Shown here: piece after piece, positions 1 to 64,000 of the stretch
Position numbering within the stretch: the stretch's first letter is position 1
How the letters are laid out: every line of letters starts with the position of its first letter
Origin: Candidatus Omnitrophota bacterium
GTDB lineage: Bacteria > Omnitrophota > Gorgyraeia > Zapsychrales > Aceulaceae
Assembly: GCA_029564765.1 (NCBI GenBank)
Contig: JAKQPK010000013.1
Coordinates: forward strand, 125,753-189,752
Direction: 5' to 3'
Length of the DNA stretch: 64,000 nucleotides
Made by a program: the position numbers and the translations under genes
The notes under the pieces: generated by a model
What the model saw: only the letters and a program-made list of their open reading frames with translations
Databases searched by the model: none
Told to the model about the DNA's origin: nothing

Positions 1-1
1 A

Positions 2-499
2 GATCTCTATCAGGTCTTAGAGGTCTGGTATCCTTTTTATCGGCTGCGCGAGGAAGGGCACGATGTTGTCATTATTGGGACAGGAACAAAGAAACAATAT
101 GGCAGCAAGGAAGGCTATCCTGTGGATGTTCATTTTTCGATCGATCAAGTTGTTGCGACGGATTTTGACGCTGTGGTCATTCCAGGAGGATGGGCTCCGG
201 ATATCATGCGGCGTTATGAAAAAATGGTGATGTTTGTCCGCGACCTTTATCAACAAGGAAAGGTCGTCGCCTCGATCTGTCATGGTGGTTGGATGTTGGT
301 TTCTGCTGGCATTTTAAAAGGAAAGAAAGCGACAAGTTTTTATGCGATCAAAGATGACCTGATCGCGGCTGGCGCGCATTTTGAGGATAAGGAAGTCGTG
401 GTCGACAGTAATCTTATCACCTCGCGCAAGCCTGACGACTTGCCGCGATTCACTCAAGAGATCATTCAACAGCTCAAGGGACCATATGTTAAAAGTTAA
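2..499 (+). CDS. DJ-1/PfpI family protein (5' end lies upstream of the window)
   Basis: The reading frame is open from nt 2 and translates as 'VVIIGTGTKK...ICHGGWMLVSAGILKGKKATS'. The conserved Cys-His nucleophile elbow ('ICHG') is typical of the DJ-1/PfpI class I glutamine-amidotransferase-like fold. Confidence 0.7.
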   Translation, partial: DLYQVLEVWYPFYRLREEGHDVVIIGTGTKKQYGSKEGYPVDVHFSIDQVVATDFDAVVIPGGWAPDIMRRYEKMVMFVRDLYQQGKVVASICHGGWMLVSAGILKGKKATSFYAIKDDLIAAGAHFEDKEVVVDSNLITSRKPDDLPRFTQEIIQQLKGPYVKS

Positions 500-2042
500 G
501 CGTGTTTTGATCAGTGTTTCAGATAAAGCGGGCTTGGTGGATTTTGCCAAGGGGCTGAGATCGTTAGGCGTCGAGATCCTGTCTACGGGGGGGACCGCTA
601 AGTTGTTGCGTAGCGCGCATATGGATGTTCAGGAGGTTTCGGATTACACAGGATTTCCTGAGATGCTTGATGGACGCGTAAAAACTTTGCATCCGGCTAT
701 TCATGGCGGCCTTTTAGCTGTTCGCGATAATCCCCAGCACATGAAGCAAGTTGCCCAGCAGCATATTGGCCTGATCGATATGGTCGTTATCAATCTTTAT
801 CCGTTCGAGAAGGTTAGCCAGAAGCCAAGCGTTCATCTGGATGAGGCGATCGAGAATATCGATATTGGCGGCCCTGCGATGTTGCGTTCCGCTTCTAAGA
901 ATTTTAAACATGTCGCGGTTGTTTGTAATCCTGAAAGATATAAAATGATCCTGCAGGAGCTGAATAACAATAGCGGGATCCTATCCGACCGCTTACTTTT
1001 TACCCTTGCTGTTGAAGCTTTTGAGCATACGGCCCGTTATGATAGTATTATCCATCATTTTCTTGACCAACGTTTGCAGGGGGCTGATCTATCATCTTTG
1101 CCTAAAAGCCTCGCGTTTCATTTTACGAAAATCCAGGATTTGCGCTATGGAGAGAACCCTCATCAGCCGGCTGCCTTTTATAGGGATGCCGGAGTTCCTA
1201 CGGGTCTTGCAAAAATGAAGCAGCTCCACGGCAAAGAGTTGTCGTATAACAATATCCTTGATCTAAATAGCGCTGTTATGGCGATCAAGGATTTTTCGAA
1301 TCCTGCTGCTGTTGTGATCAAACATAATAATCCTGCCGGTCTCGCCGAGGACAAAAATCTGGCCAAGGCTTATCGAGCCGCGTTCGCCTGCGATCCTCTT
1401 TCTGCTTTTGGTGGCATTATTGGGCTGAATCGTTGTGTTGACCTTGCGACCGCAAGATTGATATCAAAAAGTGGCTTCATGGAGTGCGTGATCGCTCCAG
1501 GTTTTGCCGTTGATGCTTTGAAATTATTGAAAGAAAAAAAGAATGTGCGCATGATCGAACTTGATTTTAATGATCTGAAAGCGAATGATTTTGATTTTAA
1601 GAAAGTAAAAGGCGGATTACTTTTTCAGAAAGAAGACGATATTCAGCTTAGCGCCTTAGATGTAAAGGTCGTTTCCAAAGCAAAGCCGACAAAAGCGCAG
1701 ATGATGTCTTTGTTGTTCGCCTGGAAAGTCGTTAAGATCGTGAAGTCCAACGCTATTGTCCTTGCCAAGGGGTGCCGTGTCGTTGGTATCGGAGCTGGTC
1801 AGACGAGCAGGGTGGGAAGCGTGGAGATCGCGATCAAGAAAGCCGGCAAAAATGTACGCGGTGCTGTTTTGGCATCAGACGCATTCTTTCCGAAGGTCGA
1901 CAATATTCAGCTCGCTGCCAAGGCTGGAATCAAAGCGATCATTCACAGCGGCGGATCTATCGCTGATGAAGAGGTGATCCGTGAAGCTGATCGCAAAAAG
2001 CTTGTGCTGATCGCAACGGGCGTTCGTCATTTCAAGCACTGA
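486..2042 (+). CDS. purH: bifunctional AICAR formyltransferase / IMP cyclohydrolase
   Basis: The N-terminus 'MLKVKRVLISVSDKAGLVDFAKGLRSLGVEILSTGGTAKLL' is the conserved MGS-like start of PurH, and the 519-aa length fits. The upstream in-frame Met at 381 would overlap the preceding gene by more than 100 nt and is unlikely. Confidence 0.85.
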   Translation: MLKVKRVLISVSDKAGLVDFAKGLRSLGVEILSTGGTAKLLRSAHMDVQEVSDYTGFPEMLDGRVKTLHPAIHGGLLAVRDNPQHMKQVAQQHIGLIDMVVINLYPFEKVSQKPSVHLDEAIENIDIGGPAMLRSASKNFKHVAVVCNPERYKMILQELNNNSGILSDRLLFTLAVEAFEHTARYDSIIHHFLDQRLQGADLSSLPKSLAFHFTKIQDLRYGENPHQPAAFYRDAGVPTGLAKMKQLHGKELSYNNILDLNSAVMAIKDFSNPAAVVIKHNNPAGLAEDKNLAKAYRAAFACDPLSAFGGIIGLNRCVDLATARLISKSGFMECVIAPGFAVDALKLLKEKKNVRMIELDFNDLKANDFDFKKVKGGLLFQKEDDIQLSALDVKVVSKAKPTKAQMMSLLFAWKVVKIVKSNAIVLAKGCRVVGIGAGQTSRVGSVEIAIKKAGKNVRGAVLASDAFFPKVDNIQLAAKAGIKAIIHSGGSIADEEVIREADRKKLVLIATGVRHFKH

Positions 2043-2047
2043 TCTTC

Positions 2048-3421
2048 ATGGCTGACTTTGCTACAACTTATCTTCGCTCCTTTATCAATTATGAACATGG
2101 CAATATCCCTTCCGATTTAAAAGCATTTCAGTTAGATCACATTCAAAAGCTTTTAGATCGTTTAGGTGATCCTCATAAGGCCTATCCTGTTATTCACATT
2201 GTTGGCACAAAAGGAAAAGGTTCGACAGCGATCTTCTTGGCTTCAGTCTTGAGAGAGGCGGGTCTTAAGGTAGGCCTTTATACCTCGCCACATTTGTATG
2301 ACGTCAAGGAGCGCATTCGCGTTTTAGCGCCACAAGCTGCGCGCAGGCGGAAAGAAACAGCGTTCGAAGGAAAGATCTCTTGCTCGGCTTTCGAAAGGAT
2401 TCTTAAGATCCTTAAGCCTCAGATCGATCATATGCTTCAGAGAGAAGCACTTGGACAGATAACGTTTTTCGAGGTCGTGACAGCGACGGCATTTTATTTC
2501 TTTGCGCAACAACAGGTCGATGTTGCTGTCCTTGAGGCGGGATTGGGAGGGCGCCTTGACGCTACGAATGTTAGCGCTTCTGATCTATGTGTCATAACAC
2601 CTATCAGCCTTGATCACATGGCGCAACTGGGAAAAACCAGGCAAAGCATTGCTCGCGAAAAGAGCGCTATTATTAAGAAAAGTACACAGGCTATTTTTCT
2701 TTCGCAGCAAACCCCGCAGGTGAATAAGGTCATCTATCAGGTGGCAGAAAAGTATCAGACCCCTGTTTTTCAGGTTGGCTGTCAGATCCGTTGCCGTGTT
2801 TTGCGACAAGGCTTGGACAGGACATGTTTTTCTTTGCGCATGCAAGATAAAGAGTGGCTAAAGCTTCAGGTTCCTCTTTTGGGTTCTCATCAGGCTCAGA
2901 ATGCTAGCTTGGCGGTAAGCGTGGCTTGGCATTTTTTAAAACAAAAAGGCATACAAGCCCGTAAGGCTATTGAAAGAGGGCTCGCGAACGCTGTTTGGCC
3001 TGGGCGCTGCGAGATCGTGAACCACCGCCCATATGTTATTGTTGATAGCGCGCATAATGAGGATTCTATGAGAAAATTTTTATCATCCATCAAAACTCTA
3101 TTTCCGGGGCGCAAGGCATGGATCATTTTTGGAGCGTCGCATGACAAAAATATTTCCAGCATGCTGTCCATGTTGGTCCCGCACGCCAAGGCTATTTGTT
3201 TAACGCGCTCCCGTCATCCGCGCTCATTTGATTTTAACGGCAAGATCCGGATGTTTAGGTCCTGGCAGAAGAATCCCGCAATTTTCTCTACAGCATCAAA
3301 TTGTTCTATTGCTTTGCATCGTTTTTTGAAGAAAGCCAGAAAACAGGATATAATCTTAGCGACAGGCTCTGTTTTTATCGCCAGTGAAATACGAAAATAT
3401 GCACATACTACACGTAAATGA
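2048..3421 (+). CDS. folC: folylpolyglutamate synthase / dihydrofolate synthase (Mur ligase family)
   Basis: The P-loop 'VIHIVGTKGKGST' and 'YTSPHL' match Mur ligase/FolC motifs. The gene sits 5 nt downstream of purH. Confidence 0.8.
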   Translation: MADFATTYLRSFINYEHGNIPSDLKAFQLDHIQKLLDRLGDPHKAYPVIHIVGTKGKGSTAIFLASVLREAGLKVGLYTSPHLYDVKERIRVLAPQAARRRKETAFEGKISCSAFERILKILKPQIDHMLQREALGQITFFEVVTATAFYFFAQQQVDVAVLEAGLGGRLDATNVSASDLCVITPISLDHMAQLGKTRQSIAREKSAIIKKSTQAIFLSQQTPQVNKVIYQVAEKYQTPVFQVGCQIRCRVLRQGLDRTCFSLRMQDKEWLKLQVPLLGSHQAQNASLAVSVAWHFLKQKGIQARKAIERGLANAVWPGRCEIVNHRPYVIVDSAHNEDSMRKFLSSIKTLFPGRKAWIIFGASHDKNISSMLSMLVPHAKAICLTRSRHPRSFDFNGKIRMFRSWQKNPAIFSTASNCSIALHRFLKKARKQDIILATGSVFIASEIRKYAHTTRK

Positions 3422-4799
3422 TACGATCGCCGCGATCGCGACACCGTCCGGTGAAGGCGGCATAGGCATTGTCCGTGTGAGCGGCGCTAAATCTTTTGAG
3501 ATCGCGGATAAGATCTTTATTGGTCCGTCCTTGAAGAAGCCTTCTTGTTTTTCAACGCACACCGTTCATTATGGGCGCATTGCTGCTCAATCCCAAGACA
3601 CATTTAATTTTGTTGATGAAGTTCTTTTGATCCCGATGCGCGCTCCTAAGACGTATACCCGCGAAGATATGATAGAGATCCATTGTCACGGAGGTCTTGT
3701 AGCCGTTCGCGCGGTATTGAATCTTGTTTTACAGCAGGGTGCCCGGTTAGCAGAAAGAGGGGAATTCACGAAAAGAGCTTTTTTAAGTGGCCGTATCGAC
3801 TTAGCCCAGGCAGAAGCTATTTTGGACATCATTCAGGCAAAAACAGATATCTCGTTACGATCGAGCGTTCGTCAGCTCAAAGGTGAACTTACCCTGGAGC
3901 TTGAAGCTTTAAGAGAGAACTTGGCGGATATTTATACTCAACTGGAGGCGATCGTTAATTTTCCTGAAGATGATATCGACACAACAGAGTATGAGAGTTT
4001 GCAAGAAAAGAATCGTGAAGCTTGTGTGCGCGTGCGAACGCTTTTTGAGTCAGGGCAGGAAGGACGGATCTTGAAAGAAGGGGCTAAGGTCGTGATCTGC
4101 GGCAAACCGAATGTTGGAAAGTCTTCTATTCTAAACGTTTTGCTGCGTCAGCCGCGAGCGATCGTAAGCCCTCTGGCTGGGACGACTAGGGATACGATCG
4201 AAGAGCTAGCCCAGATCAATGATGTCCCTGTTCAGCTCGTAGACACGGCGGGTATCCTTCAGCCGCGGGATGCAGTTGAGCAGGAGGCCGTGCATCGTAG
4301 TCGTTTGAATATCGAAAGCGCTGATCTTGTTCTTTTTGTCCTTGATATTTCAGAAAAGGTGGATAAGAGAGATGAAGAGATCATAAGGGCCATTGAGAAA
4401 AAGAATGTGATCCTGGTCTTTAATAAAAGTGATCGTCCTGTGGTCTTGGACATTGAGGAAGTGCAAAGAAAGTTGCCTGAGTGTCGATCGGTCAGCATTT
4501 CCGCTCTGCAAAAGAGCAATATTGAGCAGCTAAAAGAACAGGTCGTCAGCAATCTTTTGCATGGACACCCTTTGGATCCCCACCGCCTTTTCATTCATAA
4601 TGCTCGTCAGCTAGAAGCGCTTAGTCAGTGCCTTCAGGCTCTTCTTCGCGCTCAAGAAGCTTTCTGTGAACAGATCCCCCCTGAGTTTATCGCTGAAGAA
4701 ATAAGAACGGCCATTCATTACCTTGACCAGATCACAGGCAAGGATATCAGCCAAGATATTTTAGAGAGGATCTTTGAATCGTTTTGTATTGGAAAATAG
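3384..4799 (+). CDS. mnmE: tRNA modification GTPase MnmE
   Basis: 'DTIAAIATPSGEGGIGIVRVSG' is present, with G-domain motifs 'GKPNVGKSS' and 'DTAG', and the invariant C-terminal 'CIGK'. An alternative start at Met 3399 is possible; either start overlaps the folC 3' end. Confidence 0.85.
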   Translation: MKYENMHILHVNDTIAAIATPSGEGGIGIVRVSGAKSFEIADKIFIGPSLKKPSCFSTHTVHYGRIAAQSQDTFNFVDEVLLIPMRAPKTYTREDMIEIHCHGGLVAVRAVLNLVLQQGARLAERGEFTKRAFLSGRIDLAQAEAILDIIQAKTDISLRSSVRQLKGELTLELEALRENLADIYTQLEAIVNFPEDDIDTTEYESLQEKNREACVRVRTLFESGQEGRILKEGAKVVICGKPNVGKSSILNVLLRQPRAIVSPLAGTTRDTIEELAQINDVPVQLVDTAGILQPRDAVEQEAVHRSRLNIESADLVLFVLDISEKVDKRDEEIIRAIEKKNVILVFNKSDRPVVLDIEEVQRKLPECRSVSISALQKSNIEQLKEQVVSNLLHGHPLDPHRLFIHNARQLEALSQCLQALLRAQEAFCEQIPPEFIAEEIRTAIHYLDQITGKDISQDILERIFESFCIGK

Positions 4800-4801
4800 C
4801 G

Positions 4802-5551
4802 TCAGAAGTTTTCTTTGAGCGTGTGGTTGTAAAGATCCAAAAGTTTTTGGACAAAGGCTTTGTCTTTCAGAAGAGCTTGGATCTTAGGATTAGCGATAAG
4901 GCGCGCGACATCTTTTTCTTCGATCAGCTTTGTGATCCTTTCATCTTGCAGAATGGCCTGTAATTTTTCGTCATAATAGATCGCTTGTATATTTTCATCA
5001 GGCATGGTCCTGTCACCTTGAGCGCCTTCTATGCTCGATGCAGTCGATTGCAATAATAGATCAGGCTGCTCATGTATTTTCTTTAACGCTTGATAGATCG
5101 GATAGCGAGAGAAAATCTTGGATTCAGCTAGCGTGTATGTCCAGGACTGCTCCGTGATCCTTTTTGCTTTTTTAAAGAAAGGCTTATCGACGCGGACCAT
5201 AACGAACAAGAACATGATCGACAGCATCAGCGACAATGACCAGCCAAAGCCGATCATGGCACCTAGTCCGCGGCTCAGTAAGTTGCAACGTTTGGTCTTG
5301 GTGATTATGCGGTTCCAAACAGAAAGGCCGATCCATAAAAGGATCGACAGGCCGGTAGATAGCAAAAAGAATATCTTTAAGCTTTCTAGGATGTCGTAGT
5401 TGCCTCGAAAAGATGTCAGGGCGATCTGGCTGCTGATCAACAGTGCCGCAAATGCCAAAGCAAAGCGCATGATACCCTGCACCCAGCCTAAGCAAGTAAA
5501 GTAAAGGACTGCGAGAATAACGACAATATCCGCTTGGTTCATTATATCCAT
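4802..5551 (-). CDS. CvpA-family membrane protein with a C-terminal soluble extension
   Basis: The N-terminus 'ADIVVILAVLYFTCLGWVQG' and four predicted TM helices resemble the CvpA (colicin V production) fold. The C-terminal ~100 aa are hydrophilic. Confidence 0.45.
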   Translation of the reverse strand: MDIMNQADIVVILAVLYFTCLGWVQGIMRFALAFAALLISSQIALTSFRGNYDILESLKIFFLLSTGLSILLWIGLSVWNRIITKTKRCNLLSRGLGAMIGFGWSLSLMLSIMFLFVMVRVDKPFFKKAKRITEQSWTYTLAESKIFSRYPIYQALKKIHEQPDLLLQSTASSIEGAQGDRTMPDENIQAIYYDEKLQAILQDERITKLIEEKDVARLIANPKIQALLKDKAFVQKLLDLYNHTLKENF

Positions 5552-5691
5552 ATATTAGCTCCGCTCACTTTCACTATAACTGAAACATTGTATCCAATCA
5601 AGAAGCAAACGCTTAATCTCTGCGAAGATGTGTTATGAGATTTCTTGGAAAGGATTATCAATTAGTCTATAATATAAAAAAAGGAGGGTGT

Positions 5692-6009
5692 ATGCGTGCT
5701 CATTATTTCATTATGGTTGCTGTTTTCTTGATAAGCGTTAGCGCTTGCAGCCAGATGCAAGTTGGCTACCTTTCTGCAAAAGCGATATCTGCTACCAATG
5801 CTGGAAATTTCGCCAAGGCAGAAGAGTTATATTTAAAGATCATAGAACTTGAGCCAAATGTTGCAGATCATCATTGGCAGCTTGCGGGTGTTTATATCGC
5901 TTCTCGACAGAAAGCAAAGGCCCAGAAAGAGATCCAAGTCTTGCGACGCCTGGGAAGGGATGATCTCGCGGATCAGCTTTTTATTATTATGAATAAGCCA
6001 GATGAATAG
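5692..6009 (+). CDS. small lipoprotein with a TPR-like helix pair
   Basis: The RBS 'AAGGAGGG' sits 5 nt before the ATG at 5692. The signal peptide carries the lipobox 'VSAC'. A possible -10 'TATAAT' lies at 5667-5672. The earlier Met at 5635 lacks an RBS. Confidence 0.5.
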   Translation: MRAHYFIMVAVFLISVSACSQMQVGYLSAKAISATNAGNFAKAEELYLKIIELEPNVADHHWQLAGVYIASRQKAKAQKEIQVLRRLGRDDLADQLFIIMNKPDE

Positions 6010-6011
6010 TT

Positions 6012-6275
6012 TTAGGGTGCTGCTTGGGGTGCTGTGATCATTGAAAATGCAAAATAAAGGATCAGCGCGACAAAGGGAATGGCAAGGAGGATGAGGACCG
6101 CTTGAACGATCTTGCTTGTTGTTTTCGAGGTTTTTATCTTTTTGTTACGGATTTCTATGGATTTCTGATGTTGTGCACGATACTCTTCAAGGCTGACCTG
6201 TTCCAAACCCTTTGGTAAAGGCTTTTTTTTCTGATCTTTAGGGGATATCTCTTCTTTGGTCATCGGGCTCATCAT
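6012..6275 (-). CDS. small hypothetical membrane protein with a basic N-terminus and a C-terminal TM helix
   Basis: Known only from the ORF track. It has one strongly hydrophobic segment, 'VQAVLILLAIPFVALILYFAF'. Confidence 0.3.
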   Translation of the reverse strand: MMSPMTKEEISPKDQKKKPLPKGLEQVSLEEYRAQHQKSIEIRNKKIKTSKTTSKIVQAVLILLAIPFVALILYFAFSMITAPQAAP

Positions 6276-6440
6276 CTTTCTGGAAAAGTGGAATTACTAT
6301 ATCATAAGCAAAAAAATGCTTCAATATGAATTATGGTATTTTTTCCGGTCAACACCTTGATTCCACCTAAGAGATGTGTTATATTTAGCTTAGCCACGAA
6401 GCCACGAAAGAATTTAAAACCACAAAAGGATGGTTAGTCT

Positions 6441-6761
6441 ATGAATAAGCGGGAAAATCCACGCTACGATTGTCGTGTTCCGCTCATGGATGAGCGCAGG
6501 GAAACCCTGAGCAGCAGCTACACTACAGATATTAGCCGCACAGGGGTTGGCTTCGTTTCAACACGATTCATTCCTGTTAATAGCAAGCTTATGGTCGAGA
6601 TCGCTTTAACTCGAGAGGAAAACCCGATGCTGGTTCAGGGACGGGTTCAATGGATCGAAAAGATCCCTCATTCGTCCAATTTCCGGATCGGAATGAATTT
6701 TTCAGATATTTCGTCAAATGCGCAATCGCGCATTGCAGAGCATTTTAGCGTTTCTGCTTAA
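6441..6761 (+). CDS. stand-alone PilZ domain protein (putative c-di-GMP receptor)
   Basis: It carries the 'RxxxR' motif ('RYDCR') and the 'DxSxxG' motif ('DISRTGVGF') that define c-di-GMP-binding PilZ domains. Confidence 0.7.
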   Translation: MNKRENPRYDCRVPLMDERRETLSSSYTTDISRTGVGFVSTRFIPVNSKLMVEIALTREENPMLVQGRVQWIEKIPHSSNFRIGMNFSDISSNAQSRIAEHFSVSA

Positions 6762-6793
6762 TATTTAAAAGCCACGGGGAAAGAGAATGCCCC

Positions 6794-7132
6794 TTGAAAA
6801 ATCGACTCAGTAGCAACCAGCGCCTTTTTGAACGCGTAGAGGTTCGTTTTCCTGCCCGCTTAAAGACTCTCCAAGCCTCTGAAGAGCGTGATATCGTTGT
6901 CAAAGATTTCTCTCCTGAAGGCATCAAGGTTCTTACGCACCAACGCCTTTCATTGTTTGATCGTCTGTCACTTTCATTGACGCCCATTGACGGATCCAAT
7001 CCCGTCCTCATGGATGGTTATGTCGTGTGGACAGGCAAGGATAACTCTGATAATTGGCATGCGGGGATCAAATTTAACCAAGTTGACCTGTTAAAAGCCA
7101 ACCGCATCATTGAATTTTGTCAGCGCTCTTGA
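6794..7132 (+). CDS. stand-alone PilZ domain protein (second copy)
   Basis: It carries 'RLFERVEVRF' (RxxxR) and 'DFSPEGIKV' (DxSxxG). It is a tandem paralogue of the preceding gene. Confidence 0.65.
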   Translation: MKNRLSSNQRLFERVEVRFPARLKTLQASEERDIVVKDFSPEGIKVLTHQRLSLFDRLSLSLTPIDGSNPVLMDGYVVWTGKDNSDNWHAGIKFNQVDLLKANRIIEFCQRS

Positions 7133-7243
7133 CAGATATCCAGAATCAGAAATAAAATCTTGACCAGCCCCCAAGCATCGTGTTAAACTCACTTCTCAAT
7201 TTATATTAAATATACAATTTAACCCCTCAACCCACTATTACAT

Positions 7244-9664
7244 ATGCAATACGGTCATTTTTCTTCAGATAGCACAGAGTACATTATCACTAATCCTCAG
7301 ACGCCTTTCCCGTGGATCAATTATTTAACCAACGATCATTACTGTTCCATCATCTCTCAATGTGCCGGTGGTTATAGTTTTTATCGCGATTGCCGTACCA
7401 ATCGCGTAACACGCTGGGCTCCGGAAAATTATAATTTTGATCGACCCGGTAAATATATCTTTTTGCGCGACGAGAATGGCAAGGCTTGGTCAGCGACCTA
7501 TCAGCCTATCCGCCAAAAACCTACATCCTACGCCTGTCATCACGGATTAGGATATACGACCATTCGCTCAAAGAATTTTGGTGTTTTATCCGAAGTGACC
7601 TATTTTGTTCCCGAGGACGATGATTGTGAGCTTTGGATCGTCACGCTGGAGAATACGACATCCAAGACGAAAAAGCTCGAAGTTTTTCCCTATGTTGAAT
7701 TCTTGCTGGGCGATTATCAGGAAGAGTTGCGCTATCGCAATATCATGAATCTTTATAATCGTATTTGGTTTGATAAAAAGCAAAAAGCGATCTTTGCCAA
7801 GAAAACAGCTCAATGGGCGGGCATGAACATTCAGCCGTTCTCAAGCTTGATCTTTTTTGCTTCTTCGCTGAACCCGCAAGGTGCCTGTACGCAGAAGAGA
7901 GCTTTTTTAGGTCGTTATAATAACGAGGAAAGACCACAAGCCGTCCTAGAAGGCAAATTCCAGGATTTTCATCTTTGCTCTGGCGAAGATGGCATAGGAT
8001 CTTTTAAGCATACTGTTACACTAAAACCTGGCCAGCGCATGGAGTTTACGGTTGTTTTGGGCCAGACAGAGAAATTAAGCACTCTTAAAAAGCGTCTGGT
8101 TAATTATAAAAGCGTTGCCTATGCTAAAAAAGAGCTCACCAAGACTAAAAATATTTGGCGTGAACGTATTGTGGGTAACATTGAGGTTCAAACACCCGAT
8201 AACGAATTCAATACGATCGTTAATGTTTGGCTTAAATATCAGATGTATATTTGTAATATTTGGTCCCGTTCTCCGAGCTTCTTCCATGAAGGATCCGGCG
8301 GGCGAGGCTACCGAGATTCCTGCCAGGATTCTGAATCCATTGTTTCCATCAATTCAGCCTTAACGAGAAAAAAGATCTTGAAGATCGCTTCTTTGATCCG
8401 TCGCGACGGGACATCCGCGCCAGGGTGGTCAGAGACAGTTGGGCCGCACAAATTTCTGCCGAACAAAGATCATCAAGTTTGGCTTACGGCGACTGTTTGT
8501 GCGTATATCAAAGAAACAGGGGATGTGGACATTTTATCGGAGCAGGTTCCGTATATTCGCGATAAGTGGGTTGGCGGCTGGCACGAAGATAAGAATTGGA
8601 AAGGCCCGGCCAAAGAAGATGGCACAGGAACCCTTTTAGAGCACTTAGAAAAGAATCTTAGTTTTTGTTTTTCTGATACAGGTGCGCGAGGATTTCCTCT
8701 GATCGGTCACGCGGATTGGAATGATGCGATCGATGCTGCTGGGATCAAGCATAAAGGGGATAGCGTATGGCTGGCCCAAGCCTTGGTACGGTCTTTGCGT
8801 TTATTCGTTGACCTGTGCGAATTTATTGGCGAAACAGAAAAAGCGCGTAAATATTGTCAGATGGCTGACGTGATGGATAAACGTGTTAACGACAAGGGCT
8901 GGGATGGGGAATGGTATTCGAGAGGGTTCGATGATAACGGCCAGGTTTACGGCAGTCGCAAAGATAAGGAAGGGAAGATCTTTTTAAATACGCAAGCTTG
9001 GGCCGTTCTTTCAGGCGTCGCTAAGGACAAAAGGCTTAAGACGGTATTAAAGAGTGTTGATAAATATCTTAACGGACCTCATGGGCTGGCATTGTTCTAT
9101 CCAGCTTTTACTTCGTGGGTTAAGCGTTTAGGGCGTATTAGCATGTTCTCAGAAGGCACAAAAGAGAATGCGGCTGTTTTTTGTCACGCGGCAACGTTTA
9201 TGGCTGTTGCGTACGCAATGATCGGGCATGGTGATAAGGCTTATGAGGCGATGAAAAAGGTCATGCCTAACGCCCAAAAGGACATGGAGCTTTACAAAAC
9301 AGAACCTTACGCTTACGCTGAATATCTTGTCGGTCCTGGGAACCCCTATCGTTATGGTGAAGGAGCGTTCACATGGATCACCGGTACTGCTGGCTGGAGT
9401 TTTATGGCTGCGACAGAATGGGTCCTAGGTGCCCGTCGAGATTTTAATGGCTTACGTATCGACCCCTCGATCCCTCATCACTGGAAAAAATGCTTCATTC
9501 GCCGTCCATTTCGGGGCAGTGTCTACGAGATCACGATCGAAAACCCCAAAGGCAAAGAACATGGCGTCCAGGCTGTCTTTTTAGACGGAAAAGAGCTTGA
9601 TACTAACTTGCTTCCGGCTCTTAATGACGGCAAAACGCATCGCGTTAGGGTTGTTTTAGGATAA
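7244..9664 (+). CDS. GH94 glycoside phosphorylase (cellobiose/cellodextrin phosphorylase-like)
   Basis: It is collinear along its whole length with the Cellvibrio gilvus cellobiose phosphorylase sequence as I recall it (no search was run). The N-terminus reads 'YGHF...EYIIT.P.TP.PWINYL'. Shared internal blocks include 'FFHEGSGGRGYRDSCQD', the catalytic region 'GFPLIGHADWNDAID', 'PHGLALFYPAF', 'GTKENAAVFCH', 'EPYAYAEY' and the C-terminal 'VYEITIENPKG'. Length is 806 aa. Confidence 0.85.
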   Translation: MQYGHFSSDSTEYIITNPQTPFPWINYLTNDHYCSIISQCAGGYSFYRDCRTNRVTRWAPENYNFDRPGKYIFLRDENGKAWSATYQPIRQKPTSYACHHGLGYTTIRSKNFGVLSEVTYFVPEDDDCELWIVTLENTTSKTKKLEVFPYVEFLLGDYQEELRYRNIMNLYNRIWFDKKQKAIFAKKTAQWAGMNIQPFSSLIFFASSLNPQGACTQKRAFLGRYNNEERPQAVLEGKFQDFHLCSGEDGIGSFKHTVTLKPGQRMEFTVVLGQTEKLSTLKKRLVNYKSVAYAKKELTKTKNIWRERIVGNIEVQTPDNEFNTIVNVWLKYQMYICNIWSRSPSFFHEGSGGRGYRDSCQDSESIVSINSALTRKKILKIASLIRRDGTSAPGWSETVGPHKFLPNKDHQVWLTATVCAYIKETGDVDILSEQVPYIRDKWVGGWHEDKNWKGPAKEDGTGTLLEHLEKNLSFCFSDTGARGFPLIGHADWNDAIDAAGIKHKGDSVWLAQALVRSLRLFVDLCEFIGETEKARKYCQMADVMDKRVNDKGWDGEWYSRGFDDNGQVYGSRKDKEGKIFLNTQAWAVLSGVAKDKRLKTVLKSVDKYLNGPHGLALFYPAFTSWVKRLGRISMFSEGTKENAAVFCHAATFMAVAYAMIGHGDKAYEAMKKVMPNAQKDMELYKTEPYAYAEYLVGPGNPYRYGEGAFTWITGTAGWSFMAATEWVLGARRDFNGLRIDPSIPHHWKKCFIRRPFRGSVYEITIENPKGKEHGVQAVFLDGKELDTNLLPALNDGKTHRVRVVLG

Positions 9665-9699
9665 CACCCTCTTTTCGTTTCTAGCTTAAGATCAAGATC

Positions 9700-12600
9700 C
9701 TAGAAGTATTTTGTGTAGAACAAGCGGATAATGTGTTGCGTATCCACTGTTGGCGTTGAACTGCCGATATAGGGAGTGCCAGTAGCGTAGCCCGTGTAGA
9801 TCGATGGCCCGACACCGTAAGAAGCAGTGATCTTGCTTTCGTCCCTTAACAGATATTGTGTTTCAAAGAAAAAATTGTGATGGCTCTGAAAATCAATTTC
9901 CCCTCTGTTGTTGCCTAAAGAATCTAGATCAAGCAATTTAGTTAGACTGTTCCATCGGCTCCACGTGTATTTTGTGTACATTTGAAGATTTGCTGTTGGC
10001 ATGTAGCTAACAGCCAATCCGACATGGTTCATGTTGTCATCAATAGGCCCTGCAAATTCATTGGGATTGCGGGTGTAGTCCAGATAAATATTCCATTTGT
10101 CGTTGGGCCTGAAATCAAGTCCTGTGCGGAAGATATTGTGGTATTCGTACGGTGGTAGCGAGAAAAAACCTTGACTATAAAGGAAATTGTAGTCGCTGCG
10201 GTAGATCCTTCCATAAGAACTATTTGTGATCGTGCTTGTGTCATTTAATATGCCGCGTGGGAAGTTATCTGCAGCGACAGTAAAATCATTTGTACGTTCC
10301 CAGATACCGCTCCATGCAACCCAATCTGTGAGCCAGTATTTTAAGCCTAAAGATGTCGTATACAGATTGGCATCTTCATTGTCAGGGATAGCGGCATTGG
10401 CCATTTGACCACCGTCAAGACGTGTCATGTATGGATCAAACCCTCCCGTCGTGCGCGGAACATGATGGGCTAGCAAAAGCATTTTTGTTTCAAATCGCGA
10501 ATTTGGCTGCCAACCCCATTCTGTGCGAGCAACTGTTTCAACATATTTATTCGTGCTGGCTTGATGAACATTGCGGATATCTGCCAGACCTTTTAATTTT
10601 GCATCCCAGAATGAAAGATCTGTCCGCCAATTTGCGACATAGCGGTCATAGTCGATACCGTTACCGATGCGGAAAGCGTTAATATCATCCGAAGAGATCG
10701 TTTGAAAGCTAACGGGATCCCGGAAGGTCAGATGGCGCCCCCAGAATTCATCATCACGCGTTTCTAGGTATGTTGAGAGGCTGGATTGAAATCCTTTGTC
10801 CATACGTGAAAGACGAAGGCGTGTTTTATAAAAAGTAGATTGACCGTCTTCTGGCTTGATCAGGAAATAATCCTGATCAGCGCCTTCAAGATAAGAGGAC
10901 GTTTTCATTAATTGTAGATCATAGGCAGATCCTCGTTGCTGAGAATCGTAAAAATCATTGGTTAGATCTTGCTGTAGGTAGGAGAAAGCGTATTGAGCGG
11001 AAACTTTTGAGCTAGGGCTTATCATGAGGCCTGAATCAACACTAGTAACGATATTATAAGCATCTAAATCTTGATTGATAAATCCAAGATGGGCGTTATC
11101 TGTGATGCCGACATAGAACTGCTCAGAGAAGCTTTGTTTTGCGCGGACACTGGTCGCTAAAGCATCAAAGACATCATAGTCTTGCCAGAGCGTTTTTGGT
11201 GAAGCGACCGTTGCAAGGATCTCTGTATTTTCTTTGCTAAAATTTGCCGAAAAGCCGCGCAACGCTGTTAAGCGATTTCCTTCACTGTCGCGTGTTGCAA
11301 AAGCTAGGTCGTCATTCCATTCGCCTTTTGTAAAATCAACAGGGATAGCGCCGGCATTGACATGTCCTGGCTTCCAGTTCGCCAGCCAAGGGCTCTCTTC
11401 CCACCAGGTTCTGTTGTTGGAAAGGCGCAAAGGATCGTCTGAGGACAACGCCTTATCTTCAAGACCGAAGGGGAAGACTTGAAGCTTGATTGTATCGTTG
11501 GGCTCATAGTCTACCCACAACTCGCGTACAGGCTGAAACCACATGTTAAGTTTTGTATCAGGTAAGAGAAGCTTGTTCCCGAATTTTGTATTCAAGGATG
11601 TGCTGGCAACATGACCATTGACCACTTTTAGCTCGGGGATGGACATAAGGTCGCCAACGTACAGAGTGTCGGCATTCAGGCCCATGGTGTAGGCACTGTT
11701 GCCTGCGTATAGGATCTGTACGTCCGCATAATCTGTCCATGTTCCCAGTGCGCCACTATCACGCAATGTCATCTTTTTTGATTTTCCAACATAGCTCCAG
11801 GGGTCAAGGGCAATGTTCGTGTGAAACGAAAAAGGATTGCCAATAGGCTCGATATCAACATCAAATTTCATTTGGCTGTAAATGGCAGGGTCGTAGGTGT
11901 TGATGCGCTGGTTCAGCTGATCCCCGGAGAGAAGGCGATAATTCTTTTCATTGAGGTCAAAGTTCGCGCGTTTCCAGATAAACTCGCCACCCCCGGATGT
12001 TTCAAAGCCAAAGCCTGCGCGTACTTTACCGTGGACCATGACCTCTTCAGGCTTGGTTTCCTGATACTCTTTTTGCTTAGAAGAAAACGATCGATCATCA
12101 ACAGATTTCTGAGGAGCGATGTCTTCATCGCCGAAGGCTTCAAGCATTTTTGCTTCAGAGACAGTCTCAGCATTGAGCGCGGAAGCAAGGGTCTGACGAA
12201 CTGTCCGAGCAGGAGGATGGCTAGTGACCGCCTGCTGGCCTTTTGTATGCTGAGCGTATTCTTGCTCCAGCTCTTTGATCGCGTGAAATTTGTTGAGTTC
12301 GTCGTTAATAGCTTTGTCGCGGTTTTCAGCATATGATACTGAGGATCGCGCGTTTTCTATGGATTGTCGGCAGAGAGGAAGGTATTTGAGGGCATCAGGA
12401 TTGCCAGGTTCTCTGTTCAAGGCCGCTTCAAATTTCTTTGCGGCTTCAACATATTGTCCTTGGCCGTATAAAAAAAGACCCATTTCAGCATCGATATTGC
12501 TAGCTGTTGCTATGAAGGGAAACATGGAAAAAAGAACGAAAACAAAAAACCCTAACGAATAAATCGTTACCGACTTTATAGAGCGGTTCTTTTGGCTCAA
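9700..12600 (-). CDS. large outer-membrane protein with an N-terminal TPR-like region and a C-terminal aromatic-rich predicted beta-barrel
   Basis: It has a signal peptide and a TPR-like 'YGQGQYVEAAKKFEAALNREPGNPDALKYL'. About 700 aa follow with alternating aromatic/hydrophilic beta-strand character, ending in 'LFYTKYF', the C-terminal aromatic signature of an OM beta-barrel. It is transcribed divergently from the ABC sugar operon. Confidence 0.55.
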   Translation of the reverse strand: MSQKNRSIKSVTIYSLGFFVFVLFSMFPFIATASNIDAEMGLFLYGQGQYVEAAKKFEAALNREPGNPDALKYLPLCRQSIENARSSVSYAENRDKAINDELNKFHAIKELEQEYAQHTKGQQAVTSHPPARTVRQTLASALNAETVSEAKMLEAFGDEDIAPQKSVDDRSFSSKQKEYQETKPEEVMVHGKVRAGFGFETSGGGEFIWKRANFDLNEKNYRLLSGDQLNQRINTYDPAIYSQMKFDVDIEPIGNPFSFHTNIALDPWSYVGKSKKMTLRDSGALGTWTDYADVQILYAGNSAYTMGLNADTLYVGDLMSIPELKVVNGHVASTSLNTKFGNKLLLPDTKLNMWFQPVRELWVDYEPNDTIKLQVFPFGLEDKALSSDDPLRLSNNRTWWEESPWLANWKPGHVNAGAIPVDFTKGEWNDDLAFATRDSEGNRLTALRGFSANFSKENTEILATVASPKTLWQDYDVFDALATSVRAKQSFSEQFYVGITDNAHLGFINQDLDAYNIVTSVDSGLMISPSSKVSAQYAFSYLQQDLTNDFYDSQQRGSAYDLQLMKTSSYLEGADQDYFLIKPEDGQSTFYKTRLRLSRMDKGFQSSLSTYLETRDDEFWGRHLTFRDPVSFQTISSDDINAFRIGNGIDYDRYVANWRTDLSFWDAKLKGLADIRNVHQASTNKYVETVARTEWGWQPNSRFETKMLLLAHHVPRTTGGFDPYMTRLDGGQMANAAIPDNEDANLYTTSLGLKYWLTDWVAWSGIWERTNDFTVAADNFPRGILNDTSTITNSSYGRIYRSDYNFLYSQGFFSLPPYEYHNIFRTGLDFRPNDKWNIYLDYTRNPNEFAGPIDDNMNHVGLAVSYMPTANLQMYTKYTWSRWNSLTKLLDLDSLGNNRGEIDFQSHHNFFFETQYLLRDESKITASYGVGPSIYTGYATGTPYIGSSTPTVDTQHIIRLFYTKYF

Positions 12601-12772
12601 GATGACCTCAGAATTCTATTAAATAAGATTAATTAATATGTGAAACTAAATAAGTATAACATATAAAAAATAAAGAAAGCAAGACAGCTTTTGGATTTTT
12701 CGGTCTTTATATAAAGGATGATCTGGATAAAGGCGTTGTCTTTTTATGTCGAGAAAGTGCGAACCGTTGCTT

Positions 12773-12801
12773 TTGACAAGAAAAAGGCTTTATGTTATAC
12801 T
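12773..12801 (+). promoter_or_regulatory. near-consensus sigma70-type promoter (TTGACA, 17 nt spacer, TATACT) in front of the sugar ABC operon
   Basis: TTGACA lies at 12773-12778, followed by a 17-nt spacer and TATACT at 12796-12801. The element sits in a 270-bp AT-rich divergent intergenic region. Confidence 0.5.
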
Positions 12802-12870
12802 GCGATTTCTAATCAGCGCGCGGGGAAGGATACCTGCGGGTAATGTTAACCATCTGGAGTCCTCGGCTTC

Positions 12871-14151
12871 ATGAAAAGAATACTGCCTGTTGTTCTCGCT
12901 GTTTTTCTTCTTGCTGGCTGCTCTCCACTCATCGAACAAAAAGATACGATCACCATTTGGCATTGGATGACTGACCGCCAAGATGCTTTCACAAGACTTG
13001 CTCAGCAGTATGAGCAGAAAACAGGCGTGAAGGTTCGATTTGAGCTTTATGCGCCTTCTGATATTTATTCTAGAAAGATCGTTGCCGCGGCCCAGGCGAG
13101 GGCTTTGCCGGATATTTTTGGCATTCTTGGCGAGAAGAAAAGACTTGCGCTGTTCGTTGAAAGCGGGTTTGTGGCGGATCTGACCGACGAGTTCGAGAAA
13201 AACGATGCCTTGTGGGAAAAAAGCTTTTTTGAAAAAGCTTTGAACGTGAATCGTTTTGAACCTGACAACGCTTACAAAGTTAAGCCAGGCATTTACGGCG
13301 TTCCTTTGGATGTCACGAATATCCAGATGCTTTACAATGAAGAATTATTTGTGAAAGCCGGCATCAAAGAACCTCCTGAAACATTTGATCAGTTCTTGGA
13401 AAATATTGCTGTTCTTAATCGTCTTGGCATTGATGGGTTCGTTTCTGGGTGGGGCGAGAATTGGATGATCGACTGCTTTTCCTCGATTTATGCTCTGAAC
13501 ATAATGGGGGAAGAGAAAGTGATGGCTACTTATCGGGGAGAGGTTTCTTATACGGATGAAGATTGGATCAAGGTGCTATCTCTTTTTAAGACGATGCGTG
13601 ACCATAAAGCTTTGGTTCCCGGTATCGTAACGAAGGGCAACAAGTACGCAGAGCAAGATTTTGCTTTGGGACGTGCCGCTTTTGCTTTTAACGGGTCTTG
13701 GTGTGTTAATGTTTATGATAAAATGAATCCAGCGTTGCAGTATAAGGTTATGCTGCCTCCGCGCGTTGATCCCGATGTGCCCATGCAAATTTGGGGCGGC
13801 GCAGGGTCTTCTTTTGTTGTGAACCAGACGGCGGGTAACAGGCAACGGATCATTGATTTCTTAAAATGGCTGACCGGCAAGGAGCAACAGGTTTTCCTTT
13901 CCCAAGAAACAAAAAATCTGCCATCCAATCGCGAAGCCTTGTCTGAGATCCCGGATGTCTTGCTTCAGTTTGCTAAGGCAATGGACATCACCACGCATCC
14001 ATCGCTTTGGCCTTATAATGAGTCGCCCCTTGTCACGGAAGCATTTTGCAAAGGTATTCAAGCCATCATTATAGGTGAGGCAACCCCTGAGAAAGTCGCG
14101 ACTGATGTACAACGCCTTAAGGAACGTGAAATGAAAAGGGAGCGACAGTAA
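12871..14151 (+). CDS. ABC transporter substrate-binding lipoprotein for carbohydrates (family 1 solute-binding protein)
   Basis: The lipobox 'LLAGCSP' is present. Size and composition fit MalE/UgpB-type sugar-binding proteins. It is the first gene of an operon with two permeases. Confidence 0.7.
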   Translation: MKRILPVVLAVFLLAGCSPLIEQKDTITIWHWMTDRQDAFTRLAQQYEQKTGVKVRFELYAPSDIYSRKIVAAAQARALPDIFGILGEKKRLALFVESGFVADLTDEFEKNDALWEKSFFEKALNVNRFEPDNAYKVKPGIYGVPLDVTNIQMLYNEELFVKAGIKEPPETFDQFLENIAVLNRLGIDGFVSGWGENWMIDCFSSIYALNIMGEEKVMATYRGEVSYTDEDWIKVLSLFKTMRDHKALVPGIVTKGNKYAEQDFALGRAAFAFNGSWCVNVYDKMNPALQYKVMLPPRVDPDVPMQIWGGAGSSFVVNQTAGNRQRIIDFLKWLTGKEQQVFLSQETKNLPSNREALSEIPDVLLQFAKAMDITTHPSLWPYNESPLVTEAFCKGIQAIIIGEATPEKVATDVQRLKEREMKRERQ

Positions 14152-14157
14152 TCTGCC

Positions 14158-15084
14158 ATGCGTGTTGCTAGCGTGAAGAATCCATCTGCTGTGAACATCA
14201 AAGATCTTTTTGGTAATTATCTATTCATCTTACCAGCCGTTCTTATCTTCTCTCTTTTTTACGTCTATCCTTTCTTTGAAATCTTTTATCTTTCATTATA
14301 TGAGTGGAATGGTATTTCTACGACCCGTCATTTTATTGGGCTTGGTAATTTCTTTGAGATCATGCAGGATAAGGTTTGGTGGATGTCTGTATGGCATGCG
14401 GCATACATCACGCTCATTGCCCTGACCTTTCAGAATGCCCTAGCTTTCGCGTTAGCACTTTCCTGTGATAGGGATATCCGTATGCGCAGGTTTTATCGTT
14501 TTGTTTTCTATCTTCCTCCGGTTTTGTCAGAGGTTGTTGTTGGTCTGATCTGGCGTTGGATCCTGAGCGCGAGCATGCAGGGGGGGGAACCCGTTGGCCT
14601 GCTGAATTATTTCTTGACAAAAGCACATTTATATCATTTAATGCGAGATTGGCTGTCTGATCCTCGAACGGCGTTAACATCGATCGCCATTGTTCACAGC
14701 TGGAAAGGTTTTGGTTGGGGATTTATCATTTTGCTCGCTGGACTACAGACCATCGACCGCCAACTCTATGAGGCCGCACGCGTTGATGGCGCCAGTTCTC
14801 TGAGCATTTTGAAGAATATTACCATTCCCATGATGGTTCCGGTCTTCATCATGGTCATGATCCTGACGATCCTGGGTTCTATGCAGGTTTTTGTTCTGGT
14901 TCTCTCAATGGTGGGACAGGGTTTGGTCTATCATACAGAAGTTCCCGTTACGCGCATTCTTGATTCTATGATCGGAACAAGCCGTTTCGGCTACGCTTGC
15001 GCGCAAGGGATCGTCTTTGGTGGGATCCTGGTCGTTGGTTCTTTTATTTTACATAAATTCTCAAAGAAGGTAAGACAAGAATAA
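14158..15084 (+). CDS. sugar ABC transporter permease (MalF/UgpA-like)
   Basis: Six TM helices and the EAA-type motif region 'YEAARVDGASSLSILKNITIP' typical of CUT1 permeases. Confidence 0.75.
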   Translation: MRVASVKNPSAVNIKDLFGNYLFILPAVLIFSLFYVYPFFEIFYLSLYEWNGISTTRHFIGLGNFFEIMQDKVWWMSVWHAAYITLIALTFQNALAFALALSCDRDIRMRRFYRFVFYLPPVLSEVVVGLIWRWILSASMQGGEPVGLLNYFLTKAHLYHLMRDWLSDPRTALTSIAIVHSWKGFGWGFIILLAGLQTIDRQLYEAARVDGASSLSILKNITIPMMVPVFIMVMILTILGSMQVFVLVLSMVGQGLVYHTEVPVTRILDSMIGTSRFGYACAQGIVFGGILVVGSFILHKFSKKVRQE

Positions 15085-15095
15085 AAATAGGGATT

Positions 15096-15941
15096 ATGGC
15101 TGTTAGCAATTATAAATGGATCAGGGTCGTTCAGTCAGTGTTCTCGCACGTGTTCTTGATTTTTGTTGCTCTGACATGTTTGTTTCCCCTCCTATGGATG
15201 CTGCGGTCATCCTTAATGACCAATGAAACTATTTTTATTGATAAGGCCCTAATCCCGCAAACGCTTCATTTTAACAATTTTTATTTGGCCTGGACGCAGG
15301 GTAAGTTTGGGGTCTATTTTTTAAACAGCATCATCTATACTGCCAGCGCTGTTTTTGCCATCATTGTTATTGCCTCTCTGGCCGCTTATGCGTTCTCTCG
15401 ATTACAGTTCCCGGGAAAGAATTTCTTTTTTTATTTGTTTTTAGCTGCCATGATGATCCCTTTGCCCGGCAGCTTTGTCCCGCTGGTCGTTCTCATGAAC
15501 AAACTTCATTTAGCTAATACGCGCATCGGCTACATCCTGTGCATGATCAATGTCGGTTTATCGCTGAGCATTTATATTCTTAAGACGTTCTTTGATAAGA
15601 TGCCTTCAGCTTTAGAAGATGCGGCGCGTATAGACGGTTGCTCAAAGCTGGGGATCTGGTTCCATGTGGCCTTGCCATTGGCGCGTCCGGCGATCGCCGT
15701 TGTTGTTATTTTTAATACTTTAAATATTTGGAACGAGTATATTTTGGCAACATTGTTGCTGAATCATGAGCACCTGATGCCTTTGCAAAGAGGCTTAATG
15801 GTGTATCAGGGAGCGTACAGCGTTGACTATCCTATGCTGATGGCAGGATTGTCGATCACGGCTGCTCCGGTCGTTCTGGTCTATCTGTTCATGCAAAAAC
15901 ATATTATTAAAGGTCTCTCGGAAGGAGCTACGGCTGGATAA
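15096..15941 (+). CDS. sugar ABC transporter permease (MalG/UgpE-like)
   Basis: The EAA motif 'LEDAARIDGCSKLGIWFHVALPLARPAIA' is present. It is the second permease of the CUT1 importer. Confidence 0.75.
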   Translation: MAVSNYKWIRVVQSVFSHVFLIFVALTCLFPLLWMLRSSLMTNETIFIDKALIPQTLHFNNFYLAWTQGKFGVYFLNSIIYTASAVFAIIVIASLAAYAFSRLQFPGKNFFFYLFLAAMMIPLPGSFVPLVVLMNKLHLANTRIGYILCMINVGLSLSIYILKTFFDKMPSALEDAARIDGCSKLGIWFHVALPLARPAIAVVVIFNTLNIWNEYILATLLLNHEHLMPLQRGLMVYQGAYSVDYPMLMAGLSITAAPVVLVYLFMQKHIIKGLSEGATAG

Positions 15942-18253
15942 TGAAAAAAAATCTCTACCTATCGATCGTTGCAACTGTTCTTTTTTCTATGTTCTTTTTG
16001 TCTCAGGCCTCGGCACAAATTTTAAGCTCGCAAGAATATGTCCGCAAAGCCTGGGAGGCATCTTCACAGAATAACTTTGAAGAAGTTGACCGACTCACTG
16101 ATGAATGTGTGTTGCACTATAATGATCAAGCCAAGCAACAACAAGCGTCCTTAACGGGATTCGCTGACAAGGGGACCGAAAGCCAATATCAGGCGCTAAA
16201 CGATGTCGCAACAGCTTTGTTCATTCACGCAGAGTCTTTGATGAAGCAAGGAAAGACCGAAGACTCCAGAAAACTTTTTATGCGGATCATTGAGGAGTTT
16301 TCTTGGGCGCAAAGCTGGGATCCGCGCGGCTGGTATTGGGCTCCTGCTGAAAAAGCTCAAGCTAGTATCGATAAGCTCGACGGGAAATATGAACAAAAAC
16401 AGGTTGTCAAGGTCGACCGCGGACCAAAAACACTGCCGACCCTCAGCTTTCCAGGAGCAGAAAAGATCATTGACTATAAAAAATACGGACATTTTGTCGG
16501 TGTTGGAACTAAAGAGTATGAATATGTAATAGATGATCCTGAAGGCCTGATGAAGGCTGTGGGTCAATGCATCTATCCGAACACTAGCAGTCTTTTGAAA
16601 GATCCGGTTTACCGCCAGATGGTAAAGGATGGAAAGCTCGGGGGCAGCCATTGGGATTTTGTGCATACGGATGACTTGCAGAAAGCCGTTTATAAATGGG
16701 CTTCTTCATCAGAAAATTGGGGCGTTAAGCTTTTTTACATGGGCCTCTTGTTCGAACGAGCCCATATGTGGTATGAGGCTATCAAATGTTATCGCGCTAT
16801 TCAAATTCACTTTCCACAGTCTGTTGGACGTACTTATTGGAACACGCCTTGGTATCCAGGACAAGCTGCGATCGCGAAAATACGCCATTTGATCAATATC
16901 CGTCCTGAATTAGATCTCAAGTATGTTGGCGCGAAGATCCAGGTGATCAACGGTTTTGATAATGATGTGGCCAACGATATTGTTTTAACTTGGCCCGGGG
17001 AATTACGTAAAAAGAACATTTGGGACAAAGTCCAAGAGAAATTTGCTTCATTTTTTCCTGAGAAACAGTGTGTTTTTAGTCCATCTAATTCCAAGAAGGT
17101 TTTAGGAGCTGGTCGGGTGCGTCTTTTGCAATGCAAAGAAAGCGGACATTGGCAGCTTCAGATCGATGAGAAACCAGCCATGATCAAAGCTGTTACCTAT
17201 GTGGCAACAAAGGTCGGGCAAAGTCCAGACAATGGAACTTTGGCTGATTGGATGGTGGAGGATACGAACCATAATGGAAAACCCGATGGTCCTTTTGATA
17301 GCTGGGTAGACAAGAATCGCAATAATAAACAGGATAGCGATGAGCCAGTTGTTGGGGATTTCCAGCTTCTTAAGGAAATGGGTGTTAATGCGATCCGTAT
17401 TTATAAGCAGCCTTATAATGCTGACAAAGAGCTTTTACGCAAGTTGTATAATGACTATGGCATCATGGTCATTATGGGTGATTTCTTGGGAAAGTACGCT
17501 CTTGGTTCTGGCGCGAGTTGGTTCGAGGGAACGGATTACGATAATCCTGAACACAAAAAGAACATGATGGAGTCCGTTCGTAAAATGGTTGAGGAATTCA
17601 AGGATGAGCCTTATGTTCTTTTTTGGCTTTTAGGCAACGAAAATAATTATGGCTTAGGATGCAATGCGGATAAAAAACCAGAAAGCTATTTTAAATTCGT
17701 TGAAGAAGTTGCCCAGATGATCAAATCTATTGATAAGAATCATCTTGTGGCTGTTTGCAATGGAGATACCTTATTTTTGGATATTTTTGCTGAAAACTGT
17801 CCTTCTGTTGATATTTTTGGTGCGAACGCTTATCGTGGGGATTATGGATTTGGCTCTTATTGGGCGCAGGTTTTTGAACTTACCGGGCGCCCCGCCTTTA
17901 TTACAGAGTATGGATGTCCAGCATACGCAAATTTTCTTAGTCCGGAAGAAGCGGAGCAAGCTCAGGCTGATTATCATCAGGGAGCTTGGGAGGATATGCT
18001 TTTTAACGCGGCTGGATCGAAGGAAGGTGTCGGGAACGCTTTAGGTGGGGTTGTCTTTGAGTGGATGGACGAATGGTGGAAGAATTATGAACCCTATTAT
18101 CATGATAAAACCGCTGGCGCTAAAGGGCCTTTCCCGGATGGTTTTATGTATGAAGAGTGGTTTGGCATCATTGGACAGGGAGATGGCAGCCATAGCCCGT
18201 TCTTGCGGCAACTTCGTAAAGCTTATGAGTATTATAAGAAGGCCTGGAATTAA
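15941..18253 (+). CDS. secreted two-domain protein: N-terminal helical repeat domain plus C-terminal clan GH-A (TIM-barrel, GH5/GH2-like) glycoside hydrolase
   Basis: It has a signal peptide. The 'WLLGNENNYG' (acid/base NE) and 'AFITEYGCPAY' (nucleophile E) blocks are spaced as in clan GH-A retaining glycosidases. The N-terminal ~135 aa are homologous to the repeats of the following gene. Confidence 0.6.
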   Translation: MKKNLYLSIVATVLFSMFFLSQASAQILSSQEYVRKAWEASSQNNFEEVDRLTDECVLHYNDQAKQQQASLTGFADKGTESQYQALNDVATALFIHAESLMKQGKTEDSRKLFMRIIEEFSWAQSWDPRGWYWAPAEKAQASIDKLDGKYEQKQVVKVDRGPKTLPTLSFPGAEKIIDYKKYGHFVGVGTKEYEYVIDDPEGLMKAVGQCIYPNTSSLLKDPVYRQMVKDGKLGGSHWDFVHTDDLQKAVYKWASSSENWGVKLFYMGLLFERAHMWYEAIKCYRAIQIHFPQSVGRTYWNTPWYPGQAAIAKIRHLINIRPELDLKYVGAKIQVINGFDNDVANDIVLTWPGELRKKNIWDKVQEKFASFFPEKQCVFSPSNSKKVLGAGRVRLLQCKESGHWQLQIDEKPAMIKAVTYVATKVGQSPDNGTLADWMVEDTNHNGKPDGPFDSWVDKNRNNKQDSDEPVVGDFQLLKEMGVNAIRIYKQPYNADKELLRKLYNDYGIMVIMGDFLGKYALGSGASWFEGTDYDNPEHKKNMMESVRKMVEEFKDEPYVLFWLLGNENNYGLGCNADKKPESYFKFVEEVAQMIKSIDKNHLVAVCNGDTLFLDIFAENCPSVDIFGANAYRGDYGFGSYWAQVFELTGRPAFITEYGCPAYANFLSPEEAEQAQADYHQGAWEDMLFNAAGSKEGVGNALGGVVFEWMDEWWKNYEPYYHDKTAGAKGPFPDGFMYEEWFGIIGQGDGSHSPFLRQLRKAYEYYKKAWN

Positions 18254-18259
18254 CAATTT

Positions 18260-18289
18260 TTGGCAAACCCGAAGGTTTTATGCTATACT
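18260..18289 (+). promoter_or_regulatory. candidate sigma70 promoter (TTGGCA, 18 nt spacer, TATACT)
   Basis: -35 at 18260-18265 and -10 at 18284-18289. The RBS 'AGGAGG' follows before the ATG at 18351. Confidence 0.4.
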
Positions 18290-18350
18290 CACTTTTACAT
18301 TTGGCCCATAGATGATCTTTTATCAAAATCACAAAAGGAGGAGTAGCGGT

Positions 18351-19208
18351 ATGAGAAAAATTTTTATTGCGGCTTTGTTGATCCTTGGAATTGGGATCGT
18401 GAGCCCTGTCACGGCGTCAGCTTATAATTTTGGTGATTATCGCTCTGTGACATTGACGAGCAAGGCATGGGAAGCCCTTAATGCCGGTGACGTTGAAGCA
18501 GTTTTGGCTTACACCAAGAAATGTATTGAACTTTATGGTGAGCAAGCTAAGAAAATGCAAGCTTCTTTAAAAGATTATGTGAAGGGCACAAACGAGGAAG
18601 TGTTTAAGAACTGGGCGCTTAATGATGTTTCTGTCTGCCTTTTCATCCAAGGTGAAGCCTATCGTAAGGCAAAAATGATGGATGAAGCCAAAGAAGCCTA
18701 CCAGAAAGTTATTAATGATTATAAATTCGGTCAGTGCTGGGATAATGGCGGGTGGTTCTGGAAGCCAGCGGAAGCTGCCAAGGAACGCTTGGACGCGATC
18801 ATCAAGGGTATTAATGTTGATTTTGGTGACATGAAATCTTCCACCTTGACCACTAAGGCATGGGAGGCTTACAACAAAAACGATCTTGAATCCGTCCTTC
18901 TGTATACCAATAAATGTATCGCAACTTACGGTGAAGAAGCTAAGAAGATGCAGGCTTCTCTTTCGGAATATCCATGGGAAAATAATGAAAAGATCTTTTC
19001 TTATTGGGCATTAAACGATGTTGGGACCTGTTTCTTTATTCAAGGGGATGCATATAAAAAAGCAGGAAAGGCAAAGGAAGCAGAAAAAGCTTTTGGTCAA
19101 TTGATCAAGGAATATTATTTTGCTCAAGCATGGGATCCCCAGGGTTGGTTCTGGAAGCCTTCAGAAGCAGCTGAGCAAAGATTAGAAGAAATGAAGGAAA
19201 ACCAGTAA
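18351..19208 (+). CDS. secreted protein made of two tandem copies of a ~130-aa helical domain ('KAWEA...WALNDV...WDPQGWFWKP')
   Basis: The start was moved to the Met at 18351 (MRKIFIAALL...) because the RBS 'AGGAGG' sits 7 nt upstream, and the 18312 Met would lie upstream of that RBS. A signal peptide is present. The two internal repeats share long identical blocks with each other and with the N-terminus of the preceding gene. Confidence 0.6.
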   Translation: MRKIFIAALLILGIGIVSPVTASAYNFGDYRSVTLTSKAWEALNAGDVEAVLAYTKKCIELYGEQAKKMQASLKDYVKGTNEEVFKNWALNDVSVCLFIQGEAYRKAKMMDEAKEAYQKVINDYKFGQCWDNGGWFWKPAEAAKERLDAIIKGINVDFGDMKSSTLTTKAWEAYNKNDLESVLLYTNKCIATYGEEAKKMQASLSEYPWENNEKIFSYWALNDVGTCFFIQGDAYKKAGKAKEAEKAFGQLIKEYYFAQAWDPQGWFWKPSEAAEQRLEEMKENQ

Positions 19209-19273
19209 GTCTTTATATTCGAAAGACTTATTTTCCTTGTTAAATATTAAATATTTTAATGTAAAGGGCTTTT

Positions 19274-19906
19274 ATGCATAAAGTCGGCCATCTCTTTTTG
19301 ATCTTTTTCCTGGTTGCTCTTTTTGGTTGCGATCAAAATATTAAACCTCAGGACGGAGCGCGAGATAGCGGGAAACAAGGCGTTCATTTCGACCCTTTTC
19401 CTATTTACACAAACGTTGGCTCGCGAGACAATCATTATGTTCCATCAGGATTTATGCCTGACGGGCAATGTATCAGTCTTGATAATCGTTGGCAAGAGGG
19501 TTGCCATAGCGATCCTACCTGTATCAAGATTTCTTATGACGTTATCTGTTCTCAGAAAGGGGCTAGATGGGCTGGTATTTACTGGCAGAACCCCGCACAT
19601 AACTGGGGTGGCCGTAAAGGTGGCTTTAACCTGACAGGCGCTAAGAAATTGACGTTCTGGGCAAAAGGCGAAAAAGGTGGCGAGCGTATTGAAGAATTTA
19701 AGATGGGTGGTATCTCAGGAGATTATCCTGATACCGATACAGCCTTTATTGGACCTGTTATCCTAACGCCGGAATGGAAGCAATACAGCATTGATCTGCG
19801 AGGCAAGGACCTGTCTTACGTAAGTGGAGGTTTTTGCTTTACAACCAACGTTGAGGTCAATCCTGAGCCGATCGTATTCTTTCTAGACGATATGCGTTAC
19901 GAATAA
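19274..19906 (+). CDS. hypothetical secreted lipoprotein
   Basis: Lipobox 'LFGCDQ' is present. The body is Trp/Gly-rich ('GARWAGIYWQNPAHNWGGRKGG') and may be a carbohydrate-binding-like beta domain. It is the last gene before a terminator. Confidence 0.45.
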   Translation: MHKVGHLFLIFFLVALFGCDQNIKPQDGARDSGKQGVHFDPFPIYTNVGSRDNHYVPSGFMPDGQCISLDNRWQEGCHSDPTCIKISYDVICSQKGARWAGIYWQNPAHNWGGRKGGFNLTGAKKLTFWAKGEKGGERIEEFKMGGISGDYPDTDTAFIGPVILTPEWKQYSIDLRGKDLSYVSGGFCFTTNVEVNPEPIVFFLDDMRYE

Positions 19907-19933
19907 TTTTTTGCAAAAGATGTATTTTAAAGA

Positions 19934-19962
19934 AGAGGTAGAGCGATCTACCTCTTTTTTGT
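19934..19962 (+). terminator. Rho-independent terminator
   Basis: Perfect 9-bp stem 'AGAGGTAGA'/'TCTACCTCT' with loop GCGA, followed by TTTTTT. Confidence 0.7.
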
Positions 19963-20075
19963 TTTTAGTCATGTGAAAAAATTCTTTGTTTTGCCTTGAG
20001 TTCGTAAAAATTGTTTGATATAGTAAAATTGTTTCTTATATATAATATTTAACGCTCTAAACAAAGAGGGGAAAA

Positions 20076-21341
20076 ATGTCCAAAGCCGCGAAACAAGTGA
20101 TCATTATCTTAGGGCTGCTGTTGGTTGTAAGTATCTTTGTTGCCTTCTCGACATTCAGTCAGAAAGCCACAATAGAACAAACTGCCGCGCAACTCCAAGG
20201 AGAAGTTGCGGGATACAAAAAAGACATTGCCACTCTTGATCAGAAACAAAAAGAAATTTTAGGGGAAAACGATCGCATTAAGCAGCAAGCGTCTGATGTT
20301 GCGAAGCAAAAAAATAAATTACAGGAAGAAGTCGATAGCCTTGCAAAGAAATTAAAGGATTTTGAAAAACGTGTTAGCGACGCTATGAGCGAGAGAGACG
20401 AATTAAAAGATCGCTATAGTAAAGTAAGTCGTGAGCGCGACGAAGTGATGTCAAAGTTGCAGGAAACAGAGCGAAAACTCTCTGAGGCTCAGAAGAAGGC
20501 GGAGTCTGTGGTTGCTGCTGTTGCGCCAGCGTCAAGCTTGATCGATGAAAACAAACAACTTGAAAGTCATTGGGCTCAAGTGCTTAAAGAGAAAGCGGAT
20601 TTTAGCCTGCGTATTGCCAAGCTAGAAGACGAGTTGAATCAGAGCGCTTTGGATGTTACAGAATTGAAGAAAAAGAATTCTGACCTAACGCTTGAGATCA
20701 GCGCTCTTAAGCAGGAGCGAGAAGATCTACAGCAGCAGATCAAGCGTGGCCAGGATATCGCGGACAATGTTTCCTTAGATCTTGTGCGTGAGAAGAATGA
20801 CAAGAGATTCGTTGGCTCTCAGTTAGATAAGATAAAAGAGGAAAATCTAGCTTTGCGCGCACAGGTCAAAGAATTAGGCTCTATGAAGATCGTTCTTGAA
20901 AAAAGTATCGCGAAGCTACAAGAAGATAAATCCACCATTGAGAAAAAATTGGCTCAATCAGAGACTGTTATTCAAGAACGTCTCGATGATGTTCTCAAGC
21001 TAAAAGAAGATATCAATCGAAAAGTTCTATCAGATAACAAACCTCAAGAGGTCATCTTGCCGCCGATCATCGTCAACGGCTCTGGTCTCGTGTCAGATAA
21101 ACCTGCTGGATCTAGGCACGTGAACGTTTCCGGCGAGATCGTGAGTGTTAACCAAGAGAATAATTTTGTTATCGTAGACCTCGGACAGAAAACAGGGGTC
21201 AGCATCGGTGATCGCTTGAGCGTTTATCGAGGCTCAGCTTATCTTGGCGAAGTCGAGATCATTCAGGTCCGTGCGGATATTTCAGCAGCGGACATCAAAA
21301 AACAATCATCGCCGTTTCAAACAGGCGACCTTGTAAAATAA
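20076..21341 (+). CDS. membrane-anchored long coiled-coil protein with a C-terminal small beta domain
   Basis: It has an N-terminal TM helix and about 300 aa of heptad-rich, K/E/Q/L-dominated sequence. The C-terminal 'IVDLGQKTGVSIGDRLSVYR...GEVEII' looks globular. Function unknown. Confidence 0.4.
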   Translation: MSKAAKQVIIILGLLLVVSIFVAFSTFSQKATIEQTAAQLQGEVAGYKKDIATLDQKQKEILGENDRIKQQASDVAKQKNKLQEEVDSLAKKLKDFEKRVSDAMSERDELKDRYSKVSRERDEVMSKLQETERKLSEAQKKAESVVAAVAPASSLIDENKQLESHWAQVLKEKADFSLRIAKLEDELNQSALDVTELKKKNSDLTLEISALKQEREDLQQQIKRGQDIADNVSLDLVREKNDKRFVGSQLDKIKEENLALRAQVKELGSMKIVLEKSIAKLQEDKSTIEKKLAQSETVIQERLDDVLKLKEDINRKVLSDNKPQEVILPPIIVNGSGLVSDKPAGSRHVNVSGEIVSVNQENNFVIVDLGQKTGVSIGDRLSVYRGSAYLGEVEIIQVRADISAADIKKQSSPFQTGDLVK

Positions 21342-21346
21342 TTCCC

Positions 21347-22354
21347 GTGAGCGCTAAAAAAATTAGCATTGAAGATGTTGCGCAGCGCGCCGGCGTGTCC
21401 ATCACGACCGTTTCTCGTGTCATCAATAATTTCCCTACTGTTTCCAAAAAAAACCGCGCTAAGGTCGAAGAAGCGATCGCCCATCTTAATTTTAAGCCGA
21501 ATGTAAGCGCCCAGCGTCTTGCTCGAGGGCTTAATACCGCGGTCGGCCTGGTCATGCCTGGCTATCCTGGCATTTTTCATTCTTTTTACGCGATCGAGAT
21601 CATTCGCGGGATCGGGCACGCGTGCGAAACATTGCATTTGGACCTTGTCTTTCATATTACTAATGGCATGAACCCTCTAAACACCAGCAACGTCGGTGGT
21701 GTTATTTTTGCGGATATCATTGAAAACCGTAAACAGTTAGAGTCGATCCTTTCGGAAGGGATCCCATGCATGGTCATCAACAACATCGTAGATGACCTTA
21801 AGGTGAACTTTATCGCTGTTGATAATTTTAAGGGTGCAGAGATGGCGGTCGACTATCTATTTGGGTTAGGCCACACGAAGATCGCGACAGTGACCGGAAG
21901 CCTGCAAACGCAAGGCGGCGTTCATCGCTTTGATGGATATAAAAGCGGCCTGAAGCAAAAAGGCCTTATCTTTACGGAAGATTATGTCTATGAGGGGGAT
22001 TATTCTCGCCGGTCCGCGAGAATAGGATTAGAAAAGTTTTTATCTCTTAAAGAAGATCGTCCGACAGCTATCTTTGCCGCTAGCGATGATATGGCATCGG
22101 AGATCATCAACGTGGCTCTTGAGCAAGGGCTCAAGGTTCCCAAAGACCTTTCTGTGATCGGTTTTGATGACAACCCTATAGGTCTATATGGCTCTGTAAG
22201 TTTGACAACCATTCGACAACCTCTTTTTAAAATGGCCGAAGAGGCTGTGAAGCAGCTGAACGCGATCGTTTCTGGACGTCGTCATTCGCCTGTTAAACAA
22301 GTCTTGGCGCCTGAGTTAGTGGTCCGAGAGTCGTGCGCATCCCCAGGCGCTTAA
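21347..22354 (+). CDS. LacI-family transcriptional regulator (GTG start)
   Basis: The HTH 'ISIEDVAQRAGVSITTVSRVINN' is followed by a periplasmic-binding-protein-like sugar-binding domain. The start codon is GTG at 21347. Confidence 0.8.
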   Translation: MSAKKISIEDVAQRAGVSITTVSRVINNFPTVSKKNRAKVEEAIAHLNFKPNVSAQRLARGLNTAVGLVMPGYPGIFHSFYAIEIIRGIGHACETLHLDLVFHITNGMNPLNTSNVGGVIFADIIENRKQLESILSEGIPCMVINNIVDDLKVNFIAVDNFKGAEMAVDYLFGLGHTKIATVTGSLQTQGGVHRFDGYKSGLKQKGLIFTEDYVYEGDYSRRSARIGLEKFLSLKEDRPTAIFAASDDMASEIINVALEQGLKVPKDLSVIGFDDNPIGLYGSVSLTTIRQPLFKMAEEAVKQLNAIVSGRRHSPVKQVLAPELVVRESCASPGA

Positions 22355-22459
22355 AACGACCTATTTTCTCCCGAACTGAATGATTGACAATCTCTGATTA
22401 AAAAGTTATTCTGTTTAGCACTTATCATTGAGATAAAATATATTTTATGGGGACTTATT

Positions 22460-22627
22460 ATGAATAAGCTCATCATGATCATGATGTACGCGCTGTGGAC
22501 CCTGACCTTGATTGGGATCCTGGTCGTGACGTTCACAAGCTTTCAATATCCGGACCTCAATATCGTTGTCCTCTTGTTGGCCGTTTTCGCTTTGATCAAC
22601 ACCTATTTCTCCCTTAAACATAAATAG
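22460..22627 (+). CDS. small hydrophobic protein of 55 aa (below the ORF-track cutoff)
   Basis: ATG at 22460. It translates as 'MNKLIMIMMYALWTLTLIGILVVTFTSFQYPDLNIVVLLLAVFALINTYFSLKHK' with two predicted TM helices. It lies between a candidate promoter (TTGACA 22384-22389, TATTCT 22407-22412) and mnmG. Confidence 0.35.
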   Translation: MNKLIMIMMYALWTLTLIGILVVTFTSFQYPDLNIVVLLLAVFALINTYFSLKHK

Positions 22628-22636
22628 AGTCATTTT

Positions 22637-24520
22637 ATGAAGCAGTATGAATGCATAGTCGTTGGCGCTGGCCATGCAGGTATTGAAGCTGCCTTAGCGG
22701 CAAGCCGCATGGGATGCAAGACGCTCATGGTCAATATGTCGTTTGATACCATTGGCGAGATGAGCTGCAATCCGGCGATCGGTGGGGTCGGAAAGGGCCA
22801 GCTCGTTAAGGAAATCGACGCTCTTGGCGGAGAAATGGGGAAGGCTGCTGACGCAACAGGCATTCAATTCCGCCGACTTAACGCCTCCAAGGGTGCCGCT
22901 GTAAGATCCTCCCGCTGTCAGTCAGATCGCAAAAGATACAGGTTATACATGCAGGATGTCGTTAAGCATCAGAAGAACTTAGAGTTCTGCGAGGGCAAGG
23001 TCAGCGACGTGCTGGTGCAGGACGATAAAGTTATCGGCATTAAGACAGAAGATGGCACGTCTATCTTGACTGTGTCGGTCATATTGACCCCAGGGACTTT
23101 TCTAAACGGCAAGGTCCATATCGGGCCAAAAACATTTCCTGCTGGGCGCATCAACGAAGAGAGCGCGACGTTTCTCGCGCGCTCTTTGAAAGATAATGGT
23201 TTTCGCTTGATGAGCTTTAAGACCGGAACGCCGCCGCGGATAGACGGCGAGACGATCGATTTTCAGCATTTAACGCGTCAAGATTCAGATGACCCTCCGT
23301 TGCCATTCTCGTTCGCGACCACAAGGATCCCATTAGAGCAGAAATTATTGCCTTGCTACATAACGACGACCAATGAGAAGACGCACGATATTATTCGGGC
23401 TAACCTTCATTTGTCTCCTATGTATTCAGGAAAGATCCAATCAACGGGTGTGCGGTATTGCCCCTCCATTGAAGATAAACTTGTTAAATTCGCAAGCAAG
23501 CAGCAGCACCATGTTTTTCTAGAACCCGAAGGATTGGATACGAATCTTTATTATCCGAACGGCATTTCAACGGGGTTGCCGGAGGATGTCCAGAAAGCGA
23601 TGGTTCATTCGATCAAAGGATTAGAGCGCGCGAAGATCGCTCGCTTCGGTTACTCGATTGAGCATGATGTCATTGACGCCACACAGCTGAACGCTAGCCT
23701 GGAAAGCAAACATCTTTCGGGGCTGTTCTTTGCGGGGCAGATCAATGGAACGACCGGATATGAGGAGGCTGCCGCGCAAGGGATCATCGCTGGGATCAAT
23801 GCCGCGCTGAGGGTCAAAGGCCGAGGCCCTTTTGTCTTGGGCCGTGATGAGGCGTATATTGGCGTCCTGATCGATGACCTTGTTACCAAGGGAACACAAG
23901 AACCCTATCGCATGTTCACGTCGCGCGTAGAATATCGCTTGGTTGTTCGAGAAGACAACGCTGATAAGCGCATGGCCGGTTACGCGTATCAATTTGGCCT
24001 TGTATCTGAAGCGCAGTATAGGAAGGTTGAGAAAAAATATGCCGCGATCGATCAGATGATCAATCAGTTAAAAGAAAAAAAGGTGGCACCAGGGCCGCAA
24101 ATAGACCTTATTCTTCAAGAACATAAAAGCGCGCCCTTGCGCCGCGTTACGACCCTAAACGAGATCCTTAAGCGCCCTGAGATGACTTTTGACGCGATCG
24201 CTGATCTCATAGGGGATGGGGCAGGATCTTCGCGGGAGCTGATCGATCAGGTCGAATATGATATTAAGTACGAAGGCTTTATTGCCCGTCAGAAAAAAGA
24301 CATTGAGAAATTTAAATATTTGGAAAAGATCAAGCTTCCCGCTGAGATCAATTATGAAGAGATCTTTAGCTTGTCCATTGAAACGCGGCAGAAGTTACAA
24401 CGTTTTAAGCCAGCTACCTTGGGTCAGGCTAATCGCATTTCAGGGGTAACGCCAGCTGCCATCTCAATTTTAATGGTATATCTCAAGAAGCGCTCTCTAG
24501 AACAAGAGGAAAGGAAATGA
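22637..24520 (+). CDS. mnmG: tRNA uridine 5-carboxymethylaminomethyl modification enzyme MnmG (GidA)
   Basis: The FAD-binding 'YECIVVGAGHAGIEAALAASRMG' and 'QINGTTGYEEAAAQG' motifs are present. Length is 627 aa. Confidence 0.9.
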   Translation: MKQYECIVVGAGHAGIEAALAASRMGCKTLMVNMSFDTIGEMSCNPAIGGVGKGQLVKEIDALGGEMGKAADATGIQFRRLNASKGAAVRSSRCQSDRKRYRLYMQDVVKHQKNLEFCEGKVSDVLVQDDKVIGIKTEDGTSILTVSVILTPGTFLNGKVHIGPKTFPAGRINEESATFLARSLKDNGFRLMSFKTGTPPRIDGETIDFQHLTRQDSDDPPLPFSFATTRIPLEQKLLPCYITTTNEKTHDIIRANLHLSPMYSGKIQSTGVRYCPSIEDKLVKFASKQQHHVFLEPEGLDTNLYYPNGISTGLPEDVQKAMVHSIKGLERAKIARFGYSIEHDVIDATQLNASLESKHLSGLFFAGQINGTTGYEEAAAQGIIAGINAALRVKGRGPFVLGRDEAYIGVLIDDLVTKGTQEPYRMFTSRVEYRLVVREDNADKRMAGYAYQFGLVSEAQYRKVEKKYAAIDQMINQLKEKKVAPGPQIDLILQEHKSAPLRRVTTLNEILKRPEMTFDAIADLIGDGAGSSRELIDQVEYDIKYEGFIARQKKDIEKFKYLEKIKLPAEINYEEIFSLSIETRQKLQRFKPATLGQANRISGVTPAAISILMVYLKKRSLEQEERK

Positions 24521-25140
24521 TCCTCAGAGGTTTTTATTTTATCACGGATCACGTCTTGACGCGGCAAGGGGTTCTAAGGGATGTCCAGAGCGCTTTGACG
24601 GCAGGCGTAGCGGCCATCCAGTACCGCAAGAAAGACGGTGATAAGGATCTGATGATCGCTGAGGCTAAAGAGATCCGCCATCTTTGCCAGAAGGTCCCGT
24701 TCATTGTCAATGATCTCCTTGACGTAGCTGAGGCTTCTCAGGCAGACGGGCTGCATATTGGCCAGAGAGACATTTCTTACGCTCAGGCGCGCGCGGCCCT
24801 TGGCCGAGAGAAGATCATTGGCATAAGCGTCACCAGCCTTGATCAAGCGCAGCGCGCCTGTGACGTAGGAGCTGATTATCTTGGGGTTGGCCCGATCTTC
24901 GCGACAGCGACCAAGAAAGACGCTGCTTTGCCTTGTGGCACCGCATTGATCCGCAGCATTAAAAAGATATGTCCTTTGCCAATTGTGGCGATCGGCGGCA
25001 TTACGCTTGAAAATGCGGCAGAAGTCCTTGAGGCGGGGGCGGACAGCCTTTGCGCTATTTCTGCAACGGTCGCAAGCGCAAGCGTCCAGGAGAGCATCCA
25101 GCTTTTTAATAAGGCCTTTGAGAGGAAGGATAGCCGGTAA
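24517..25140 (+). CDS. thiE: thiamine-phosphate synthase
   Basis: 'GFYFITD', 'DGLHIGQ' and 'DYLGVGPIFAT...K' match ThiE TIM-barrel motifs. Its start overlaps the mnmG stop by 4 nt (ATGA). Confidence 0.8.
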   Translation: MILRGFYFITDHVLTRQGVLRDVQSALTAGVAAIQYRKKDGDKDLMIAEAKEIRHLCQKVPFIVNDLLDVAEASQADGLHIGQRDISYAQARAALGREKIIGISVTSLDQAQRACDVGADYLGVGPIFATATKKDAALPCGTALIRSIKKICPLPIVAIGGITLENAAEVLEAGADSLCAISATVASASVQESIQLFNKAFERKDSR

Positions 25141-25307
25141 TTCTTTTTATCGTCGGCAAAAGGATAAAGAACTGGTACCAAAAAAAATCTTGATTATTTT
25201 TGTTTTGCGGATATACTTTTAAACAATCTTTTGATAATAAATGTCACAGATGGCTTAAAAAATATTATTTTTTCTTGCATTTTAATCACGTTTTTATAAC
25301 ATAAGTA

Positions 25308-25805
25308 GTGAAAGCATTACTTAGCGATCAGAAAGGAAGGATACAATCGATGGCCAATCAAGTTTTTGGTTATCAGCTGTTGCTCGATCTTTACGGATGC
25401 AAAGAGGGAACATGTGACGATCTTTCATTATGCTATCAGTTTCTCGATGAGATCGTTGAGAAGTTGGGCATGGAAAAACAGTCACCGCCAAGCATTTTTC
25501 GAAGCGATGCTACACGTTTTCCCGATAAGGCCGGTCTTTCGGGTTGGGCGCCTTTGATCGAAAGTTCGATCGTTATCCATACGCTATCCCCTAAGAATTA
25601 TATTTCTGTTGATGTCTATTGTTGCAAGGCCTTTGATTCTGAGGTAGCGCGTGAGATGTGCCGTAAATTTTTTAATCCTTCCAAGATCGATGATCAGTAT
25701 ATCGAGCGCGGCTTGGATTATTACAAAACAGATAGCACGTATCATACGATGACCGTTACCAGAAATACCAGCGAAGAACCTGAGGTCGTTCTAAGCCGTA
25801 AATAG
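25308..25805 (+). CDS. pyruvoyl-dependent decarboxylase of the S-adenosylmethionine decarboxylase (SpeH/SpeD class 1) fold
   Basis: 'VFGYQLLLDLYGC' and the 'ESSIVIHTLSP..YISVDVYCC' block match the AdoMetDC proenzyme self-cleavage region (ES|S...IHTWPE...VDVFTCG). The true start may be the Met at 25350. At 165 aa it is longer than typical SpeH. Confidence 0.55.
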   Translation: MKALLSDQKGRIQSMANQVFGYQLLLDLYGCKEGTCDDLSLCYQFLDEIVEKLGMEKQSPPSIFRSDATRFPDKAGLSGWAPLIESSIVIHTLSPKNYISVDVYCCKAFDSEVAREMCRKFFNPSKIDDQYIERGLDYYKTDSTYHTMTVTRNTSEEPEVVLSRK

Positions 25806-25827
25806 TTTTGTAGATAGATGTGAGTAA

Positions 25828-25866
25828 GGGCCCCGCAGGATCTCTGCGGGGCCCTTTTCATTTTTG
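25828..25866 (+). terminator. Rho-independent terminator
   Basis: 11-bp GC-rich stem 'GGGCCCCGCAG'/'CTGCGGGGCCC' with a 5-nt loop, then a T-run. Confidence 0.7.
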
Positions 25867-25950
25867 CAAGATTCCTTTTACTCGCAAAGATCACCGTGAT
25901 ACAATCAAGTCGCTTTTTAAATGAGGCCATTTTTTAACAGAAGGACGTCC

Positions 25951-26175
25951 ATGCCTAAGATCAATGAGCTTATTGAGTGGGATTATTTGGGATCACATTG
26001 CAGTCTGTATATAAAACATTTCCGTGACGAGGAAGGCAATAAAGGTGTTACGATGATCTTTGAGGATGTCACGCACGATAAGGTCACGGAGATCGTTATC
26101 CCCGCGCGGAAATTTCCGACATTTTTACGCGTTATCAATGACAGCAATCGGTATTCCAACAGCATTCTCCCGTAA
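25951..26175 (+). CDS. hypothetical small protein
   Basis: The ATG at 25951 is preceded by 'AAGGACG'. The ORF-track start at 25921 has no RBS. No recognisable motif. Confidence 0.3.
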   Translation: MPKINELIEWDYLGSHCSLYIKHFRDEEGNKGVTMIFEDVTHDKVTEIVIPARKFPTFLRVINDSNRYSNSILP

Positions 26176-26222
26176 CCGGCCTTAGCTAACACAGGACACG
26201 TTAACGCGAAAGGATCCCCATT

Positions 26223-26831
26223 ATGTGTTGTTCTGGATCAAAGATCGTTTTTGTTGTTGCCTGGTGTTCTTTATTTGCCGCAGGCCTATTTCTTTTTTAT
26301 TTTCTTAAAAGCCGTCATCATTTTATTTTATTGCAAGCCCAAGCGATCAAGCGCGGCGGCATGGTGGGCTCTCACGCGCTGATCTTTCCTAAGCTTATTT
26401 TTCACTGGCAGAATTATCAGATCACATCGTTTATTACCTTACCGGCAAAAACAAATCCAACTTTTGTCGTTGTGTCTGTCGCTGTACATCCCATCAAGCC
26501 GTGTGGTTTTGTTGTTGAACGTAGAAATCCTTGGATCCCAGGCCTGAACATTGTTTTTGGATCAAAGAAAATACCCACAGGATCTCTTATTTTTGATCAA
26601 GAGTTCACTGTTTTTAGAAGAGGCGACGAAGATCTCGGATCAATCCTTGATCCGCAGGTCCAAGAGATGCTGTTGACTATCAAAGCACAGAACCCTTTGA
26701 TCAGCCTTGAGAAGAATGTCCTGACCATCCGTGCGCCACACTCAGCGCACAACGCGCAAGAGATCGACGCGCTGATCGATCTTACGATCGTTTTCCTTCA
26801 GCGATTGAAAGACCTGTCTTTTATTGTTTAG
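26223..26831 (+). CDS. hypothetical membrane-anchored protein
   Basis: N-terminal TM helix. No recognisable domain. Confidence 0.3.
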   Translation: MCCSGSKIVFVVAWCSLFAAGLFLFYFLKSRHHFILLQAQAIKRGGMVGSHALIFPKLIFHWQNYQITSFITLPAKTNPTFVVVSVAVHPIKPCGFVVERRNPWIPGLNIVFGSKKIPTGSLIFDQEFTVFRRGDEDLGSILDPQVQEMLLTIKAQNPLISLEKNVLTIRAPHSAHNAQEIDALIDLTIVFLQRLKDLSFIV

Positions 26832-26840
26832 GCCGGATTT

Positions 26841-27740
26841 ATGGCTTATAAGTCAACGAACAATCTTTTTAGGATCCTTGGCGTTACCATTACCGCTGCG
26901 TGCTTATTTTCTTATATCTTTATGAACAATAAGGATCTTCTGAGGAAGGCCTTTTTAAGGGTCAAGGGCCAGCCTATTGATGTTCATTTACAAACTCGCC
27001 AGACCCAAGGAGCAGCCGCTATTATCAAAACAGAGCGATGGGGTCCTGGGCAGACAGCTATTGTGGTCATTGATATGTGGGATCAGCATTGGCATCAATG
27101 TCGCATCGGCGATCGTATCCAGGAATTAGCGCCAGCTATCAACTGTTTTCTTGTTGCGGCACGAAAGAAAAATATCCTCGTTATCCATGCCCCCAGCGAC
27201 GTCGTGTGGCATTATGAAAGTCATCCCGCGCGCAAAAAAGTCCAGAAAATTCCTCAAGCAAAAAGCTTAAGGGATCTTTTTGGCAAGGAAAACAAAGGCC
27301 TGCCCATTGAAAGTCGAGGAGAAGAGCCGCAAATAGATGCTTTGGTCCAGGACTGTTCATGGGGCTGTGTCCGAGGCCAGCCTTGGACGCAACAAAGCGA
27401 AGTGATCAAGATAAGGGATCATGATCTCATAACAGCCAAGGGTGGCGAGATCTGGAGCATCCTTGAGTTTTATGGCATCAAAAATATTATCGTTGTCGGA
27501 GTTCATGCGGATGGCTGTATTCTTTCGCGCAGCTTTGGCTTGCGTAATCTTGTGCGATCAGGCAAGAGGGTTGTCCTGTGCCGCGACCTTACGGACGTCC
27601 TTTGCGATGACCAGGGCAGGATAGGCGTTCATGCTCAAGCTCTCCAGAAGGCCCTTGCGTATATTGAAGAGAATATTTGTCCAACGATGTTATCAAGCGA
27701 CATTACGTATAAACCTCCGTTCCGATTTGTTGATCGGTGA
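26841..27740 (+). CDS. isochorismatase-family (cysteine hydrolase) protein with an N-terminal membrane anchor
   Basis: 'AIVVIDMWDQHW' (the substrate-binding D..W/F block) and 'IIVVGVHADGCILS' (the catalytic Cys block) are as in isochorismatase/nicotinamidase-family hydrolases. Confidence 0.5.
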   Translation: MAYKSTNNLFRILGVTITAACLFSYIFMNNKDLLRKAFLRVKGQPIDVHLQTRQTQGAAAIIKTERWGPGQTAIVVIDMWDQHWHQCRIGDRIQELAPAINCFLVAARKKNILVIHAPSDVVWHYESHPARKKVQKIPQAKSLRDLFGKENKGLPIESRGEEPQIDALVQDCSWGCVRGQPWTQQSEVIKIRDHDLITAKGGEIWSILEFYGIKNIIVVGVHADGCILSRSFGLRNLVRSGKRVVLCRDLTDVLCDDQGRIGVHAQALQKALAYIEENICPTMLSSDITYKPPFRFVDR

Positions 27741-27816
27741 CGTGTTTGTTCTTGGCTTATTGTTTTGCGTGGAACTTTTTGCTCCTAAGGCTTGTCTAAG
27801 ATAATGAGGAAGAGAT

Positions 27817-28380
27817 ATGGTCGACATCGCTCGCGAAACAATAGAACGCGCCGCACGCAACGATATGGCAGCTTTTAAGGAGATCTATCAAGCCGCAAGC
27901 CCTTTTGTTTATAGCCTTGCTTTGCGTATCGTGCCTAATAGCGCGGACGCGCAAGAGGTTACCCAGGATGTTTTTATTAAGATCTATCATCATCTTTCCA
28001 GTTTTCGTTTTTCTTCAGCTTTTAAAACGTGGATCTATCGCATCACGGTGAATACAGCGATCAATTATCATCGTAAGTACGCGAAGGAAAAACAAAGGCG
28101 CGTAAATAATGAGCATGTGCTAGACCTTGCTTCCTCAAGCTCTTCCAGCGATGAAAAGGCGCTTCAAGGCGACCATGAGGCACAGCTGAATATGTTGCTA
28201 GGATCGCTAACGCTAGAACATAGAGCTTGTATCGTTCTTCGCGAGATCGAAGGATTGAACTATCAACAAATGGCATCTGCTTTGAGCATTCCAGTGAACA
28301 CGGTGCGTTCGCGGCTTAAGCGCGCTCGGCAAGCATTGTTACAGGCCGCGAGAAAGGAGTCGCCCTATGAATTGCGATAA
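27817..28380 (+). CDS. ECF (sigma-70 group 4) RNA polymerase sigma factor
   Basis: Region 2 ('FKEIYQAASPFVYSLALRIV...QDVFIKIY') and region 4 ('LREIEGLNYQQMASALSIPVNTVRSRLKRAR') are recognisable. An RBS precedes the ATG. Confidence 0.8.
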   Translation: MVDIARETIERAARNDMAAFKEIYQAASPFVYSLALRIVPNSADAQEVTQDVFIKIYHHLSSFRFSSAFKTWIYRITVNTAINYHRKYAKEKQRRVNNEHVLDLASSSSSSDEKALQGDHEAQLNMLLGSLTLEHRACIVLREIEGLNYQQMASALSIPVNTVRSRLKRARQALLQAARKESPYELR

Positions 28381-28849
28381 GATAAAGAATATGTTGATGA
28401 CCGATCATTTGGACCATGAGCTTGGCGATAAAAAGCGGGAACTTGTTGACCAGCATGTATCCCACTGCAAATCTTGTCAAGAGCTTGTCAGGGCGTTGCA
28501 GGATCAGCGTAGCGCTTTTTCTCAGATAACGCCACATACGCCGCCAGTTCAAGTGTGGCAGAACATTCATGATGCTATTACAAATAAAGAAAGCTGTCTT
28601 AAAGGCTGGAAGGGCCGCTTGATAGATACGATAGGCTCTTTGCTGGCGCCTAAGCCGATCCTTGCCTTGGGTAGTGTCTTTGCCATGATGTTGATCTTGA
28701 TGGCAGTTGGTACAACTCATATTGCAGGGCGCTCTCAACACGCGTATGAGGCTGAGGCCTTGACGATCCTTGCTAGCTATAGCGCTAGCTTAGATCAGGT
28801 TGACGTGCCAACAGATTTTGGGACGGATATCGAGAAGTTCCTTTTGTAG
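28367..28849 (+). CDS. anti-sigma factor (zinc-binding anti-sigma domain plus one TM helix)
   Basis: The 'HVSHCKSCQELV' H-x3-C-x2-C ZAS-like motif is followed by a TM segment. It overlaps the sigma gene by 14 nt. Confidence 0.65.
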   Translation: MNCDKIKNMLMTDHLDHELGDKKRELVDQHVSHCKSCQELVRALQDQRSAFSQITPHTPPVQVWQNIHDAITNKESCLKGWKGRLIDTIGSLLAPKPILALGSVFAMMLILMAVGTTHIAGRSQHAYEAEALTILASYSASLDQVDVPTDFGTDIEKFLL

Positions 28850-28898
28850 GGAACTTCTGGCCAAGAGAGGTTGTCAAAGTGAGCAAAGGAGGTGTTCG

Positions 28899-29432
28899 AT
28901 GAGAATAATGAAAATAGTGGCGGGTGTTGTCGTTGGGGTCCTTGTCGCGTCTGGGATCGCTTTTGCCCAGCAGAATGAAAAAGGGGGCGCATTTTCTAAG
29001 AAAGATTTTAAGGAGGCTATGCGCGAAAAGCTTGGCATCACGCAAGAACAGCATCAGCAACTGGAGTCCAATCGTCAACTTCAGGAAGAAACTGTTAAGG
29101 GCTTACGCGAAGCTATAAAACAGCAGCGCGGCAAACTGCAGCAGGCCTTAAAGGATCCGCAAGCTACCCGTGAGAGCGTGGAGCCCATCGTTGCTCAGAT
29201 GAAAGCGCTCCAGGGGCAGTTGATCGAACAGCGCGTGGATGCAATTTTTACAGCTAAGACGATCCTGACGCCGGAACAATTCGCGCAGTTCAACGAAATG
29301 GCTGGAAAACATTCAGCAGCAGAGAAGGGAAGAATGCGCGAAAGATCAAAACAGCGCAAAGGAACGTGGCTCATGAAGGGCGATGACGATCTTTTTGGTG
29401 GGCCGCCGTTTCCACCGCCACAGGAGGAATAA
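28899..29432 (+). CDS. periplasmic Spy/CpxP-family (LTXXQ) envelope-stress protein
   Basis: An RBS 'AAGGAGG' sits 6 nt before the ATG at 28899. A signal peptide is present. Two LTXXQ-like motifs occur ('ITQEQHQQL', 'LTPEQFAQF'). The earlier ATG at 28800 lacks an RBS. Confidence 0.6.
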   Translation: MRIMKIVAGVVVGVLVASGIAFAQQNEKGGAFSKKDFKEAMREKLGITQEQHQQLESNRQLQEETVKGLREAIKQQRGKLQQALKDPQATRESVEPIVAQMKALQGQLIEQRVDAIFTAKTILTPEQFAQFNEMAGKHSAAEKGRMRERSKQRKGTWLMKGDDDLFGGPPFPPPQEE

Positions 29433-29473
29433 ATTCGATCAAGGGATATTGCAGGGGATCGTGCAGAAAAGAA

Positions 29474-29507
29474 AGGCCAAGGAGAGTTGTTCTCCTTGGC
29501 CTTTTTA
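29474..29507. terminator. bidirectional Rho-independent terminator between convergent genes
   Basis: 12-bp stem 'AGGCCAAGGAGA'/'TCTCCTTGGCCT', followed by TTTTT. The reverse strand also carries a weak T-run. Confidence 0.6.
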
Positions 29508-29516
29508 AAGACGGAT

Positions 29517-30473
29517 CTATACGCCCAGCAGGGCTCTTAAGGTCGTTCGGGCGGTATCCATGATACCGTTGGACTTTGTGAAAAGATGATCGTATTCGTT
29601 GCTAAAGACAATATATTGCTTTTCAAATTCTTTATCGTTGAGGTTATCCATTTTCTTAGGCTGTTTGATCTCTCGCCAGAGCAATGATAACATCCGTTCG
29701 ATCCGCTCGATCTGGTCGATACAGCTTCGGTAATTTCTGAACGATTTGTTATCGGACAGGGTTCCCAAAAGAGGCGTGGCGATATTGTACCGCCATTTGG
29801 CCTCATCATAATTCCAGCTTTTAATAAGAAAATTTAATGTTTGCTCATAAGCAAAGTTTCGATGATTGATGATCAGATCGCGCAGGACAGATGTCTTGAT
29901 GTTCAAGAATTCTGACCTTGGCCTGTTCAGAGGTAACGATTTAATGCTCTTCGATATTTCCGGGAACCAGTTAGCCAGAAGAGAATATGTCCCGTACGTG
30001 TCAACCAAACTTTTAGCGCTATATTGATCACCGGTACGAAAATCCCCGATCGCGATATCCGCTTCCGAGGTTTCGATAAAACTGCTGAGATTCTCGTAAA
30101 AGTCCGTGTCTTCTTCCACAAAGTCAATATCGCCAGGTATCTGAACGATCCTTTCAACGTTGGGGTGATTATCTAGGATGTGCCCCCACCCCGCGAGCCA
30201 TGTCTGGCATGTATCCACGGACCATGTCTGCAGGATCTCGAGATTTCCACATCGTTCATCTTTTAGGAAAGACGCGGCATGCTGGCGGATAATAGTATCT
30301 CTGGGCAGGACAACGATCGGTTTTGGGTCGATCTCTTTGCACTTATCGATGGTCCACCAGAAATACCATTCACACTTTTTATTGTTCTCATACCCCAGAT
30401 AGGGGAAGATGATCAATGGTTTTGCGTTCATATGTTTTGAGTTAGTCTTTTTAACCATGCTGTTATCGATCAA
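29517..30473 (-). CDS. hypothetical cytoplasmic protein, co-transcribed with a glycoside transporter
   Basis: 318 aa with no motif I can place. It is Trp/Asp-rich ('WYFWWTIDKC', 'IPGDIDFVEEDTDFYENL') and starts 6 nt after the GPH transporter stop. Confidence 0.3.
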   Translation of the reverse strand: MIDNSMVKKTNSKHMNAKPLIIFPYLGYENNKKCEWYFWWTIDKCKEIDPKPIVVLPRDTIIRQHAASFLKDERCGNLEILQTWSVDTCQTWLAGWGHILDNHPNVERIVQIPGDIDFVEEDTDFYENLSSFIETSEADIAIGDFRTGDQYSAKSLVDTYGTYSLLANWFPEISKSIKSLPLNRPRSEFLNIKTSVLRDLIINHRNFAYEQTLNFLIKSWNYDEAKWRYNIATPLLGTLSDNKSFRNYRSCIDQIERIERMLSLLWREIKQPKKMDNLNDKEFEKQYIVFSNEYDHLFTKSNGIMDTARTTLRALLGV

Positions 30474-30478
30474 TGGTT

Positions 30479-31933
30479 TTAAGCCTTTCCTCTGCGTTGT
30501 TCAAGCTGCTTGCGAATATCATACGCCTTTTCTTCAGAGATTTCAAATCGCATGATAATAAAGATCGCCACGAGCGATGTGACGATCGGAATGCCAACAT
30601 CGCAAACCCTCATCCAGAATAAAGCGTTGACCGACTGCCCAAGCCCTAGAGATTCTTTGAATCCTATAACATTGAACATGACCCCTGCAATCAGCGAGGC
30701 GAGCGCCACGCCCAATTTGACCATCCACCAGTAGACGGCGCTAAACGTCCCTTCACGTCGTTCGCCGGTATTGAGCTCATCCAGATCGCAGACATCGGCG
30801 ACCATGGAATTCATCAAGGTAAAAAGCGAACCTAAGCCGAAGGTGACAAAAGGAGCCGCGATGAATAGTAGATAAGGATTGTTCGGGTTGTATCCGATCC
30901 ATTTTAAGGCATAACCGATGATCGAAAGAGGAATGGTAATAAAGAAAGTATTACGCTTTCCTATGCGAGCAGAGAAACGAGCGGTTAGATAAATAACACC
31001 CATACTGCATAGCGCGCTAAATGACCCATACCACCCCAGCAATGTTCCACCTTTGGAATAGGCTTCGCCAATAGAGGCAGCCCCCTGATAAACATAAAAG
31101 AAAACAATGTACGCGGTAAAAGAGGACGCCAGCATAAAGCCGCCAAAGATCAGCAAAGTCGCTAGGCACAATTTGACGAACGGCCAGCATTGCAAGGCGA
31201 TACCTACGCCCTTGAAAAATTTTTTCATGACATTTAAGGCACCGCCGACATCAGGTTTTGGCAGTTTACCAAAATGTTCTTTGTTAAAAAGAGCTGGGAA
31301 AACACCTCCAAAGATCAAGCAGGCCCCAATAATGATCGCCAGAACGCGCACACCATGCACGCCATCTTTAAACCACGCGGCATTATGCATGATTGGCCAG
31401 CTCCAGGGAGCGATGAACCATGGCAGCTGCCCGACAAAACTGCTGGCCGCCTGCAGACGGGTGCGTTCATGATAATCAGGCGTCATTTCATATCCCAGCG
31501 CGATCCACGGAATAGAGAAGCACGTAAAGCAAATAAAGAATAAAAGCTGGAAGGATAGAAAATAAGTAAAATAGAACATTTCGCTATGCCCTTTGTGAAG
31601 CTGGAACATCAGGGCAAAGAGGATGCCTCCGGTGATCGCGCCAAACAAGATCAAAGGCCTGCGGCGGCCCCAAGGAGTCCTTAGATTATCAGAAAAATAG
31701 CCTGTGACTGGGTCTGATACCGCGTCAAAGATGCGGGGAAGAAATCCGATAAAGCCGACCAGGGCAGGGTTGATCCCAAGCCCAAGGTTCAAGATCATGA
31801 CCATTTGTCCCGCGAATGCGGATTGAGCAGTGTTGGCAAAAGCTCCCATGCTATAGGCGGCTTTCTGGAAGAACGAGATACGGTCTTCCTTCGCGGTGAC
31901 ATGGTGCGCTGCCTGGTGAGCTGCATTTCCCAT
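30479..31933 (-). CDS. MFS transporter of the glycoside-pentoside-hexuronide:cation symporter (GPH/MelB-like) family
   Basis: It carries the GPH signature 'D..SD..G..SD....PWGRRRP' in loop 2-3 and 12 predicted TM helices. Confidence 0.75.
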   Translation of the reverse strand: MGNAAHQAAHHVTAKEDRISFFQKAAYSMGAFANTAQSAFAGQMVMILNLGLGINPALVGFIGFLPRIFDAVSDPVTGYFSDNLRTPWGRRRPLILFGAITGGILFALMFQLHKGHSEMFYFTYFLSFQLLFFICFTCFSIPWIALGYEMTPDYHERTRLQAASSFVGQLPWFIAPWSWPIMHNAAWFKDGVHGVRVLAIIIGACLIFGGVFPALFNKEHFGKLPKPDVGGALNVMKKFFKGVGIALQCWPFVKLCLATLLIFGGFMLASSFTAYIVFFYVYQGAASIGEAYSKGGTLLGWYGSFSALCSMGVIYLTARFSARIGKRNTFFITIPLSIIGYALKWIGYNPNNPYLLFIAAPFVTFGLGSLFTLMNSMVADVCDLDELNTGERREGTFSAVYWWMVKLGVALASLIAGVMFNVIGFKESLGLGQSVNALFWMRVCDVGIPIVTSLVAIFIIMRFEISEEKAYDIRKQLEQRRGKA

Positions 31934-32218
31934 CCATTACCTCTTTTCTGTTTAAGATGAATACGATATTGATCCTGTGCGGCAAATAAGTTTTGATTAT
32001 AACAAACTAATTTCACGCGCACAACCAATTTATCACAAAGCGTGTAAGGCCGTAGGTGATAGGCTCTTACCGTGAAAAAAGACTTCCAATATATATATAT
32101 TGATATAAAATATATAAATATTTTATAAATCGTTCCATGTCTTTAGCCCCTTAGGCTAAGAAGTGGTATTAGCGATAAACAGATCAAAGAAAGCCCTTGA
32201 ACATTTAACGAGAGACCT

Positions 32219-34690
32219 ATGAGCTACGATATCAACGAGATAAAGAAAATTGAATCTAAATGGCAAAAGGCCTGGAAAGACAATAAGACCTTTAGCGCCA
32301 CAAACGACACCTCCAAGCCTAAATATTATTGTTTAGAGATGTTCCCGTATCCATCGGGCAAGATCCATATGGGTCATGTACGCAATTACACGATCGCCGA
32401 TGTCATTGCCCGCATGAAGAAAATGCAAGGCTTTAATGTCTTGCACCCTATTGGCTATGATGCCTTTGGCCAGCCGGCCGAGAATGCCGCCATCAAGCAT
32501 AAGACCGATCCTGCCAAGTGGACCTATCGCTGTATCAGCGAAATGCATGAAGGTTTTGAAAAAATGGGATTTTCCTATGATTGGGATAGAGAGATCGCCA
32601 CTTGCGATAAGGCCTATTACAAATGGAATCAATGGATATTCTTAAAGATGATGGAAAAAGGCCTTGCGTACAAAAAGGCTTCCGCTGTTAACTGGTGTCC
32701 AAGCTGTGAAACAACGCTTGCCAACGAAGAAGTCATTAATGGCGGATGTTGGCGTTGTAAATCAGAAGTTGTGCAAAAAGATCTCGATCAGTGGTACTTG
32801 AAGATCACGCATTACAGCGAAAAACTTTTGGAAGACCTTGATACATTAAAAGAATGGCCTTCACGTGTTGTTGCAATGCAAAAGAATTGGATCGGCAAAA
32901 GTCTGGGCGTAGAGATTTTCTTTAAAGTGGAAAAGACCGGTGAGACTCTGCCGGTTTTCACGACACGCCAGGACACGATCTTCGGGGCGACCTATGTCGT
33001 TTTAGCGCCGGAGCATCCTCTGGTTGCCAAGCTTGTTAAAGGTACTCCTAAAGAAAAAGAAGTTTTTGATTTTATTAAAAAGATCAGTCTTGTCAGTAAA
33101 GCTGACCGTGTGGCCGAAGGCTTGAAAAAAGAAGGGATCTTTACCGGGCTTTACGCGATCAATCCGGTCAATAATGAACACATTCCGATCTGGATCGCGG
33201 ATTATGTTTTGATGGAATATGGCACTGGGGCTATCATGGCTGTCCCGACGCATGACCAGCGTGATTTTCTTTTTGCCAAAGAGCACGGATTGCCGATGCG
33301 TATTGTTATTCAAGACCCTAAGCGGCCTAATATCGCTTCAGAAGGCCTGACAGAAGCCTATACAGCTGAAGGCGCGCTTGTCAATAGCGCGCGATTTAAC
33401 GGCATGAACAATGTCGAGTCGTTGCAAAAAATTGCCGAATGGATGGAGCAAGAAAAAATCGGCAAAGCTGTGACACATTGGCGTTTGCGTGATTGGCTTA
33501 TCTCCCGTCAGCGGTATTGGGGAACGCCGATTCCTGTTGTTTATTGCGATGCCTGCGGTATTGTTCCTGTGCCGGAAAAAGACCTGCCGGTTGTCTTGCC
33601 AGAAGATATCAAGATCACGGGTGAAGGCGGAAGTCCTTTGGCTAAGAGTGAGAAGTTCGTTCATGTTAAGTGTCCTAAGTGCGGTAAGCCAGCCCATCGC
33701 GAGACCGACACCATGGCGACATTCTTTGATTCCTCTTGGTATTTTTTGCGTTATACGGACGCGCACAACGACAAAGAGATATTTAACAAGGCGTTGGCCA
33801 AATATTGGATGCCGGTAGATCAATACATTGGCGGTATTGAGCATGCGATCTTGCATCTTTTGTACTCTCGTTTCTTCACGAAATTCTTTAAAGATCTTGG
33901 TCTTATCAATTTCGATGAGCCTTTTACGCGATTGCTCACTCAAGGCATGGTCTTAAAAGACGGCGAGGTCATGAGCAAGTCCAAGGGCAACACCGTTGAT
34001 CCTGATGCCGTGATCAGCAAATACGGTGCGGATACGCTGCGGCTTTTTATTTTGTTTGCCGCACCTCCTGAAGATCAGCTGGAGTGGAACGACGGCGCGA
34101 TTGATGGTTCATGGAGATTTTTAGCCCGCGTTTGGAGTTTAATTGAAAATGGTTATGTTAAGGGCGCCCTGTCGGGCGCCCCAGATAACAGTTCAAAAGC
34201 CCTTGAACGTGAACGCCACATCGCTATCAAAAAGTTTACCGAAGACATTGAGCGCGGATTTAAATTTAACACCTCTATCAGTAGTCTTATGGTTTTCCTC
34301 AACAAGCTTGAGCAATATGTGAAGGAGAAAAAAGACAACGTTGATCAGCCGACGTTAAACAAAAGCCTTGAGACCCTGGTGCTGCTGTTGTCTGTCATGA
34401 CGCCTTTTATGTGCGAAGAGATGTGGCAGAAGATGGGTCATAAAGATAAGAGTATTAGTGATGTGCCATGGCCTCAAGTAGATGAAAAAGCTCTACAGCT
34501 TGAGAATGCCTCGATCGTTGTCCAGATCAATGGCAAGCTGCGCGGTAAATTCGATGTGCCGCTTGATTGCCCTGAAGATAAGCTTAGAGAAATTATTTTT
34601 GCCGATGAGAAGATCAAAACACACCTTGCCGGCAAGGACATCAAGCGTTTCATCGTTGTTGCGAACAAGATCGTGAATATTGTGGCGTGA
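32219..34690 (+). CDS. leuS: leucyl-tRNA synthetase
   Basis: HIGH motif '[15 protein letters not shown]' and KMSKS motif 'VMSKSKGN'. Length is 823 aa. Confidence 0.95.
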
Positions 34691-34707
34691 TCAAGAAAGC
34701 CCCGCGG
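34644..34707 (+). repeat. direct repeat copy 1 (last 47 nt of leuS plus 17 nt downstream)
   Basis: It matches 61 of 64 nt with the repeat at 35234-35297. Patchy similarity continues for about 60 nt further ('CTGGGGTAAATTC' is shared). Confidence 0.85.
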
Positions 34708-34818
34708 TTATTTGTCTGCCTTTTGGCAGGAAAGTAGTCTGGGGTAAATTCAGCCAGATAGCTTAGGAAGCGCTGGCGCTTCGTAAGCTATGGTTTTTTA
34801 AAAGGATCGAGGAGAAGC

Positions 34819-35235
34819 ATGTCAACATTTCTTTGGGAGCCCAGTTTTGAAGTTAATATTAAGATTATTGATGAGCAACATAAGAAATTAGTGGAAACCG
34901 TTAACATCCTTTATGATTCGATCGTTTCAGGCGAAAGCTCAAAAGTTTTATTTACCATTTTTGAGCGTATGGTGGAATACGTAACGTTTCATTTTGAAAC
35001 TGAAGAAGAGCTAATGGTTAGGCTAAGCTTTCCAGGCTTCCAAGAACACAAGCATGAGCACGAGGAATGCACAAAAAAAGTTCTAGAATTTAAACATAAA
35101 TTCGAGAATGGAGAAAAAACGATCTCCATTGAATTAATTTCTTTTTTAGTTGATTGGATTCACCACCACCTTTTGTGTGTAGATATGAAGTACGCTGCAT
35201 TTTTTAAAGAAAAAGGAATTACTCCAAGAGCGTAG
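34819..35235 (+). CDS. bacteriohemerythrin-like protein
   Basis: 'WEPSFEVNIKIIDEQHKKLVETVN' is present. The His/Glu ligand pattern (H..HF..EE, HEHEEC, H.HL) matches hemerythrin four-helix-bundle iron ligands. An RBS 'GGAGAAG' precedes the ATG. Confidence 0.75.
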   Translation: MSTFLWEPSFEVNIKIIDEQHKKLVETVNILYDSIVSGESSKVLFTIFERMVEYVTFHFETEEELMVRLSFPGFQEHKHEHEECTKKVLEFKHKFENGEKTISIELISFLVDWIHHHLLCVDMKYAAFFKEKGITPRA

Positions 35236-35297
35236 CGTTTCATCGTCGTTGCGAACAAGATCGTGAATATTGTGGCGTGATCAAGGAAGCCCCGTGG
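35234..35297 (+). repeat. direct repeat copy 2 (pseudo-3'-end of leuS immediately after the hemerythrin stop)
   Basis: See copy 1. In frame it would encode '...[14 protein letters not shown]'. Confidence 0.85.
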
Positions 35298-35372
35298 TCG
35301 CTGGCGTTCCCTGGGGTAAATTCGCTCAGCAAACTTATGTTCGCTGACGCTCCATAAGATTGGACCTCATTT

Positions 35373-36659
35373 ATGAAATTTATCGCTGATCTCCACATCC
35401 ACTCTAAATACTCCCGCGCGACGAGCAAAGACCTCACTCCTGAACAACTATATTTCTGGGCGCAACTCAAAGGCATAACCGTCGTTGGCACAGGGGATTT
35501 TTTGCATCCGGGTTGGCTAAAAGAATTAAAGACAAAGCTTGAGCCGGCAGAAGAAGGGCTTTTTCAGCTCAAAAAAGAATACGCAAGCGAGATAGATATG
35601 CAGGTCCCGGCTTCTTGCAAAGCTCCCGTGCGTTTTATTTTAAGCGCAGAAGTCGCCAATATTTATAAACGTTTAGATAAGGTGCGCAAAGTTCATAATG
35701 TTATTTTCGCGCCCAGCTTTGATGTCGCGCAGAATTTACAAAAACGTATTGAAAAGATTGGCAACATCCGCTCTGACGGACGTCCTATTTTAGGATTAGA
35801 TTCGCGAGATCTCTTGGAAATTACCCTCGAATCACATCCGCAATCTTTTTTAGTGCCGGCACACATTTGGACACCGTGGTTTTCCATGCTTGGCTCCAAA
35901 GGGGGTTTTGATAAGATGGAAGATTGCTATGGAGATCTCACGAAATATATTTTCGCGTTGGAAACAGGACTTTCATCAGACCCTCTGATGAATTGGCGCC
36001 TAAGCCAGCTGGACCAATGTGTCTTGATTTCAAATTCTGATGCGCATTCAGCGCCCAAGCTTGGCCGCGAAGCGAATATTTTTGACACAGAACTATCGTA
36101 TGCGGGGATCTTTCTAGGCTTATCCCAAGATAGCAACAAAGGATTCTTAGGCACGATCGAATTTTTTCCTGAGGAAGGGAAGTATCATTACGATGGCCAT
36201 CGGGATTGCGATGTGTGTTTAACTCCCAAAGAAACAATTAAAAATAAAGGGCTGTGCCCTAAATGCGGTAAGCCTGTGACGGTGGGGGTCATGGCGCGGG
36301 TGGAAGAACTGGCGGATCGCCCTGAAGGCCAGAAGGGTGCGCGCTCGCGTCCTTATAAGAGTTTGATCCAGCTTGAAACAATTATTGCCGAAGGCAAGGG
36401 CGTCGGGCCGGCATCCAAGCCTGTTCAGGAACTTTTTTACCGCATGCTGTCAAAGATAGGCAATGAACTCAGTATTTTAAATGAGGTTCCTTTAGAGGCA
36501 ATTAAAAAAACTGGTGGCGCGCTTTTGGCCGAAGGTATTTCTCGCATGCGCCAAGGCAAAGTTTCCATCGCTCCCGGTTATGATGGCGAGTACGGCGTGA
36601 TCAGTTTGTTTTCTGATAAAGAGCGAGCGACAAAAAAAGAACAGCTGACGTTGTTTTAA
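35373..36659 (+). CDS. PHP-domain protein of the endonuclease Q (EndoQ / TIGR00375-like) family
   Basis: The N-terminal 'MKFIADLHIHSKYSRATSKDLTPEQL...KGITVVGTGDFLHP' matches the PHP metal-binding start of EndoQ. The C-terminal 'CPKCGKPVTVG' is the EndoQ zinc-finger. Confidence 0.65.
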   Translation: MKFIADLHIHSKYSRATSKDLTPEQLYFWAQLKGITVVGTGDFLHPGWLKELKTKLEPAEEGLFQLKKEYASEIDMQVPASCKAPVRFILSAEVANIYKRLDKVRKVHNVIFAPSFDVAQNLQKRIEKIGNIRSDGRPILGLDSRDLLEITLESHPQSFLVPAHIWTPWFSMLGSKGGFDKMEDCYGDLTKYIFALETGLSSDPLMNWRLSQLDQCVLISNSDAHSAPKLGREANIFDTELSYAGIFLGLSQDSNKGFLGTIEFFPEEGKYHYDGHRDCDVCLTPKETIKNKGLCPKCGKPVTVGVMARVEELADRPEGQKGARSRPYKSLIQLETIIAEGKGVGPASKPVQELFYRMLSKIGNELSILNEVPLEAIKKTGGALLAEGISRMRQGKVSIAPGYDGEYGVISLFSDKERATKKEQLTLF

Positions 36660-36951
36660 ATGTAGTTGTCTGAGGGCATGTTAGCATTATCCTTCGCTCA
36701 GACAACCTTCGTCGTCATTTTTCTAAGAAATTAAGAAAAGTAGACGACTATGGAAACTCCCGAGAGGACAAAGTTAGTATGCCTTTTAATGCAGACAGCA
36801 ACAAAGAGATTGCGTTGATTCAAGAAGGCAAGTGTTCCAAGAAAAGACTGGGCAAGCTCACAGGCAGTTGCGAAAAGATTTCTATTGTGTTTTTTGCGAT
36901 TCTTGATATTTTTAAGGCGTTCTTTTGAGCCAGAGCAAGCGAGAGTGATAT

Positions 36952-38631
36952 ATGCAGCGACCGATTGATGTTAATGCCACGCAGTGGCAAGCCGTAACCC
37001 ATACGGCGCAAAACCTTCTGATCGTTGCCGGCCCCGGCACAGGAAAAACCCACACCCTTATTTATCGTATTCTTTACGCGTTCGAAAGCCTTTCTGACGA
37101 TAAAAGAATTCTCGCTGTCACTTTCACTAATAAATCCGCGCAAGAAATGCGTACACGCCTTGCTCGCTATTTGCCATCATCCGCCCAACGCGTGGATGTT
37201 GGGACATTCCATAGTTTTTGCCTATCTCTGTTGCGTGAACATACCCGCAAAGCAAAGCTGCCCGAAGGTTTTCGTGTGGCTGGACGAAATGAAACGGTCC
37301 AGATCGCTAAGAAAATATGGCGAGGCAAGAAGGTAAAAGAAATTGAGGAGATCCTTAAAAGTATATCTTGGCAAAAGAATACGCAAGAAGGCGAGATGTC
37401 TTCGCGCGCGGTTACTTTGTGGGAGGCGATGCGGCAAGAAAAGCTTTTGGACTTTGACGATATTCTCTTTGATGCCGTTCAGTTGTTGCGTGATAACGGT
37501 GAGATTCGAGCGCAAATGCAAGCACAATACAGTTGTATTTGTGTTGATGAATATCAAGATATCAATTTTATCCAACATCAATTGCTCAAGTTTTTGAAAG
37601 GGTCTCAATGCGCTTTGACTGCGATCGGGGATCCGCGGCAAGCCATTTATGGATTTCGAGGAAGCGATGTCAAATTTTTTCACTCGTTCACTGAGGATTT
37701 CGCGCCCGCGCGAACCTTATCGCTATCTGATAATTATCGCGCCAGTGAAAACCTGCTGAAAGCCGCTGGCCAGGTCATTGAACGATCGAGTACCGTAAAT
37801 TTTACTCCGCTTGTCGCGCGTATCCATGCCCAGGGGCGTCTGACCGTCTATCAAGCTGCGAGCGAGCGGGCTGAAGCGGAATATATTGTCCACGAGATCG
37901 AAAAATTGATCGGAGGCACGAGCTTTTTTTCGAAAGATTCTAAGCGTGTTGGCGTGTGCGAGGCAGAAGGTTTTACTTTCGCGGATACCGCGATCCTCTG
38001 CCGATTAAAGAGCCAGCAGCGCGTGATCATCGAAGCCTTGGAGCGAAGCGGTATCCCTTATCAGGTTTGCGGCGCGCGGCCTTTATTCGAAGAGCCTGAG
38101 ATCGCGGATATGATCGAAGCTCTTTGCGCGATGTCAGAGCAACCCCTAGAAAAAATTACGCAGTATCTTTCTATCCGCAAGAACGACAGCAAAGCTTACG
38201 CACGCTTGGTCGAGCTTGCGCAAGGCGCGGCCGATACTCCGCAATTCCTTTCCGAGATATTCCTGCAGCGTGAGGATGATAACTATGAGGTGAAAGCCGA
38301 GAAGGTATCTGTTCTGACGATGCACGCGGCCAAGGGGCTGGAGTTTGCCGTCGTGTTTATCGCGGGCTGCGAAGAGAACATTATCCCTTTAAGCCAAGAT
38401 CTTGCTGGCCTTGAAGAGGAGAGGCGCTTATTCTATGTCGCTATGACGCGCGCGAAAACTCTGTTGTATCTGACGCGTACTGCTCAACGACTGCGCCATG
38501 GTAAAATTCGGGCCGCGCAAACCTCGCGTTTCTTGGCGGACATTGAAGACCAGCTAAAAGACCTGCAGCAGAGGCCAGCACGTAAGCCCACAGACAAACA
38601 CAGCCAATTAGACTTTTTTGGGAAGCGATGA
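36952..38631 (+). CDS. short UvrD/Rep-type superfamily 1 DNA helicase (559 aa)
   Basis: Walker A 'AGPGTGKTHTL', motif II 'CVDEYQD', 'GDPRQAIYGFRGS' and 'LTMHAAKGLEF...YVAMTRAK' are all SF1 UvrD-family motifs. It is shorter than canonical UvrD/PcrA. Confidence 0.7.
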   Translation: MQRPIDVNATQWQAVTHTAQNLLIVAGPGTGKTHTLIYRILYAFESLSDDKRILAVTFTNKSAQEMRTRLARYLPSSAQRVDVGTFHSFCLSLLREHTRKAKLPEGFRVAGRNETVQIAKKIWRGKKVKEIEEILKSISWQKNTQEGEMSSRAVTLWEAMRQEKLLDFDDILFDAVQLLRDNGEIRAQMQAQYSCICVDEYQDINFIQHQLLKFLKGSQCALTAIGDPRQAIYGFRGSDVKFFHSFTEDFAPARTLSLSDNYRASENLLKAAGQVIERSSTVNFTPLVARIHAQGRLTVYQAASERAEAEYIVHEIEKLIGGTSFFSKDSKRVGVCEAEGFTFADTAILCRLKSQQRVIIEALERSGIPYQVCGARPLFEEPEIADMIEALCAMSEQPLEKITQYLSIRKNDSKAYARLVELAQGAADTPQFLSEIFLQREDDNYEVKAEKVSVLTMHAAKGLEFAVVFIAGCEENIIPLSQDLAGLEEERRLFYVAMTRAKTLLYLTRTAQRLRHGKIRAAQTSRFLADIEDQLKDLQQRPARKPTDKHSQLDFFGKR

Positions 38632-38969
38632 TCGTTTTAACGCGTAAAGAACGTTTGGTCCTTGTTGTTTTGAGCGTGTCGATCGCGGCAGGGTCTTTGG
38701 CCAGATACCTTTTTAGATCTTTTCCTGCTAGTCAAAAGATCTTTAATGTTGCTAATGATTATCATGAGCACTTGAGGCTTGATGTCAACCGCGCCAGCGT
38801 TGATGATCTGAAGGCGATCCCGTATTTAGGCGAACAACTTGCCAGGCGCATCATCGCTTATCGTCAACAAAAAGGACACATTCAGGGCCTTAATGAGCTG
38901 AGCACGATCAAAGGCGTTGGCACTTTTAAATGGCAGATCATCAAAAAACATCTCATGGTCCGTCCCTGA
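38628..38969 (+). CDS. comEA: ComEA-type helix-hairpin-helix DNA-binding competence protein
   Basis: 'LDVNRASVDDLKAIPYLGEQLARRIIAYRQQKGHIQGLNELSTIKGVG' is the ComEA tandem HhH motif. An N-terminal TM anchor is present. It overlaps the helicase stop (ATGA). Confidence 0.75.
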   Translation: MIVLTRKERLVLVVLSVSIAAGSLARYLFRSFPASQKIFNVANDYHEHLRLDVNRASVDDLKAIPYLGEQLARRIIAYRQQKGHIQGLNELSTIKGVGTFKWQIIKKHLMVRP

Positions 38970-38970
38970 T

Positions 38971-40509
38971 ATGGAATTTCGCAAGAAACCCTTCGCGTTC
39001 TTGTTCTGTTTTTTGTCAGCGGGTATCGTGATCGGATACGGCACGCGTTGGCCCATCACTGGGGTGCTTGGGGCCTACGCGTTCTTTATTATCTTGAGCC
39101 TCGCGTTGTCTTATCGTTATCCGCGGGTGTCATTTCTTTTTCTCGCGGTTTCCTTTGTGGTGCTGGGGATGTTATTGTTCCAAGCGCATGGACCTATGCC
39201 GCGCAAGGCCCGGCGTAACGACCTAAGACCTTATTACTATCGAACAGCCGCTGTGCAGGGTGTCATTGTTTCCCATGTTCAGAAAAGAAAATTCTTAAGA
39301 TCGGATAAATATGTTTTTATCCTTGATGTCTGGCGCGTCAAACAAGATGGCGTGTGGCGTGAGCGTCGAGAGAAAGTGTTGGCATCGGCCTTTGGGCCCC
39401 GAGATCTTTTTTATGGGGATGTGATCGAGACAAGCGGTAAGCTTTATCCGCCGTTCAATTTTTTCAAGGATACGTTCTCCTATAAAGATCATCTCGCGCG
39501 CAAGGGGATCCACACGCTTTTGAGCGTGAAAGCCAAGGCTCCTGTTGTGATCTTGGCGCGGCGCAAAGGAGGCAGGGTCATGCAGGCCGCGATGTGGGTC
39601 AAGGAGCGATGTAAAGATGTGTTCGTCCGTTATTTAACGGCTAACGAATCCGCGATCGCCCAAGCCATTTTGTTGGGGGATCGTTATCTGGTCCCCAAGG
39701 AGCTTAAAGCCCTTTTCGTATCGACAGGAACAATGCATATCCTGGTCATCAGCGGTATGCATATCGGGGTCATGGCATTCTTGATATTGTTTTTATTTCA
39801 AGCGTTATCGATCAAGCGTAGCGTGCGTATTATTTTGACGATCCTTTCTTTAAGCTTTTACGCGCTGTTGACCGGAGCTCAGCCGCCGGTCTTGCGGGCC
39901 ACCTTGATGGCGTGTGTTTTTCTTTGCGGGATGCTCTTGGAGCGTCAGGAAGACCATGTGAATTCCTTGGCCTTAGCGGGTGTTGTTTTATTGTTGGTCA
40001 ATCCATGGAATTTGCTTGATGCCGGGTTCCAACTTTCCTTTATGAGCGTTCTTTCGATCCTTTGTTTTTATCCATCGACCTATCGATTGGCTCGGCGTGT
40101 TTTACGCCTAAAGGTCCTTCCGCGCTGGGCGGATTTTTTTCTGCAGTCTCTGATCGTCTCTATCGTTGTGTGGATCAGTATCGCGGGGATCATCGCGTAT
40201 TATTTTCGCCTTGTAACGCCTGTGACTGTGATCGCGAACGTGCTGCTGGTACCGCTGTTAGCTCCTATGATGATCTCTTGCGCGGGCCTTGTGATATCGG
40301 GGATCACGGTGCCTGTGATCGCGCCGGCATTCGCGGCCTTGACAAAAATCACTTTCAATACTATGGTCGCGATTGTATTATGGTTAAGCAAGGTACCTTT
40401 TGGATCGATGCGTCTTCCTGTTTTTTCTCTGTGGCAGGTCATTGGTTATAGCGTCGCGGGGATACTTTTCTTTGTCCTGATAGGGCGGCTTGCCAAGCGC
40501 CTCACTTAA
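38971..40509 (+). CDS. comEC: ComEC/Rec2-family DNA internalisation channel protein (lacks the C-terminal metallo-beta-lactamase domain)
   Basis: The competence domain 'FVSTGTMHILVISGMHIGV' and multiple TM helices are present. The start is taken at ATG 38971, 1 nt after the comEA stop. At 513 aa it is too short to include an MBL domain. Confidence 0.7.
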   Translation: MEFRKKPFAFLFCFLSAGIVIGYGTRWPITGVLGAYAFFIILSLALSYRYPRVSFLFLAVSFVVLGMLLFQAHGPMPRKARRNDLRPYYYRTAAVQGVIVSHVQKRKFLRSDKYVFILDVWRVKQDGVWRERREKVLASAFGPRDLFYGDVIETSGKLYPPFNFFKDTFSYKDHLARKGIHTLLSVKAKAPVVILARRKGGRVMQAAMWVKERCKDVFVRYLTANESAIAQAILLGDRYLVPKELKALFVSTGTMHILVISGMHIGVMAFLILFLFQALSIKRSVRIILTILSLSFYALLTGAQPPVLRATLMACVFLCGMLLERQEDHVNSLALAGVVLLLVNPWNLLDAGFQLSFMSVLSILCFYPSTYRLARRVLRLKVLPRWADFFLQSLIVSIVVWISIAGIIAYYFRLVTPVTVIANVLLVPLLAPMMISCAGLVISGITVPVIAPAFAALTKITFNTMVAIVLWLSKVPFGSMRLPVFSLWQVIGYSVAGILFFVLIGRLAKRLT

Positions 40510-40537
40510 TGAGCGTGACCATATTCAAGGAGAGAAA

Positions 40538-42811
40538 ATGAAGCAAAAATACCTTTATCTGTTGGCTGTGATCATTTTTGTTGTTGCCGCGTCCATTAGC
40601 TATCGCGCAAATGAACGGGCCGCGGGTTTTCACGTATCAGGGTCTTCCTCTCAGGTCTTAAGCCGCGCGCAAGAATTCTTTCCTCAAGCACAGTTCATCA
40701 CGTCCGCGGACAGTCCTGATCAGTGGGTGCTGTGCCTGGACGCGGACAGAAAGCCTGTGGGCAAGATCCTTTTGACCAAACCGTTCGTGAATGAGCAGGG
40801 CTACAGCGGCGCTGTGCATTTGCTGATCGCCGCGGACCTAAAGGAAAAGATCCTCGGCGTTCAATTGATCGAGCACACGGAAACAGAGGATGTGATCCGT
40901 TTTCTAGATGAGAAAGAATTCTTTCGCGCTTGGAATGGTATTTCTGTCCAGGAGGCTTTGCGCAAGGATGTGGACGCCGTATCGGGGGCGACGCTGACGA
41001 CGCAGGCGATCGCGCGCGCGTTTAAGAAACGCTTGGCCCTGCTTACGCCGGCGGCACCGATTGTGTCTGCGCCGCCTATTTCTTTTCGCGTGTTAGGGGC
41101 CAATCTGCTGGCTTTGGCGGCGCTAGCTTTTTCTTTGTTCGTTTTTTTCCGTCGCAGGGAGAGCCGCATGTGGAGAAATCTTTCGCTGGCAGTCAATGTT
41201 GTTATTCTGGGGTTCATCACGGCGAAGATGCTTTCTTTCGCGCTTTTTTATGGATGGATCAGATCAGGCATTAACTTTGCGGACGCGATCTTTGTCATTT
41301 GGGTGGCCGCGATAGCGTCTATTTTTATTTACAACAAAAATATTTACTGCCAATGCCTTTGTCCGTTCGGCGCCGCGCAGCAGCTCCTAGGGCAGCTGAC
41401 GCGCCAAAAGTTTTCTTTACGTTTATTGCCGGTCTTTCAGTGGATAGGGTTTGTTTATTTTTCCATGATCTTAGGTCTTTTGTTGGCGTCCGCTCCTTTG
41501 CGGCTTGAATCAACGGAGCCGTTCGCCGCGTTCTTATGGTACAACTTTTTATCGCCAGCGGGGATCATGTTCGGGTTGTGGCTTTTTGTTTCTATTTTCT
41601 GCGGGCGGTTTTGGTGCAACTTTTTATGTCCCACCGGAAGGGCCTTGAATGGATTTTTGGCAAGGACAGGACAAAATCGTGTGTTGTCCATAATCGTCTT
41701 TGTTGTGTGTGTCGCGTCCGCCGTGACCTTGACCCGTTGGCCGCGCGCGGCTACTGTCGCGCCGCAAGAGGCAGCGGCGCCTACCCAGCAGGCAGAAATA
41801 CCTTTTCATATGGCCGCATTTTTTCGATCTTTAGCGGATAATATTGTGCAATGCACATTATGCCCAAGGCAATGTACGCTGAAACCTAACGAAGCAGGAT
41901 TTTGCCGGGCGCGTAAGAACATCCAGGGCAATCTGTATGCCTTGACCTATGGCCAGCCTGTGGCGGTCCATGTGGATCCGGTCGAGAAAAAACCTTTTTC
42001 CCACGTTTATCCCGGGACAAAGTCTTTTTCGATCGCGACAGCCGGATGTAATCTGCGTTGTAAATTCTGCCAGAATTGGGAGATCTCTCAGCTGGATGCT
42101 GAGAAGGTCAAGGCAGAATTTGTCGCTCCAGAACAGATCGTGGCCAAAGCCAAAGAGACGGGTTCCAAGACCATCGCGTTCACCTATACGGAACCTGTGA
42201 TCTTTTATGAATACATGATGGATATCGCGAAAGCCGCGAAAGAACAAGGAGTCGCCTGCGTGATGCATTCAGCTGGGTTCGTGAACGAAGAACCTTTGCG
42301 CGCGTTGGCCCAATACCTTACAGCCGCCAATATTGACCTTAAAGGATTTGATGAAAAATTTTACACAACGTTCACCAGCGGTGACCTGAACGTTGTATTG
42401 CGCACGCTGAAAGTGCTCAAAGAGGAAGGTGTGTGGGTAGAGATCACGACCTTGCTTATCCCCGGCGCTAACGATAGCGATCAGGAGATCCGTAAGCTTT
42501 GCGCTTGGGTCAGGGATCATCTTGGGCCAGAAACACCGATACATTTCTCTAGGTTCTATCCGATGTATAAACTTACCAACCTATCCCCGACACCGGTAGC
42601 GACGCTTTTGCGGGCGCAGGATATTGCCAAGAGCGAAGGCCTGCAGTTCGTCTATATCGGTAATGTTCCCAGTCAAACAGGAGAGAATACCGTTTGTCCG
42701 CATTGTGGTAAACTGCTGATCAAGCGTAAAGGGTATCATGTCCTTGAGGATCATTTGATCGACGGGAAATGCCCGGGTTGCGGCCATGAGATCCCAGGGG
42801 TCTGGCGCTAA
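40538..42811 (+). CDS. tripartite fusion: FMN-binding domain, NosR/NapH-like CxxxCP polytopic membrane domain, and AmmeMemoRadiSam/PflX-type radical SAM enzyme
   Basis: The start is taken at ATG 40538, with the RBS 'AAGGAGAG' 5 nt upstream. After a signal anchor, 'DAVSGATLTTQAIARA' is the RnfG/NqrC/NosR FMN-attachment motif. About six TM helices carry 'CQCLCPFG' and 'CNFLCPTG' (CX3CP). The C-terminal 330 aa carry 'CTLCPRQC...GFCRAR', the radical SAM 'CNLRCKFC' (CX3CX2C) with 'QNWEIS', and a C-terminal Zn ribbon 'CPHCG...CPGCG'. No stop codon or frameshift interrupts the 757 codons. Confidence 0.65.
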   Translation: MKQKYLYLLAVIIFVVAASISYRANERAAGFHVSGSSSQVLSRAQEFFPQAQFITSADSPDQWVLCLDADRKPVGKILLTKPFVNEQGYSGAVHLLIAADLKEKILGVQLIEHTETEDVIRFLDEKEFFRAWNGISVQEALRKDVDAVSGATLTTQAIARAFKKRLALLTPAAPIVSAPPISFRVLGANLLALAALAFSLFVFFRRRESRMWRNLSLAVNVVILGFITAKMLSFALFYGWIRSGINFADAIFVIWVAAIASIFIYNKNIYCQCLCPFGAAQQLLGQLTRQKFSLRLLPVFQWIGFVYFSMILGLLLASAPLRLESTEPFAAFLWYNFLSPAGIMFGLWLFVSIFCGRFWCNFLCPTGRALNGFLARTGQNRVLSIIVFVVCVASAVTLTRWPRAATVAPQEAAAPTQQAEIPFHMAAFFRSLADNIVQCTLCPRQCTLKPNEAGFCRARKNIQGNLYALTYGQPVAVHVDPVEKKPFSHVYPGTKSFSIATAGCNLRCKFCQNWEISQLDAEKVKAEFVAPEQIVAKAKETGSKTIAFTYTEPVIFYEYMMDIAKAAKEQGVACVMHSAGFVNEEPLRALAQYLTAANIDLKGFDEKFYTTFTSGDLNVVLRTLKVLKEEGVWVEITTLLIPGANDSDQEIRKLCAWVRDHLGPETPIHFSRFYPMYKLTNLSPTPVATLLRAQDIAKSEGLQFVYIGNVPSQTGENTVCPHCGKLLIKRKGYHVLEDHLIDGKCPGCGHEIPGVWR

Positions 42812-44910
42812 AGGATGTCTTTAAGCCCGAGAACGATGATCACAGCGAAGACAATAAGACAGGCCAGGTTGATGCCTAAGAACGGGATTAGGATCATCGA
42901 AGCAAGAAGAGTTGCCGCGCAAGCGCCTAAAAGGTCCGCGGCGTATAAAGTCGGTGCGATCTTTTCAACCGCAACCGTGTTGTCCTGACGCCACAAAGCG
43001 CTTAAGAGAGGGTAGCCGAATCCGGTCAAAAGCCCATTTTCAAAAGCAAGTACCATCCAGGCCACTTGATGCCACGCGTTGTGCCCACGATAGTTAGCCC
43101 AGAAAAATATTTCAAGGAAAAAGATGAACCACACAAGAAAAAGCCCCGCGACATAATGTTTTGTGACCGCGCGCGATGAGATGGCGCGGCTTAAGAAAAA
43201 GCTACCCGCGGCCAATCCTGCCATGAACACTCCTACCAGGATCCCCAGCTTCCAGAAAAGCCCTCCGAAAAGCAGTTGAAAGCAAAAAAAGATGACGGCA
43301 CTGGCGCTCATGGACAAAAACCCCATGACCGCCGCCTGACTTTTCAGCCAGAGCGTTGGACGTCCTAGAAAAACAAAGGCCCCCAACCCGATAAAGGCGA
43401 GGCTCACAAGAAAGATGATTGGTTTTAAGGCTAGAGGATCGATGCGCGCGTGCGCGGTAAACCGTGCCTGGTCCATCAAGGTGTAATAAAGAAAACCATA
43501 AGGCATTAGGTCCGTGTTAATGCCTGATGGGAAAGAGAGCATGCGCTGGATATAAGCCGCGCGCGTTGGATCGAGCATGTCGCGCAGATGAAAGACTGTT
43601 ATAAACTGAGCCGAGATCTGGCCGCGCTCAAAACGATTGAGGATTTCTTGCGCCGTAATCTCTTGCTGGGAAGCAACTACGATCATAGCGTCGCCAGGAA
43701 TAAGGAACACCTGAGGGAAGGCGCGCTGTAGCGATCGAATGATACAGGCATTAAAGTCACGGATCACAGGGCTTAGGATATCCGCTTTGGACGGGATCGT
43801 AAAGATAAGGTTTCCTTGCGGCTTAAGGCGCTTTTTCGCTTCTTGAAAGAATTCAACAGTGTAAAAACGGTTAAAGATAAGTGCTGAAGGCGCGGGGATG
43901 TTGAGCACGATCAGATCGTAGAGCGCTGGATCGTTGTTCAAAAAAGAGCGCGGATCCTGATCTTTAAAAGTGATGTTCTTGCCAGGCGCGTAGAATGAAG
44001 GCAGGTGGCGTGGCCGGGGATTGCTGTCGACCGCTGTCACTGCCAAGAGAGGATATTTTTCAAGTTCTTGCACCTGTGATCTTAAGCATGGCCCAATCCA
44101 GAGCATGTCGCGCGCGCCTGCGTGCGTGGCTAGGGCTGTATGGATAAAGACCTCGTGAGTTTCTTTGTCTTCGCTGGTCGCGATCAAACTCCCGTTGACA
44201 TACAAGGAACGAGCGTGGCCGTCATCTGTCAGGATGATAGGGCCCTGCGCCGAGCCTTGCGTGAAGACGATAGATGAGGCGGCAAATTCTTTTTGTAGGA
44301 TCGCCGGAAAGCTGTTGGTCAAAGAAATGGACAAAAGCATTAATGCCGCGGCTATGACCGCCTTGGGGCGTCGGGATATTTTTAAGGCCGGGACCATCAA
44401 TAAAGGTAAGGCCGTAAAGGATAGTGGATTTTGATAAACGTAAAGCCCTAGCGTAAAAACGATCCCTCCTAAAAAGACCCCCAGCGCTTCGCACGCGAAA
44501 AGATAGCCCAGAGAGTGATCTTTGTCCGCGAGCCGTTGGGCATGATGGGCACTTAGGTGGGAGAACGCGTAACCGCTGACCGCGCCTGTCGGCCCAAGGA
44601 CAACGACCGCGGCAAATAAAGAAAAGACTCCGCCGACACTTTCATAATAGGGAATGCTAAAGAGGATCTTCAAGGTGTGCGCCAGAATAATGCCGATACC
44701 AAAGGATAGAGGAAGGGCGATCATCAGTCCTGTATCAGAAAGTATTTGCCTGCGCTTGCGTGTGAGGGATGCTAGTGCGCAGAACAAAGCCCAGATCCCA
44801 ACGCCGGCGATGAGGGCGAGCTCGTTCTTGGCAATGGAAAATGTGAATTCTCGTACCAAGACGAGTTGAAAAATACAACTGACAAAACCAAGAATGATGA
44901 ATATAATCAT
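42808..44910 (-). CDS. spermidine-synthase-like (aminopropyltransferase fold) protein fused to N- and C-terminal polytopic membrane domains
   Basis: The central 'YDLIVLNIPAPSALIFNRFYTVEFFQEAKKRLKPQGNL' matches the SpeE methyltransferase-fold core (D.I..D...P......L.T.EF.......L...G). It is flanked by about 12 TM helices. Confidence 0.55.
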   Translation of the reverse strand: MIIFIILGFVSCIFQLVLVREFTFSIAKNELALIAGVGIWALFCALASLTRKRRQILSDTGLMIALPLSFGIGIILAHTLKILFSIPYYESVGGVFSLFAAVVVLGPTGAVSGYAFSHLSAHHAQRLADKDHSLGYLFACEALGVFLGGIVFTLGLYVYQNPLSFTALPLLMVPALKISRRPKAVIAAALMLLSISLTNSFPAILQKEFAASSIVFTQGSAQGPIILTDDGHARSLYVNGSLIATSEDKETHEVFIHTALATHAGARDMLWIGPCLRSQVQELEKYPLLAVTAVDSNPRPRHLPSFYAPGKNITFKDQDPRSFLNNDPALYDLIVLNIPAPSALIFNRFYTVEFFQEAKKRLKPQGNLIFTIPSKADILSPVIRDFNACIIRSLQRAFPQVFLIPGDAMIVVASQQEITAQEILNRFERGQISAQFITVFHLRDMLDPTRAAYIQRMLSFPSGINTDLMPYGFLYYTLMDQARFTAHARIDPLALKPIIFLVSLAFIGLGAFVFLGRPTLWLKSQAAVMGFLSMSASAVIFFCFQLLFGGLFWKLGILVGVFMAGLAAGSFFLSRAISSRAVTKHYVAGLFLVWFIFFLEIFFWANYRGHNAWHQVAWMVLAFENGLLTGFGYPLLSALWRQDNTVAVEKIAPTLYAADLLGACAATLLASMILIPFLGINLACLIVFAVIIVLGLKDIL

Positions 44911-45018
44911 AAGGAGAAGGTAAAAGTAAAGGTCGATAGTCGGTAGTATTTAGCATATAGTCAAACTAACGACTAAATACCAACGACTATATACTGTTTT
45001 TTATATCTTACTTAATCC

Positions 45019-45660
45019 ATGTCCGAAAATCTATATTATTTATTTGTTAGCGGTATGATCCTGAGTTCTGGGCCGTGCTTGGCTTCCTGCGCGCCGTTTT
45101 TGGCCGCGTATACTGCCGGCCGTCGGTCAGGGGTGCGGGATTCGTTCCTTTCCTATTTTGTTTTTTCTTTTTTTAAGATCTTAGCGTATCTTGTCCTAGC
45201 GGGGATCTGCGCGTTGGGTTCATCGCTGATCCGCGTCGAGCAGTTGTTGCCTTATCGGTCGTGGATCTATGGGGCGCTGGGCATTTTGATCATGGGTATC
45301 GGCATCGCCATGCTCGTTGACCGCAAGGAGAACAATGCTTTTTGCGCATGCTTGTGCCGTCAACATGCAACGAACATCGCGCTCTTTGGTTTTTTGATCG
45401 GCCTTGCGCCGTGCTTACCGCTTGTGGGGATCCTCAATTATGTGATGGTTATTTCTAAAACACCGATGGACGCGTTCTTGTACGTATTTGTTTTTGGGCT
45501 GGGGACGGTCCTTTCTCCTTTGATGATCGTGATGGTCGTTTCGGCAAAGGTGTCCTCGATGCTGGCGCGCTTTGCGATGCTCAAGAGCCTGTTGCGCGTG
45601 TTCTGCGCGATCGTGTTGATCTTCTTGGGGCTCATAACGGTCACGCGGGTGATCGGGTAA
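45019..45660 (+). CDS. polytopic membrane protein with paired cysteines in TM helices (CcdA/DsbD-like thiol-disulfide transporter, tentative)
   Basis: 'SSGPCLASCAPF' lies in TM1 and 'LAPCLPLVG' in a later TM helix, reminiscent of CcdA 'SPC..P' motifs. The family assignment is uncertain. Confidence 0.35.
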   Translation: MSENLYYLFVSGMILSSGPCLASCAPFLAAYTAGRRSGVRDSFLSYFVFSFFKILAYLVLAGICALGSSLIRVEQLLPYRSWIYGALGILIMGIGIAMLVDRKENNAFCACLCRQHATNIALFGFLIGLAPCLPLVGILNYVMVISKTPMDAFLYVFVFGLGTVLSPLMIVMVVSAKVSSMLARFAMLKSLLRVFCAIVLIFLGLITVTRVIG

Positions 45661-45707
45661 TGATCATGCAAGATGTGCATAACAACTGATAGGAAAGGAG
45701 TCAAACG

Positions 45708-45875
45708 ATGTTTGAGATCTTGATCATTGTGGCGTGGTTCTTGGGGATCTTTTTAGGGATCTTGTGGTTGTTCTTGCCGTGGATCATTGTTTCAAAATTG
45801 GATGAGGTTATCGCGGAATTGCGCAAGATCAACGCTCAAAGATCTTCTAACGCGCAAGAAAGGAGGGTGTTATGA
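45708..45875 (+). CDS. small membrane protein of 55 aa (not in the ORF track)
   Basis: The RBS 'AGGAAAGGAG' sits 7 nt before the ATG at 45708. It translates as 'MFEILIIVAWFLGIFLGILWLFLPWIIVSKLDEVIAELRKINAQRSSNAQERRVL'. Its stop overlaps the next start (ATGA). Confidence 0.4.
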   Translation: MFEILIIVAWFLGIFLGILWLFLPWIIVSKLDEVIAELRKINAQRSSNAQERRVL

Positions 45876-46057
45876 TTCTCGGTTTTCTTTATATCTTAGC
45901 AGGGGTTGTGCTGTTCATTTTTCCGCAGTTGTTGGCATTCTTTGTGGCCGCGCTATTCATCCTTATCGGAGCTGTCATCATGTACATCAGCCTGTATTAT
46001 CGGCGTATGGCAAGGCGTTTTGACGATCCGATCATGGATTTTATTTTCCGGCTGTAG
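45872..46057 (+). CDS. small two-TM membrane protein (61 aa)
   Basis: An RBS 'AAGGAGGG' precedes it. It is translationally coupled to the previous small ORF and followed by a terminator. Confidence 0.4.
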   Translation: MILGFLYILAGVVLFIFPQLLAFFVAALFILIGAVIMYISLYYRRMARRFDDPIMDFIFRL

Positions 46058-46151
46058 GGTTTGGCAGAAGGTTTCAGGTTTTTGTTGCCTGCAAGCCGTT
46101 GGAAGAGTAAAATATTTCCATGCCGCGCGTGAAAAGATAAGGGGAGTTCAA

Positions 46152-46189
46152 GGGCAGTCCCGTCTGTGGCGGGACTGCCCTTTTCTTTC
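46152..46189 (+). terminator. Rho-independent terminator
   Basis: 11-bp stem 'GGGCAGTCCCG'/'CGGGACTGCCC' with a 7-nt loop, followed by TTTTCTTTC. Confidence 0.7.
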
Positions 46190-46392
46190 AATGGGTAAGC
46201 CATTACACCACTTAATTTTATTAAGCTAACGCTTAGATGCTAACGACCGGATACTCCAACAAGTTGATGGTGGGCTCATTTAGCCCCGTTCTTCGAACGG
46301 GACAAATTCGCGCATACAAGTTATGCGCGCTTACGCTCCATAACTTGTGCGCTCATTTGACTTTGATTTCCAACTATGATAAAGTGGACGGC

Positions 46393-47343
46393 ATGAGAAA
46401 ATATATCTTATTAATTATTAGTATTATAGTTTTGTCATGCGCCACGCCCAGTTTTGCCTTTTGGGTATGGACCCCGGAAACCAACAAGTGGGTCAATCCC
46501 AAATATGCCGTCAAAGACACGCCGCAAGAACAGCTTGAATTCGCCAAGCAATATTACGTTCAAAAAGATCATAAAAAAGCTCTCCAGGAATTAGAAAAGC
46601 TTATTAAGTTCTACCCAAAAGCCAAAGAAGCGCCGATCGCGCAGAAATATATCGGCCTTTGCTTTGAAGCCCAGAATAAGAATTATCGCGCGTTCCAGGA
46701 ATACCAGAAAGTCATTGAAAAATACCCTTTTAGCGATCTGGCCCCTGAAGTCGTGGAGCTTCAATACAAGCTTGGCGAGAAGATGCTGCAGAATCCCAGC
46801 AAAAGCCAGTTCGTGACAACCTTGACCGGCGGTGAATATGATGTCATTGATGTTTTCCGCACCGTGATCAAAAATGCTCCTTACGGCCCTCACGCGGCTG
46901 TAGCTCAATATAAGATCGGGCTTTACCTCTCCGAGAAAAAAATGTACCAAGAAGCGCGTGATGAGTTCGAAAAGGTCGTCAATGATTATCCGCAAAGCGA
47001 ATGGGTCAAGCCTGCCAAATACCAGATGGCGCTTGTCGACTCTGCCCGCTCTTCCAGGGCGCAATATGACCAAAAGGTCACTCAGTCTGCTGTTGAGGAA
47101 TTCAAGGAATTCGTGAAGAATTATCCCGACGCGGAGTTGTCCGCCAAGGCCAAAAAAGAGATCGCTGCTTTGAACGAAAAGGAAGCAGAGAATAATTTTC
47201 TCGTTGCCAAGTTCTATGCCAAACACAAAAAATATCAGTCCGCCAGGATCTATTACAATACCATTATCGAAGAATTTCCAAGCAGCACATGGGCGGCTGC
47301 TGCTTTAGAACAGTTGCGTATCCTGGATAAAAAAGCAAAATGA
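46393..47343 (+). CDS. TPR-repeat outer-membrane lipoprotein (BamD/YfiO-like)
   Basis: The start is at the Met at 46393, giving signal peptide 'MRKYILLIISIIVLSCA' with a lipobox. Repeated 'A...Y..G......Y..A...F..........P.S.....A' TPR units follow. Its gene-order context with LptE and HolA is typical. Confidence 0.55.
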   Translation: MRKYILLIISIIVLSCATPSFAFWVWTPETNKWVNPKYAVKDTPQEQLEFAKQYYVQKDHKKALQELEKLIKFYPKAKEAPIAQKYIGLCFEAQNKNYRAFQEYQKVIEKYPFSDLAPEVVELQYKLGEKMLQNPSKSQFVTTLTGGEYDVIDVFRTVIKNAPYGPHAAVAQYKIGLYLSEKKMYQEARDEFEKVVNDYPQSEWVKPAKYQMALVDSARSSRAQYDQKVTQSAVEEFKEFVKNYPDAELSAKAKKEIAALNEKEAENNFLVAKFYAKHKKYQSARIYYNTIIEEFPSSTWAAAALEQLRILDKKAK

Positions 47344-47876
47344 AAAGAGCGTATTTTTTTGCCATCCTTGCCTGTATCGCCTGCGTCTCTGGATGCGGAT
47401 ACACGACCCGGTCCATTTCGCCGAATATCGCGGTATTCAAGACGATCTATGTCCAGCCTTTTAAGAATAGTGTTGATTACAGTTCGGAACGCGGAAGCAA
47501 GAATCTGTACATCCCGATGATGGAGGTCAAGGTTTCCAATGCGGTTATCAACAGGTTCGTCCATGATGGCGTCCTGAAGGTCGCCAAAGGGCATGAGGCT
47601 GACCTGGTCCTCAAAGGCGAGCTGATCAATTATCGCCGGGATGAATTGCGACGCGATGACGATGATAATGTCCAGGAATACCGTATCACGGTCACGGTCT
47701 CGCTTGTTCTATGGGATGTTGCCAAAGAAGAGCCGATGTGGACAGAGTCGAGCTTTTCAGGAGATACGACGTATTTTCTAGCAGGTCCCGCGGCACGCTC
47801 AGAGAGCGCCGCGATCGATGACGCGGTCAATGACCTGGCCCAGCGTATTATCGAGAGAACCGTTGAAGACTGGTAA
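47340..47876 (+). CDS. LptE-like LPS-assembly lipoprotein
   Basis: Lipobox 'VSGCGY' is present. Size is 178 aa. It sits in the conserved position upstream of holA (the leuS-lptE-holA order occurs in many diderms). Confidence 0.5.
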   Translation: MKRAYFFAILACIACVSGCGYTTRSISPNIAVFKTIYVQPFKNSVDYSSERGSKNLYIPMMEVKVSNAVINRFVHDGVLKVAKGHEADLVLKGELINYRRDELRRDDDDNVQEYRITVTVSLVLWDVAKEEPMWTESSFSGDTTYFLAGPAARSESAAIDDAVNDLAQRIIERTVEDW

Positions 47877-48514
47877 TGATCTATTTTCTTATCGGCTTAG
47901 ATCACGCCGCCAAAGAGCAGAAGATCGCTGACATCAAAGCCAAAGCCCTCCTTTCAGCGGAAGCCCTTTCCTTTGACCATCAAATCTTGCATGGATATCG
48001 TTTAGACCGCGATGAATTACAAAAAGCGTTGATCGCGCTTCCTGTTGTTTCCAAGTCGCGCGTTGTCCTTATTCGGCAGGCGAATGAACTGACAGCCAAA
48101 CACAAAGAGCTCATCTTAAAAGCTGATAAAGCTTTCCCGCAAGGGTTGATCCTGATCCTGGACGCGGATGCGATGGATGAAAAAAGTTCTTGGTTCCAGA
48201 AAGGAAATGGCGTTCAACTGCTTTCTTTTAAGCCACGGACACAGCATAATGTTTTTGACCTGATGCGAGAAGTCGTGGCAGGCCGTCAGGCCAGGGCGCT
48301 GGAACTCCTTGATGAACTTCTTAAGAACGGTGAGATGCCGACCATGATCATAGGCGGAATGGTTTGGTCATGGAAAAAAGAGCGCAGCAAAATGCCCTTG
48401 CAAAAATTTTTACAAGGGCTTTTAGCGTTCCAACAAGCGGATTTTCGTGTTAAACGAAGTCAAATGCGGCCGGAATACACTCTTGAGATGCTGGTCGTTA
48501 AGCTTTCTTCGTAA
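47876..48514 (+). CDS. holA: DNA polymerase III delta subunit-like protein (short)
   Basis: The N-terminal 'MIYFLIGLDHAAKEQKI' resembles the HolA start ('MIYLLYGEE..L'). 'VVLIRQANEL' resembles the HolA clamp-loader region. At 212 aa it is shorter than canonical HolA. Confidence 0.4.
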   Translation: MIYFLIGLDHAAKEQKIADIKAKALLSAEALSFDHQILHGYRLDRDELQKALIALPVVSKSRVVLIRQANELTAKHKELILKADKAFPQGLILILDADAMDEKSSWFQKGNGVQLLSFKPRTQHNVFDLMREVVAGRQARALELLDELLKNGEMPTMIIGGMVWSWKKERSKMPLQKFLQGLLAFQQADFRVKRSQMRPEYTLEMLVVKLSS

Positions 48515-48761
48515 GAAGGCGGCTATAGTAGGATTTGCGGCGTGAGGCGGTGTTTTTCTTCAAGAGGCCTACTTTGGCAGCTTTATCGATCTTTTTGTAG
48601 ACAGCTGTGAGTAATGATTTGGCTTCTTGGGTCTTTTTGGCCTCGATAGCTGTTGTGAAGCTTTTGACGGTCTTGCGCAACTCTGTTTTGATATCGAGAT
48701 TATGTAAACGGCGTTTGTGAGTTAGTCGTAACTCTTGAATACCAGAACGTCTTTGGGGCAT
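48498..48761 (-). CDS. rpsT: 30S ribosomal protein S20
   Basis: Only the C-terminal 87 codons of the 219-aa track ORF are real: 'MPQRRSGIQELRLTHKRRLHNLDIKTELRKTVKSFTTAIEAKK...KNTASRRKSYYSRLL' matches bS20. The ATG is at 48761. Confidence 0.8.
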   Translation of the reverse strand: MPQRRSGIQELRLTHKRRLHNLDIKTELRKTVKSFTTAIEAKKTQEAKSLLTAVYKKIDKAAKVGLLKKNTASRRKSYYSRLLTKKA

Positions 48762-48813
48762 AAACTTGATCCTTTCTTTTCCAAGTGAGCCAATATAGCA
48801 GAGAGAAAAGTGT

Positions 48814-50382
48814 ATGTCAACTAATAAATATTCCAAACATGACAGCAACCAGGGGATCCTTAAGACGACGTCCGTTCTTTCTTTAGGGACCTTAAGCTCT
48901 CGCGTTCTGGGCTTTGTCCGGGACATGATCTTGGCGAAATTCCTGGGAACAAGCTTCCGAGCGGATGCTTTTTTTGTCGCTTTTCGCATCCCTAATCTCT
49001 TTAGGGATATTTTGGGGGAAGGGGGAATGAATTCCTCGGTCGTTCCGGTCATCGCGGAGTACGCCCAAAAGGATAAAAAAGATCTCATGGTCTTTTTGAA
49101 CGCGGTCTTTGTTCTGTTAATGATGGCCTTAAGCCTTTTGACGGTCGTTGGGATCATTCTTGCCCCTGTGATCGTTCGCCTGATCGCGCCCGGTTTTATG
49201 GAAGACCCGGAAAAGTTGCAGTTGACGATCCGGTTGACCCGTATTATGTTCCCGTACCTTATTCTGATCGGTTTGACCGCCTATGGCATGGGTGTCTTGT
49301 TCGTCTTTCGCTCTTTTATGATACCGGCATTCAGCCCATGTCTTTTGAATGTGTCGATCATCACAAGCGCTTTGATCGCGGTGAAGCTGCCGGTAGACCA
49401 GGTCTTTTGCCTGGCTGGTGGTGTTTTGTTCGGTGGTGTGTTGCAGTTGGGCGCCCACATTGTTCCGATCCTGCGTCAAGGGGTCCGCCTAAGGATCCCG
49501 CGCGTCTTGGACCATCCCGGGGTTCGGCAGGTGGGACGGCTGATCGTTCCACGATTGTTTGGTTCCGCGGTCTATCAACTGTCCGTTTTTGTGGATACCT
49601 TTTGCGCTTCCTTATCTTCCGTTGTCGGGCTTGGCGGGATCTCAGCCATTTATTACGCGAACCGCATTTTGCAGTTTCCCATGTCGATCTTTGGGATCGC
49701 CATTGCTTCCGCGATCCTTCCGACCTTATCTGGTTTCGCGGCAGGCCAGAACATGGAAGAATTCCGGCGGACACTGATCTTTGCCTTGAAAAGTATTTTG
49801 CTTGTCATGATGCCGATGGCGGTATTCTTGGTCCTTTTCGCGACGCCGATCGTGCGCCTTTTGTTCGAGCGGGGAGCGTTCGACGCATACTCCACGGCCA
49901 TTACAGCGCAGGCGTTGTTGTTCTTTGCCCTTGGCCTTTTTTGGTTTGCGGGGGCGAAGATCCTGGTAACCGCGTTCCATTCGCTGCAAGACACAGCCAC
50001 CCCGGCAAAGGTGGCGGCGCTGTGTTTGCTGGTGAACGCCGCCCTTAATTTTATCTTAATGGGCCCGCTGAAGGTTGGCGGCATCGCCTTGGCGAGCGCG
50101 ATCTCATCGGGGATCAACTTTTTTGTTCTGTTGAGCATTTTAAGTGATCGCCTTAAGGGGCTTGGCGACGGGCTTTTGGAGTACAGCAGCAAGGTCTTCC
50201 TTTCCGCGATCGTAATGGGCGGGGCTTGTTATTTGTTGTGGCATTATTTGGCGATCGCGCAGGAACTCGTGCGGTTGATCATTGTCACCGCTATGGGCGT
50301 GATCATATTCTTTCAGATGTGCGCTATCTTTAGGATCCAACAAGCGCAAAGGATCCTCGCATGGATATTAAGACGGCCGTAA
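48814..50382 (+). CDS. murJ: lipid II flippase MurJ (MviN)
   Basis: 'LSLGTLSSRVLGFVRDMILAKFLGTS...DAFFVAFRIPNLFRDILGEG' is the conserved MurJ N-terminus. 14 TM helices. Confidence 0.85.
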   Translation: MSTNKYSKHDSNQGILKTTSVLSLGTLSSRVLGFVRDMILAKFLGTSFRADAFFVAFRIPNLFRDILGEGGMNSSVVPVIAEYAQKDKKDLMVFLNAVFVLLMMALSLLTVVGIILAPVIVRLIAPGFMEDPEKLQLTIRLTRIMFPYLILIGLTAYGMGVLFVFRSFMIPAFSPCLLNVSIITSALIAVKLPVDQVFCLAGGVLFGGVLQLGAHIVPILRQGVRLRIPRVLDHPGVRQVGRLIVPRLFGSAVYQLSVFVDTFCASLSSVVGLGGISAIYYANRILQFPMSIFGIAIASAILPTLSGFAAGQNMEEFRRTLIFALKSILLVMMPMAVFLVLFATPIVRLLFERGAFDAYSTAITAQALLFFALGLFWFAGAKILVTAFHSLQDTATPAKVAALCLLVNAALNFILMGPLKVGGIALASAISSGINFFVLLSILSDRLKGLGDGLLEYSSKVFLSAIVMGGACYLLWHYLAIAQELVRLIIVTAMGVIIFFQMCAIFRIQQAQRILAWILRRP

Positions 50383-51605
50383 AACAATTGCCGCTCACTA
50401 GCGGTGTCTATCTGATGAAGGACGCTAGCGGGCGTATTATTTATATTGGCAAAGCGGTGTCGTTGCGCAAGCGTGTGCAGTCTTATTTTCGCAAAACCGC
50501 TCATCCGATCTCAAAGACAGATTCTTTGGTCGCGGATATTCGCTCGATCGACCATATCGTAGTCGCCAGCGAAGCCGAGGCGCTGCTGCTGGAAGCCAGC
50601 CTGATCAAGAAATATCAACCCAAATATAATGTTGACCTTCGGGATGACAAAAGCTACCCATCGATCATGATCAGTGATGAGGCCTATCCGCGGATCGCGG
50701 TCGTGCGGCCGCGGTCACAAGGCAAAGAAAAGATCCTTGGAAGGCTGTTCGGTCCGTACGTGGACGCGAAGCTGATCCGCGAGGCATTGACGATCATCCG
50801 TCGGATCTTTCATTATCGGGTGTGCCCGCGGATGCCTCAGAAGCCTTGTCTGGATCATCATATCGGGCTTTGTGACGCGCCTTGCGTTGAGAATATCAGC
50901 GTAAAAGAATATCGAAAGGTCATCCGTCATGTTGTTTGTATCCTGGAAGGGCGCAAAGATGAACTTTACAAGGATCTGCATGAAGAGATGGCGTTGTGCG
51001 TACGCGTCAAAGATTTTGAAAGGGCCGCTGTTATCCGAGATCAGATCCGGGCGATCGGCGCTTTGTATTCAGGAACGAAAGATATTAATTATTTTAAGGA
51101 AGCAGAGCAGTTGCAGCGTGCTTTGAGTTTGCCGAAAGCCCCTGAGCGTATTGAAGCCTTTGATATATCTAACATCATGGGTGCGTACGCGGTCGGGTCC
51201 ATGGTGTCGTTCTTTAATGGCCAGCCGGATAAAAAGAATTATCGGCGTTTTCGCATCAAAGACATCTCCGGCGCCGATGATCCCGCGATGATCGCGCAGG
51301 TCGTGCGTCGGCGCTATAAAAGGCTCAAGGATGAGGGCGCTTTGTTCCCGGACCTGATCCTCATTGACGGCGGCAAGGGACAGCTGTCAGCGGCGCATCA
51401 AGAACTGCAGAAATTACAGATCACGATCCCTTTGATCTCCTTAGCCAAGCGCGAGGAAGAGATCTTTGTCCCGCAGCGAAAAAGATCGATCGTTTTGCCT
51501 AAGGATTCATTAGGGCTGAAGATGTTGCAACGCGTTCGGGATGAAGCACATCGCTTTGCCGTCAGCTATCATCGATCGTTACGCGATAAGAGCGCGTTAA
51601 AGTGA
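50361..51605 (+). CDS. uvrC: excinuclease ABC subunit C homologue lacking the C-terminal HhH domain (414 aa)
   Basis: GIY-YIG 'GVYLMKDASGRIIYIGKAVSLRKRVQSYF', UVR domain 'FERAAVIRDQIRAI', and the RNase H-like endonuclease domain 'IEAFDISNIMG...VGSMVSFFNG.PDKKNYRRFRIKD'. The ORF ends before any HhH region. Confidence 0.7.
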   Translation: MDIKTAVKQLPLTSGVYLMKDASGRIIYIGKAVSLRKRVQSYFRKTAHPISKTDSLVADIRSIDHIVVASEAEALLLEASLIKKYQPKYNVDLRDDKSYPSIMISDEAYPRIAVVRPRSQGKEKILGRLFGPYVDAKLIREALTIIRRIFHYRVCPRMPQKPCLDHHIGLCDAPCVENISVKEYRKVIRHVVCILEGRKDELYKDLHEEMALCVRVKDFERAAVIRDQIRAIGALYSGTKDINYFKEAEQLQRALSLPKAPERIEAFDISNIMGAYAVGSMVSFFNGQPDKKNYRRFRIKDISGADDPAMIAQVVRRRYKRLKDEGALFPDLILIDGGKGQLSAAHQELQKLQITIPLISLAKREEEIFVPQRKRSIVLPKDSLGLKMLQRVRDEAHRFAVSYHRSLRDKSALK

Positions 51606-51606
51606 C

Positions 51607-51900
51607 ATGACAAAGAAAAGGCCTCTGACAAATTTTCAGGTTAAGGTTTTGCGCGCCGTCAGCCAGATCCCTTTGGGGCAGACGCGTTCGTATGCCTGGG
51701 TCGCGCGCAAGATCGGGCGCCCTAAGTCCGCGCGCGCGGTGGGGCAGGCGCTTAACAAGAACCCTTATCTTCTTTTGATCCCTTGTCATCGCGTTGTTCA
51801 TCAGGATGGTTCTCTGGGCGGTTTTGCCTTGGGTGTGAAAACGAAAAAAGCGCTTCTTGAGCTTGAACAGAGGATCGCCAAGCAATTTTCTGGAAAATAA
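51607..51900 (+). CDS. methylated-DNA-protein-cysteine methyltransferase catalytic domain only (97 aa)
   Basis: 'IPCHRVVHQDGSLGGF' contains the PCHRV active-site cysteine motif of Ogt/Ada. No N-terminal domain is present. Confidence 0.7.
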   Translation: MTKKRPLTNFQVKVLRAVSQIPLGQTRSYAWVARKIGRPKSARAVGQALNKNPYLLLIPCHRVVHQDGSLGGFALGVKTKKALLELEQRIAKQFSGK

Positions 51901-51977
51901 TTTTTTCAAAGGGTTTTTTAAGGTAGAATAATTTCGTCGACAGCCTTTAACTTACTTGACTACGGAAGGACAACAGC

Positions 51978-53066
51978 ATGAAACTTCAGAAATATTTTAA
52001 GATCATGGCAGAGCGTGAGGCTTCAGACCTGTTCTTGTCAACCAATACCGAGCCGCGCGCGCGTATCCATGGCGCGGTGCATTTTTTGTGCGACGAAAAG
52101 GTCGCGCGTCAAGACATGGATGAATTGATCAGCGCGATCCTGCCAGAGGCTTCCAAGCGTGAACATTATCATAAGAATTGGGATATTGATTTTATCTATG
52201 TGGATCCAGATGTGGGGCGTTTTCGTATCAGCCTTTTTTGCCAGCGGGCGAATCCAGCTCTTGTTGCCAGATATGTGCGCAACCAAACAAAAACATTTCA
52301 GGAGCTTGGGCTTCCAGTCGAGTTGTTCGAAAGCTTCGCGCAGGAACCGCGCGGCCTGATCCTCACGTGCGGCCCAGCCGGCAACGGAAAGACCACCTCG
52401 ATCGCGAGCATGATTGATCATATTAATGAGCGCCAGGAAAAGCATATCATCACGCTCGAAGATCCTATCGAATATTTGTTCAAGAATAAAAAGAGCATGG
52501 TCAATCAGCGCGAGCTGGGGATCGATTTTCATTCGTACCCGACGGCTTTACGGCACGCGACCCAGCAAAGCCCGGACATTTTGTTCATTGGGACGATTCG
52601 TGATGAAGACACGATGCGCGCCGCTTTGCAGGCAGCTGAGCTTGGGACCCTTGTCCTGGCGACATTCCACACTAACAACGCTGTTCAGACCGTAGAGCGT
52701 ATCGTTAACTTTTTTCCCCCACATTTGCATTTAGAGGTCAGCCTGCAGCTCTCTTTACTTCTGAAGGGGACGATCTCGTTACGCTTACTCGCGCGCAAGG
52801 ATGGAACAGGGCGCGTACCTGCTTATGAGTCCATGGTCGTGACACCCACGATCGCGCGCCTTATCAGGGAACAGAAGCCAAGAGAGATCCAGACCTTTAT
52901 TGATGATGGCAAGCTTTTCGGTATGAAATCATTCAAACAAACATTAGCCCAGCTTGTCAAAGAGGGGGCCGTGGAAGAAGAGACCGCTCGGATCGCTTCA
53001 GACAGTCGTGATGAATTCAACTTAGAGCTTCGCGGTCTACGCAGTATTTCACGGCGGTCAACTTAA
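51978..53066 (+). CDS. pilT: type IV pilus retraction ATPase PilT/PilU family
   Basis: Walker A 'GPAGNGKTTS', 'ITLEDPIEY', the Asp box and His box ('TFHTNNA') are present. Length is 362 aa. Confidence 0.8.
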   Translation: MKLQKYFKIMAEREASDLFLSTNTEPRARIHGAVHFLCDEKVARQDMDELISAILPEASKREHYHKNWDIDFIYVDPDVGRFRISLFCQRANPALVARYVRNQTKTFQELGLPVELFESFAQEPRGLILTCGPAGNGKTTSIASMIDHINERQEKHIITLEDPIEYLFKNKKSMVNQRELGIDFHSYPTALRHATQQSPDILFIGTIRDEDTMRAALQAAELGTLVLATFHTNNAVQTVERIVNFFPPHLHLEVSLQLSLLLKGTISLRLLARKDGTGRVPAYESMVVTPTIARLIREQKPREIQTFIDDGKLFGMKSFKQTLAQLVKEGAVEEETARIASDSRDEFNLELRGLRSISRRST

Positions 53067-53085
53067 AAGTATCACAAGAGAGGAA

Positions 53086-53727
53086 GTGACCATGTGGGGA
53101 CGGATAACAGCTGAACTTAAAGATCACGCGCCTTTCACGTTGTTCGGCGCCTTGACCGGGATCCTGTTAATGATGGTCTTTCGTGATGTGCCTCATGAGA
53201 CCGCGCACACATTGTTCTATATTTTTCATCCGCTGCATATTTGCTTGAGCGCTGTTGTTACCGCGGCCTTATACAAGAAATATTTTGCCGGACAGAAGCC
53301 TGGCGTGAGCATGTTCTTAAAAGTTTTGGCGGTGGGGTATGTCGGCTCCGTGACCGTCGGGACCATTAGTGATTCTGTGATCCCTTTTTGGGGCGAGGTC
53401 TTGCTTGATATGCCGCATCGGCACGCGCATATTGGATTTATCGATAAGTGGTGGCTGATCAATCCGCTGGCCGTTGCCGCGATCGTGATCGGCTATTATA
53501 AACCGATAACAAAATTTCCTCACGCAGGGCACGTATTGATTAGTACGTGGGCTTCATTGTTCCATATGCTGATGGCCTCTGATCATGGGCATGCAGTGCC
53601 GTATTTTGGTATATTCATCTTTTTGTTCCTGGCCGTGTGGATCCCTTGCTGTTTTAGCGATATTATTTTTCCGTTATTGTTCGTGCGAGGAAAAGACTTT
53701 CCTTGTTCCTGCGGGCATCATGGCTGA
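53086..53727 (+). CDS. histidine-rich polytopic membrane protein (possible metal transporter)
   Basis: Several TM helices each carry His pairs ('HETAH', 'HPLH', 'HRHAH', 'HAGH', 'DHGHAVPY'). The C-terminus is 'CSCGHHG'. No family assignment. Confidence 0.35.
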   Translation: MTMWGRITAELKDHAPFTLFGALTGILLMMVFRDVPHETAHTLFYIFHPLHICLSAVVTAALYKKYFAGQKPGVSMFLKVLAVGYVGSVTVGTISDSVIPFWGEVLLDMPHRHAHIGFIDKWWLINPLAVAAIVIGYYKPITKFPHAGHVLISTWASLFHMLMASDHGHAVPYFGIFIFLFLAVWIPCCFSDIIFPLLFVRGKDFPCSCGHHG

Positions 53728-53845
53728 CCGTTTAGGACGATCTTTCGCTGATCACTACCGTTGGACAAAAAATTGTAAATCCTTTCGATTGTGTTATAAT
53801 ACACATCACTTTGTTTCCCTATAATATTAATATTTATATTTTCTA

Positions 53846-54932
53846 ATGATAGACGAGATCAATAAGCATATTCAACGTTTGGAAAAGAGATTCCACGAAC
53901 TTCGGGGGTTTCTTTGACCTGTCCACGAAGATCCGATCCATAGAGCAGATCCAAGAGCAGATGGCCTCGCCAAATTTTTGGGACAATACGGCTCATGCGA
54001 ACAAGCTGATGCGTGAACTGAAAGTATTGAAAAATACGGTCGAGCCTTTTGATGTGGGCCTGGCCAAGCTCGATGAGCTTAAAGAGTTCGCGATGATCGC
54101 CGCCGAAGATACGGTTTTGTTGCAGCAGATCCAACAGAGCCTTCAGGCCCTTGAGCAGACAGTTGACCAACTTGAGGTGCAGACACTTTTGAGCGGAGAG
54201 TTCGATCATAATAACGCGCTGCTGAGCATTAACGCGGGTGCTGGCGGGACAGAGTCTTGTGATTGGGCCAGCATGTTGTTGCGGATGTATACGCGCTGGG
54301 CGGACGACAAGCAATTCAAGGTAAATATGATCGATGTTTTACCTGGCGAAGAAGCGGGGATCAAAAACGTAACACTGCGTATTTCCGGTGATATGGCCTA
54401 TGGGCTTTTAAAATCTGAAAAAGGCGTGCATCGTTTGGTGCGTATATCGCCTTTTGACGCGAACAAACGTCGCCACACATCTTTTGCTTCGGTCGATGTG
54501 ATCCCTGAGGTTGAGGATGATATCGATATCCAGATCAATCCTGAGGAATTGCGCATCGATGTTTACCGCGCCTCAGGGCCCGGCGGACAAGGTGTTAACA
54601 CGACGGATTCCGCCGTGCGGATCACGCATATCCCCACAGGGACCGTTGTCCAGTGTCAGAGCGAACGCTCGCAGCTACAGAACAAAGAGACCGCGATGAA
54701 GGTCTTGCGCGCCAAGCTTTATGAGCAAAAGGAAAAAGAACAACAGGACCGTATGGCCAGCGAGTATGGAGAAAAGCAAAAGATCGAATGGGGAAGTCAG
54801 ATCCGTTCCTATGTTTTTCAGCCCTATTGCATGGTCAAAGACCATCGCACGGATGTGGAAGAAGGTAATGTCGCCAAGGTAATGGACGGCCATCTCGATA
54901 CGTTCATTGAGGCTTATTTAAAAAGGAAATAA
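53846..54932 (+). CDS. prfB: peptide chain release factor 2 with a programmed +1 ribosomal frameshift (join 53846..53914, 53916..54932)
   Basis: Frame 0 encodes '[23 protein letters not shown]' then an in-frame TGA at 53915-53917, inside the classical 'AGG GGG xxT CTT TGA C' shift site (here CGG GGG TTT CTT TGA CCT). The +1 frame continues '[11 protein letters not shown]...' into the 323-aa RF2 body, which has the SPF and GGQ motifs. Confidence 0.85.
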
Positions 54933-54937
54933 TTTTT

Positions 54938-57925
54938 ATGTGGAAAATGTTTTTTGGGAAAACCATCATTCGTCAGGTGCAAAAGCATATTGACCGTCTT
55001 GAGCCGAAAGTGAACATTCAGCTTCCGATGGACCTGCCTTTGTCTTCGATCGGCTTGGTCAAAAAAATGGCGGCTCTCGTCGCTAAGGTTAACGCGCTCG
55101 AATCCCAGGTCCAGGCCCTCAGCGACGCGCAATTACGGTCAAAGACCCAAGAATTTCAACAGCGTATCCGCCAGGGGACATCGTTGGCGCAGCAAGAGTT
55201 GGATACGCTTATCCAGCAGCATCGCGAAGAAAAAGACCAGCAGACCCGTGAATCCTTGATCAACGAGATCGACCGTGCTAAGAAAAACCTTTTTGACCAG
55301 CGCGAAAAAGCGCTCGATGAGATCCTGCCGGAAGCCTTCGCGATCGTCCGGGAAGCGAGCCGCCGCACGATCGGCCTGCGGCATTTTGATATTCAATTGT
55401 TAGGCGGCATGATCTTGCATAAAGGCAACATCGCTGAAATGGCCACGGGAGAAGGAAAGACATTGGTGGCGACATTGCCGGCGTACTTGAACGCTTTGAC
55501 AGGCAAGGGCGTGCATGTTGTGACCGTCAACGATTACCTCGCGCGCCGCGACAGGGACTGGATGGGGCCTGTGTATGAATTCTTAGGCTTGAGCGTCGGC
55601 GTTATCCAGCATGAAAAACATCCCAGGGAACGCCAATGTGATTACGGTTGCGATATTACTTATGGCACGAATAATGAATTTGGGTTCGATTATTTGCGCG
55701 ACAATATGGTGAGTTTTAAGGAAGAGATGGTGCAGCGCGGCCATTATTTCGCGATCGTGGATGAGGTTGACAGCATTTTGATCGACGAGGCGCGCACACC
55801 TTTGATCATTTCCGGCCCTGCCGAGGAATCCACCGATAAGTATTATACGGCCAATGGTATCGCCAAACAGTTAAAAGGCCGGCGCATCACGGAAAAAGAA
55901 GAGATCGACGCGAAATATAAAGGCCAGGACCTTTCTGTCGGCTTTGATTATGTGGCCGACGAAAAGGCGAGATCGATCTCGATGACCGAGCAAGGTGAGT
56001 CAAAAGCGGCACGCATGTTTGGCGTTGACAATTTGCATGATATGGAAACGATCGAGTATCGACACCACATTCTGCAGGCATTGAAGGCCAGAGAGTTCTT
56101 TAAAGTCGATGTGGATTATGTTGTGCGGGACGGGCAGGTCATTATCGTTGATGAGTTTACGGGGCGTATGATGCCGGGCCGCCGATGGTCAGACGGGCTG
56201 CATCAGGCGGTTGAGGCCAAAGAAGGCATTAAGATCGAACGCGAGAATCAGACCCTGGCGACGGTCACTTTTCAGAATTATTTTCGTATGTATGAAAAAC
56301 TTTCGGGGATGACCGGTACCGCCTTTACTGAAGCCAATGAGTTCAAGCAGATCTATAAAGTGGATTGCGTCGTTTTGCCGACGAACAGGATCTTGCAGCG
56401 GAAAAATCATCCTGATTGTATCTATAAGACAGAACATGAGAAATTTAACGCGGTCGTTGCTGAGATCGCTGAGCTGCACAAGAACGGTCAGCCGGTCCTG
56501 GTCGGTACGATCTCGATCGAGCGATCCGAACTGTTATCGCAAATGCTTAAGCAGCGCGGTATCGAACATCAGGTGTTGAACGCTAAATATCATGACCTGG
56601 AAGCGCATATCGTCGCGCAAGCGGGACGCTACAAGGCTGTTACGATCGCCACGAACATGGCTGGCCGCGGGACGGATATCGTCCTTGGCGGCAATGCCGA
56701 GTATTTAGCGCGAAGTTTCGCGGAGAATATCGCCAAGCAAGAGAAACAAGGCGAAAAGGATCCAGACAATAAGGACGCGTATAAAGAATTTCTGGATCGT
56801 TTCCGCAAGCAGGTCGCTGAAGAGCATGAGAAGGTGGTTGCCGCCGGAGGTTTGCATGTTTTGGGCACGGAAAGGCATGAATCGAGACGTATCGATAATC
56901 AGCTGCGCGGCCGTTCAGGCCGTCAAGGTGACCCGGGATCGTCGCGTTTCTATGTTTCCCTGCAGGATGAGCTGATGCGGCTTTTTGGCTCGGACCGAAT
57001 GATGGGCTTGATGAACACCTTGGGTATGGAAGAAGGCCAGGTCATTGAACATCCTTGGGTCTCGCGCGCCATTGAGATCGCTCAAAAACGCGTGGAAACC
57101 CATAACTTTGAGATCCGCAAACAGCTTCTTGAATACGACAACGTTATGAACCGTCAGCGTGAGGTCATCTACGCGATGCGCCGTTCGATCCTCGAAGGAG
57201 AAGATATCAAAGAGCGCATTTTGGATGCTTTGGACGCCGCGATCCGAGAGATGGTGGCACAGTATCTTTTTGCCAACGGCGATCAAGGGCAGTGGGATGT
57301 GGAAGGGCTTAAGGCGTCTTTAAAAAGTGTTTTTGGTTTTGACGTGACACCTTTTAAAGAAGATCTCCCGCAGATGGGCCAGCCTCAGATCGAGGACCTG
57401 CTGTATGAAAAGATCCTCGCGCTTTATCAGGCGCGGGAGCAGATCGTCGACCCGCAAGCTATTCGGGGCCTGGAGCGCATGGTCCTGCTGCAGACGATCG
57501 ATACAAAATGGAAAGACCATCTTTATGCCATGGATCAGCTCAAGGAGGGGATCGGCTTGCGAGCTTTCGCCCATCGTGATCCCTTGGTTGAATATCAGCA
57601 TGAAGCATTCGGGATGTTCGAATCGATGTATGATTCTATTATGAGGGAAGTTGTCGAAACGGTCTTCAAGGTAGAACCTGTGGCCGAGCCTCGGAGAGTG
57701 CGCGGCGTTTTCTCGTCCTTGCCGCAACAATTCGTTCACGCGCAGCATTCCAGCCTTTCCGCGGCGCCCGCGGCAGATCCAAGTCAACCATTGCCCCAGC
57801 AGGCACGGCAAGCCCCATCCGCCCATCCGCAAAGGCGTGCTATGGAAAAGGTCGGGCGCAACGATCCGTGTCCATGCGGCAGTGGAAAAAAATATAAGAA
57901 ATGCTGCGGTCAGAGCGCGTCTTGA
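54938..57925 (+). CDS. secA: preprotein translocase ATPase SecA
   Basis: Walker A '[13 protein letters not shown]', DEAD-like '[20 protein letters not shown]', and the C-terminal zinc-binding '[14 protein letters not shown]'. Length is 995 aa. Confidence 0.95.
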
Positions 57926-57928
57926 TCC

Positions 57929-59473
57929 ATGAAAAGGCGAACATTTTCTTCTATGCTCTCATCATCATTTTTTCTCTACGTCCTGTCAGCTGTTTTACTT
58001 ATCCTGTCTTTTCCGCGTTTTAATTTCTGGCCTTTAGCCTGGGTCGCCTTAGTCCCTTTGATGTTCGCTTTGGACGGTCGAGGACGGGGTATGTCATTTC
58101 GCATCGGCTATCTTTGCGGGATCCTTTTTTTTGGCGCGATGCTTCTGTGGCTCTGTTTTGTGACATGCCTTGGAACAGTTCTTTTCGTCCTTTATTTAGC
58201 GCTGTATTTTGGGCTCTTTAGCTTAGGTTACCATTATTGTTCACGCACGCATTTTTCAGCGCGGCTTATTTTGATTCCTTGCTTGTGGGTGGCCTTAGAA
58301 TACGCGCGCGCTCAGGTGCTCACGGGATTTGGATGGGTCCTTTTAGGGCACACACAATCTTCCAACCTTGCTATGATCCAGATCGCGGATACCGTTGGTG
58401 TCTATGGTATCTCGTTTTTGATCGTGATGGTCAATGTGTGGGTCAAAGAGGGCTGGTCACGCGCGGCAGAGCGCCGATCATATGATCGATTATTTCTTGC
58501 TGCCAGCGCGTTCGTTATTTTATTATTAGCTATAAGCTATGTGTATGGCGTGTTCCAGCTAAGAAAAGAATATCAAGGGCCTTCATTGAGGGTTGGATTG
58601 GCCCAGGGTAACATTTCTCTTGAAAAGCGTTGGCATCCCAAGGCTTGGCCTCTGATCCTCAAAGATCATCTTGATCTTTCAGAAAGGTTGGCTGATCAGG
58701 GAGCAGATCTGATCGTTTGGCCTGAATCCGCGTACCCTGGTTATCCCTGGGAAGATCCAAAGCTTTTCGAGGCGCTGCAGGATTCTATCCGTCAGCAAGG
58801 CGTAGCGCACTTGATCGGTGTCGTTACAAAGGAGGGCGCGGATTATTTTAACGCGGCGATCGCCTTTGATCCTCAAGGGCGCATCGTTGATAGCTATCAT
58901 AAAATGCGTCTTGTTCCTTTCGGAGAATTTATCCCGCTGCGCGAACGATTACCTTTTTTATCTCAGATCGTGCCGATCGATGATTTTACTCCCGGCCAGG
59001 AGTTCGTTGTTCTCGAGGCTTTGGATGGACAAAAGAAAGCAAAGTATCTTTATTCTGTTTTGATCTGTTTTGAGGACACTGTGCCGGATGTGGCGCGAAA
59101 TTTTGTGCGTAAGGGTGCTCATTTTCTGGTCAATATCAGCAATGACGCCTGGTTCGGGGATACCCGGGAGCCATGGTTGCATTTGCAGAATGCTGTCTTC
59201 CGCAGCATTGAGAATCGAAGGTTCTTGGTGCGCTGCGGCAATGTCGGTATTAGCTGTCTTGTGGACCCTTGGGGCCGCGTCACATCAGCGGTTGCGGATT
59301 CCGCGGGCAAAATGACCTACGTGCCAGGCGTGAGCGTCGCGGATGTTGGCGTGCTCAGATCCCAGACGCTGTACACAAAGTTTGGAGATTGGTTTGCATA
59401 TTTTTGTATAAGCGGTATACTAATGTGGATAGTCACGGTTATTCTCCGATATCAAAAGAAAAAGAATGCGTAA
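57929..59473 (+). CDS. lnt: apolipoprotein N-acyltransferase
   Basis: An N-terminal polytopic membrane domain is followed by a CN-hydrolase domain with the catalytic E-K-C triad region ('WPESAYPG', 'CFEDTVPD'). Confidence 0.8.
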   Translation: MKRRTFSSMLSSSFFLYVLSAVLLILSFPRFNFWPLAWVALVPLMFALDGRGRGMSFRIGYLCGILFFGAMLLWLCFVTCLGTVLFVLYLALYFGLFSLGYHYCSRTHFSARLILIPCLWVALEYARAQVLTGFGWVLLGHTQSSNLAMIQIADTVGVYGISFLIVMVNVWVKEGWSRAAERRSYDRLFLAASAFVILLLAISYVYGVFQLRKEYQGPSLRVGLAQGNISLEKRWHPKAWPLILKDHLDLSERLADQGADLIVWPESAYPGYPWEDPKLFEALQDSIRQQGVAHLIGVVTKEGADYFNAAIAFDPQGRIVDSYHKMRLVPFGEFIPLRERLPFLSQIVPIDDFTPGQEFVVLEALDGQKKAKYLYSVLICFEDTVPDVARNFVRKGAHFLVNISNDAWFGDTREPWLHLQNAVFRSIENRRFLVRCGNVGISCLVDPWGRVTSAVADSAGKMTYVPGVSVADVGVLRSQTLYTKFGDWFAYFCISGILMWIVTVILRYQKKKNA

Positions 59474-59882
59474 GAATTCCCTGGTGTTAGTTATTCTTTT
59501 CTGGTGTGAGATCATTTTCGCGGCACGGATCCTGGCCGGCGCGCTTGGGTTTTGGTGGGCGCGCAGTGTTGGTGTTGAGCATCTAGCTTTTGCGCCGGAT
59601 GCTGTTACGCTGACCCTTGTTAGCTTGTTGGCCGCTCTTTATTTTTTGGCAGGATCCGCGGGCCTGCAAGGGCGAGCGGCGGTCCGTTTTCTTCATGTAG
59701 CAGCGGCTTTGGCCACGCTGGTGGTCTGTTCGCGCTGGCTTTCCGTGAGCATCATGAACAATAGGTCTGTGAATATCTTTTCTTTAGCCTTTATTTTTTA
59801 TTCTTTGTGGGCCATTTATTTTTTCACTTTCCGGCCCTTAAAAGGGATGTCCGTTAACCAAGGAGCAAGAGAACATGCCTAA
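59466..59882 (+). CDS. hypothetical four-TM membrane protein
   Basis: Four hydrophobic segments. It overlaps lnt by 8 nt and the following REC gene by 8 nt. Confidence 0.35.
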   Translation: MRKNSLVLVILFWCEIIFAARILAGALGFWWARSVGVEHLAFAPDAVTLTLVSLLAALYFLAGSAGLQGRAAVRFLHVAAALATLVVCSRWLSVSIMNNRSVNIFSLAFIFYSLWAIYFFTFRPLKGMSVNQGAREHA

Positions 59883-60246
59883 AACAATTTTGGTTGTTGA
59901 CGATGATAAGGGTTTGATCAAGATGCTGGAAACAGGCCTTGGCGCTAAAGGGTATACTGTCTTGGCTGCCAATACAGGAGAAGGTGGTTTGCAGATCGCC
60001 CAGAACAAAGCCGTGGATTTGATCCTGCTGGATGTGATCTTGCCGGGCGTCAAGGGCCGGCAGGTGTGCGCGACGCTGAAAGCAAACCCCGCGACCAAGG
60101 ATATTCCGGTCGTTTTTCTGACATCAAAGAATTCTCCGGATGACGTAAAGGCTGAGTTAGCGGCTGGAGCGATTGCGCATATTACAAAGCCGGTGGACCT
60201 AAACGAACTTTTTAAGAAACTGGAAGAAGTGCTTCCGGCGAAATAA
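59875..60246 (+). CDS. single-domain response regulator (CheY-like receiver)
   Basis: 'ILVVDDD' (acidic pocket), the phospho-acceptor 'LILLDVILPGVKG', 'VVFLTSK' and 'HITKP' make up a complete REC domain. There is no output domain. Confidence 0.8.
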   Translation: MPKTILVVDDDKGLIKMLETGLGAKGYTVLAANTGEGGLQIAQNKAVDLILLDVILPGVKGRQVCATLKANPATKDIPVVFLTSKNSPDDVKAELAAGAIAHITKPVDLNELFKKLEEVLPAK

Positions 60247-60263
60247 TAAATTGAGGTATTTGT

Positions 60264-60746
60264 ATGGAGATCCAAGCGGTCAATGTTCAAAAGCCTGATG
60301 ATGTGAACGTGATCATCGGGCAGGCGCATTTTATCAAGACAGTTGAAGACCTTTATGAGGCGATCATCGCAGCGGCGGCGGGAATACAATTCGGGATCGC
60401 GTTTTGTGAGGCTTCGGGCGCGTGCAAGATCCGCGTCGAAGGGAATAATGACGCCTTAAAGAAGGTCGCCGCTGATAACGCGCTTGCGATCGGAGCTGGA
60501 CACAGCTTTGTGGTGGCCTTAACCCAAGGATTTCCTATTAATATTTTAAACCAGATCAAAAATCTGCAGGAAGTTTGCACCATCTTTGCCGCGACCGCCA
60601 ATCCACTACAAGTGATCGTTGCTGATAACGGTAGCGGCCGGGGGATCCTAGGTGTCATCGACGGCTTGAAGCCTCAAGGTGTGGAGGGGCCTCAGGACGC
60701 GCAGTGGAGGCATGATCTTCTGCGCAAGATCGGCTATAAAAGATAA
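60264..60746 (+). CDS. PF04008-like ('adenosine-specific kinase' family) protein
   Basis: By my recollection of the mainly archaeal family, it is collinear ('VNVIIGQAHFIKTVEDL', 'GIAFCEASG', 'GAGHSFVV', 'ATANPLQVIVAD', 'GRGILGVIDG'). The assignment is from memory only. Confidence 0.4.
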   Translation: MEIQAVNVQKPDDVNVIIGQAHFIKTVEDLYEAIIAAAAGIQFGIAFCEASGACKIRVEGNNDALKKVAADNALAIGAGHSFVVALTQGFPINILNQIKNLQEVCTIFAATANPLQVIVADNGSGRGILGVIDGLKPQGVEGPQDAQWRHDLLRKIGYKR

Positions 60747-60751
60747 TATCC

Positions 60752-61684
60752 ATGACTATTAACGAACGTATCAAGATGTTTAAGCGGGCGATAGCCCGTC
60801 AAGGGCTTTACGCGACAACTTTTGTTTTAACGCGCCTTCCGTATCCTTTTGTTCGGGTAATGACACGATGGTTCATCGCTCTGGGTTTTTTGTTCGTTGT
60901 GCGGCAGAAACAGATCGCCCGAGAAAGTTTAACGATCGCTTTTGGCCAGGAAAAGAGCCCGCAGCAAATAAAGTCGATCTTAAGGGAATGCTTCTCGAAT
61001 CTGGGTAAGGGCATGATCGAGCTGATCTATTTCATGGCGCACCCTGAGCTGATCACGCGTAATGTTGCGATCGAAGGAAAACATTATTTAGACGAAGCTT
61101 TCGCGCAAGGCAAAGGTGTTGTGGCCGTGAGCGCGCATTTTGGTAATTTTCCTTTGATGTTGTTATATCTGGCGCAGAGCGGTTACGGCACGCACGCGAT
61201 CATCCGCCAGACGCGGGATGAAAAGATCGAGAAATATTTTCAGAACCTGCGCAGCTCACTGGGGCTTCACACGATCTACAGTCACCCTAGGCAAGAATGC
61301 GTTTTGCAGTCGATCAAGGCCCTGCGCGGCAATGAACTTGTTTTTATTCCATTAGATCAGAACTTTGGGACGGGTGCGGGGGTTTTTGTTAATTTTTTTG
61401 GCCAGAAAGCCGCGACAGCCACGGGGCCGGTCGTCTTTGCTTTGCGCACAGGCTCTCCGATCGTGCCGATGTTCATTGTCCGAGAGAAGGACGACACCCA
61501 CAGGCTCATCATTGATGCGCCGTTGACCATTGAAAAACAAGTTGATGAAAAGCAAACGATAGCGCATAATGTTGCGCGTATCACACAGGTGATCGAGCGG
61601 TATATTCGTCAGTATCCTCAGGAATGGGGCTGGATGCATCGGCGATGGAAGAGCCGCCCGTCAGGAGAGAATACGCATGAATAA
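60752..61684 (+). CDS. lipid A biosynthesis acyltransferase of the LpxL/HtrB family
   Basis: An N-terminal TM anchor. The HX4D-like acyltransferase region 'VSAHFGNFP', 'DQNFG' and 'FGQKAATATGP' resemble LpxL/LpxM. Confidence 0.65.
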   Translation: MTINERIKMFKRAIARQGLYATTFVLTRLPYPFVRVMTRWFIALGFLFVVRQKQIARESLTIAFGQEKSPQQIKSILRECFSNLGKGMIELIYFMAHPELITRNVAIEGKHYLDEAFAQGKGVVAVSAHFGNFPLMLLYLAQSGYGTHAIIRQTRDEKIEKYFQNLRSSLGLHTIYSHPRQECVLQSIKALRGNELVFIPLDQNFGTGAGVFVNFFGQKAATATGPVVFALRTGSPIVPMFIVREKDDTHRLIIDAPLTIEKQVDEKQTIAHNVARITQVIERYIRQYPQEWGWMHRRWKSRPSGENTHE

Positions 61685-61838
61685 GATCTTATTGGGTTTG
61701 GCTGGATTAGCTGTCCTTATATTCGGCTTGGTGTTGATCGTTAAATTTTGGCCGCAGACCGTTATGCTATTTCAGGCTGTGGTTGGTATATTGGTCGCGA
61801 TCATTGGTCTTGTTATGATGTCGGTCGCGCGCGATTAA
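61677..61838 (+). CDS. small two-TM membrane protein of 53 aa (not in the ORF track)
   Basis: ATG at 61677 overlaps the stop of the LpxL-family gene. It translates as 'MNKILLGLAGLAVLIFGLVLIVKFWPQTVMLFQAVVGILVAIIGLVMMSVARD'. Confidence 0.35.
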   Translation: MNKILLGLAGLAVLIFGLVLIVKFWPQTVMLFQAVVGILVAIIGLVMMSVARD

Positions 61839-61875
61839 TTGAACATTGATCATTATTAATCATAAGGAGACAAAG

Positions 61876-61959
61876 ATGGGAAAAAGACAAAGACGTGGAA
61901 AATTAGCTTGGCGTTCTAAGAAAGCCCGCCATGGCAAAAGCCCTTCCAAGGGGCATTAA
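61876..61959 (+). CDS. 27-aa highly basic peptide, possibly a bTHX-like small ribosomal protein
   Basis: The RBS 'AAGGAGA' sits 8 nt before the ATG. It translates as 'MGKRQRRGKLAWRSKKARHGKSPSKGH'. It resembles Thermus ribosomal protein Thx ('GKGDRRTRRGKIWRG..GK') in length and in the GK/RR/RGK/W pattern. Confidence 0.3.
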   Translation: MGKRQRRGKLAWRSKKARHGKSPSKGH

Positions 61960-62131
61960 AGACCGTTTTTAGGTTGCGCGTTCTAGCTGGGAGAGCATAA
62001 TAAATATTTATGATCTTCCAGAAAGAACAAAAAGATAATGCTACAATATTTTCTGCTTGCATGATAGCAGTGCGCAGGCAATATCATCCAGATGAATTCA
62101 GTTGAATCTGCAAGATCGTCAGGGAGGGCGT

Positions 62132-62533
62132 ATGGATCGAAAAAAGAAAATGAGAAGCATTTTAGGAGCCATTGTTCTTGGGCTTTTTTGCCTGGGGACA
62201 ACAGGGTGCATCTATCTGGTCGCGGGAAGCGTGGGGGCCTTGGGCGGTTATGCCGTTAGCCCTGATACGGTCGAAGGCGAATCAGAATCTGATTATGAAA
62301 CCCTTTGGGACGCGGCTAATGAAGTGATCGGGATCATGGGGACCGTGAACCGTAAAGATTATAAGATGGGAACGATCGACGGGACCATCAGCAGCGCGCG
62401 GATCAGTGTTGACATGTCGCAGATCTCCTCAACCCAAGTCCGCTTGCGCGTCAAGGCGCGGAAAAACATGCTTCCGAACATTAAGATCGCTCAGGATGTG
62501 TTCGTGAAGATCAAGAACAGGGCAAGCCAGTAG
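62132..62533 (+). CDS. hypothetical lipoprotein
   Basis: An RBS 'AGGGAGGG' precedes the ATG at 62132. The signal peptide has the lipobox 'LGTTGC'. Confidence 0.45.
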   Translation: MDRKKKMRSILGAIVLGLFCLGTTGCIYLVAGSVGALGGYAVSPDTVEGESESDYETLWDAANEVIGIMGTVNRKDYKMGTIDGTISSARISVDMSQISSTQVRLRVKARKNMLPNIKIAQDVFVKIKNRASQ

Positions 62534-62568
62534 GGTTGTTATTCTTCAAGAAAGCTTTGATCCAGCCG

Positions 62569-62596
62569 TTGACAAGTTAAGTAACTTTGGTACAAT
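62569..62596 (+). promoter_or_regulatory. strong sigma70-type promoter (TTGACA, 16 nt spacer, TACAAT) for tRNA-Phe
   Basis: -35 at 62569-62574 and -10 at 62591-62596. The tRNA starts 33 nt downstream of the -10. Confidence 0.55.
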
Positions 62597-62628
62597 GGGT
62601 ACTTTAATAACGGATCTGTATCGTGATT

Positions 62629-62701
62629 GCCGAGGTAGCTCAGTTGGTAGAGCGAAGGCCTGAAAAGCCTTGCGTCCCCAGTTCAATTCTGGGCCTCGGC
62701 A
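62629..62701 (+). tRNA. tRNA-Phe (anticodon GAA)
   Basis: Manual cloverleaf: 7-bp acceptor GCCGAGG/CCTCGGC, D-arm GCTC-AGTTGGTAG-AGC, anticodon stem AAGGC/GCCTT with loop CTGAAAA, T-arm CCCAG-TTCAATT-CTGGG. The CCA end is not encoded. Confidence 0.85.
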
Positions 62702-62917
62702 TTTAATTTCCTTAGTGCGCGATCAGGCGAGATTAAAAGCCGTGCCATCGACCTTGGATAAAAGCTGAGGAAAGACGGCTCGGCACTTTTTCTTTAATGA
62801 AGGGTTTAGGGAGAAAAGCGCCGTGCAGTTTACCATAATTTAGGCTTGGGGAAACAGCTCGGCACTTTTTATTTTTGGTATTTTTCTTTTAAAAGTGATC
62901 AAAAAAAAGGGGATAAC

Positions 62918-63376
62918 ATGATCAAGCGTATGGGTCGATCGTTGGTCGGATGTGGAATCATGCTGCTATGCTCGCTCTGCGCTTTCGCGCAAAACGATGT
63001 GTTCGAAGACCTGCGCGGCCATTGGATCGTTGATATGGAAAAAACATTGGAATTGGTCAAGACCAGTCCGAAATACAGGCCAGAGGAAGAAGAGCGCATG
63101 CCCCAGATGATCAGGGCCATCATGGAGCGCATGTCTATCGAGGTCCAGGACAATAAGATCCTTTATTATCGAGGGATGTCAAAGGCAGAATCCGCAATGG
63201 TAACACCTTTTGAGGTGGACTCTGTCGACGGGAATGCGGTTCGATTAAGATGTGTAGATCCTTCCGGCCAGGATGTTTTTCTGACGTTGACATTGTTAAG
63301 CCCTGGACAGATGAATTTTAAGTCAAGCCAAACGAATGATTTTGATTATTATATCTGGAAAAAGGCGGAAGAATAA
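62918..63376 (+). CDS. hypothetical secreted protein/lipoprotein
   Basis: The ATG at 62918 is preceded by a purine-rich 'AAAAAAGGGGATAAC'. Signal peptide 'LVGCGIMLLCSLCAFA'. The earlier Met at 62846 is less plausible. Confidence 0.45.
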   Translation: MIKRMGRSLVGCGIMLLCSLCAFAQNDVFEDLRGHWIVDMEKTLELVKTSPKYRPEEEERMPQMIRAIMERMSIEVQDNKILYYRGMSKAESAMVTPFEVDSVDGNAVRLRCVDPSGQDVFLTLTLLSPGQMNFKSSQTNDFDYYIWKKAEE

Positions 63377-63407
63377 CGGCTTGTGCTAAGAGATTGAAAG
63401 GTAATTC

Positions 63408-63760
63408 GCTGGCGCCCCGAATTCTTCTGGAAAGAAAATAAGGAAATTCGGGACTGGCAAGCTTTTCAGAATTAATTGCGTGAATTGCTGGCGTGCCGAC
63501 TTTCTGAAGAAAAAGTGGAAGTACTTTTGCTGGCGCCCCGCACTTTTCTGGGAAAAATTTAGTAGTCGTGCGGGACTTGCAAATCTTTCTAGGCAAAAGA
63601 TTTTTGTAAATTTGCTGGCGTAGCTCAGTTGGCACCGACTTTTCCGAAAAAGATTTAGAAGGAAGTCGGCGCGCCAACTACTTCTCTGAAAAAAGAATTT
63701 AGGAAGAGTTGGCGTAGAGCAGCGCTTAAATAGCTTATACCGTAATTAGTCTGTAGTGGG
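63408..63760 (+). repeat. array of about five degenerate repeat units, each a tRNA-Thr 5' fragment ('GCTGGCG...') followed by a hairpin with a 'TTCTGR-AAAG' motif
   Basis: Units start at 63408, 63487, 63529, 63614 and about 63709. Unit 4 reproduces the first 19 nt of tRNA-Thr (GCTGGCGTAGCTCAGTTGG). Unit 5 is an internally deleted copy (GGCGTAG/AGAGCAGCGC). Each unit holds an 7-8 bp hairpin, e.g. CCCGAATT/AATTCGGG, CCCGCAC/GTGCGGG, CCGACTT/AAGTCGG. Confidence 0.6.
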
Positions 63761-63767
63761 TTATCAC

Positions 63768-63840
63768 GCTGGCGTAGCTCAGTTGGTAGAGCAGCGCATT
63801 CGTAATGCGCGGGTCGGGGGTTCGATTCCTCTCGCCAGCT
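63768..63840 (+). tRNA. tRNA-Thr (anticodon CGT)
   Basis: Manual cloverleaf: acceptor GCTGGCG/CGCCAGC, D-arm GCTC-AGTTGGTAG-AGC, anticodon stem GCGCA/TGCGC with loop TTCGTAA, T-arm GGGGG-TTCGATT-CCTCT (two G-U pairs), discriminator T. Confidence 0.8.
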
Positions 63841-64000
63841 TAATTTGCGCTTAGGGTTGACAACGGTAAGTGTCGGGGGTCATCGTCTTTTCTAGCTGAA
63901 AGATTAGGATGAAGACGATGCGTCAGTTTCCGCCCGAAAAGAACTTGCGGAAAAACTGACGTCTCCCCGCTTCTTCTGGGTTTAAAGAGGAAGGATAGCG

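Follow-up and report, generated by a model that had tools for sequence, protein, structure and literature searches.

Genomic islands and other integrative elements insert at the 3' ends of tRNA, tmRNA or protein genes, where the attL and attR sites reconstitute the target gene. Integration hotspots are also found as variable regions between conserved core genes, for example the defence-island hotspots, and dispersed repeats such as the duplicated tuf genes and the rRNA operons can undergo concerted evolution by gene conversion. A further route to a duplicated target has been demonstrated experimentally: insertion of a circularised molecule by a single crossover leaves homologous-locus duplications of 109–950 bp flanking the insert (PMC3240628).

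We analysed a 64-kb stretch of DNA from a Candidatus Omnitrophota MAG (the window) in which a duplicated 3' end of leuS brackets a bacteriohemerythrin gene (Hr), upstream of a gene for an endonuclease Q homologue (endoQ). The locus contains the following features.

32219–34690, + strand: leuS, leucyl-tRNA synthetase, 823 aa (Pfam tRNA-synt_1, tRNA-synt_1_2, Anticodon_1)
34644–34708, + strand: repeat copy 1, the functional leuS tail (codons 810–823 and stop) plus 18 nt
AAG/CGTTTCATC: hypothetical recombinase site
34695–34751, + strand: hairpin A, 3' of the leuS stop (fold and alignment)
34709–34818, + strand: leader before Hr, 110 nt
34752–34799, + strand: hairpin B, then a T6 run at 34794–34799 (fold)
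34810–34817, + strand: Shine-Dalgarno-like AGGAGAAG 5' of Hr, read from the sequence and kept in L091, L187 and L181
34819–35235, + strand: Hr, bacteriohemerythrin gene, 138 aa (Pfam Hemerythrin PF01814, E = 2e-14, above the curated cut-off)
35234–35298, + strand: repeat copy 2, a non-coding leuS 3'-end relic, probably homogenised with copy 1 in recent times
35299–35372, + strand: IGR2, the conserved endoQ leader, homologous to spacers 5' of endoQ in relatives
35373–36659, + strand: endoQ, endonuclease Q homologue (phmmer against PDB 5ZB8 PfuEndoQ, E = 4.8e-51)
36952–38631, + strand: UvrD-family helicase gene (Pfam UvrD-helicase, UvrD_C)

As in the 3'-end islands, a direct repeat of a gene end brackets inserted DNA here and the functional gene end is preserved. 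Unlike those islands, the locus revealed no integrase or excisionase, its repeat extends beyond a short core, and the second copy also occurs in relatives without Hr; the insertion is old and fixed, and the high identity of the copies would be secondary. The leuS-endoQ interval carries differing cargo in related genomes, as integration hotspots do, but it is very small (0.1–2.7 kb), has no mobile-element genes and contains a relic of the upstream core gene. Our literature searches returned no account of hemerythrin in Omnitrophota or of integration at leuS. With Campbell-type insertion or homology-facilitated illegitimate recombination (PMC3240628) the locus shares a 100–200 nt target duplication, the lack of a dedicated recombinase and nearby competence genes; the original event here would be ancient, its junctions are eroded and its mechanism is putative. 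Taken together, we consider it probable that an old leuS-end relic, later gene flux that included the acquisition of Hr, and recent homogenisation of tail and relic in the window's species (WIN) account for the arrangement.

A repeat search and a DNA search of the window defined a direct repeat of 65 nt (34644–34708 and 35234–35298) with 3 mismatches (95% identity) and copies 590 nt apart, start to start. Allowing 3 mismatches, the 64-kb window contains exactly two copies, and 100 dinucleotide shuffles yielded no match. The preliminary description had reported a near-identical repeat with 3 mismatches bracketing a complete bacteriohemerythrin gene, and this is borne out at a length of 65 nt. 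Copy 1 had been described as the last 15 codons of leuS; it does take in the gene end and the stop, but consists of the last 2 nt of codon K809, 14 codons (810–823), the stop and 18 nt. The degenerate extension of about 60 nt attributed to both copies is likewise real, with 34739–34793 and 35311–35363 aligning over 55 nt at ~71% identity (z = 11.3 against shuffles); in the alignment an 18-nt indel separates this weaker similarity from the 65-nt repeat. The 525 nt between the copies comprise the leader and Hr alone. A terminator or REP-like element, raised earlier as an alternative, is not indicated: there are two copies in 64 kb, the motif CTGGGGTAAATTC occurs twice, viral collections contain no copy of the repeat (and no relative of Hr), and an Rfam search of 34300–35600 at E <= 1 gave one sub-threshold chance match only.

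The spacers that follow the two copies differ in history. IGR2, the spacer 5' of endoQ, shares homology with the spacers that precede endoQ in L094 (z = 17.8), L004 (z = 9.9) and L188 (z = 19.2) and is taken to be the ancestral leuS-endoQ spacer; in L004, the spacer between leuS and endoQ matches what follows copy 2 (z = 9.9) rather than what follows copy 1. The leuS-Hr spacer (IGR1) would stem from an older duplication of the endoQ leader, since diverged, with two hairpins and a -10-like TAAATT, and probably supplies the expression signals of Hr. The RNA fold of 34691–34821 has a predicted energy of -49.2 kcal/mol (z = -3.6) and L091 folds alike; the RNA structure of the 65-nt segment was not unusual (z = +1.1). 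Hairpin A has 18 inserted nt that its counterpart 3' of copy 2 lacks, and is overlapped by a promoter-like TTGGCA-16-TAAATT at 34723–34750. This was the one promoter-like site found in a scan for sigma-70 promoters and terminators, which detected none in the relic and gave no more than shuffled sequences did. Hairpin B shows a compensatory G-C to A-T change in L091. Together with the T6 run it looks like a terminator or a 5'-UTR stem, and by its sequence it appears to be a diverged duplicate of the endoQ leader.

The predicted di-iron ligands of Hr (H21, H58, E62, H77, H81, H117 and D122) are invariant in 11 homologues. Compared with its flanks in composition, Hr is the lowest of the 55 window ORFs in both GC (0.348) and GC3 (0.345). 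Its homologues are 135 aa long and end in KG[VIL][AVS]; the final 3–4 codons (TPRA) are a lineage-specific extension, present in WIN and L091 only, that enters the relic. Copy 2 shares the reading frame of Hr, and its first 2 bases are overlapped by the Hr stop TAG. We considered and rejected read-through of this TAG as a means of appending the leuS tail to Hr: relic substitutions are mostly non-synonymous in L091 and L093, and one strain is frameshifted. This strain (L002/L085) has a 1-nt deletion in its relic, indicating that the relic is non-coding and not translated. The neighbouring EndoQ, named 'endonuclease Q family protein' in the source annotations, matches solved EndoQ structures over residues 5–413 (5ZB8 and 7K30, E about 5e-51), and its gene anchors a conserved block, endoQ-uvrD-comEA-comEC. 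The competence genes comEA and comEC lie 3 kb downstream.

In the outgroup Ca. Aceula (L004–L006) and in many other Omnitrophota, endoQ directly follows leuS, so Hr is an insertion. Hr lies immediately upstream of endoQ in WIN, L091, L094, L100 and L181, i.e. in at least five species-level lineages, and its identity to the WIN protein in the latter four (95, 79, 77 and 73%) tracks that of EndoQ (89, 80, 78 and 78%), indicating that the insertion is old. The LeuS protein is 100% identical on 13 contigs, and Hr is present on every contig of the WIN species, recognised by an identical LeuS, Hr or EndoQ, that extends to the site, with no empty site seen among them. Only another genus (L004–L006) and L101, a lineage that groups within the Hr-positive ones, showed the unoccupied arrangement. 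In a neighbour-joining tree of EndoQ proteins, one clade with 100% bootstrap support contains all relic-bearing lineages and has Ca. Aceula, with leuS adjacent to endoQ, as its sister group. Within it, subclade II (90%) holds all Hr-positive lineages (WIN, L091, L181, L094 and L100), and the Hr-less L188 and L101 are nested inside this subclade (98% and 84%). The EndoQ gene tree may differ from the species tree because divergence is a mosaic along the locus, with 4-fold identity between WIN and L091 ranging from 0.46 to 0.895. By this measure leuS (0.46) and endoQ (0.50) are near saturation and Hr is at 0.895. Hr is thus far more alike between the two than its flanks are, so that recent horizontal exchange of Hr is real and fits cassette-like behaviour.

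A decaying relic of the leuS tail is present in at least six lineages, two of which (L188 and L191) lack Hr. Tail and relic differ at 20/65 positions in the sister species (L091/L092), and L093 has a relic too; the junction between Hr and relic, ACTCCAAGAG[C/T]GTAG, is identical in WIN, L091 and L093. The L181/L182 relic extends 20 nt further 5' and matches window leuS 34624–34693 over 69 nt at ~75% identity (z = 13.5). In L188/L190, a relic between a small ORF and a restriction-modification system matches LeuS residues 773–822 (~50 codons) by tblastn (E = 2.7e-5; nucleotide z = 11–15), and the L191 relic (z = 6.3) adjoins unknown ORFs. The preliminary description had taken the leuS-tail copy to be an integration footprint, which these relics in Hr-less relatives contradict. 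In L094 the last ~12 nt and the post-stop part alone are recognisable (tail-coding part, p about 0.1). No relic was found in L100, which keeps Hr-endoQ, and in L187 the sequence 3' of Hr was not significant as a relic. When we searched for a tail duplication downstream of leuS in 80 related genomes, only the WIN species and its sister were positive (z > 14), with L074 and L008 borderline (z about 5.6); L028 and L034 have other small genes between leuS and endoQ and no tail duplication. Weak tail-like similarities also occur just upstream of Hr (p about 0.01–0.05).

The distances between copies suggest that tail and relic have not diverged independently in WIN. With W1 and S1 denoting the tails, and W2 and S2 the relics, of the window and of L091 respectively, the differences are 3/65 for W1-W2, 20/65 for S1-S2, 20/65 for W2-S2 and 10/65 for W1-S1. 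Both window copies have a final codon GCG and TGATC, derived states absent from the L091 and L093 copies, and where other relics have CGC/TGC-TTC the window relic has the tail state, CGT-TTC. As in concerted evolution, the copies within this genome (3/65) are closer than those compared between sister species (10–20/65) and share derived states, and the duplication is older than the divergence of the compared genomes, as seen from the shared junction and the relics in L181, L188 and L191. Unlike the tuf and rRNA cases, one partner is a non-coding relic of 65 nt and the other the terminal part of a single-copy essential gene, and the tract, which is very short, stops where the homology does. Since the 4-fold sites of leuS and endoQ have nearly saturated between WIN and L091, a relic that had escaped conversion could not still match the tail at 95–98% identity. 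The 3/65 differences between W1 and W2 are therefore best explained by recent gene conversion or another form of repeat-to-repeat recombination, as we infer from these comparisons. An ancient duplication had been named in advance as grounds for abandoning the insertion hypothesis, and this is what the sister species shows, with the same junction and a relic diverged at 20/65; the 95% identity within the window we ascribe to later conversion.

Residue 815 of LeuS may bear on the direction of this exchange. It is Ala (GCG) in the window and Pro in 81 of the 105 leuS loci examined, and Ala815, the relic state, occurs in three relic-clade lineages. The Ala-type tails of L101 and L181 weaken Ala815 as proof of relic-to-gene conversion in the window lineage alone; we regard it as a hint that sequence can pass from a non-coding relic back to an essential gene.

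In the reading we favour, the ancestor shared by a genus- or family-level clade of Omnitrophota would have undergone an ancient rearrangement that duplicated at least ~150 nt of the leuS end and the leuS-endoQ spacer and parted leuS from endoQ. Small genes would afterwards have been gained and lost on both sides of the relic. Hr would be one such cargo, acquired at the base of one subclade and passed down since then, with some recombination among lineages and at least one branch losing it. In the WIN species, tail and relic would recently have been homogenised by gene conversion or equivalent recombination, in either direction, over a tract whose left limit would be the Hr junction, where homology ceases, and whose right limit would be the 18-nt indel.

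Relics are more recognisable than neutral decay predicts, and selection on the relic, rather than conversion, could be contributing. A reading compatible with our favoured one, though unlikely, is that the relic has been retained for a promoter or regulatory function ahead of endoQ, or of whichever gene comes next, the endoQ promoter having lain inside the leuS 3' end when the genes were 6–25 nt apart. The leuS-endoQ spacers are indeed very short in L005, L006, L029 and L071, the relic is always 20–150 nt upstream of a gene start, relics persist despite saturated 4-fold sites, and six relic lineages share an identical core, CGTGAATATTG, which is more conserved there than in some functional tails. 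However, no sigma-70-like promoter was detected in the relic, L100 keeps Hr-endoQ without one, one strain's relic has the 1-nt deletion, and the RNA structure of the 65-nt segment is unremarkable (z = +1.1).

The similarity of the copies could also have arisen without gene conversion, if Hr had recently been lost by tail-relic recombination and then regained from a close relative by RecA-type recombination, through Campbell-type circle insertion or homology-facilitated illegitimate recombination after natural transformation. The 4-fold identity of Hr (0.895 against 0.46–0.50 for leuS and endoQ) and the comEA and comEC genes 3 kb downstream are in keeping with this, and L101, with an Ala815-type tail and no relic, resembles the product of a tail-relic deletion. 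Single crossovers, moreover, give duplications of 109–950 bp (PMC3240628). A single recent duplication predicts equal identity throughout, however, and identity between the two copies is ~71% in the spacer portions, which also differ by an 18-nt indel, against 95–98% in the tail portions. L091 also shares the architecture, with an IGR1 86% identical to that of the window, placing the architecture before the split, and no empty site was seen in the species. We judge this sequence of loss and regain improbable.

The leuS-endoQ spacer is a gene-flux hotspot. The cargo found between the two genes includes Hr, TMEM175, a response regulator, small secreted ORFs, an N6/N4 methyltransferase with a HinfI-like nuclease, and GmrSD, and directly adjoining the relic are a GmrSD gene in L093 and the restriction-modification system in L188. 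Because the cargo at the relic varies, Hr is far younger than its flanks between two species and weak tail-like sequence precedes Hr, it is conceivable, but quite unlikely, that tail, relic and endoQ leader form an integrase-free exchange site. Recombination at the duplicated leuS-end sequences around the K809/R810 boundary would then repeatedly insert small cargo genes, among them an ion channel, swap them among related Omnitrophota and excise them. In such a system, conversion or selection would keep the relic as an internal homology arm and/or endoQ promoter.

The preliminary description had proposed that Hr was acquired by insertion as a minimal mobile cassette. The insertion itself is upheld by the direct leuS-endoQ adjacency in the outgroup and the lowest GC of Hr. 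The cassette is not: the insertion is old, Hr occurs in at least five lineages in which it co-diverges with EndoQ, and all contigs of the species are occupied. Site-specific integration of such a cassette at the leuS terminus with a replacement 3' end, the repeats being attL and attR, is very unlikely. It would account for the direct repeats of a gene 3' end around the insert, the unoccupied outgroup, the anomalously low GC of Hr and the other cargo adjoining the relic in L093 and L188, but it is largely refuted by the relics without Hr in L188 and L191, and the sister species shares the junction, next to a decayed relic. The similarity also runs past 65 nt into the spacer, unlike an att core. 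As had been noted, no integrase was found nearby: integrase, transposase and resolvase Pfam domains were absent from the 40 of 55 window ORFs scanned and from the Pfam-annotated genes within ~6 kb of the site. Of the marks of an integrative element, direct target repeats are present at both ends; an adjacent recombinase, presence/absence polymorphism among close relatives and a second copy restricted to the element were not found. Nor does Hr resemble an integron cassette, which would end 3' in an attC site of imperfect inverted repeats and depend on an intI/attI platform: its flanks are direct leuS copies with no significant fold (z = +1.1), and no integrase was found among the ORFs scanned. 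Finally, an assembly artefact or chimeric contig is almost inconceivable, since although one Logan assembly breaks right at the repeat (L087, L090), independent assemblies of NCBI, JGI and ENA samples (GCA_035358335.1, 3300009669 and ERZ773360) have an identical layout and the sister species has it too, with divergence.

These results describe ordinary genome evolution of modest interest and open no long-standing question. They do carry a caution: near-perfect duplication of a gene 3' end around a small gene mimics fresh site-specific integration, and here it would be a refreshed old scar. For the uncultivated Omnitrophota, they point to a small hotspot between the core genes leuS and endoQ that holds, depending on the lineage, defence genes or an O2/NO-binding hemerythrin.

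A repeat search of the window confirmed that, as the preliminary description had it, the 3' end of leuS recurs on both sides of a bacteriohemerythrin (Hr) gene, as a 65-nt direct repeat with 3 mismatches that occurs in exactly 2 copies within the 64 kb and was matched in 0 of 100 shuffles.

32219-34690, leuS, of which copy 1 of the repeat is the end
34644-34708, copy 1, the functional leuS tail
34819-35235, Hr, 138 aa (PF01814, E = 2e-14)
35234-35298, copy 2, the leuS-tail relic after Hr
downstream of copy 2, endoQ, an endonuclease Q homologue gene (match to PDB 5ZB8, E = 5e-51)

Copy 1 comprises two bases of the K809 codon, codons 810-823, the stop codon and 18 nt. The weaker similarity described past the repeat was also recovered, over 55 nt beyond an 18-nt indel (about 71%, z = 11.3). 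Separating the copies are a 110-nt leader and the Hr ORF; this ORF is in frame with copy 2, whose first two bases fall within the Hr stop codon; 7 of 7 di-iron ligands are invariant across Hr homologues. Copy 2 is followed by endoQ, a UvrD-family helicase gene, comEA and comEC. The window sequence matches the Candidatus Omnitrophota MAG GCA_035358335.1; one Logan assembly breaks at the repeat, and recurrence of the leuS-Hr-relic-endoQ layout in independent NCBI, JGI and ENA assemblies rules out an assembly artefact. A separate 21-nt direct repeat, 90% identical (GTGYCCTAARTGCGGTAAGCC; 33670-33690 within leuS and 36254-36274 within endoQ), encodes a CPKCGKP zinc-ribbon motif in both copies and is probably a shared-motif coincidence.

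Compared with the outgroup, Hr is an insertion. Of the 80 related genomes, Ca. Aceula L004-L006, the nearest named genomes (LeuS 76-77% identical to the window's), and several others lack Hr, and in them endoQ comes straight after leuS, at a distance of 6-78 nt. The L004 spacer shows homology to the sequence between copy 2 and endoQ (z = 9.9) and none to that following copy 1, so copy 2 and its spacer hold the ancestral position beside endoQ. The proposed comparison of base composition gave Hr the lowest GC (0.348) and GC3 (0.345) of the 55 window ORFs (mean GC 0.471, sd 0.034); its GC is also low in the related contigs L091, L094 and L100, and not in the GC3-rich L181. No recombinase domain was detected in 40 of the 55 window ORFs searched against Pfam or in the genes around the site. 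The integration reading is supported in part: it stands as to an inserted Hr, a variable spot and the lack of an integrase, and falls as to a recent cassette footprint.

The copy of the leuS tail is an old relic, independent of Hr. In the sister species (L091/L092) the Hr-relic junction is the same as in the window, but the relic there differs from its own tail at 20/65 positions; this junction recurs in L093, a contig from that lineage or a close relative of it with an identical Hr protein, and the L093 relic has diverged differently, with several positions unlike the L091 relic. The relic that follows Hr in L181/L182 is 69 nt long, matches window leuS 34624-34693 at about 75% identity (z = 13.5) and begins 20 nt 5' of the point where the window repeat does; in L094 the final ~12 nt of the tail and the post-stop part are all that remains; none was found in L100. 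Two Hr-less lineages also carry it. L188:1842-4390 and L190 (JGI 3300013136; Logan SRR11049250), from a related lineage with EndoQ 81% identical, keep some 50 codons of leuS (LeuS 773-822 by tblastn, E = 2.7e-5; z = 11-15 at the nucleotide level), flanked on one side by a small secreted-protein ORF and on the other by a pair of genes for an N6/N4 methyltransferase and a HinfI-like restriction nuclease, and in L191, of the sister subclade, the relic (z = 6.3) lies between unknown ORFs. Because the relic occurs in both subclades, with or without Hr, the leuS-end duplication, at least about 150 nt originally, dates to the base of the whole clade. The claim that the repeat was left by the recent integration of a minimal cassette is contradicted by these Hr-less relics and by the L091 junction. 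The expected variable presence of Hr with one repeat copy at empty sites was not found among close relatives: contigs of the window species that reach the site all carry Hr, and the unoccupied arrangement was seen only in the outgroup and in L101. The repeat was not dispersed in the window, had no Rfam match and was absent from viral contigs.

Nor is Hr itself a recent mobile cassette. Homologues were found at 95, 79, 77, 74 and 73% identity, four of them (L091, L094, L100 and L181) directly upstream of orthologous endoQ; the contig of L187, with a 74% homologue, stops before the next gene. EndoQ identities in these four (89, 80, 78 and 78%) are tracked by Hr identity. In a neighbour-joining tree of EndoQ proteins, the Hr- or relic-bearing lineages form a clade (100% bootstrap) sister to Ca. 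Aceula, and one subclade (90%) contains every Hr-positive lineage. The Hr-less L101 and L188 are nested within this subclade (98% and 84%), so that the absence of Hr there would most simply be secondary loss. The leuS-endoQ spacer of L101 (1131-1277) is 146 nt, AT-rich, with GAAAT/TTTGA-type short repeats, unrelated to the window spacers and weakly like the L181 AT-rich spacer (z = 2.3).

We compared the window tail and relic (W1, W2) with those of L091 (S1, S2). Differences were 3/65 for W1-W2, 20/65 for S1-S2, 20/65 for W2-S2 and 10/65 for W1-S1. The duplication is older than the split of the two lineages because they share the Hr-relic junction, and without homogenisation W1 and W2 should differ at around 15 positions or more. 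Derived states (final codon GCG, TGATC) are common to the two window copies and missing from those of L091 and L093, and where other relics read CGC/TGC-TTC the window relic agrees with the tail (CGT-TTC). Four-fold degenerate sites are near saturation between the window species and L091 (identity 0.46 in leuS, 0.50 in endoQ), and a free-running relic could not remain 95-98% identical to the tail. The edges of the high-identity tract coincide with those of collinear homology, on the left at the Hr junction and on the right at the 18-nt indel. Together these observations make recent gene conversion between relic and tail the best explanation. Loss of Hr and its regain by homologous recombination is a weaker alternative, since it leaves unexplained both the spacer parts that are only 71% identical and the same architecture in L091, with a leader 86% identical. 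The repeat is thus an ancient leuS-tail relic, recently homogenised. Of the 105 leuS loci examined, 81 encode Pro at LeuS residue 815; the window species, L181 and L101 have Ala there, with the relic's GCG AAC AAG, a pattern suggestive of transfer from relic to gene or of hybrids formed by tail-relic deletion. In strain L002/L085 the relic has lost 1 nt and is therefore not translated. Relics are kept better than expected under neutral decay and have an invariant core, CGTGAATATTG; recurrent conversion could account for this, as could selection for endoQ promoter function dating from when leuS abutted endoQ.

The best remaining argument for cassette-like exchange is recent sharing of the Hr segment. 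Between window 30479-38631 and L091:648-9145, the MFS transporter gene, uvrD and Hr had four-fold identities of 0.67, 0.815 and 0.895, and over LeuS codons 601-800 protein identity was only 58-63%. This mosaic suggests frequent recombination between diverged lineages, and the Hr value amid it indicates that the segment was shared recently between the two. As an experimental precedent for the original duplication, a single crossover with a circularised molecule leaves a target duplication of 100-950 bp around the insert (PMC3240628), and duplications can also arise through transformation (PMC3784515); competence genes lie 3 kb from the repeat locus.

A fold of two strong hairpins is predicted for the Hr leader (-49 kcal/mol, z = -3.6), and the L091 leader has the same predicted fold with a compensatory change. 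The endoQ leader, which is conserved in L004, L094 and L188, recurs here in diverged duplicate as the second hairpin, the TAAATT before it and parts of the first. Hr thus appears to use copied endoQ expression signals, together with its own putative ribosome-binding site AGGAGAAG. Weak similarity to tail-derived DNA (p about 0.01-0.05) was seen in the 20-40 nt preceding Hr.

The gene immediately after the farther Hr homologues (L183:443-2521, 59%; L184:4001-5829, 43%) encodes a calcineurin-like metallophosphoesterase, and a rubrerythrin gene adjoins one of these loci; the window clade has Hr upstream of the gene for EndoQ, a metal-dependent nuclease. Hemerythrin and metallo-phosphoesterase may be a recurrent pairing. 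Elsewhere in the window, the release factor 2 gene (53846-54932; PCRF and RF-1 domains) is preceded by GGGGGTTTCTTTGACC, the classical prfB site for programmed +1 frameshifting (CTT TGA C), with a Shine-Dalgarno-like element ahead of it; two adjacent small genes at 6441-7132 each encode a stand-alone PilZ domain, and the long ORFs 9703-12600 (-), 966 aa, and 42811-44910 (-), 700 aa, had no Pfam match at E <= 1e-5.

The leuS-endoQ interval has swapped cargo on both sides of the relic since the duplication.

Cargo of the interval
Window: Hr
L094: TMEM175 and Hr
L181: response regulator and Hr
L187: ORF112 (the small secreted-protein ORF of L188) and Hr
L188: ORF112 alone, plus the restriction-modification system, without Hr
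L093 (854-1093; ERZ724100 NODE_65871, sister-species contig): after the relic, not endoQ but a GmrSD_N (DUF262) restriction-endonuclease-domain gene (Pfam E = 3.6e-18)

The interval behaves like a small defence and cargo hotspot, and the locus shows known processes at work: the scar of a target duplication, concerted evolution, and gene flux at a small hotspot.

Follow-up and report, generated by a model that had tools for sequence, protein, structure and literature searches.

A radical SAM enzyme fused to an FMN- and NapH-like membrane module marks a predicted exported branch of the AmmeMemoRadiSam system

Results

One gene encodes three modules

The 64-kb stretch of Omnitrophota DNA analysed here (the window) contains, at 40538..42811 on the + strand, a gene of 757 codons plus stop that is delimited by its open reading frame, its domain matches and its homologs; all features of the fusion given below lie on the same strand. 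Translation could begin at TTG 40490 or ATG 40538, with a common stop ending at 42811. A strong Shine-Dalgarno sequence (AAGGAG) is located 7 nt 5' of ATG 40538 and the homologs all begin at the same Met, which bears out a length of 757 aa. From N- to C-terminus, the protein consists of a signal anchor, an FMN_bind domain, a NapH-like module, a further helix (H7) and an AmrS-type radical SAM (rSAM) module. The original prediction had described a fusion of an FMN-binding domain, a NapH/NosR-like CX3CP module and an AmmeMemoRadiSam-type enzyme, and all three parts were confirmed: FMN_bind (PF04205), Fer4_5 (twice), Radical_SAM and TIGR04337 were all recovered from the translation, and every motif quoted earlier was located at its own coordinates. 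The earlier estimate of "about six" transmembrane (TM) helices was wrong. Hydrophobicity and the helices of an AF2 model indicate seven: H1 (aa 6-24), H2 (183-205), H3 (214-237), H4 (244-266), H5 (297-321), H6 (337-356) and H7 (380-400). The model, built on 131 sequences, has a pLDDT of 80.7 with good individual domains, and its inter-domain geometry is unreliable (pTM 0.56).

H1 (40553..40609), preceded by MKQK, is an N-terminal signal anchor as judged by hydrophobicity, K/R count and the AF2 helix. The FMN_bind domain that follows (aa 88-165, 40799..41032; PF04205, 44 bits; pLDDT about 85-90) aligns to RnfG and PDB 8p2b, and is predicted to be extracytosolic from the MKQK-plus-hydrophobic anchor and positive-inside counts. 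It includes an ApbE-type flavinylation motif, DAVSGAT (D146...T152, 40973..40993), that fits D-x-x-[ST]-[GS]-A-[TS] and aligns to the SGAT of RnfG and 8p2b; 8 homologs all retain D146, A151 and T152, the last of which is predicted to carry the FMN. Pfam searches found no ApbE gene within the 64-kb window.

The NapH/NosR-like membrane module (aa 183-365, 41084..41632) comprises H2-H6 and two Fer4_5 repeats (PF12801 twice; 44.7 bits), with each CX3CP sequence following a TM hairpin. Motif 1 (CQCLCP, aa 271-276, 41348..41365; C271, C275 and P276 invariant) and motif 2 (CNFLCP, aa 360-365, 41615..41632; C360, C364 and P365 invariant) both lie in K/R-rich loops predicted to be cytoplasmic. Electron transfer outside the cytosol by a NapH-like protein combined with FMN_bind is well established (Meheust et al. 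2021, PMC8238504). The fusion scored 53 bits against the NosR equivalog NF046105, far below its cutoff of 1000. No Fer4-type Pfam match to a C-terminal 2x[4Fe-4S] ferredoxin domain was found after motif 2, where H7 and the rSAM module are present instead; the closest relatives (P0012, P0013 and P0283-P0294, the latter being ~400-aa FMN_bind+Fer4_5 proteins) likewise lack a ferredoxin domain.

The rSAM module (aa 427-756, 41816..42805), predicted to be extracytoplasmic, is a bona fide AmmeMemoRadiSam-type enzyme, as originally proposed: it matches TIGR04337 (AmmeMemoSam_rS, NCBIfam) with 397.3 bits against a cutoff of 220, and Pfam Radical_SAM at aa 500-654 with 85 bits. Its pLDDT is 90-98, and the nearest solved fold is PFL-activase (3cb8, TM 0.79). 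Sequence and fold searches of the PDB returned only RnfG-type FMN domains and PFL-activase, and yielded neither a NapH-like structure nor one of AmrS. The SAM-binding motif and the cluster motif are both intact. The radical SAM CX3CX2C sequence, CNLRCKFC (aa 504-511, 42047..42070; C504, C508, C511), is invariant and aligns to the cluster motif of PFL-AE, and E552 of FTYTEP aligns to its GGE SAM-binding motif. Two further cysteine groups flank this core, both invariant in alignment A1. The N-terminal cluster CTLCPRQC...FC (CxxCPxxC-x9-C; C439, C442, C446, C456; 41852..41905), of which C20, C23 and C37 are invariant in the numbering of alignment A3, is a putative auxiliary Fe-S or metal site. 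The C-terminal CPHC...CPGC (CxxC...CxxC; C720, C723, C745, C748; 42695..42781) is predicted to form a zinc-ribbon or rubredoxin-like site; in A3, C301 and C326 are invariant and C304 and C329 are conserved at >=90%.

The fusion recurs on independent contigs

A whole-protein search gave 13 matches, and further relatives were then gathered by domain-wise profile searches. The same fusion is present on at least 10 independent contigs, mostly from Omnitrophota, with 44-57% identity over the full length, and the genes that co-occur with it were identified. Full-length homologs from independent samples (P0002-P0006, P0008 and P0014) align unbroken across the module junction, and since the fusion recurs full-length in independent contigs, it does not result from a chimeric assembly or a missed stop. 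The possibility that it is such an artefact, a missed frameshift, or a decaying fusion with no function can draw on one observation, a frameshift at an A7 run within the gene of one related MAG (L047). Against it stand the recurrence itself, the invariance of cysteines and motifs in all three modules among fusion homologs, the gene order conserved around the fusion in L001 and in L015/L016, and the high AF2 confidence of the rSAM module. Recurrence effectively refutes this explanation, which we consider exceedingly improbable. The fusion is a genuine, lineage-restricted (Omnitrophota-type) gene. It is also rare, as had been suspected, accounting for two clusters at 50% identity in a set of 1.84 billion representatives. 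We found no description of the architecture in the literature searched, and an earlier mention of exported variants or partners is possible; the main comparative paper on Memo-AMMECR1-rSAM contexts is said to be that of Burroughs et al. in 2019 (JBC).

Most close relatives carry export signals

Leaders are common among the relatives of the rSAM module. In a set of 80 species-level relatives and their loci, about 54 have Tat leaders, 18 have Sec-type leaders and 6 have none, and among the closest rSAM-only relatives, 109/120 begin with a hydrophobic or Tat leader. In all, leaders of the Tat, Sec or lipoprotein kind are present on about 90% of the closest relatives, and the earlier statement that AmrS is normally a stand-alone, soluble protein therefore fails for this branch. 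All relatives pass TIGR04337, and P0030 and L081 reach the cutoff of TIGR01409, a curated Tat model. The fusion is thus predicted to be part of an AmmeMemoRadiSam branch whose members are exported. Three Nitrospirota loci, in which a leaderless AmrS is encoded beside a lipoprotein Memo-AMMECR1, count against export.

A fused Memo-AMMECR1 gene occurs in 37/80 related loci, and 37/38 of these proteins have signal peptides. Neither Memo (AmrB) nor AMMECR1 (AmrA) was found by tblastn and Pfam anywhere within the 64-kb window, so the original remark that no amrA or amrB gene lies nearby holds for the entire stretch; Pfam found no Tat genes in it either. A NapH/FMN gene is located near AmrS in 8/80 loci. 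The modules also appear in other combinations, including a single protein composed of DsbD_2, FMN_bind, Fer4_5 and rSAM, and the two-protein sets [DsbD_2-Fer4_5]+[FMN_bind-rSAM] and [DsbD_2-rSAM]+SpeE-like.

A seventh helix predicts the side of the radical SAM module

H7 (41675..41737), located between CX3CP motif 2 and the rSAM module, is retained in 8/8 homologs. It is strongly hydrophobic, forms a 21-residue helix in the AF2 model, is flanked by basic residues, and aligns with the leaders of the stand-alone relatives L017, L018, L021 and L032 and with the Tat signal of L053. A disordered linker (aa 401-426, 41738..41815; pLDDT <50 at aa 402-419), which varies in length in alignment A1, separates it from the rSAM module. 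By simple hydrophobicity and positive-inside analysis, rather than a trained predictor, the even loops of the window protein contain 12 K/R versus 4 in the others, and the bias has the same direction in all 6 homologs in which seven TM helices were detected. This topology predicts that the CX3CP loops are inside and that H7 returns the chain to the FMN side, such that the rSAM module would lie outside, next to FMN_bind. Placement of FMN_bind and rSAM on one side is also suggested by P0018 and P0025, which consist of a signal anchor, FMN_bind and rSAM, because they have no membrane module in between.

The original prediction envisaged that the CX3CP cysteines are wired directly to the rSAM cluster. 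That part is not supported, as conserved H7 separates the two and places them on opposite predicted membrane faces, and it is FMN_bind that is predicted to be on the same side as the rSAM domain. The broader idea of a built-in electron-input route remains the most sensible reading.

Direct wiring would require a cytoplasmic rSAM module, with H7 peripheral or re-entrant, electrons arriving straight from CX3CP-bound Fe-S clusters at the inner surface, and the periplasmic FMN acting as a point of entry or exit. Such an arrangement would agree with the cytoplasmic location of SAM, of Fe-S assembly and of every rSAM enzyme characterised so far, and with NosR and NapH, in which the redox domain after the second CX3CP motif is cytoplasmic (L036 has such a NapH). 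It would also agree with the absence of a twin-arginine motif before H7; the window protein has QNR-VLSII at this position, and other fusions have KK, KR, RK or a single R. What it leaves to be explained is a conserved, strongly hydrophobic, 21-residue helix with basic flanks that lines up with export signals in the stand-alone relatives, the Tat or Sec leaders on about 90% of the closest relatives, and the existence of P0018 and P0025, in which FMN_bind and rSAM share one side behind an N-terminal anchor only. We consider a cytoplasmic rSAM module unlikely, and favor the extracytoplasmic placement.

With no RR motif before H7, Tat-dependent insertion of this helix (dual targeting of the Rieske type) is unsupported, and the C-terminal domain would therefore have to cross unfolded by Sec/YidC. 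We know of no way for a domain that crossed by Sec/YidC to acquire its clusters afterwards.

Two neighboring genes recur with the radical SAM gene

Immediately downstream, on the - strand (42808..44910), is a gene whose product, a polytopic membrane protein of 700 aa, has a degenerate domain of the SpeE fold at its center; the stop of this gene overlaps that of the fusion (CTAA). It scores 16.1 bits against PF01564, below the cutoff of 22.9, and has IGPCLRS in place of GGGEG, the dcSAM loop (GGGxG, or G-loop), and NIPAPS in place of DLTDP, the catalytic D-[ST]-x-D-P motif; with a sub-cutoff score and its catalytic motifs lost, it was rejected as a true spermidine synthase. Homologs in the Tat lineage keep the G-loop and have lost the first Asp. 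A manual reading that placed the central domain in the periplasm was dropped, as the TM counts from automated positive-inside analysis flip between 6 and 7. SpeE-like homologs adjoin the rSAM gene in L001, L007, L013 and L015-L018, and are encoded near AmrS in 38/80 loci.

Divergent from the SpeE-like gene, across a 108-nt spacer, is a + strand gene (45019..45660) encoding a 6-TM, 213-aa DsbD_2/CcdA-like protein (PF13386, 64.6 bits versus a cutoff of 24.9). It has CLASC (CxxxC) in TM1 and a later APCLP, and the same cysteine pattern is present in P0015, P0019 and P0033, in which DsbD_2 is fused to rSAM; in L006/L013, it is fused to Fer4_5. The L018 homolog also matches DsbD_TM (PF02683). DsbD_2 occurs in 14/80 loci, exclusively with Sec-type leaders (14/18 versus 0/54 for Tat; p = 1e-11, the loci being phylogenetically clustered).

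The original prediction had named comEC and a membrane-embedded aminopropyltransferase-like protein as the neighbors. The proximity of comEC is only synteny: a thiamine operon separates ComEC/ComEA from the fusion in L015/L016, and they were rejected as functional partners. The SpeE-like gene, present in 38 loci, and the DsbD_2-like gene, sometimes fused to rSAM, are conserved partners. Judged from these associations, the DsbD_2/CcdA-like and 14-TM SpeE-fold proteins appear to be parts of the same system as the fusion.

Discussion

Our analyses make it fairly probable that the fusion supplies electrons across the membrane to an extracytoplasmic radical SAM enzyme of the exported AmrS branch. 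H1 would anchor the N-terminus inside, leaving FMN_bind outside; H2-H6 would form the NapH-like module, with its four invariant CX3CP cysteines on the cytoplasmic face; and H7, perhaps once the signal anchor of an AmrS that stood alone, would carry the chain back out. Electrons may enter at the cytoplasmic or membrane face, through Fe-S clusters on the CX3CP motifs or from quinol, and cross the membrane to covalent FMN at T152, which, tethered in place, could then donate single electrons to the Fe-S clusters of the rSAM module much as flavodoxin does, with SAM cleavage following. Such an arrangement would give the enzyme its own line of reductant when cut off from cytoplasmic flavodoxin and ferredoxin. 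The DsbD_2-like protein probably aids maturation after export, by keeping cluster-ligand cysteines reduced or by delivering metal, and the SpeE-fold protein probably handles a membrane-associated substrate or an adenosyl compound. We infer the sidedness, the direction of electron flow and the roles of both partners.

Alternatively, the FMN/NapH portion could serve a second redox step of the same extracytoplasmic pathway, such as re-reduction of a product radical, the Memo metal center or a substrate, with the rSAM cluster being reduced by other means. Flavinylated modules of the NapH-like type work with a wide range of periplasmic oxidoreductases (PMC8238504). In addition, the NapH/FMN module is not universally needed, since 72/80 exported AmrS loci have no such gene nearby. 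Flavodoxin, an FMN protein, is however the classical reductant of rSAM enzymes, the locus contains no other candidate reductant, and three different architectures include a covalent fusion of FMN_bind to rSAM (those of P0018/P0025, of P0015 and of the window protein). We therefore regard a second-step function as improbable, and direct reduction of the rSAM module by FMN as the preferred reading.

The radical SAM superfamily is among the largest known for enzymes, and its members are regarded as strictly cytoplasmic, given their dependence on SAM, on Fe-S assembly and on reductants of low potential. The cytoplasmic location of SAM and of Fe-S assembly counts against export. We know of no radical SAM enzyme that works outside the cytoplasm, and found none in the literature searched. 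The fusion, together with a clade in which about 90% of members have export signals, suggests that radical chemistry takes place in the cell envelope. On a finely balanced judgment, the locus and the larger leader-bearing AmrS clade could represent the first radical SAM system outside the cytoplasm, in which AmrS is exported by Tat in most phyla and by a Sec-type route in Omnitrophota, accompanied by lipoprotein Memo-AMMECR1, and in which low-potential electrons cross the membrane via NapH-like/FMN modules with DsbD_2-like proteins in support. If true, this would imply new routes for extracytoplasmic SAM supply and, in Sec-type lineages, for Fe-S insertion after export. The finding also prompts the question of how a domain exported by Sec is supplied with SAM and with Fe-S clusters. 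The AMMECR1/Memo/AmrS system is a long-standing puzzle with disease-linked eukaryotic homologs; our predictions place one large bacterial branch of it at the outer face of the membrane, and name two new recurrent AmrS partners, the 14-TM SpeE-fold protein and the DsbD_2-like protein.

The fusion bears similarity to several known systems and departs from each of them. Like NosR/NapH/PceC-type proteins, it has a signal anchor, a predicted extracytosolic FMN_bind domain with a flavinylation motif, and five further TM helices with two CX3CP motifs on K/R-rich loops; unlike them, it has one extra TM helix and no cytoplasmic dicluster ferredoxin domain, and serves a radical SAM domain as client where they serve a respiratory reductase. 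With AmrS (TIGR04337; PflX-like), it shares all three cysteine groups, the SAM-binding E of the GGE equivalent and a PFL-activase-like fold, and loci related to it encode Memo and AMMECR1. It differs in being fused behind a 7-TM FMN/NapH module, in its predicted extracytoplasmic location, and in its local setting, which includes a DsbD_2-like partner and a membrane partner of the SpeE fold, and lacks Memo and AMMECR1 throughout the 64 kb. The actinobacterial Rieske-type proteins, which use Sec and Tat together, are likewise multi-TM proteins in which the domain after the last helix binds a cofactor and lies at the outer face, but they have a twin-arginine motif before that helix and the fusion family does not. 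The CcdA/DsbD conduits, which provide thiol reductant for cytochrome c maturation, resemble the neighboring protein in its six TM helices, conserved TM1 cysteines and later Cys-Pro, and CcdA accompanies Sec-exported apocytochromes much as the neighboring protein is associated solely with clients bearing Sec-type leaders; here, however, the client would be an Fe-S/rSAM protein, the motif is CxxxC, and the protein may act in either thiol reduction or metal transport. Finally, in the flavodoxin-dependent activation of rSAM enzymes (E. coli FldA with PFL-AE or BioB), as would be the case for the fusion, an FMN protein passes single electrons to a SAM-cleaving [4Fe-4S] cluster. The FMN domain of the fusion is of the RnfG/NqrC type, an unrelated fold, and in contrast to FldA it is tethered in cis, with its FMN predicted to be covalently bound and fed across the membrane.

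An intact but rare fusion gene

The ORF that joins an FMN_bind domain, a NapH/NosR-like membrane module bearing CX3CP motifs and an AmrS-type radical SAM (rSAM) module runs without interruption on the + strand from a start at 40490 (TTG) or 40538 (ATG) to 42811. Because an AAGGAG consensus lies 7 nt 5' of the ATG at 40538, and the methionine encoded there is the start in all homologs in our alignment, we take the product to be 757 aa. Pfam and NCBIfam searches recovered the FMN_bind, NosR/NapH-like and AmrS-type rSAM regions expected from the original prediction, and each motif it quoted was found at its given position when checked against the sequence. Pfam identified FMN_bind (aa 88-165), two Fer4_5 domains and Radical_SAM (aa 500-654), while among NCBIfam models TIGR04337 (AmmeMemoRadiSam radical SAM enzyme) matched aa 427-756 with 397 bits (cutoff 220) and the NosR and RnfG models matched weakly.

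The identical three-part architecture is present in seven 90%-identity protein clusters (P0001-P0006 and P0008) and in the more distant P0014 (44%). The homologs align through the membrane/rSAM junction with no gap there, and P0002 and P0008, which come from separate samples, keep the same gene order. This recurrence, the unbroken junction and the kept gene order rule out an assembly artefact. The fusion is rare, as an exhaustive phmmer search of 1.84 billion representatives found the full architecture in just two 50%-identity clusters. A further Omnitrophota copy (L047:9707-12419) is split once, shortly after its AmrS domain begins. The frameshift there falls on an A7 run (ATGAAAAAAGTTG) and is probably a homopolymer indel in a MAG and not a sign of two genes.

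Predicted topology

The fusion contains seven hydrophobic helices (H1-H7), not the "about six" TM helices originally proposed. H1 (aa 6-24) serves as signal anchor, H2-H6 (aa 183-356) bear both invariant CX3CP motifs (C271/C275/P276 and C360/C364/P365), and H7 (aa 380-400), which is kept in every homolog, follows the second motif and is connected to the rSAM module by a disordered linker of variable length (aa 401-426). The K/R-rich loops are H2-H3, H4-H5 (first CX3CP motif) and H6-H7 (second CX3CP motif); K/R residues number 12 in even loops versus 4 in odd loops of the window protein, with the excess in the same direction in 6/6 sequences in which seven helices were detected. From the positive-inside rule and homology to NapH/NosR, we infer that the CX3CP loops are cytoplasmic, which would place both FMN_bind and the rSAM module at the outer face. 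The AF2 model of the fusion is confident for the domains (pLDDT 80.7) and unreliable for their relative placement (pTM 0.56); the rSAM sidedness call is based on sequence logic and leader statistics.

Export leaders of stand-alone relatives

The closest stand-alone AmrS proteins have N-terminal extensions predicted to be export signals. A hydrophobic or Tat leader is present in 109 of the 120 best profile matches (50-61% identical to the window rSAM module; Omnitrophota, WOR-3 and Stahlbacteria contribute many), and most of the remainder are N-truncated. RRxFL Tat motifs occur in about 25 of the top 150 representatives, with a lipobox or anchor in others. Across 80 species-level genome loci from >15 phyla, ~54 AmrS proteins have a Tat leader (RR or KR), 18 have a Sec-type leader or anchor, 6 lack an extension and 2 are unclear. 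All relatives tested passed the TIGR04337 cutoff, and two of them reached that of TIGR01409, the curated Tat model.

H7 aligns position by position with these leaders, the nearest case being locus L017 (rSAM 64% identical; KILSKVFVLILCSAVAVTIL versus RVLSIIVFVVCVASAVTLT in the window), suggesting that the fusion arose when an FMN_bind-NapH gene was joined to a leader-bearing AmrS gene. No twin-arginine (RR) motif is present upstream of H7 in the aligned fusion sequence. Proteins P0018 and P0025 consist of a signal anchor, FMN_bind and rSAM without an intervening membrane module, an architecture that would put FMN_bind and rSAM on the same side.

Several variants were seen among the relatives. 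Memo+rSAM or Memo+AMMECR1+rSAM fusions (P0225, P0267, P0282; P0017, P0037) begin with a lipoprotein signal, signal peptide or TM anchor. Lineages with leader-bearing Memo+AMMECR1+rSAM fusions would export the whole three-domain system as one polypeptide. Three Nitrospirota-type loci (L075, L077, L092) encode a leaderless AmrS (322-324 aa) adjoining a Memo-AMMECR1 protein with a lipoprotein signal, a mismatch suggesting either that AmrS and its partner are on different sides or that AmrS acts before export. In four Desulfobacterota loci (L028, L030, L034, L045), the leader-bearing AmrS has as its neighbor an additional, divergent rSAM paralog (~350 aa; E 1e-8 to 1e-10 with the AmrS HMM). The unusual Tat-like motif TKREFL/TKRGFL (KR) occurs in L028, L029, L030 and L045; the motif in L034 (LTRRNFL) is of the ordinary RR type.

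Partner genes and module shuffling

We built one HMM per module and ran these over the 80 AmrS loci; Pfam agreed with representative calls. ComEC and an aminopropyltransferase-like protein had been noted as neighbors of the fusion. ComEC reflects synteny only, since a thiamine operon separates it from the fusion/SpeE-like/DsbD_2 trio in L015 and L016. The aminopropyltransferase-like neighbor is a recurrent partner: SpeE-like membrane proteins are encoded near AmrS at 38/80 loci (34 within 3 kb). Also near AmrS are a fused Memo-AMMECR1 gene (37/80 loci; signal peptides in 37/38 such proteins, many with lipoboxes), a DsbD_2-like gene (14/80) and a NapH/FMN gene (8/80). DsbD_2-like genes are found only beside Sec-type leaders (14/18 versus 0/54; Fisher p = 1e-11, which overstates independence because the loci are phylogenetically clustered).

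The modules recur in different combinations: one 1055-aa protein comprises DsbD_2+FMN_bind+Fer4_5+rSAM; in one split form a [DsbD_2-Fer4_5] gene overlaps an [FMN_bind-rSAM] gene; in another, [DsbD_2-rSAM] precedes a 753-aa SpeE-like membrane protein; and in the window [FMN_bind-Fer4_5-rSAM] is followed by the convergent SpeE-like gene and then DsbD_2. Omnitrophota locus L018 (rSAM 68% identical) has the window arrangement plus a Memo-AMMECR1 gene. Architecture, conservation, leaders and partner genes are all direct observations; the modules form a system and not merely a fusion.

In the window, the fusion TAA and the SpeE-like TAG overlap as CTAA (42808-42811), and a 108-nt spacer (44911-45018) separates the divergent SpeE-like and DsbD_2 genes; L001, L015, L017 and L018 share this layout. 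The window SpeE-like protein retains the fold, but its dcSAM glycine loop and catalytic DSTDP motif have been lost, whereas copies in Tat lineages keep the glycine loop and carry NLP(D/E)P in the catalytic position. The organism may make dcSAM, as a gene resembling S-adenosylmethionine decarboxylase (PF02675; 25308-25805) lies 15 kb upstream of the fusion.

In L036, a Tat-type AmrS is preceded at a distance of 0.5 kb by the gene for a true NapH-type protein (8573-9457; two Fer4_5 plus dicluster ferredoxin), so association with an electron conduit extends beyond the fused Omnitrophota form. L008:301-5138 is a different context for exported AmrS: P0030, with a Tat signal, has two TPR proteins and one DUF362 protein encoded on its flanks, not Memo/AMMECR1, SpeE-like or DsbD_2. 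Upstream of the fusion, a block of hemerythrin and PHP-like (MJ0043_C) genes, then ComEA and ComEC, is conserved among related Omnitrophota contigs (window 34819-36659, L001, L016) and probably has no connection with the rSAM system; a UvrD gene separates the PHP-like gene from ComEA in the window and L016, though not in L001. Elsewhere in the window, Pfam matched nothing in several sizeable ORFs (9700-12600 and 4802-5551, - strand; 19274-19906 and 26223-26831, + strand), of which one encodes 966 aa.

Proposed mechanism

The rSAM core resembles PFL activase (TM 0.8 to 3cb8) and its cluster and SAM-binding motifs are intact; on this fold and these motifs, the module should use SAM. Electrons would enter at the inner face, via an Fe-S cluster potentially ligated by the four invariant CX3CP cysteines or from a quinol donor, and then cross the membrane to FMN covalently bound at T152, the predicted attachment site. 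The FMN, standing in for cytoplasmic flavodoxin, would in turn pass them to the Fe-S clusters of the exported rSAM module beside it, and the membrane potential would favor outward electron movement. DsbD_2 probably helps the cysteine-rich, Sec-routed enzyme to mature after export, and the SpeE-fold protein probably acts on a membrane substrate or adenosyl compound.

Comparison with known systems

The curated HMM and the motifs place the C-terminal half of the fusion in the AmmeMemoRadiSam rSAM family. Burroughs et al. 2019 reportedly analyzed Memo-AMMECR1-rSAM contexts and tied the system to the modification of nucleotide bases and isoprenoids. The local context of the fusion differs from that of the family because, as originally noted, no Memo or AMMECR1 gene is nearby (none within 64 kb). 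A full-text literature search, with Burroughs et al. 2019 outside its coverage, found no paper on the fusion, exported radical SAM enzymes or AmmeMemoRadiSam function. By analogy, the N-terminal half would function in the manner of flavinylated NapH-like modules; the survey of these by Meheust et al. 2021 (PMC8238504) makes no mention of radical SAM clients. This half is not NosR (53 bits versus a cutoff of 1000), and, unlike NosR/NapH, its membrane module lacks a cytoplasmic dicluster ferredoxin domain, as do its nearest relatives (~400-aa FMN_bind+Fer4_5 proteins). If the proposed sidedness is true, the leader-bearing AmrS clade would provide the first example of a radical SAM system at work outside the cytoplasm.

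Follow-up and report, generated by a model that had tools for sequence, protein, structure and literature searches.

Partial copies of tRNA genes that lie beside an intact tRNA gene are usually taken as footprints of integrated elements and serve to delimit genomic islands. The window, i.e. the whole stretch of 64,000 nucleotides that was analysed, ends in an array in which a tRNA-Thr(CGU) gene is flanked on both sides by fragments of its own sequence and by hairpins. This locus raises the question of whether such fragments can arise without an integrated element. The original prediction offered two answers: scars of repeated integration or excision combined with partial tRNA duplication, and a family of small structured RNAs or protein-binding sites. 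According to our best reading, the array is a fast-rearranging version of the long-known E. coli tyrT repeats and not a series of viral integration scars.

The array belongs to a predicted Phe-Thr tRNA operon of an uncultured bacterium. A scan of genome contigs with the PMT_2/TPR alignment assigned it to Omnitrophota, and a scan with the neighbouring 152-aa protein gave no hit. The sole canonical promoter of the region (TTGACA-16-TACAAT, ~62569-62596) lies just 5' of tRNA-Phe. Six contigs have exactly the same array sequence although they stem from independent assemblies (NCBI, JGI, ENA, Logan), which rules out an assembly artefact. ARAGORN and the Rfam tRNA model (even at E<=10) gave the two intact genes only and no complete tRNA pseudogene; the units are fragments. 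Among all Rfam families, neither the gathering threshold nor E<=10 yielded a match in the array, and the only significant matches of the region are the two tRNAs. The features are as follows; positions beyond the window are given in L001 coordinates (window coordinate = L001 coordinate + 52917).

62628..62702, + strand: tRNA-Phe(GAA), which opens the predicted operon
62735..62785, + strand: tRNA-Phe half-copy 1, decayed 3' copy, AAAAGCC ... CTCGGCA (tRNA positions 35-41 + 67-73)
62778..62825, + strand: hairpin between the tRNA-Phe half-copies, CACTTTTTCT...AGAAAAGCG, the 5' arm of which begins in the copied tRNA-Phe 3' end
62813..62864, + strand: tRNA-Phe half-copy 2, decayed 3' copy, GAAAAGC ... 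CTCGGCA
63408..63486, + strand: unit 1, with box GCTGGCG (63408-63414), 8-bp hairpin CCCGAATT/AATTCGGG (63416-63452), and tail ACTGGCAAGC...
63487..63528, + strand: unit 2, with box GCTGGCGT (tRNA positions 1-8) and degenerate hairpin ACTTTC/GGAAGT (63499-63522)
63529..63613, + strand: unit 3, with box GCTGGCG, 7-bp hairpin CCCGCAC/GTGCGGG (63537-63574), and tail ACTTGCAA
63581-63603, + strand: second hairpin of unit 3, AAATCTT/AAGATTT
63614..63669, + strand: unit 4, with a perfect copy of tRNA-Thr positions 1-19 (63614-63632) and hairpin CCGACTT/AAGTCGG (63635-63669)
63672..63767, + strand: unit 5, with hairpin CGCCAACT/AGTTGGCG (63672-63714), a deleted tRNA copy, and a 42-nt tail
63768..63840, + strand: intact tRNA-Thr(CGU)
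63872..63880, + strand: first part of the 3' copy, GTCGGGGGT (tRNA-Thr positions 46-54)
63881..63920, + strand: hairpin D1, CATCGTCTT/AAGACGATG, 9 bp
63921..63961, + strand: hairpin D2, CGTCAGTTT/AAACTGACG, 9 bp, inner stem TTTCCGC/GCGGAAA
63965..64000, + strand: hairpin D3, CCGCTTCTTCT...AGGAAGGATAGCG, truncated at the window border
L001 ~11092-11124: hairpin D4, beyond the window
L001 11138-11150: second part of the 3' copy, GATTCCTCTCGCC (tRNA-Thr positions 57-69)

Upstream of tRNA-Thr, five irregular units of 40-95 bp follow each other head-to-tail, all on the + strand. GCTGGCG, which constitutes the first 7 nt of tRNA-Thr, starts on this strand at positions 63408, 63487, 63529, 63614, and 63768; these are five copies in 361 bp, compared with 0.045 expected at the rate of the remaining window. 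The copies in the units are 7, 8, 19, and 18 nt long and cover tRNA-Thr positions 1-7, 1-8, 1-19, and 3-10 plus 19-30 in direct orientation. The claim of tRNA-derived units with up to 19 nt of identity is thus correct. The copy of unit 4 is truncated in the D-loop; that of unit 5, GtTGGCGTAG^AGCAGCGC (63708-63725), has lost 12 nt between two TAG repeats, which confirms the internal deletion originally proposed. The arms of the unit 5 hairpin correspond to the tRNA 3' acceptor strand plus discriminator and to the 5' acceptor strand (CGCCAaCT/AGtTGGCG). Two details had to be amended. The start-to-start spacing, given as 42-95 bp, is indeed irregular, the corrected values being 79, 42, 85, ~94, and ~60 bp. 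A hairpin had been assigned to each unit; hairpins do occur in strong excess over shuffled sequences (see below), but that of unit 2, a decaying form related to the hairpin of unit 4, is degenerate and has 6 bp, including one G.U pair. As had been stated, the array is not of the CRISPR type, which would have near-identical direct repeats of 23-50 nt and unique spacers of uniform length: the shared box comprises only 7 nt, the spacings vary between 42 and 94 bp, and the repeat families are 63-81% identical. No CRISPR repeat family matched inside the array, and the one match of the region (E=7.3) is on the opposite strand, a short way upstream of the array.

Downstream of the gene, the 3' part of tRNA-Thr recurs as a split copy. 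GTCGGGGGT spans the variable loop, the 5' strand of the T-stem, and the first base of the T-loop; then the copy is interrupted in the T-loop by ~175 nt of hairpins and resumes with positions 57-69, where the strand CTCTCGC is paired with GCGAGAG (L001 11143-11172). The two hairpins predicted to follow the tRNA are present with shifted borders, the first one occupying 63881-63920 and not 63873-63915, the second one 63921-63961. The stem of D1 is identical in L007 and L030, whereas the loop differs, and L055 shows three compensatory pair changes. In the orthologues of D2 (L007, L030, L055), the arms resemble an acceptor stem (CGCCAaC/GtTGGCG) and display compensatory and G.U changes. The extended sequence bears out the suspicion that the window ends inside the array, which continues for ~100-150 bp and gives way to ordinary genes; the next one, PMT_2/TPR, starts at L001 11180 or 11240.

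The tRNA-Phe gene has partial copies as well. Both of its half-copies consist of positions 34-41 plus 67-73, are in direct orientation and on the same strand as the tRNA, and are colinear with it (four direct 7-mers versus 0.87 expected, P=0.01). Each can be folded, half-copy 1 as a hairpin GCCGTGCC.../...GGCTCGGC and half-copy 2 as GCCGTGCAGTTT[..ATTTAGG..]AAACAGCTCGGC. Half-copy 1 lies within an 84-bp segment that is missing from L007 and L009 and flanked by the direct repeat CTCGGCA. The half-copies would be compatible with a contiguous att-type segment, but they are only 33 nt apart.

Could all these copies be scars of integrase-bearing elements that were repeatedly inserted into tRNA-Thr and tRNA-Phe and later deleted, with the hairpins as their remnants? 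Integration or CRISPR is documented as an origin of tRNA gene fragments (PMC9897764, the sole relevant paper found; no account of such arrays was found in the literature). tRNA genes are classical integration sites, and on some viral contigs tRNA-Thr is represented by its 3' ~45 nt only, a contiguous att-type site with the same 27-nt 3' end. As in att-site fragments, the copies lie beside an intact tRNA, and the 3' copies begin in the anticodon loop (tRNA-Phe 34-35) or in the T-loop (tRNA-Thr 54-57); according to Williams, these two loops are reportedly (2002) sublocations of crossover. Nevertheless, we consider this origin highly improbable. Within 10 kb on both sides, no integrase, transposase, phage or other mobile-element gene was found, which includes the region beyond 64 kb where an integrase was to be sought; the genes are housekeeping ones (SecA, Lnt, LpxL-like, PMT_2/TPR, MFS, MscS, MatE, FtsH). 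Most copies stem from the tRNA 5' end and precede the gene; integration of the usual kind, which regenerates the 3' part, would not make such fragments, and a viral contig bearing the 5'-box pattern was not found. The window copies are 7-19 nt long and the 3' copy is split, whereas viral att-type copies are contiguous and a contiguous copy is expected after integration. Moreover, units of 40-95 bp would require the near-total deletion of an element at each event, and E. coli tyrT has the same layout in the form of regular tandem repeats with no element involved.

This E. coli locus, the function of which has been unclear for decades, allows a direct comparison. The 178-bp repeats of tyrT-tyrV (rtT/RttR RNA, tpr) are tandem units between and 3' of the tRNA genes. 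In each, 67 nt of hairpin-rich insert separate the T-arm part AAGGTTCGA (positions 59-67) from the 3'-terminal 19 nt of the tRNA, which follow it; the complement of the tRNA 3' end, GGGGAAGGAT, follows ~65 nt further on. Used as a control, the locus yielded tRNA positions 59-67 and 67-85 in the repeats. The counterpart in the window is the succession of GTCGGGGGT (46-54), hairpins, GATTCCTCTCGCC (57-69), and CTCTCGC/GCGAGAG. Both arrays are on the tRNA strand and within the tRNA transcription unit, which is a predicted one in the window. The E. coli repeat is said to be processed to a stable RNA, as Bosl and Kersten reportedly described in 1991. The two systems differ in that the E. coli units are regular, ~95% alike, and restricted to the 3' side, whereas those of the window are irregular (42-95 bp), strongly diverged, and complemented by the upstream array of 5' copies; in addition, a tpr-like peptide ORF is absent here.

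The relatives allow one to track how the array changes. Over the 9.8 kb that precede the array, L007 shares 91.2% identity with the window, and its modules are ordered [unit 5][U1][U2][U3]tRNA, as opposed to [U1][U2][U3][tRNA 1-19 + H4][unit 5]tRNA in the window. L009 and L030 contain yet other combinations, L009 with the arrangement GCTGGCG|CGCCAACT. In L007, L009, and L030, the unit 5 module stands at the other end of the array, and in relatives unit 3 directly adjoins the intact tRNA on its 5' side. Modules were thus reordered, gained, and lost between lineages, and the partial tRNA duplication, which had been part of the first of the two original answers, is supported. In L030, the two tRNAs are separated by only 163 nt; hence the array is the inter-tRNA spacer. 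In Aceula, a more distant genus with a neighbouring protein of 42-48% identity, the downstream repeat occurs in three copies (L012) or two (L010), and the architecture box-hairpin-box-tail-tRNA is found as well. The leader of the L031 tRNA-Thr(UGU) gene has the same architecture, with a promoter ~45 nt upstream of the box. Among 45 metagenomic loci, hairpins follow unambiguous partial copies of tRNA-Thr (10-27 nt) in at least 12, and the set includes tandem arrays of at least six units. In several metagenomic contigs, pseudo-copies have hairpins within their D-loop, anticodon loop, or T-loop, and YCCCG...CGGGA stems recur; tandem duplication alone explains neither the exact position within D-loops and T-loops of the copies nor the recurrent stems. 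A special conservation of the array (95-98% identity, versus 52% amino-acid identity for the adjoining 152-aa gene) was considered and dropped: the flanks are 91% identical, so that the 152-aa gene is merely an outlier.

With moderate confidence, we take the region to be the spacer, leader, and trailer of the Phe-Thr tRNA unit, grown by local partial duplication, deletion, and inverted duplication, and containing hairpins that are constrained as RNA. The array may have originated from repeated local tandem duplications with one breakpoint within the tRNA gene, at unpaired positions of the cloverleaf. Such events would leave one gene intact, with 5' copies ahead of it and 3' copies behind it. 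Later, parts within the copies would have been deleted and short segments duplicated in inverted orientation by fold-back. The founding hairpin would have consisted of the 3' acceptor strand plus discriminator, an A/T-rich spacer of ~25 nt, and the 5' acceptor strand, and its duplicated descendants would since have diverged. A similar process is the tandem duplication and random loss in animal mitochondria: the differences in order fit a duplication of the whole array followed by the loss of alternate copies, and partial tRNA pseudogenes are found at duplication junctions. Here, in contrast, the events concern a bacterial chromosome, the units are far below gene length, and a hairpin is present at every junction. 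Taken together, the locus, its relatives, and the metagenomic loci point to a second, element-free source of partial tRNA copies, namely duplications and deletions of local extent that break at cloverleaf loops; in the present case, the copies are always accompanied by hairpins evolving through compensatory change.

Perfect hairpins of 7-9 bp are ~9-fold over-represented in the array. Counting perfect inverted repeats of at least 7 bp with loops of 8-32 nt, we found seven in the 364 bp of the upstream array, compared with 0.8+-1.0 in dinucleotide shuffles (none of 500 reached seven), and four in the 257 bp 3' of tRNA-Thr, where 0.44 are expected (P=0.002). The region 63,000-64,000 contains 10 such hairpins; elsewhere, there are ~2 per kb. 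On the loop side, the motif CTTTTC occurs more often than expected (5 versus 0.6+-0.7). Among the copies at one locus, the stems differ, whereas the similar, purine-rich loops are more alike. The consensus of 14 hairpins, CGCCGACT...AGTCGGCG, equals the acceptor stem plus discriminator with one pair swapped. In an alignment based on sequence only, double changes occur at six of the nine stem pairs; the number of double-change cells is 20 versus 7.3+-2.1 in shuffles (0/500 reach 20), and 80.6% of the stem cells are paired versus 36-56% with partners slid.

Clusters of hairpins are also formed by miniature mobile elements (MITE-, REP-, or RPE-like), which might have entered the loops of tRNA copies or GCTGGC and left GCTGGCG/ACTGGCA as target-site duplications. 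REP/BIME, MITE, and Rickettsia palindromic elements are likewise short, clustered, imperfect palindromes, extragenic or inserted in genes. Direct repeats GCTGGCG...hairpin...ACTGGCR exist in the window, L031, L043, and L050, a 7-bp direct repeat flanks the 84-bp indel 3' of tRNA-Phe, and the positions inside the three loops of pseudo-copies would fit such insertions. We deem this explanation improbable on several grounds. The known families are dispersed, with tens to hundreds of similar copies and conserved stems; here, the stems, i.e. the would-be terminal inverted repeats, vary and the loops are alike, which is the opposite of what a transposase-recognised family would show. The original prediction had suggested looking for the same hairpins elsewhere in the genome; a search with the covariance model R1 over 164 kb, including the 64-kb window, placed all matches with E<0.1 in the flanks of tRNA-Phe and tRNA-Thr and none outside them. 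One of these matches (E=0.016) is the hairpin 62778..62825, which was outside the training set of the model. Furthermore, no transposase is nearby, GCUGGC is a quasi-palindrome, so that the "direct repeats" can equally form an RNA helix, and the arms resemble the acceptor strands of the tRNA itself.

Judged by strand, promoter position, and analogy to E. coli, the whole array would be transcribed on the + strand with the tRNAs. Compensatory changes via G.U on the tRNA strand suggest that the hairpins are maintained at the RNA level: orthologous stems contain the series C-G, U.G, U-A, with three G.U intermediates and no A.C. In the core helix of the paralogues (9 bp, 14 hairpins), G.U is no commoner than A.C (7 versus 9); consequently, the RNA-strand signal comes from the three orthologous intermediates only. 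The excess of folding energy is found upstream on both strands (z -3.2 and -4.2), for which a DNA-level palindrome effect is a possible cause; downstream, it falls short of significance (z -0.8 and -1.2). Unit 2 and the second copy of D1 (L055b, L011) decay without compensation; some hairpins are therefore not maintained.

Several of these observations could also be expected of neutral duplication debris, that is, of hairpins without a role which stay palindromic only by DNA-level processes such as fold-back repair or quasi-palindrome correction. Besides the decaying copies, the folding excess on both strands, and the nearly equal numbers of G.U and A.C in the paralogue alignment, the fast turnover among close relatives is in line with this scenario, and for yeast a preprint documents inverted insertions at breaks that are templated by fold-back (bioRxiv 10.1101/2024.03.07.583931). 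What speaks against debris are the orthologous stems with G.U but no A.C intermediates and an architecture that persists from the genus of the window to Aceula and in the leader of the L031 gene; we regard a purely neutral origin as hardly probable.

A role at the RNA level need not be that of the second original answer, which can be spelled out as small RNA genes in their own right or as a protein sponge or binding array of many hairpins (CsrB/RsmZ-like, operators), in either case with a borrowed tRNA 5' sequence. The many hairpins with similar purine-rich loops and covarying stems would suit such an array, and the E. coli counterpart gives the stable RNA RttR according to its annotation. The structural part of that answer is supported by the compensatory changes via G.U; in contrast, there is no dispersed family, and GGA is not enriched, as a sponge would require (15 observed, 12.1+-2.7 in shuffles, P=0.19). 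No Rfam family matched, even at E<=10, and neither promoter-like nor terminator-like sites set the units apart: sigma-70-like sites were not found within the array, and the hairpins lack T-runs. Hand inspection for a promoter in each unit showed -35-like TTGCAA or CTGGCA in the tails and no conserved -10, and this idea was abandoned. As the orthologous loops are more variable than the stems (D1) and unit order and number change between 91%-identical genomes, independent RNA genes or a sponge are very doubtful.

Returning to the reading of a spacer, leader, and trailer, the hairpins would probably lock decoy acceptor-stem and T-stem strands in local helices, which would prevent them from mispairing with the real pre-tRNA. 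Local pairings of this kind are GCUGG/CUGGC, UGCUGGC/GUUGGCA, CGCCAAC/GUUGGCG, and CTCTCGC/GCGAGAG; in unit 1, the second box CUGGC is pairable with GCUGG via two G.U pairs. The hairpins would probably also delimit processing and free hairpin-containing by-product RNAs, similar to RttR from the E. coli tyrT transcript. A more far-reaching proposal is that GCUGGCG-Y-CCC...GGG-A-CUGGC, ~30 nt, the tRNA, and the split T-arm copies form a conserved functional leader/trailer RNA system of tRNA-Thr genes in Omnitrophota, with analogues in many lineages. In such a system, mutually exclusive helices of the decoy acceptor strand, the CUGGC box, and the real 5' acceptor strand would steer co-transcriptional folding and RNase P processing of the pre-tRNA or give RttR-like regulatory RNAs. 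We consider this proposal unlikely; if true, the unexplained E. coli tyrT repeats would gain a general function. If the hairpins protect the folding of pre-tRNA or give small RNAs, bacterial tRNA operons would possess a general feature that has been overlooked; without such a role of the hairpins, the locus still calls for caution in the prediction of att sites and islands, and is an example of the rapid turnover of tRNA flanks.

Two further ideas were rejected. Hairpin arms that are copies of the own T-stem, GTCGGGG, would fit some loci; however, L034 and L051 have YCCCGA stems without such a T-stem. A nested shell, in which both flanks pair around the tRNA, reaches significance in L034 (z=-2.75) and does so weakly in L043 and L055, but not in the window (z=-0.9). 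By the same value, the window differs from split or permuted tRNAs such as those of Nanoarchaeum, and its intact conventional tRNA gene makes trans-splicing unneeded. A likeness to split tRNAs is seen in the metagenomic locus L034, where 5' and 3' halves of a pseudo-copy with 14-nt complementary extensions bracket the intact tRNA-Thr.

Two tRNA genes are recognized by both ARAGORN and Rfam, and no other sequence in the window reached an Rfam threshold. The array around the second gene makes up both spacer and trailer of a tRNA operon, and the order of its modules changes between relatives. The tRNA genes and the copies derived from them are:

62628-62702, + strand: tRNA-Phe(GAA)
62735-62785, downstream of tRNA-Phe: colinear decayed tRNA-Phe 3' half, copy 1 (positions 34-41, then 67-73)
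62813-62864, downstream of tRNA-Phe: colinear decayed tRNA-Phe 3' half, copy 2 (positions 34-41, then 67-73)
63408, 63487, 63529, 63614 and 63768: GCTGGCG, the first seven bases of tRNA-Thr (the box)
63614-63632: perfect copy of tRNA-Thr positions 1-19
63708-63725: internally deleted tRNA-Thr copy, GtTGGCGTAG^AGCAGCGC, with 12 nt missing between two TAG repeats
63768-63840, + strand: tRNA-Thr(CGU)
63872-63880: GTCGGGGGT, tRNA-Thr positions 46-54

The box occurs five times in 361 bp, compared with 0.045 occurrences predicted from the remaining window. Counts of inverted repeats (perfect stem of 7 bp or more, loop of 8-32 nt) were compared with those in dinucleotide shuffles. The upstream array (364 bp) contains 7 inverted repeats versus 0.8 ± 1.0 in shuffles, none of 500 reaching 7; the 257 bp downstream of tRNA-Thr contain 4 versus 0.44 (P = 0.002). 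Between 63,000 and 64,000 there are 10, and elsewhere about 2 per kb. Because box copies and inverted repeats are both over-represented, the array had been described correctly in the original prediction, apart from the hairpin assigned to every unit, which is degenerate in unit 2; the two downstream hairpins exist at slightly different coordinates (D1, 63881-63920; D2, 63921-63961).

The window ends inside the array, which was extended with L001 (GCA_035358335.1, a 285-kb contig; window coordinate = L001 coordinate + 52917) and found to stop about 100-150 bp past the window end. There, hairpins D3 and D4 are followed by GATTCCTCTCGCC, i.e. tRNA-Thr positions 57-69, in which the strand CTCTCGC forms a stem with GCGAGAG 16 nt farther along. 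Together, GTCGGGGGT and GATTCCTCTCGCC form one 3' partial tRNA-Thr copy, the T-loop of which is split by about 175 nt of hairpins. Six of the twelve public contigs that encode the 152-aa protein (62918-63376) were compared, and the array is identical in all six as far as each contig reaches. The following genes encode a PMT_2/TPR protein, an MFS transporter, a formyltransferase, MscS, YjbQ, MatE, and FtsH. A search for integrase genes beyond 64 kb had been proposed; no integrase or transposase was found within 10 kb on either side of the array, which makes it unlikely that the array consists of integration scars, one part of the first possibility initially considered. Moreover, att-type copies on five viral contigs run without interruption for about 45 nt from the anticodon stem on, whereas the downstream 3' copy of the window is split. 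The other part of that possibility, partial tRNA duplication, is upheld by the reordering of modules among relatives. Three independent Logan contigs (L004, L006, L009) end at the same base in the tRNA-Thr anticodon loop (...GCGCATTCGTA), which suggests a branch of the assembly graph; these samples may hold other sequence that is common over tRNA positions 1-38 and then diverges, e.g. one more partial tRNA copy or the variant of another strain.

The window lineage is Candidatus Omnitrophota, and L007 (from GCA_964486675.1, as is L011) is 91.2% identical to the window across 9.8 kb upstream of the array. This relative contains window modules in another order: GCTGGCa, the CGCCAACT hairpin and GtTGGCGTAG^AGCAGC plus tail come first, followed by units U1, U2, U3 and the tRNA, without the 19-nt copy and without the unit 4 hairpin. 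In L009, the unit 5 module and U3 occur together with one new unit and a hairpin that resembles that of U1 except for its stem. In L030, only 163 nt and no protein gene separate tRNA-Phe from tRNA-Thr; therefore, the array corresponds to the sequence between the two genes of a Phe-Thr tRNA operon. An L007-like order could have been converted into that of the window by a tandem duplication with its right end in the tRNA D-loop, giving the 19-nt copy, and by subsequent loss of alternate copies. More generally, partial tRNA copies and acceptor-stem-derived hairpins would have accumulated by local duplication, deletion, and inverted duplication. In Aceula (L010, L012), with 42-48% identity in the adjoining PMT_2 protein, the layout is retained: tRNA-Phe, units, tRNA-Thr, downstream hairpin repeats, the latter numbering three in one strain and two in another. 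The more distant Omnitrophota L016 and L017 have a canonical promoter immediately upstream of tRNA-Thr and no array. In the Aceula unit just upstream of tRNA-Thr, the two boxes on either side of the hairpin read GCTGGCG/ACTGGCA in one contig and GtTGGCG/AtTGGCA in the other (L010 versus L012); the same C-to-T change in both boxes retains G.U pairing of a putative box-box helix, and could equally be due to homogenisation of direct repeats.

A MAFFT alignment of 14 hairpins, based on sequence only, gave the consensus CGCCGACTTTTCC...GGAAAGTCGGCG, whose outer 8 bp match the acceptor stem of tRNA-Thr with its discriminator (CGCCAGCT/AGCTGGCG) except for one swapped pair. Unit 5 has plainly acceptor-derived arms (CGCCAaC/GtTGGCG), as do the D2 hairpins of L007, L030, and L055; consensus and arms therefore point to a founding hairpin at a junction of 3' acceptor strand, spacer, and 5' acceptor strand. 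In the 9-bp helix, 80.6% of the cells are paired versus 36-56% with partners slid, a percentage that is biased because the sequences were selected for being hairpins. The covariation is unbiased: both sides changed in 6 of 9 pairs, and the 20 double-change cells compare with 7.3 ± 2.1 in shuffles (0 of 500 reach 20). In orthologues, U3 pair 7 reads C-G (window), U.G (L009), and U-A (L055), D2 pair 3 reads U-A, C-G, and U.G, and D2 pair 6 reads G-C, G.U, and A-U; D1 of L055 shows three double changes. The intermediates among orthologous hairpins, three G.U and no A.C, point, small as their number is, to a constraint on the + strand RNA, and the hairpins seem to be maintained as RNA structures. 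Their putative role would be to sequester decoy acceptor and T-stem strands and to shape precursor processing; several local pairings of this type are visible in the array. Against an RNA-strand constraint count the paralogue alignment (7 G.U, 9 A.C) and the upstream folding excess, which is present on both strands, and against hairpin maintenance the decay of unit 2 and of a second D1 copy. Neutral debris, with palindromes maintained by DNA-level correction, is a live alternative to maintenance as RNA. The array showed no GGA enrichment, no Rfam match at E ≤ 10, and no promoter-like or terminator-like sites delimiting separate units.

The covariance-model search proposed in the original prediction was performed with a model of the 14 hairpins. 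In 164 kb of Omnitrophota sequence, matches were confined to the flanks of tRNA-Phe and tRNA-Thr, so that a mobile hairpin family is unlikely; the best match elsewhere had E = 0.27. One match (62778-62825) lies outside the training set. The tRNA-Phe half-copies contain four direct 7-mers versus 0.87 expected (P = 0.01), and both fold as hairpins with an outer stem similar to the Phe acceptor stem. Copy 1 lies within an 84-bp segment that is missing from L007 and L009 and bordered by the direct repeat CTCGGCA. The 152-aa ORF between the two tRNAs (62918-63376), present on twelve public contigs, is secreted or lipoprotein-like and changes far faster than its surroundings (L001 versus L007: 67.8% nucleotide identity compared with 91.2%; 52% amino-acid identity). 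It contains stop codons in Aceula (L010, L012), is missing from L030, and has just three homologues among 5.8 billion proteins; the precomputed table of the collection records no Pfam match.

Metagenome contigs were scanned for places where GCTGGCG precedes the first 24 nt of the window tRNA-Thr by 60-90 nt; this yielded 45 loci, part of which are probably due to chance. In at least 12, 10-27 nt of additional tRNA identity past the box precede hairpins. In L022 (Ga0308414_1000810), at least six units of about 78 bp follow one another in tandem, each consisting of tRNA positions 1-27, the hairpin TCCCGACAAGTCGGGA, positions 36-47, and leader sequence. The AT-rich contigs L022, L024, L032, and L038 carry 2 to 6 or more near-identical units of this kind upstream of tRNA-Thr(UGU), with TCCCGAC-AA-GTCGGGA in place of positions 28-35. 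The D-loop of L049 holds two hairpins; downstream 3' copies occur in L038, L057, and L055, with a T-loop hairpin in L038 and L055. At these loci, the 5' copies stop at tRNA positions 7-8, 12-14, 17-20, and 26-28, and the 3' copies start at 34-36, 46-47, 53-58, and 64-65; such positions are unpaired in the cloverleaf or lie at its junctions, a suggestive pattern. In L031, a tRNA-Thr(UGU) gene whose T-arm is nearly identical, the promoter TTTACA-17-TATATT lies about 45 nt upstream of a box-hairpin-box element, which therefore is part of the 5' leader.

In L034 (metagenome Ga0214473_10011309, about 9900-10130 in oriented coordinates), an intact tRNA-Thr(CGU) looks as though enclosed by a tRNA-like shell. 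On one side lies a 5' half (positions 1-27 and a D-loop hairpin) that terminates in TCCCGATGCCGCC, on the other GGGTGGCATCGGGA followed by a 3' half (positions 36-72), and over 14 nt these two extensions are complementary to each other (duplex z = -2.75). The five viral contigs (L063-L067, IMG/VR) contain only the 3' ~45 nt of tRNA-Thr(UGU), the last 27 nt being those of the window tRNA-Thr, and ARAGORN found no complete tRNA in four of them. They probably represent attP or attR of phages integrating in the anticodon-stem region of tRNA-Thr in another, GC-richer host.

The layout of the downstream unit is the same as that of the 178-bp repeats behind tyrT and tyrV of E. coli K-12 (L068, NC_000913.3, 1286900-1287330), a region annotated with the small RNA RttR and the peptide gene tpr. 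Each repeat contains AAGGTTCGA, a 9-nt T-arm piece (tRNA-Tyr positions 59-67), then a hairpin-rich 67-nt insert, and then the 3'-terminal 19 nt of the tRNA; GGGGAAGGAT, a 10-nt sequence exactly complementary to part of this copied 3' end, lies about 65 nt farther on. This split-T-loop reading was not found in the literature searched. The array is a new form of tyrT-type repeats, irregular and two-sided, and this architecture recurs widely beyond the window lineage. A locus resembling the E. coli layout is L033 (metagenome Ga0102851_10030010), where the 3' end of tRNA-Tyr (21 nt) is copied 163 nt downstream, with shorter T-arm pieces between.
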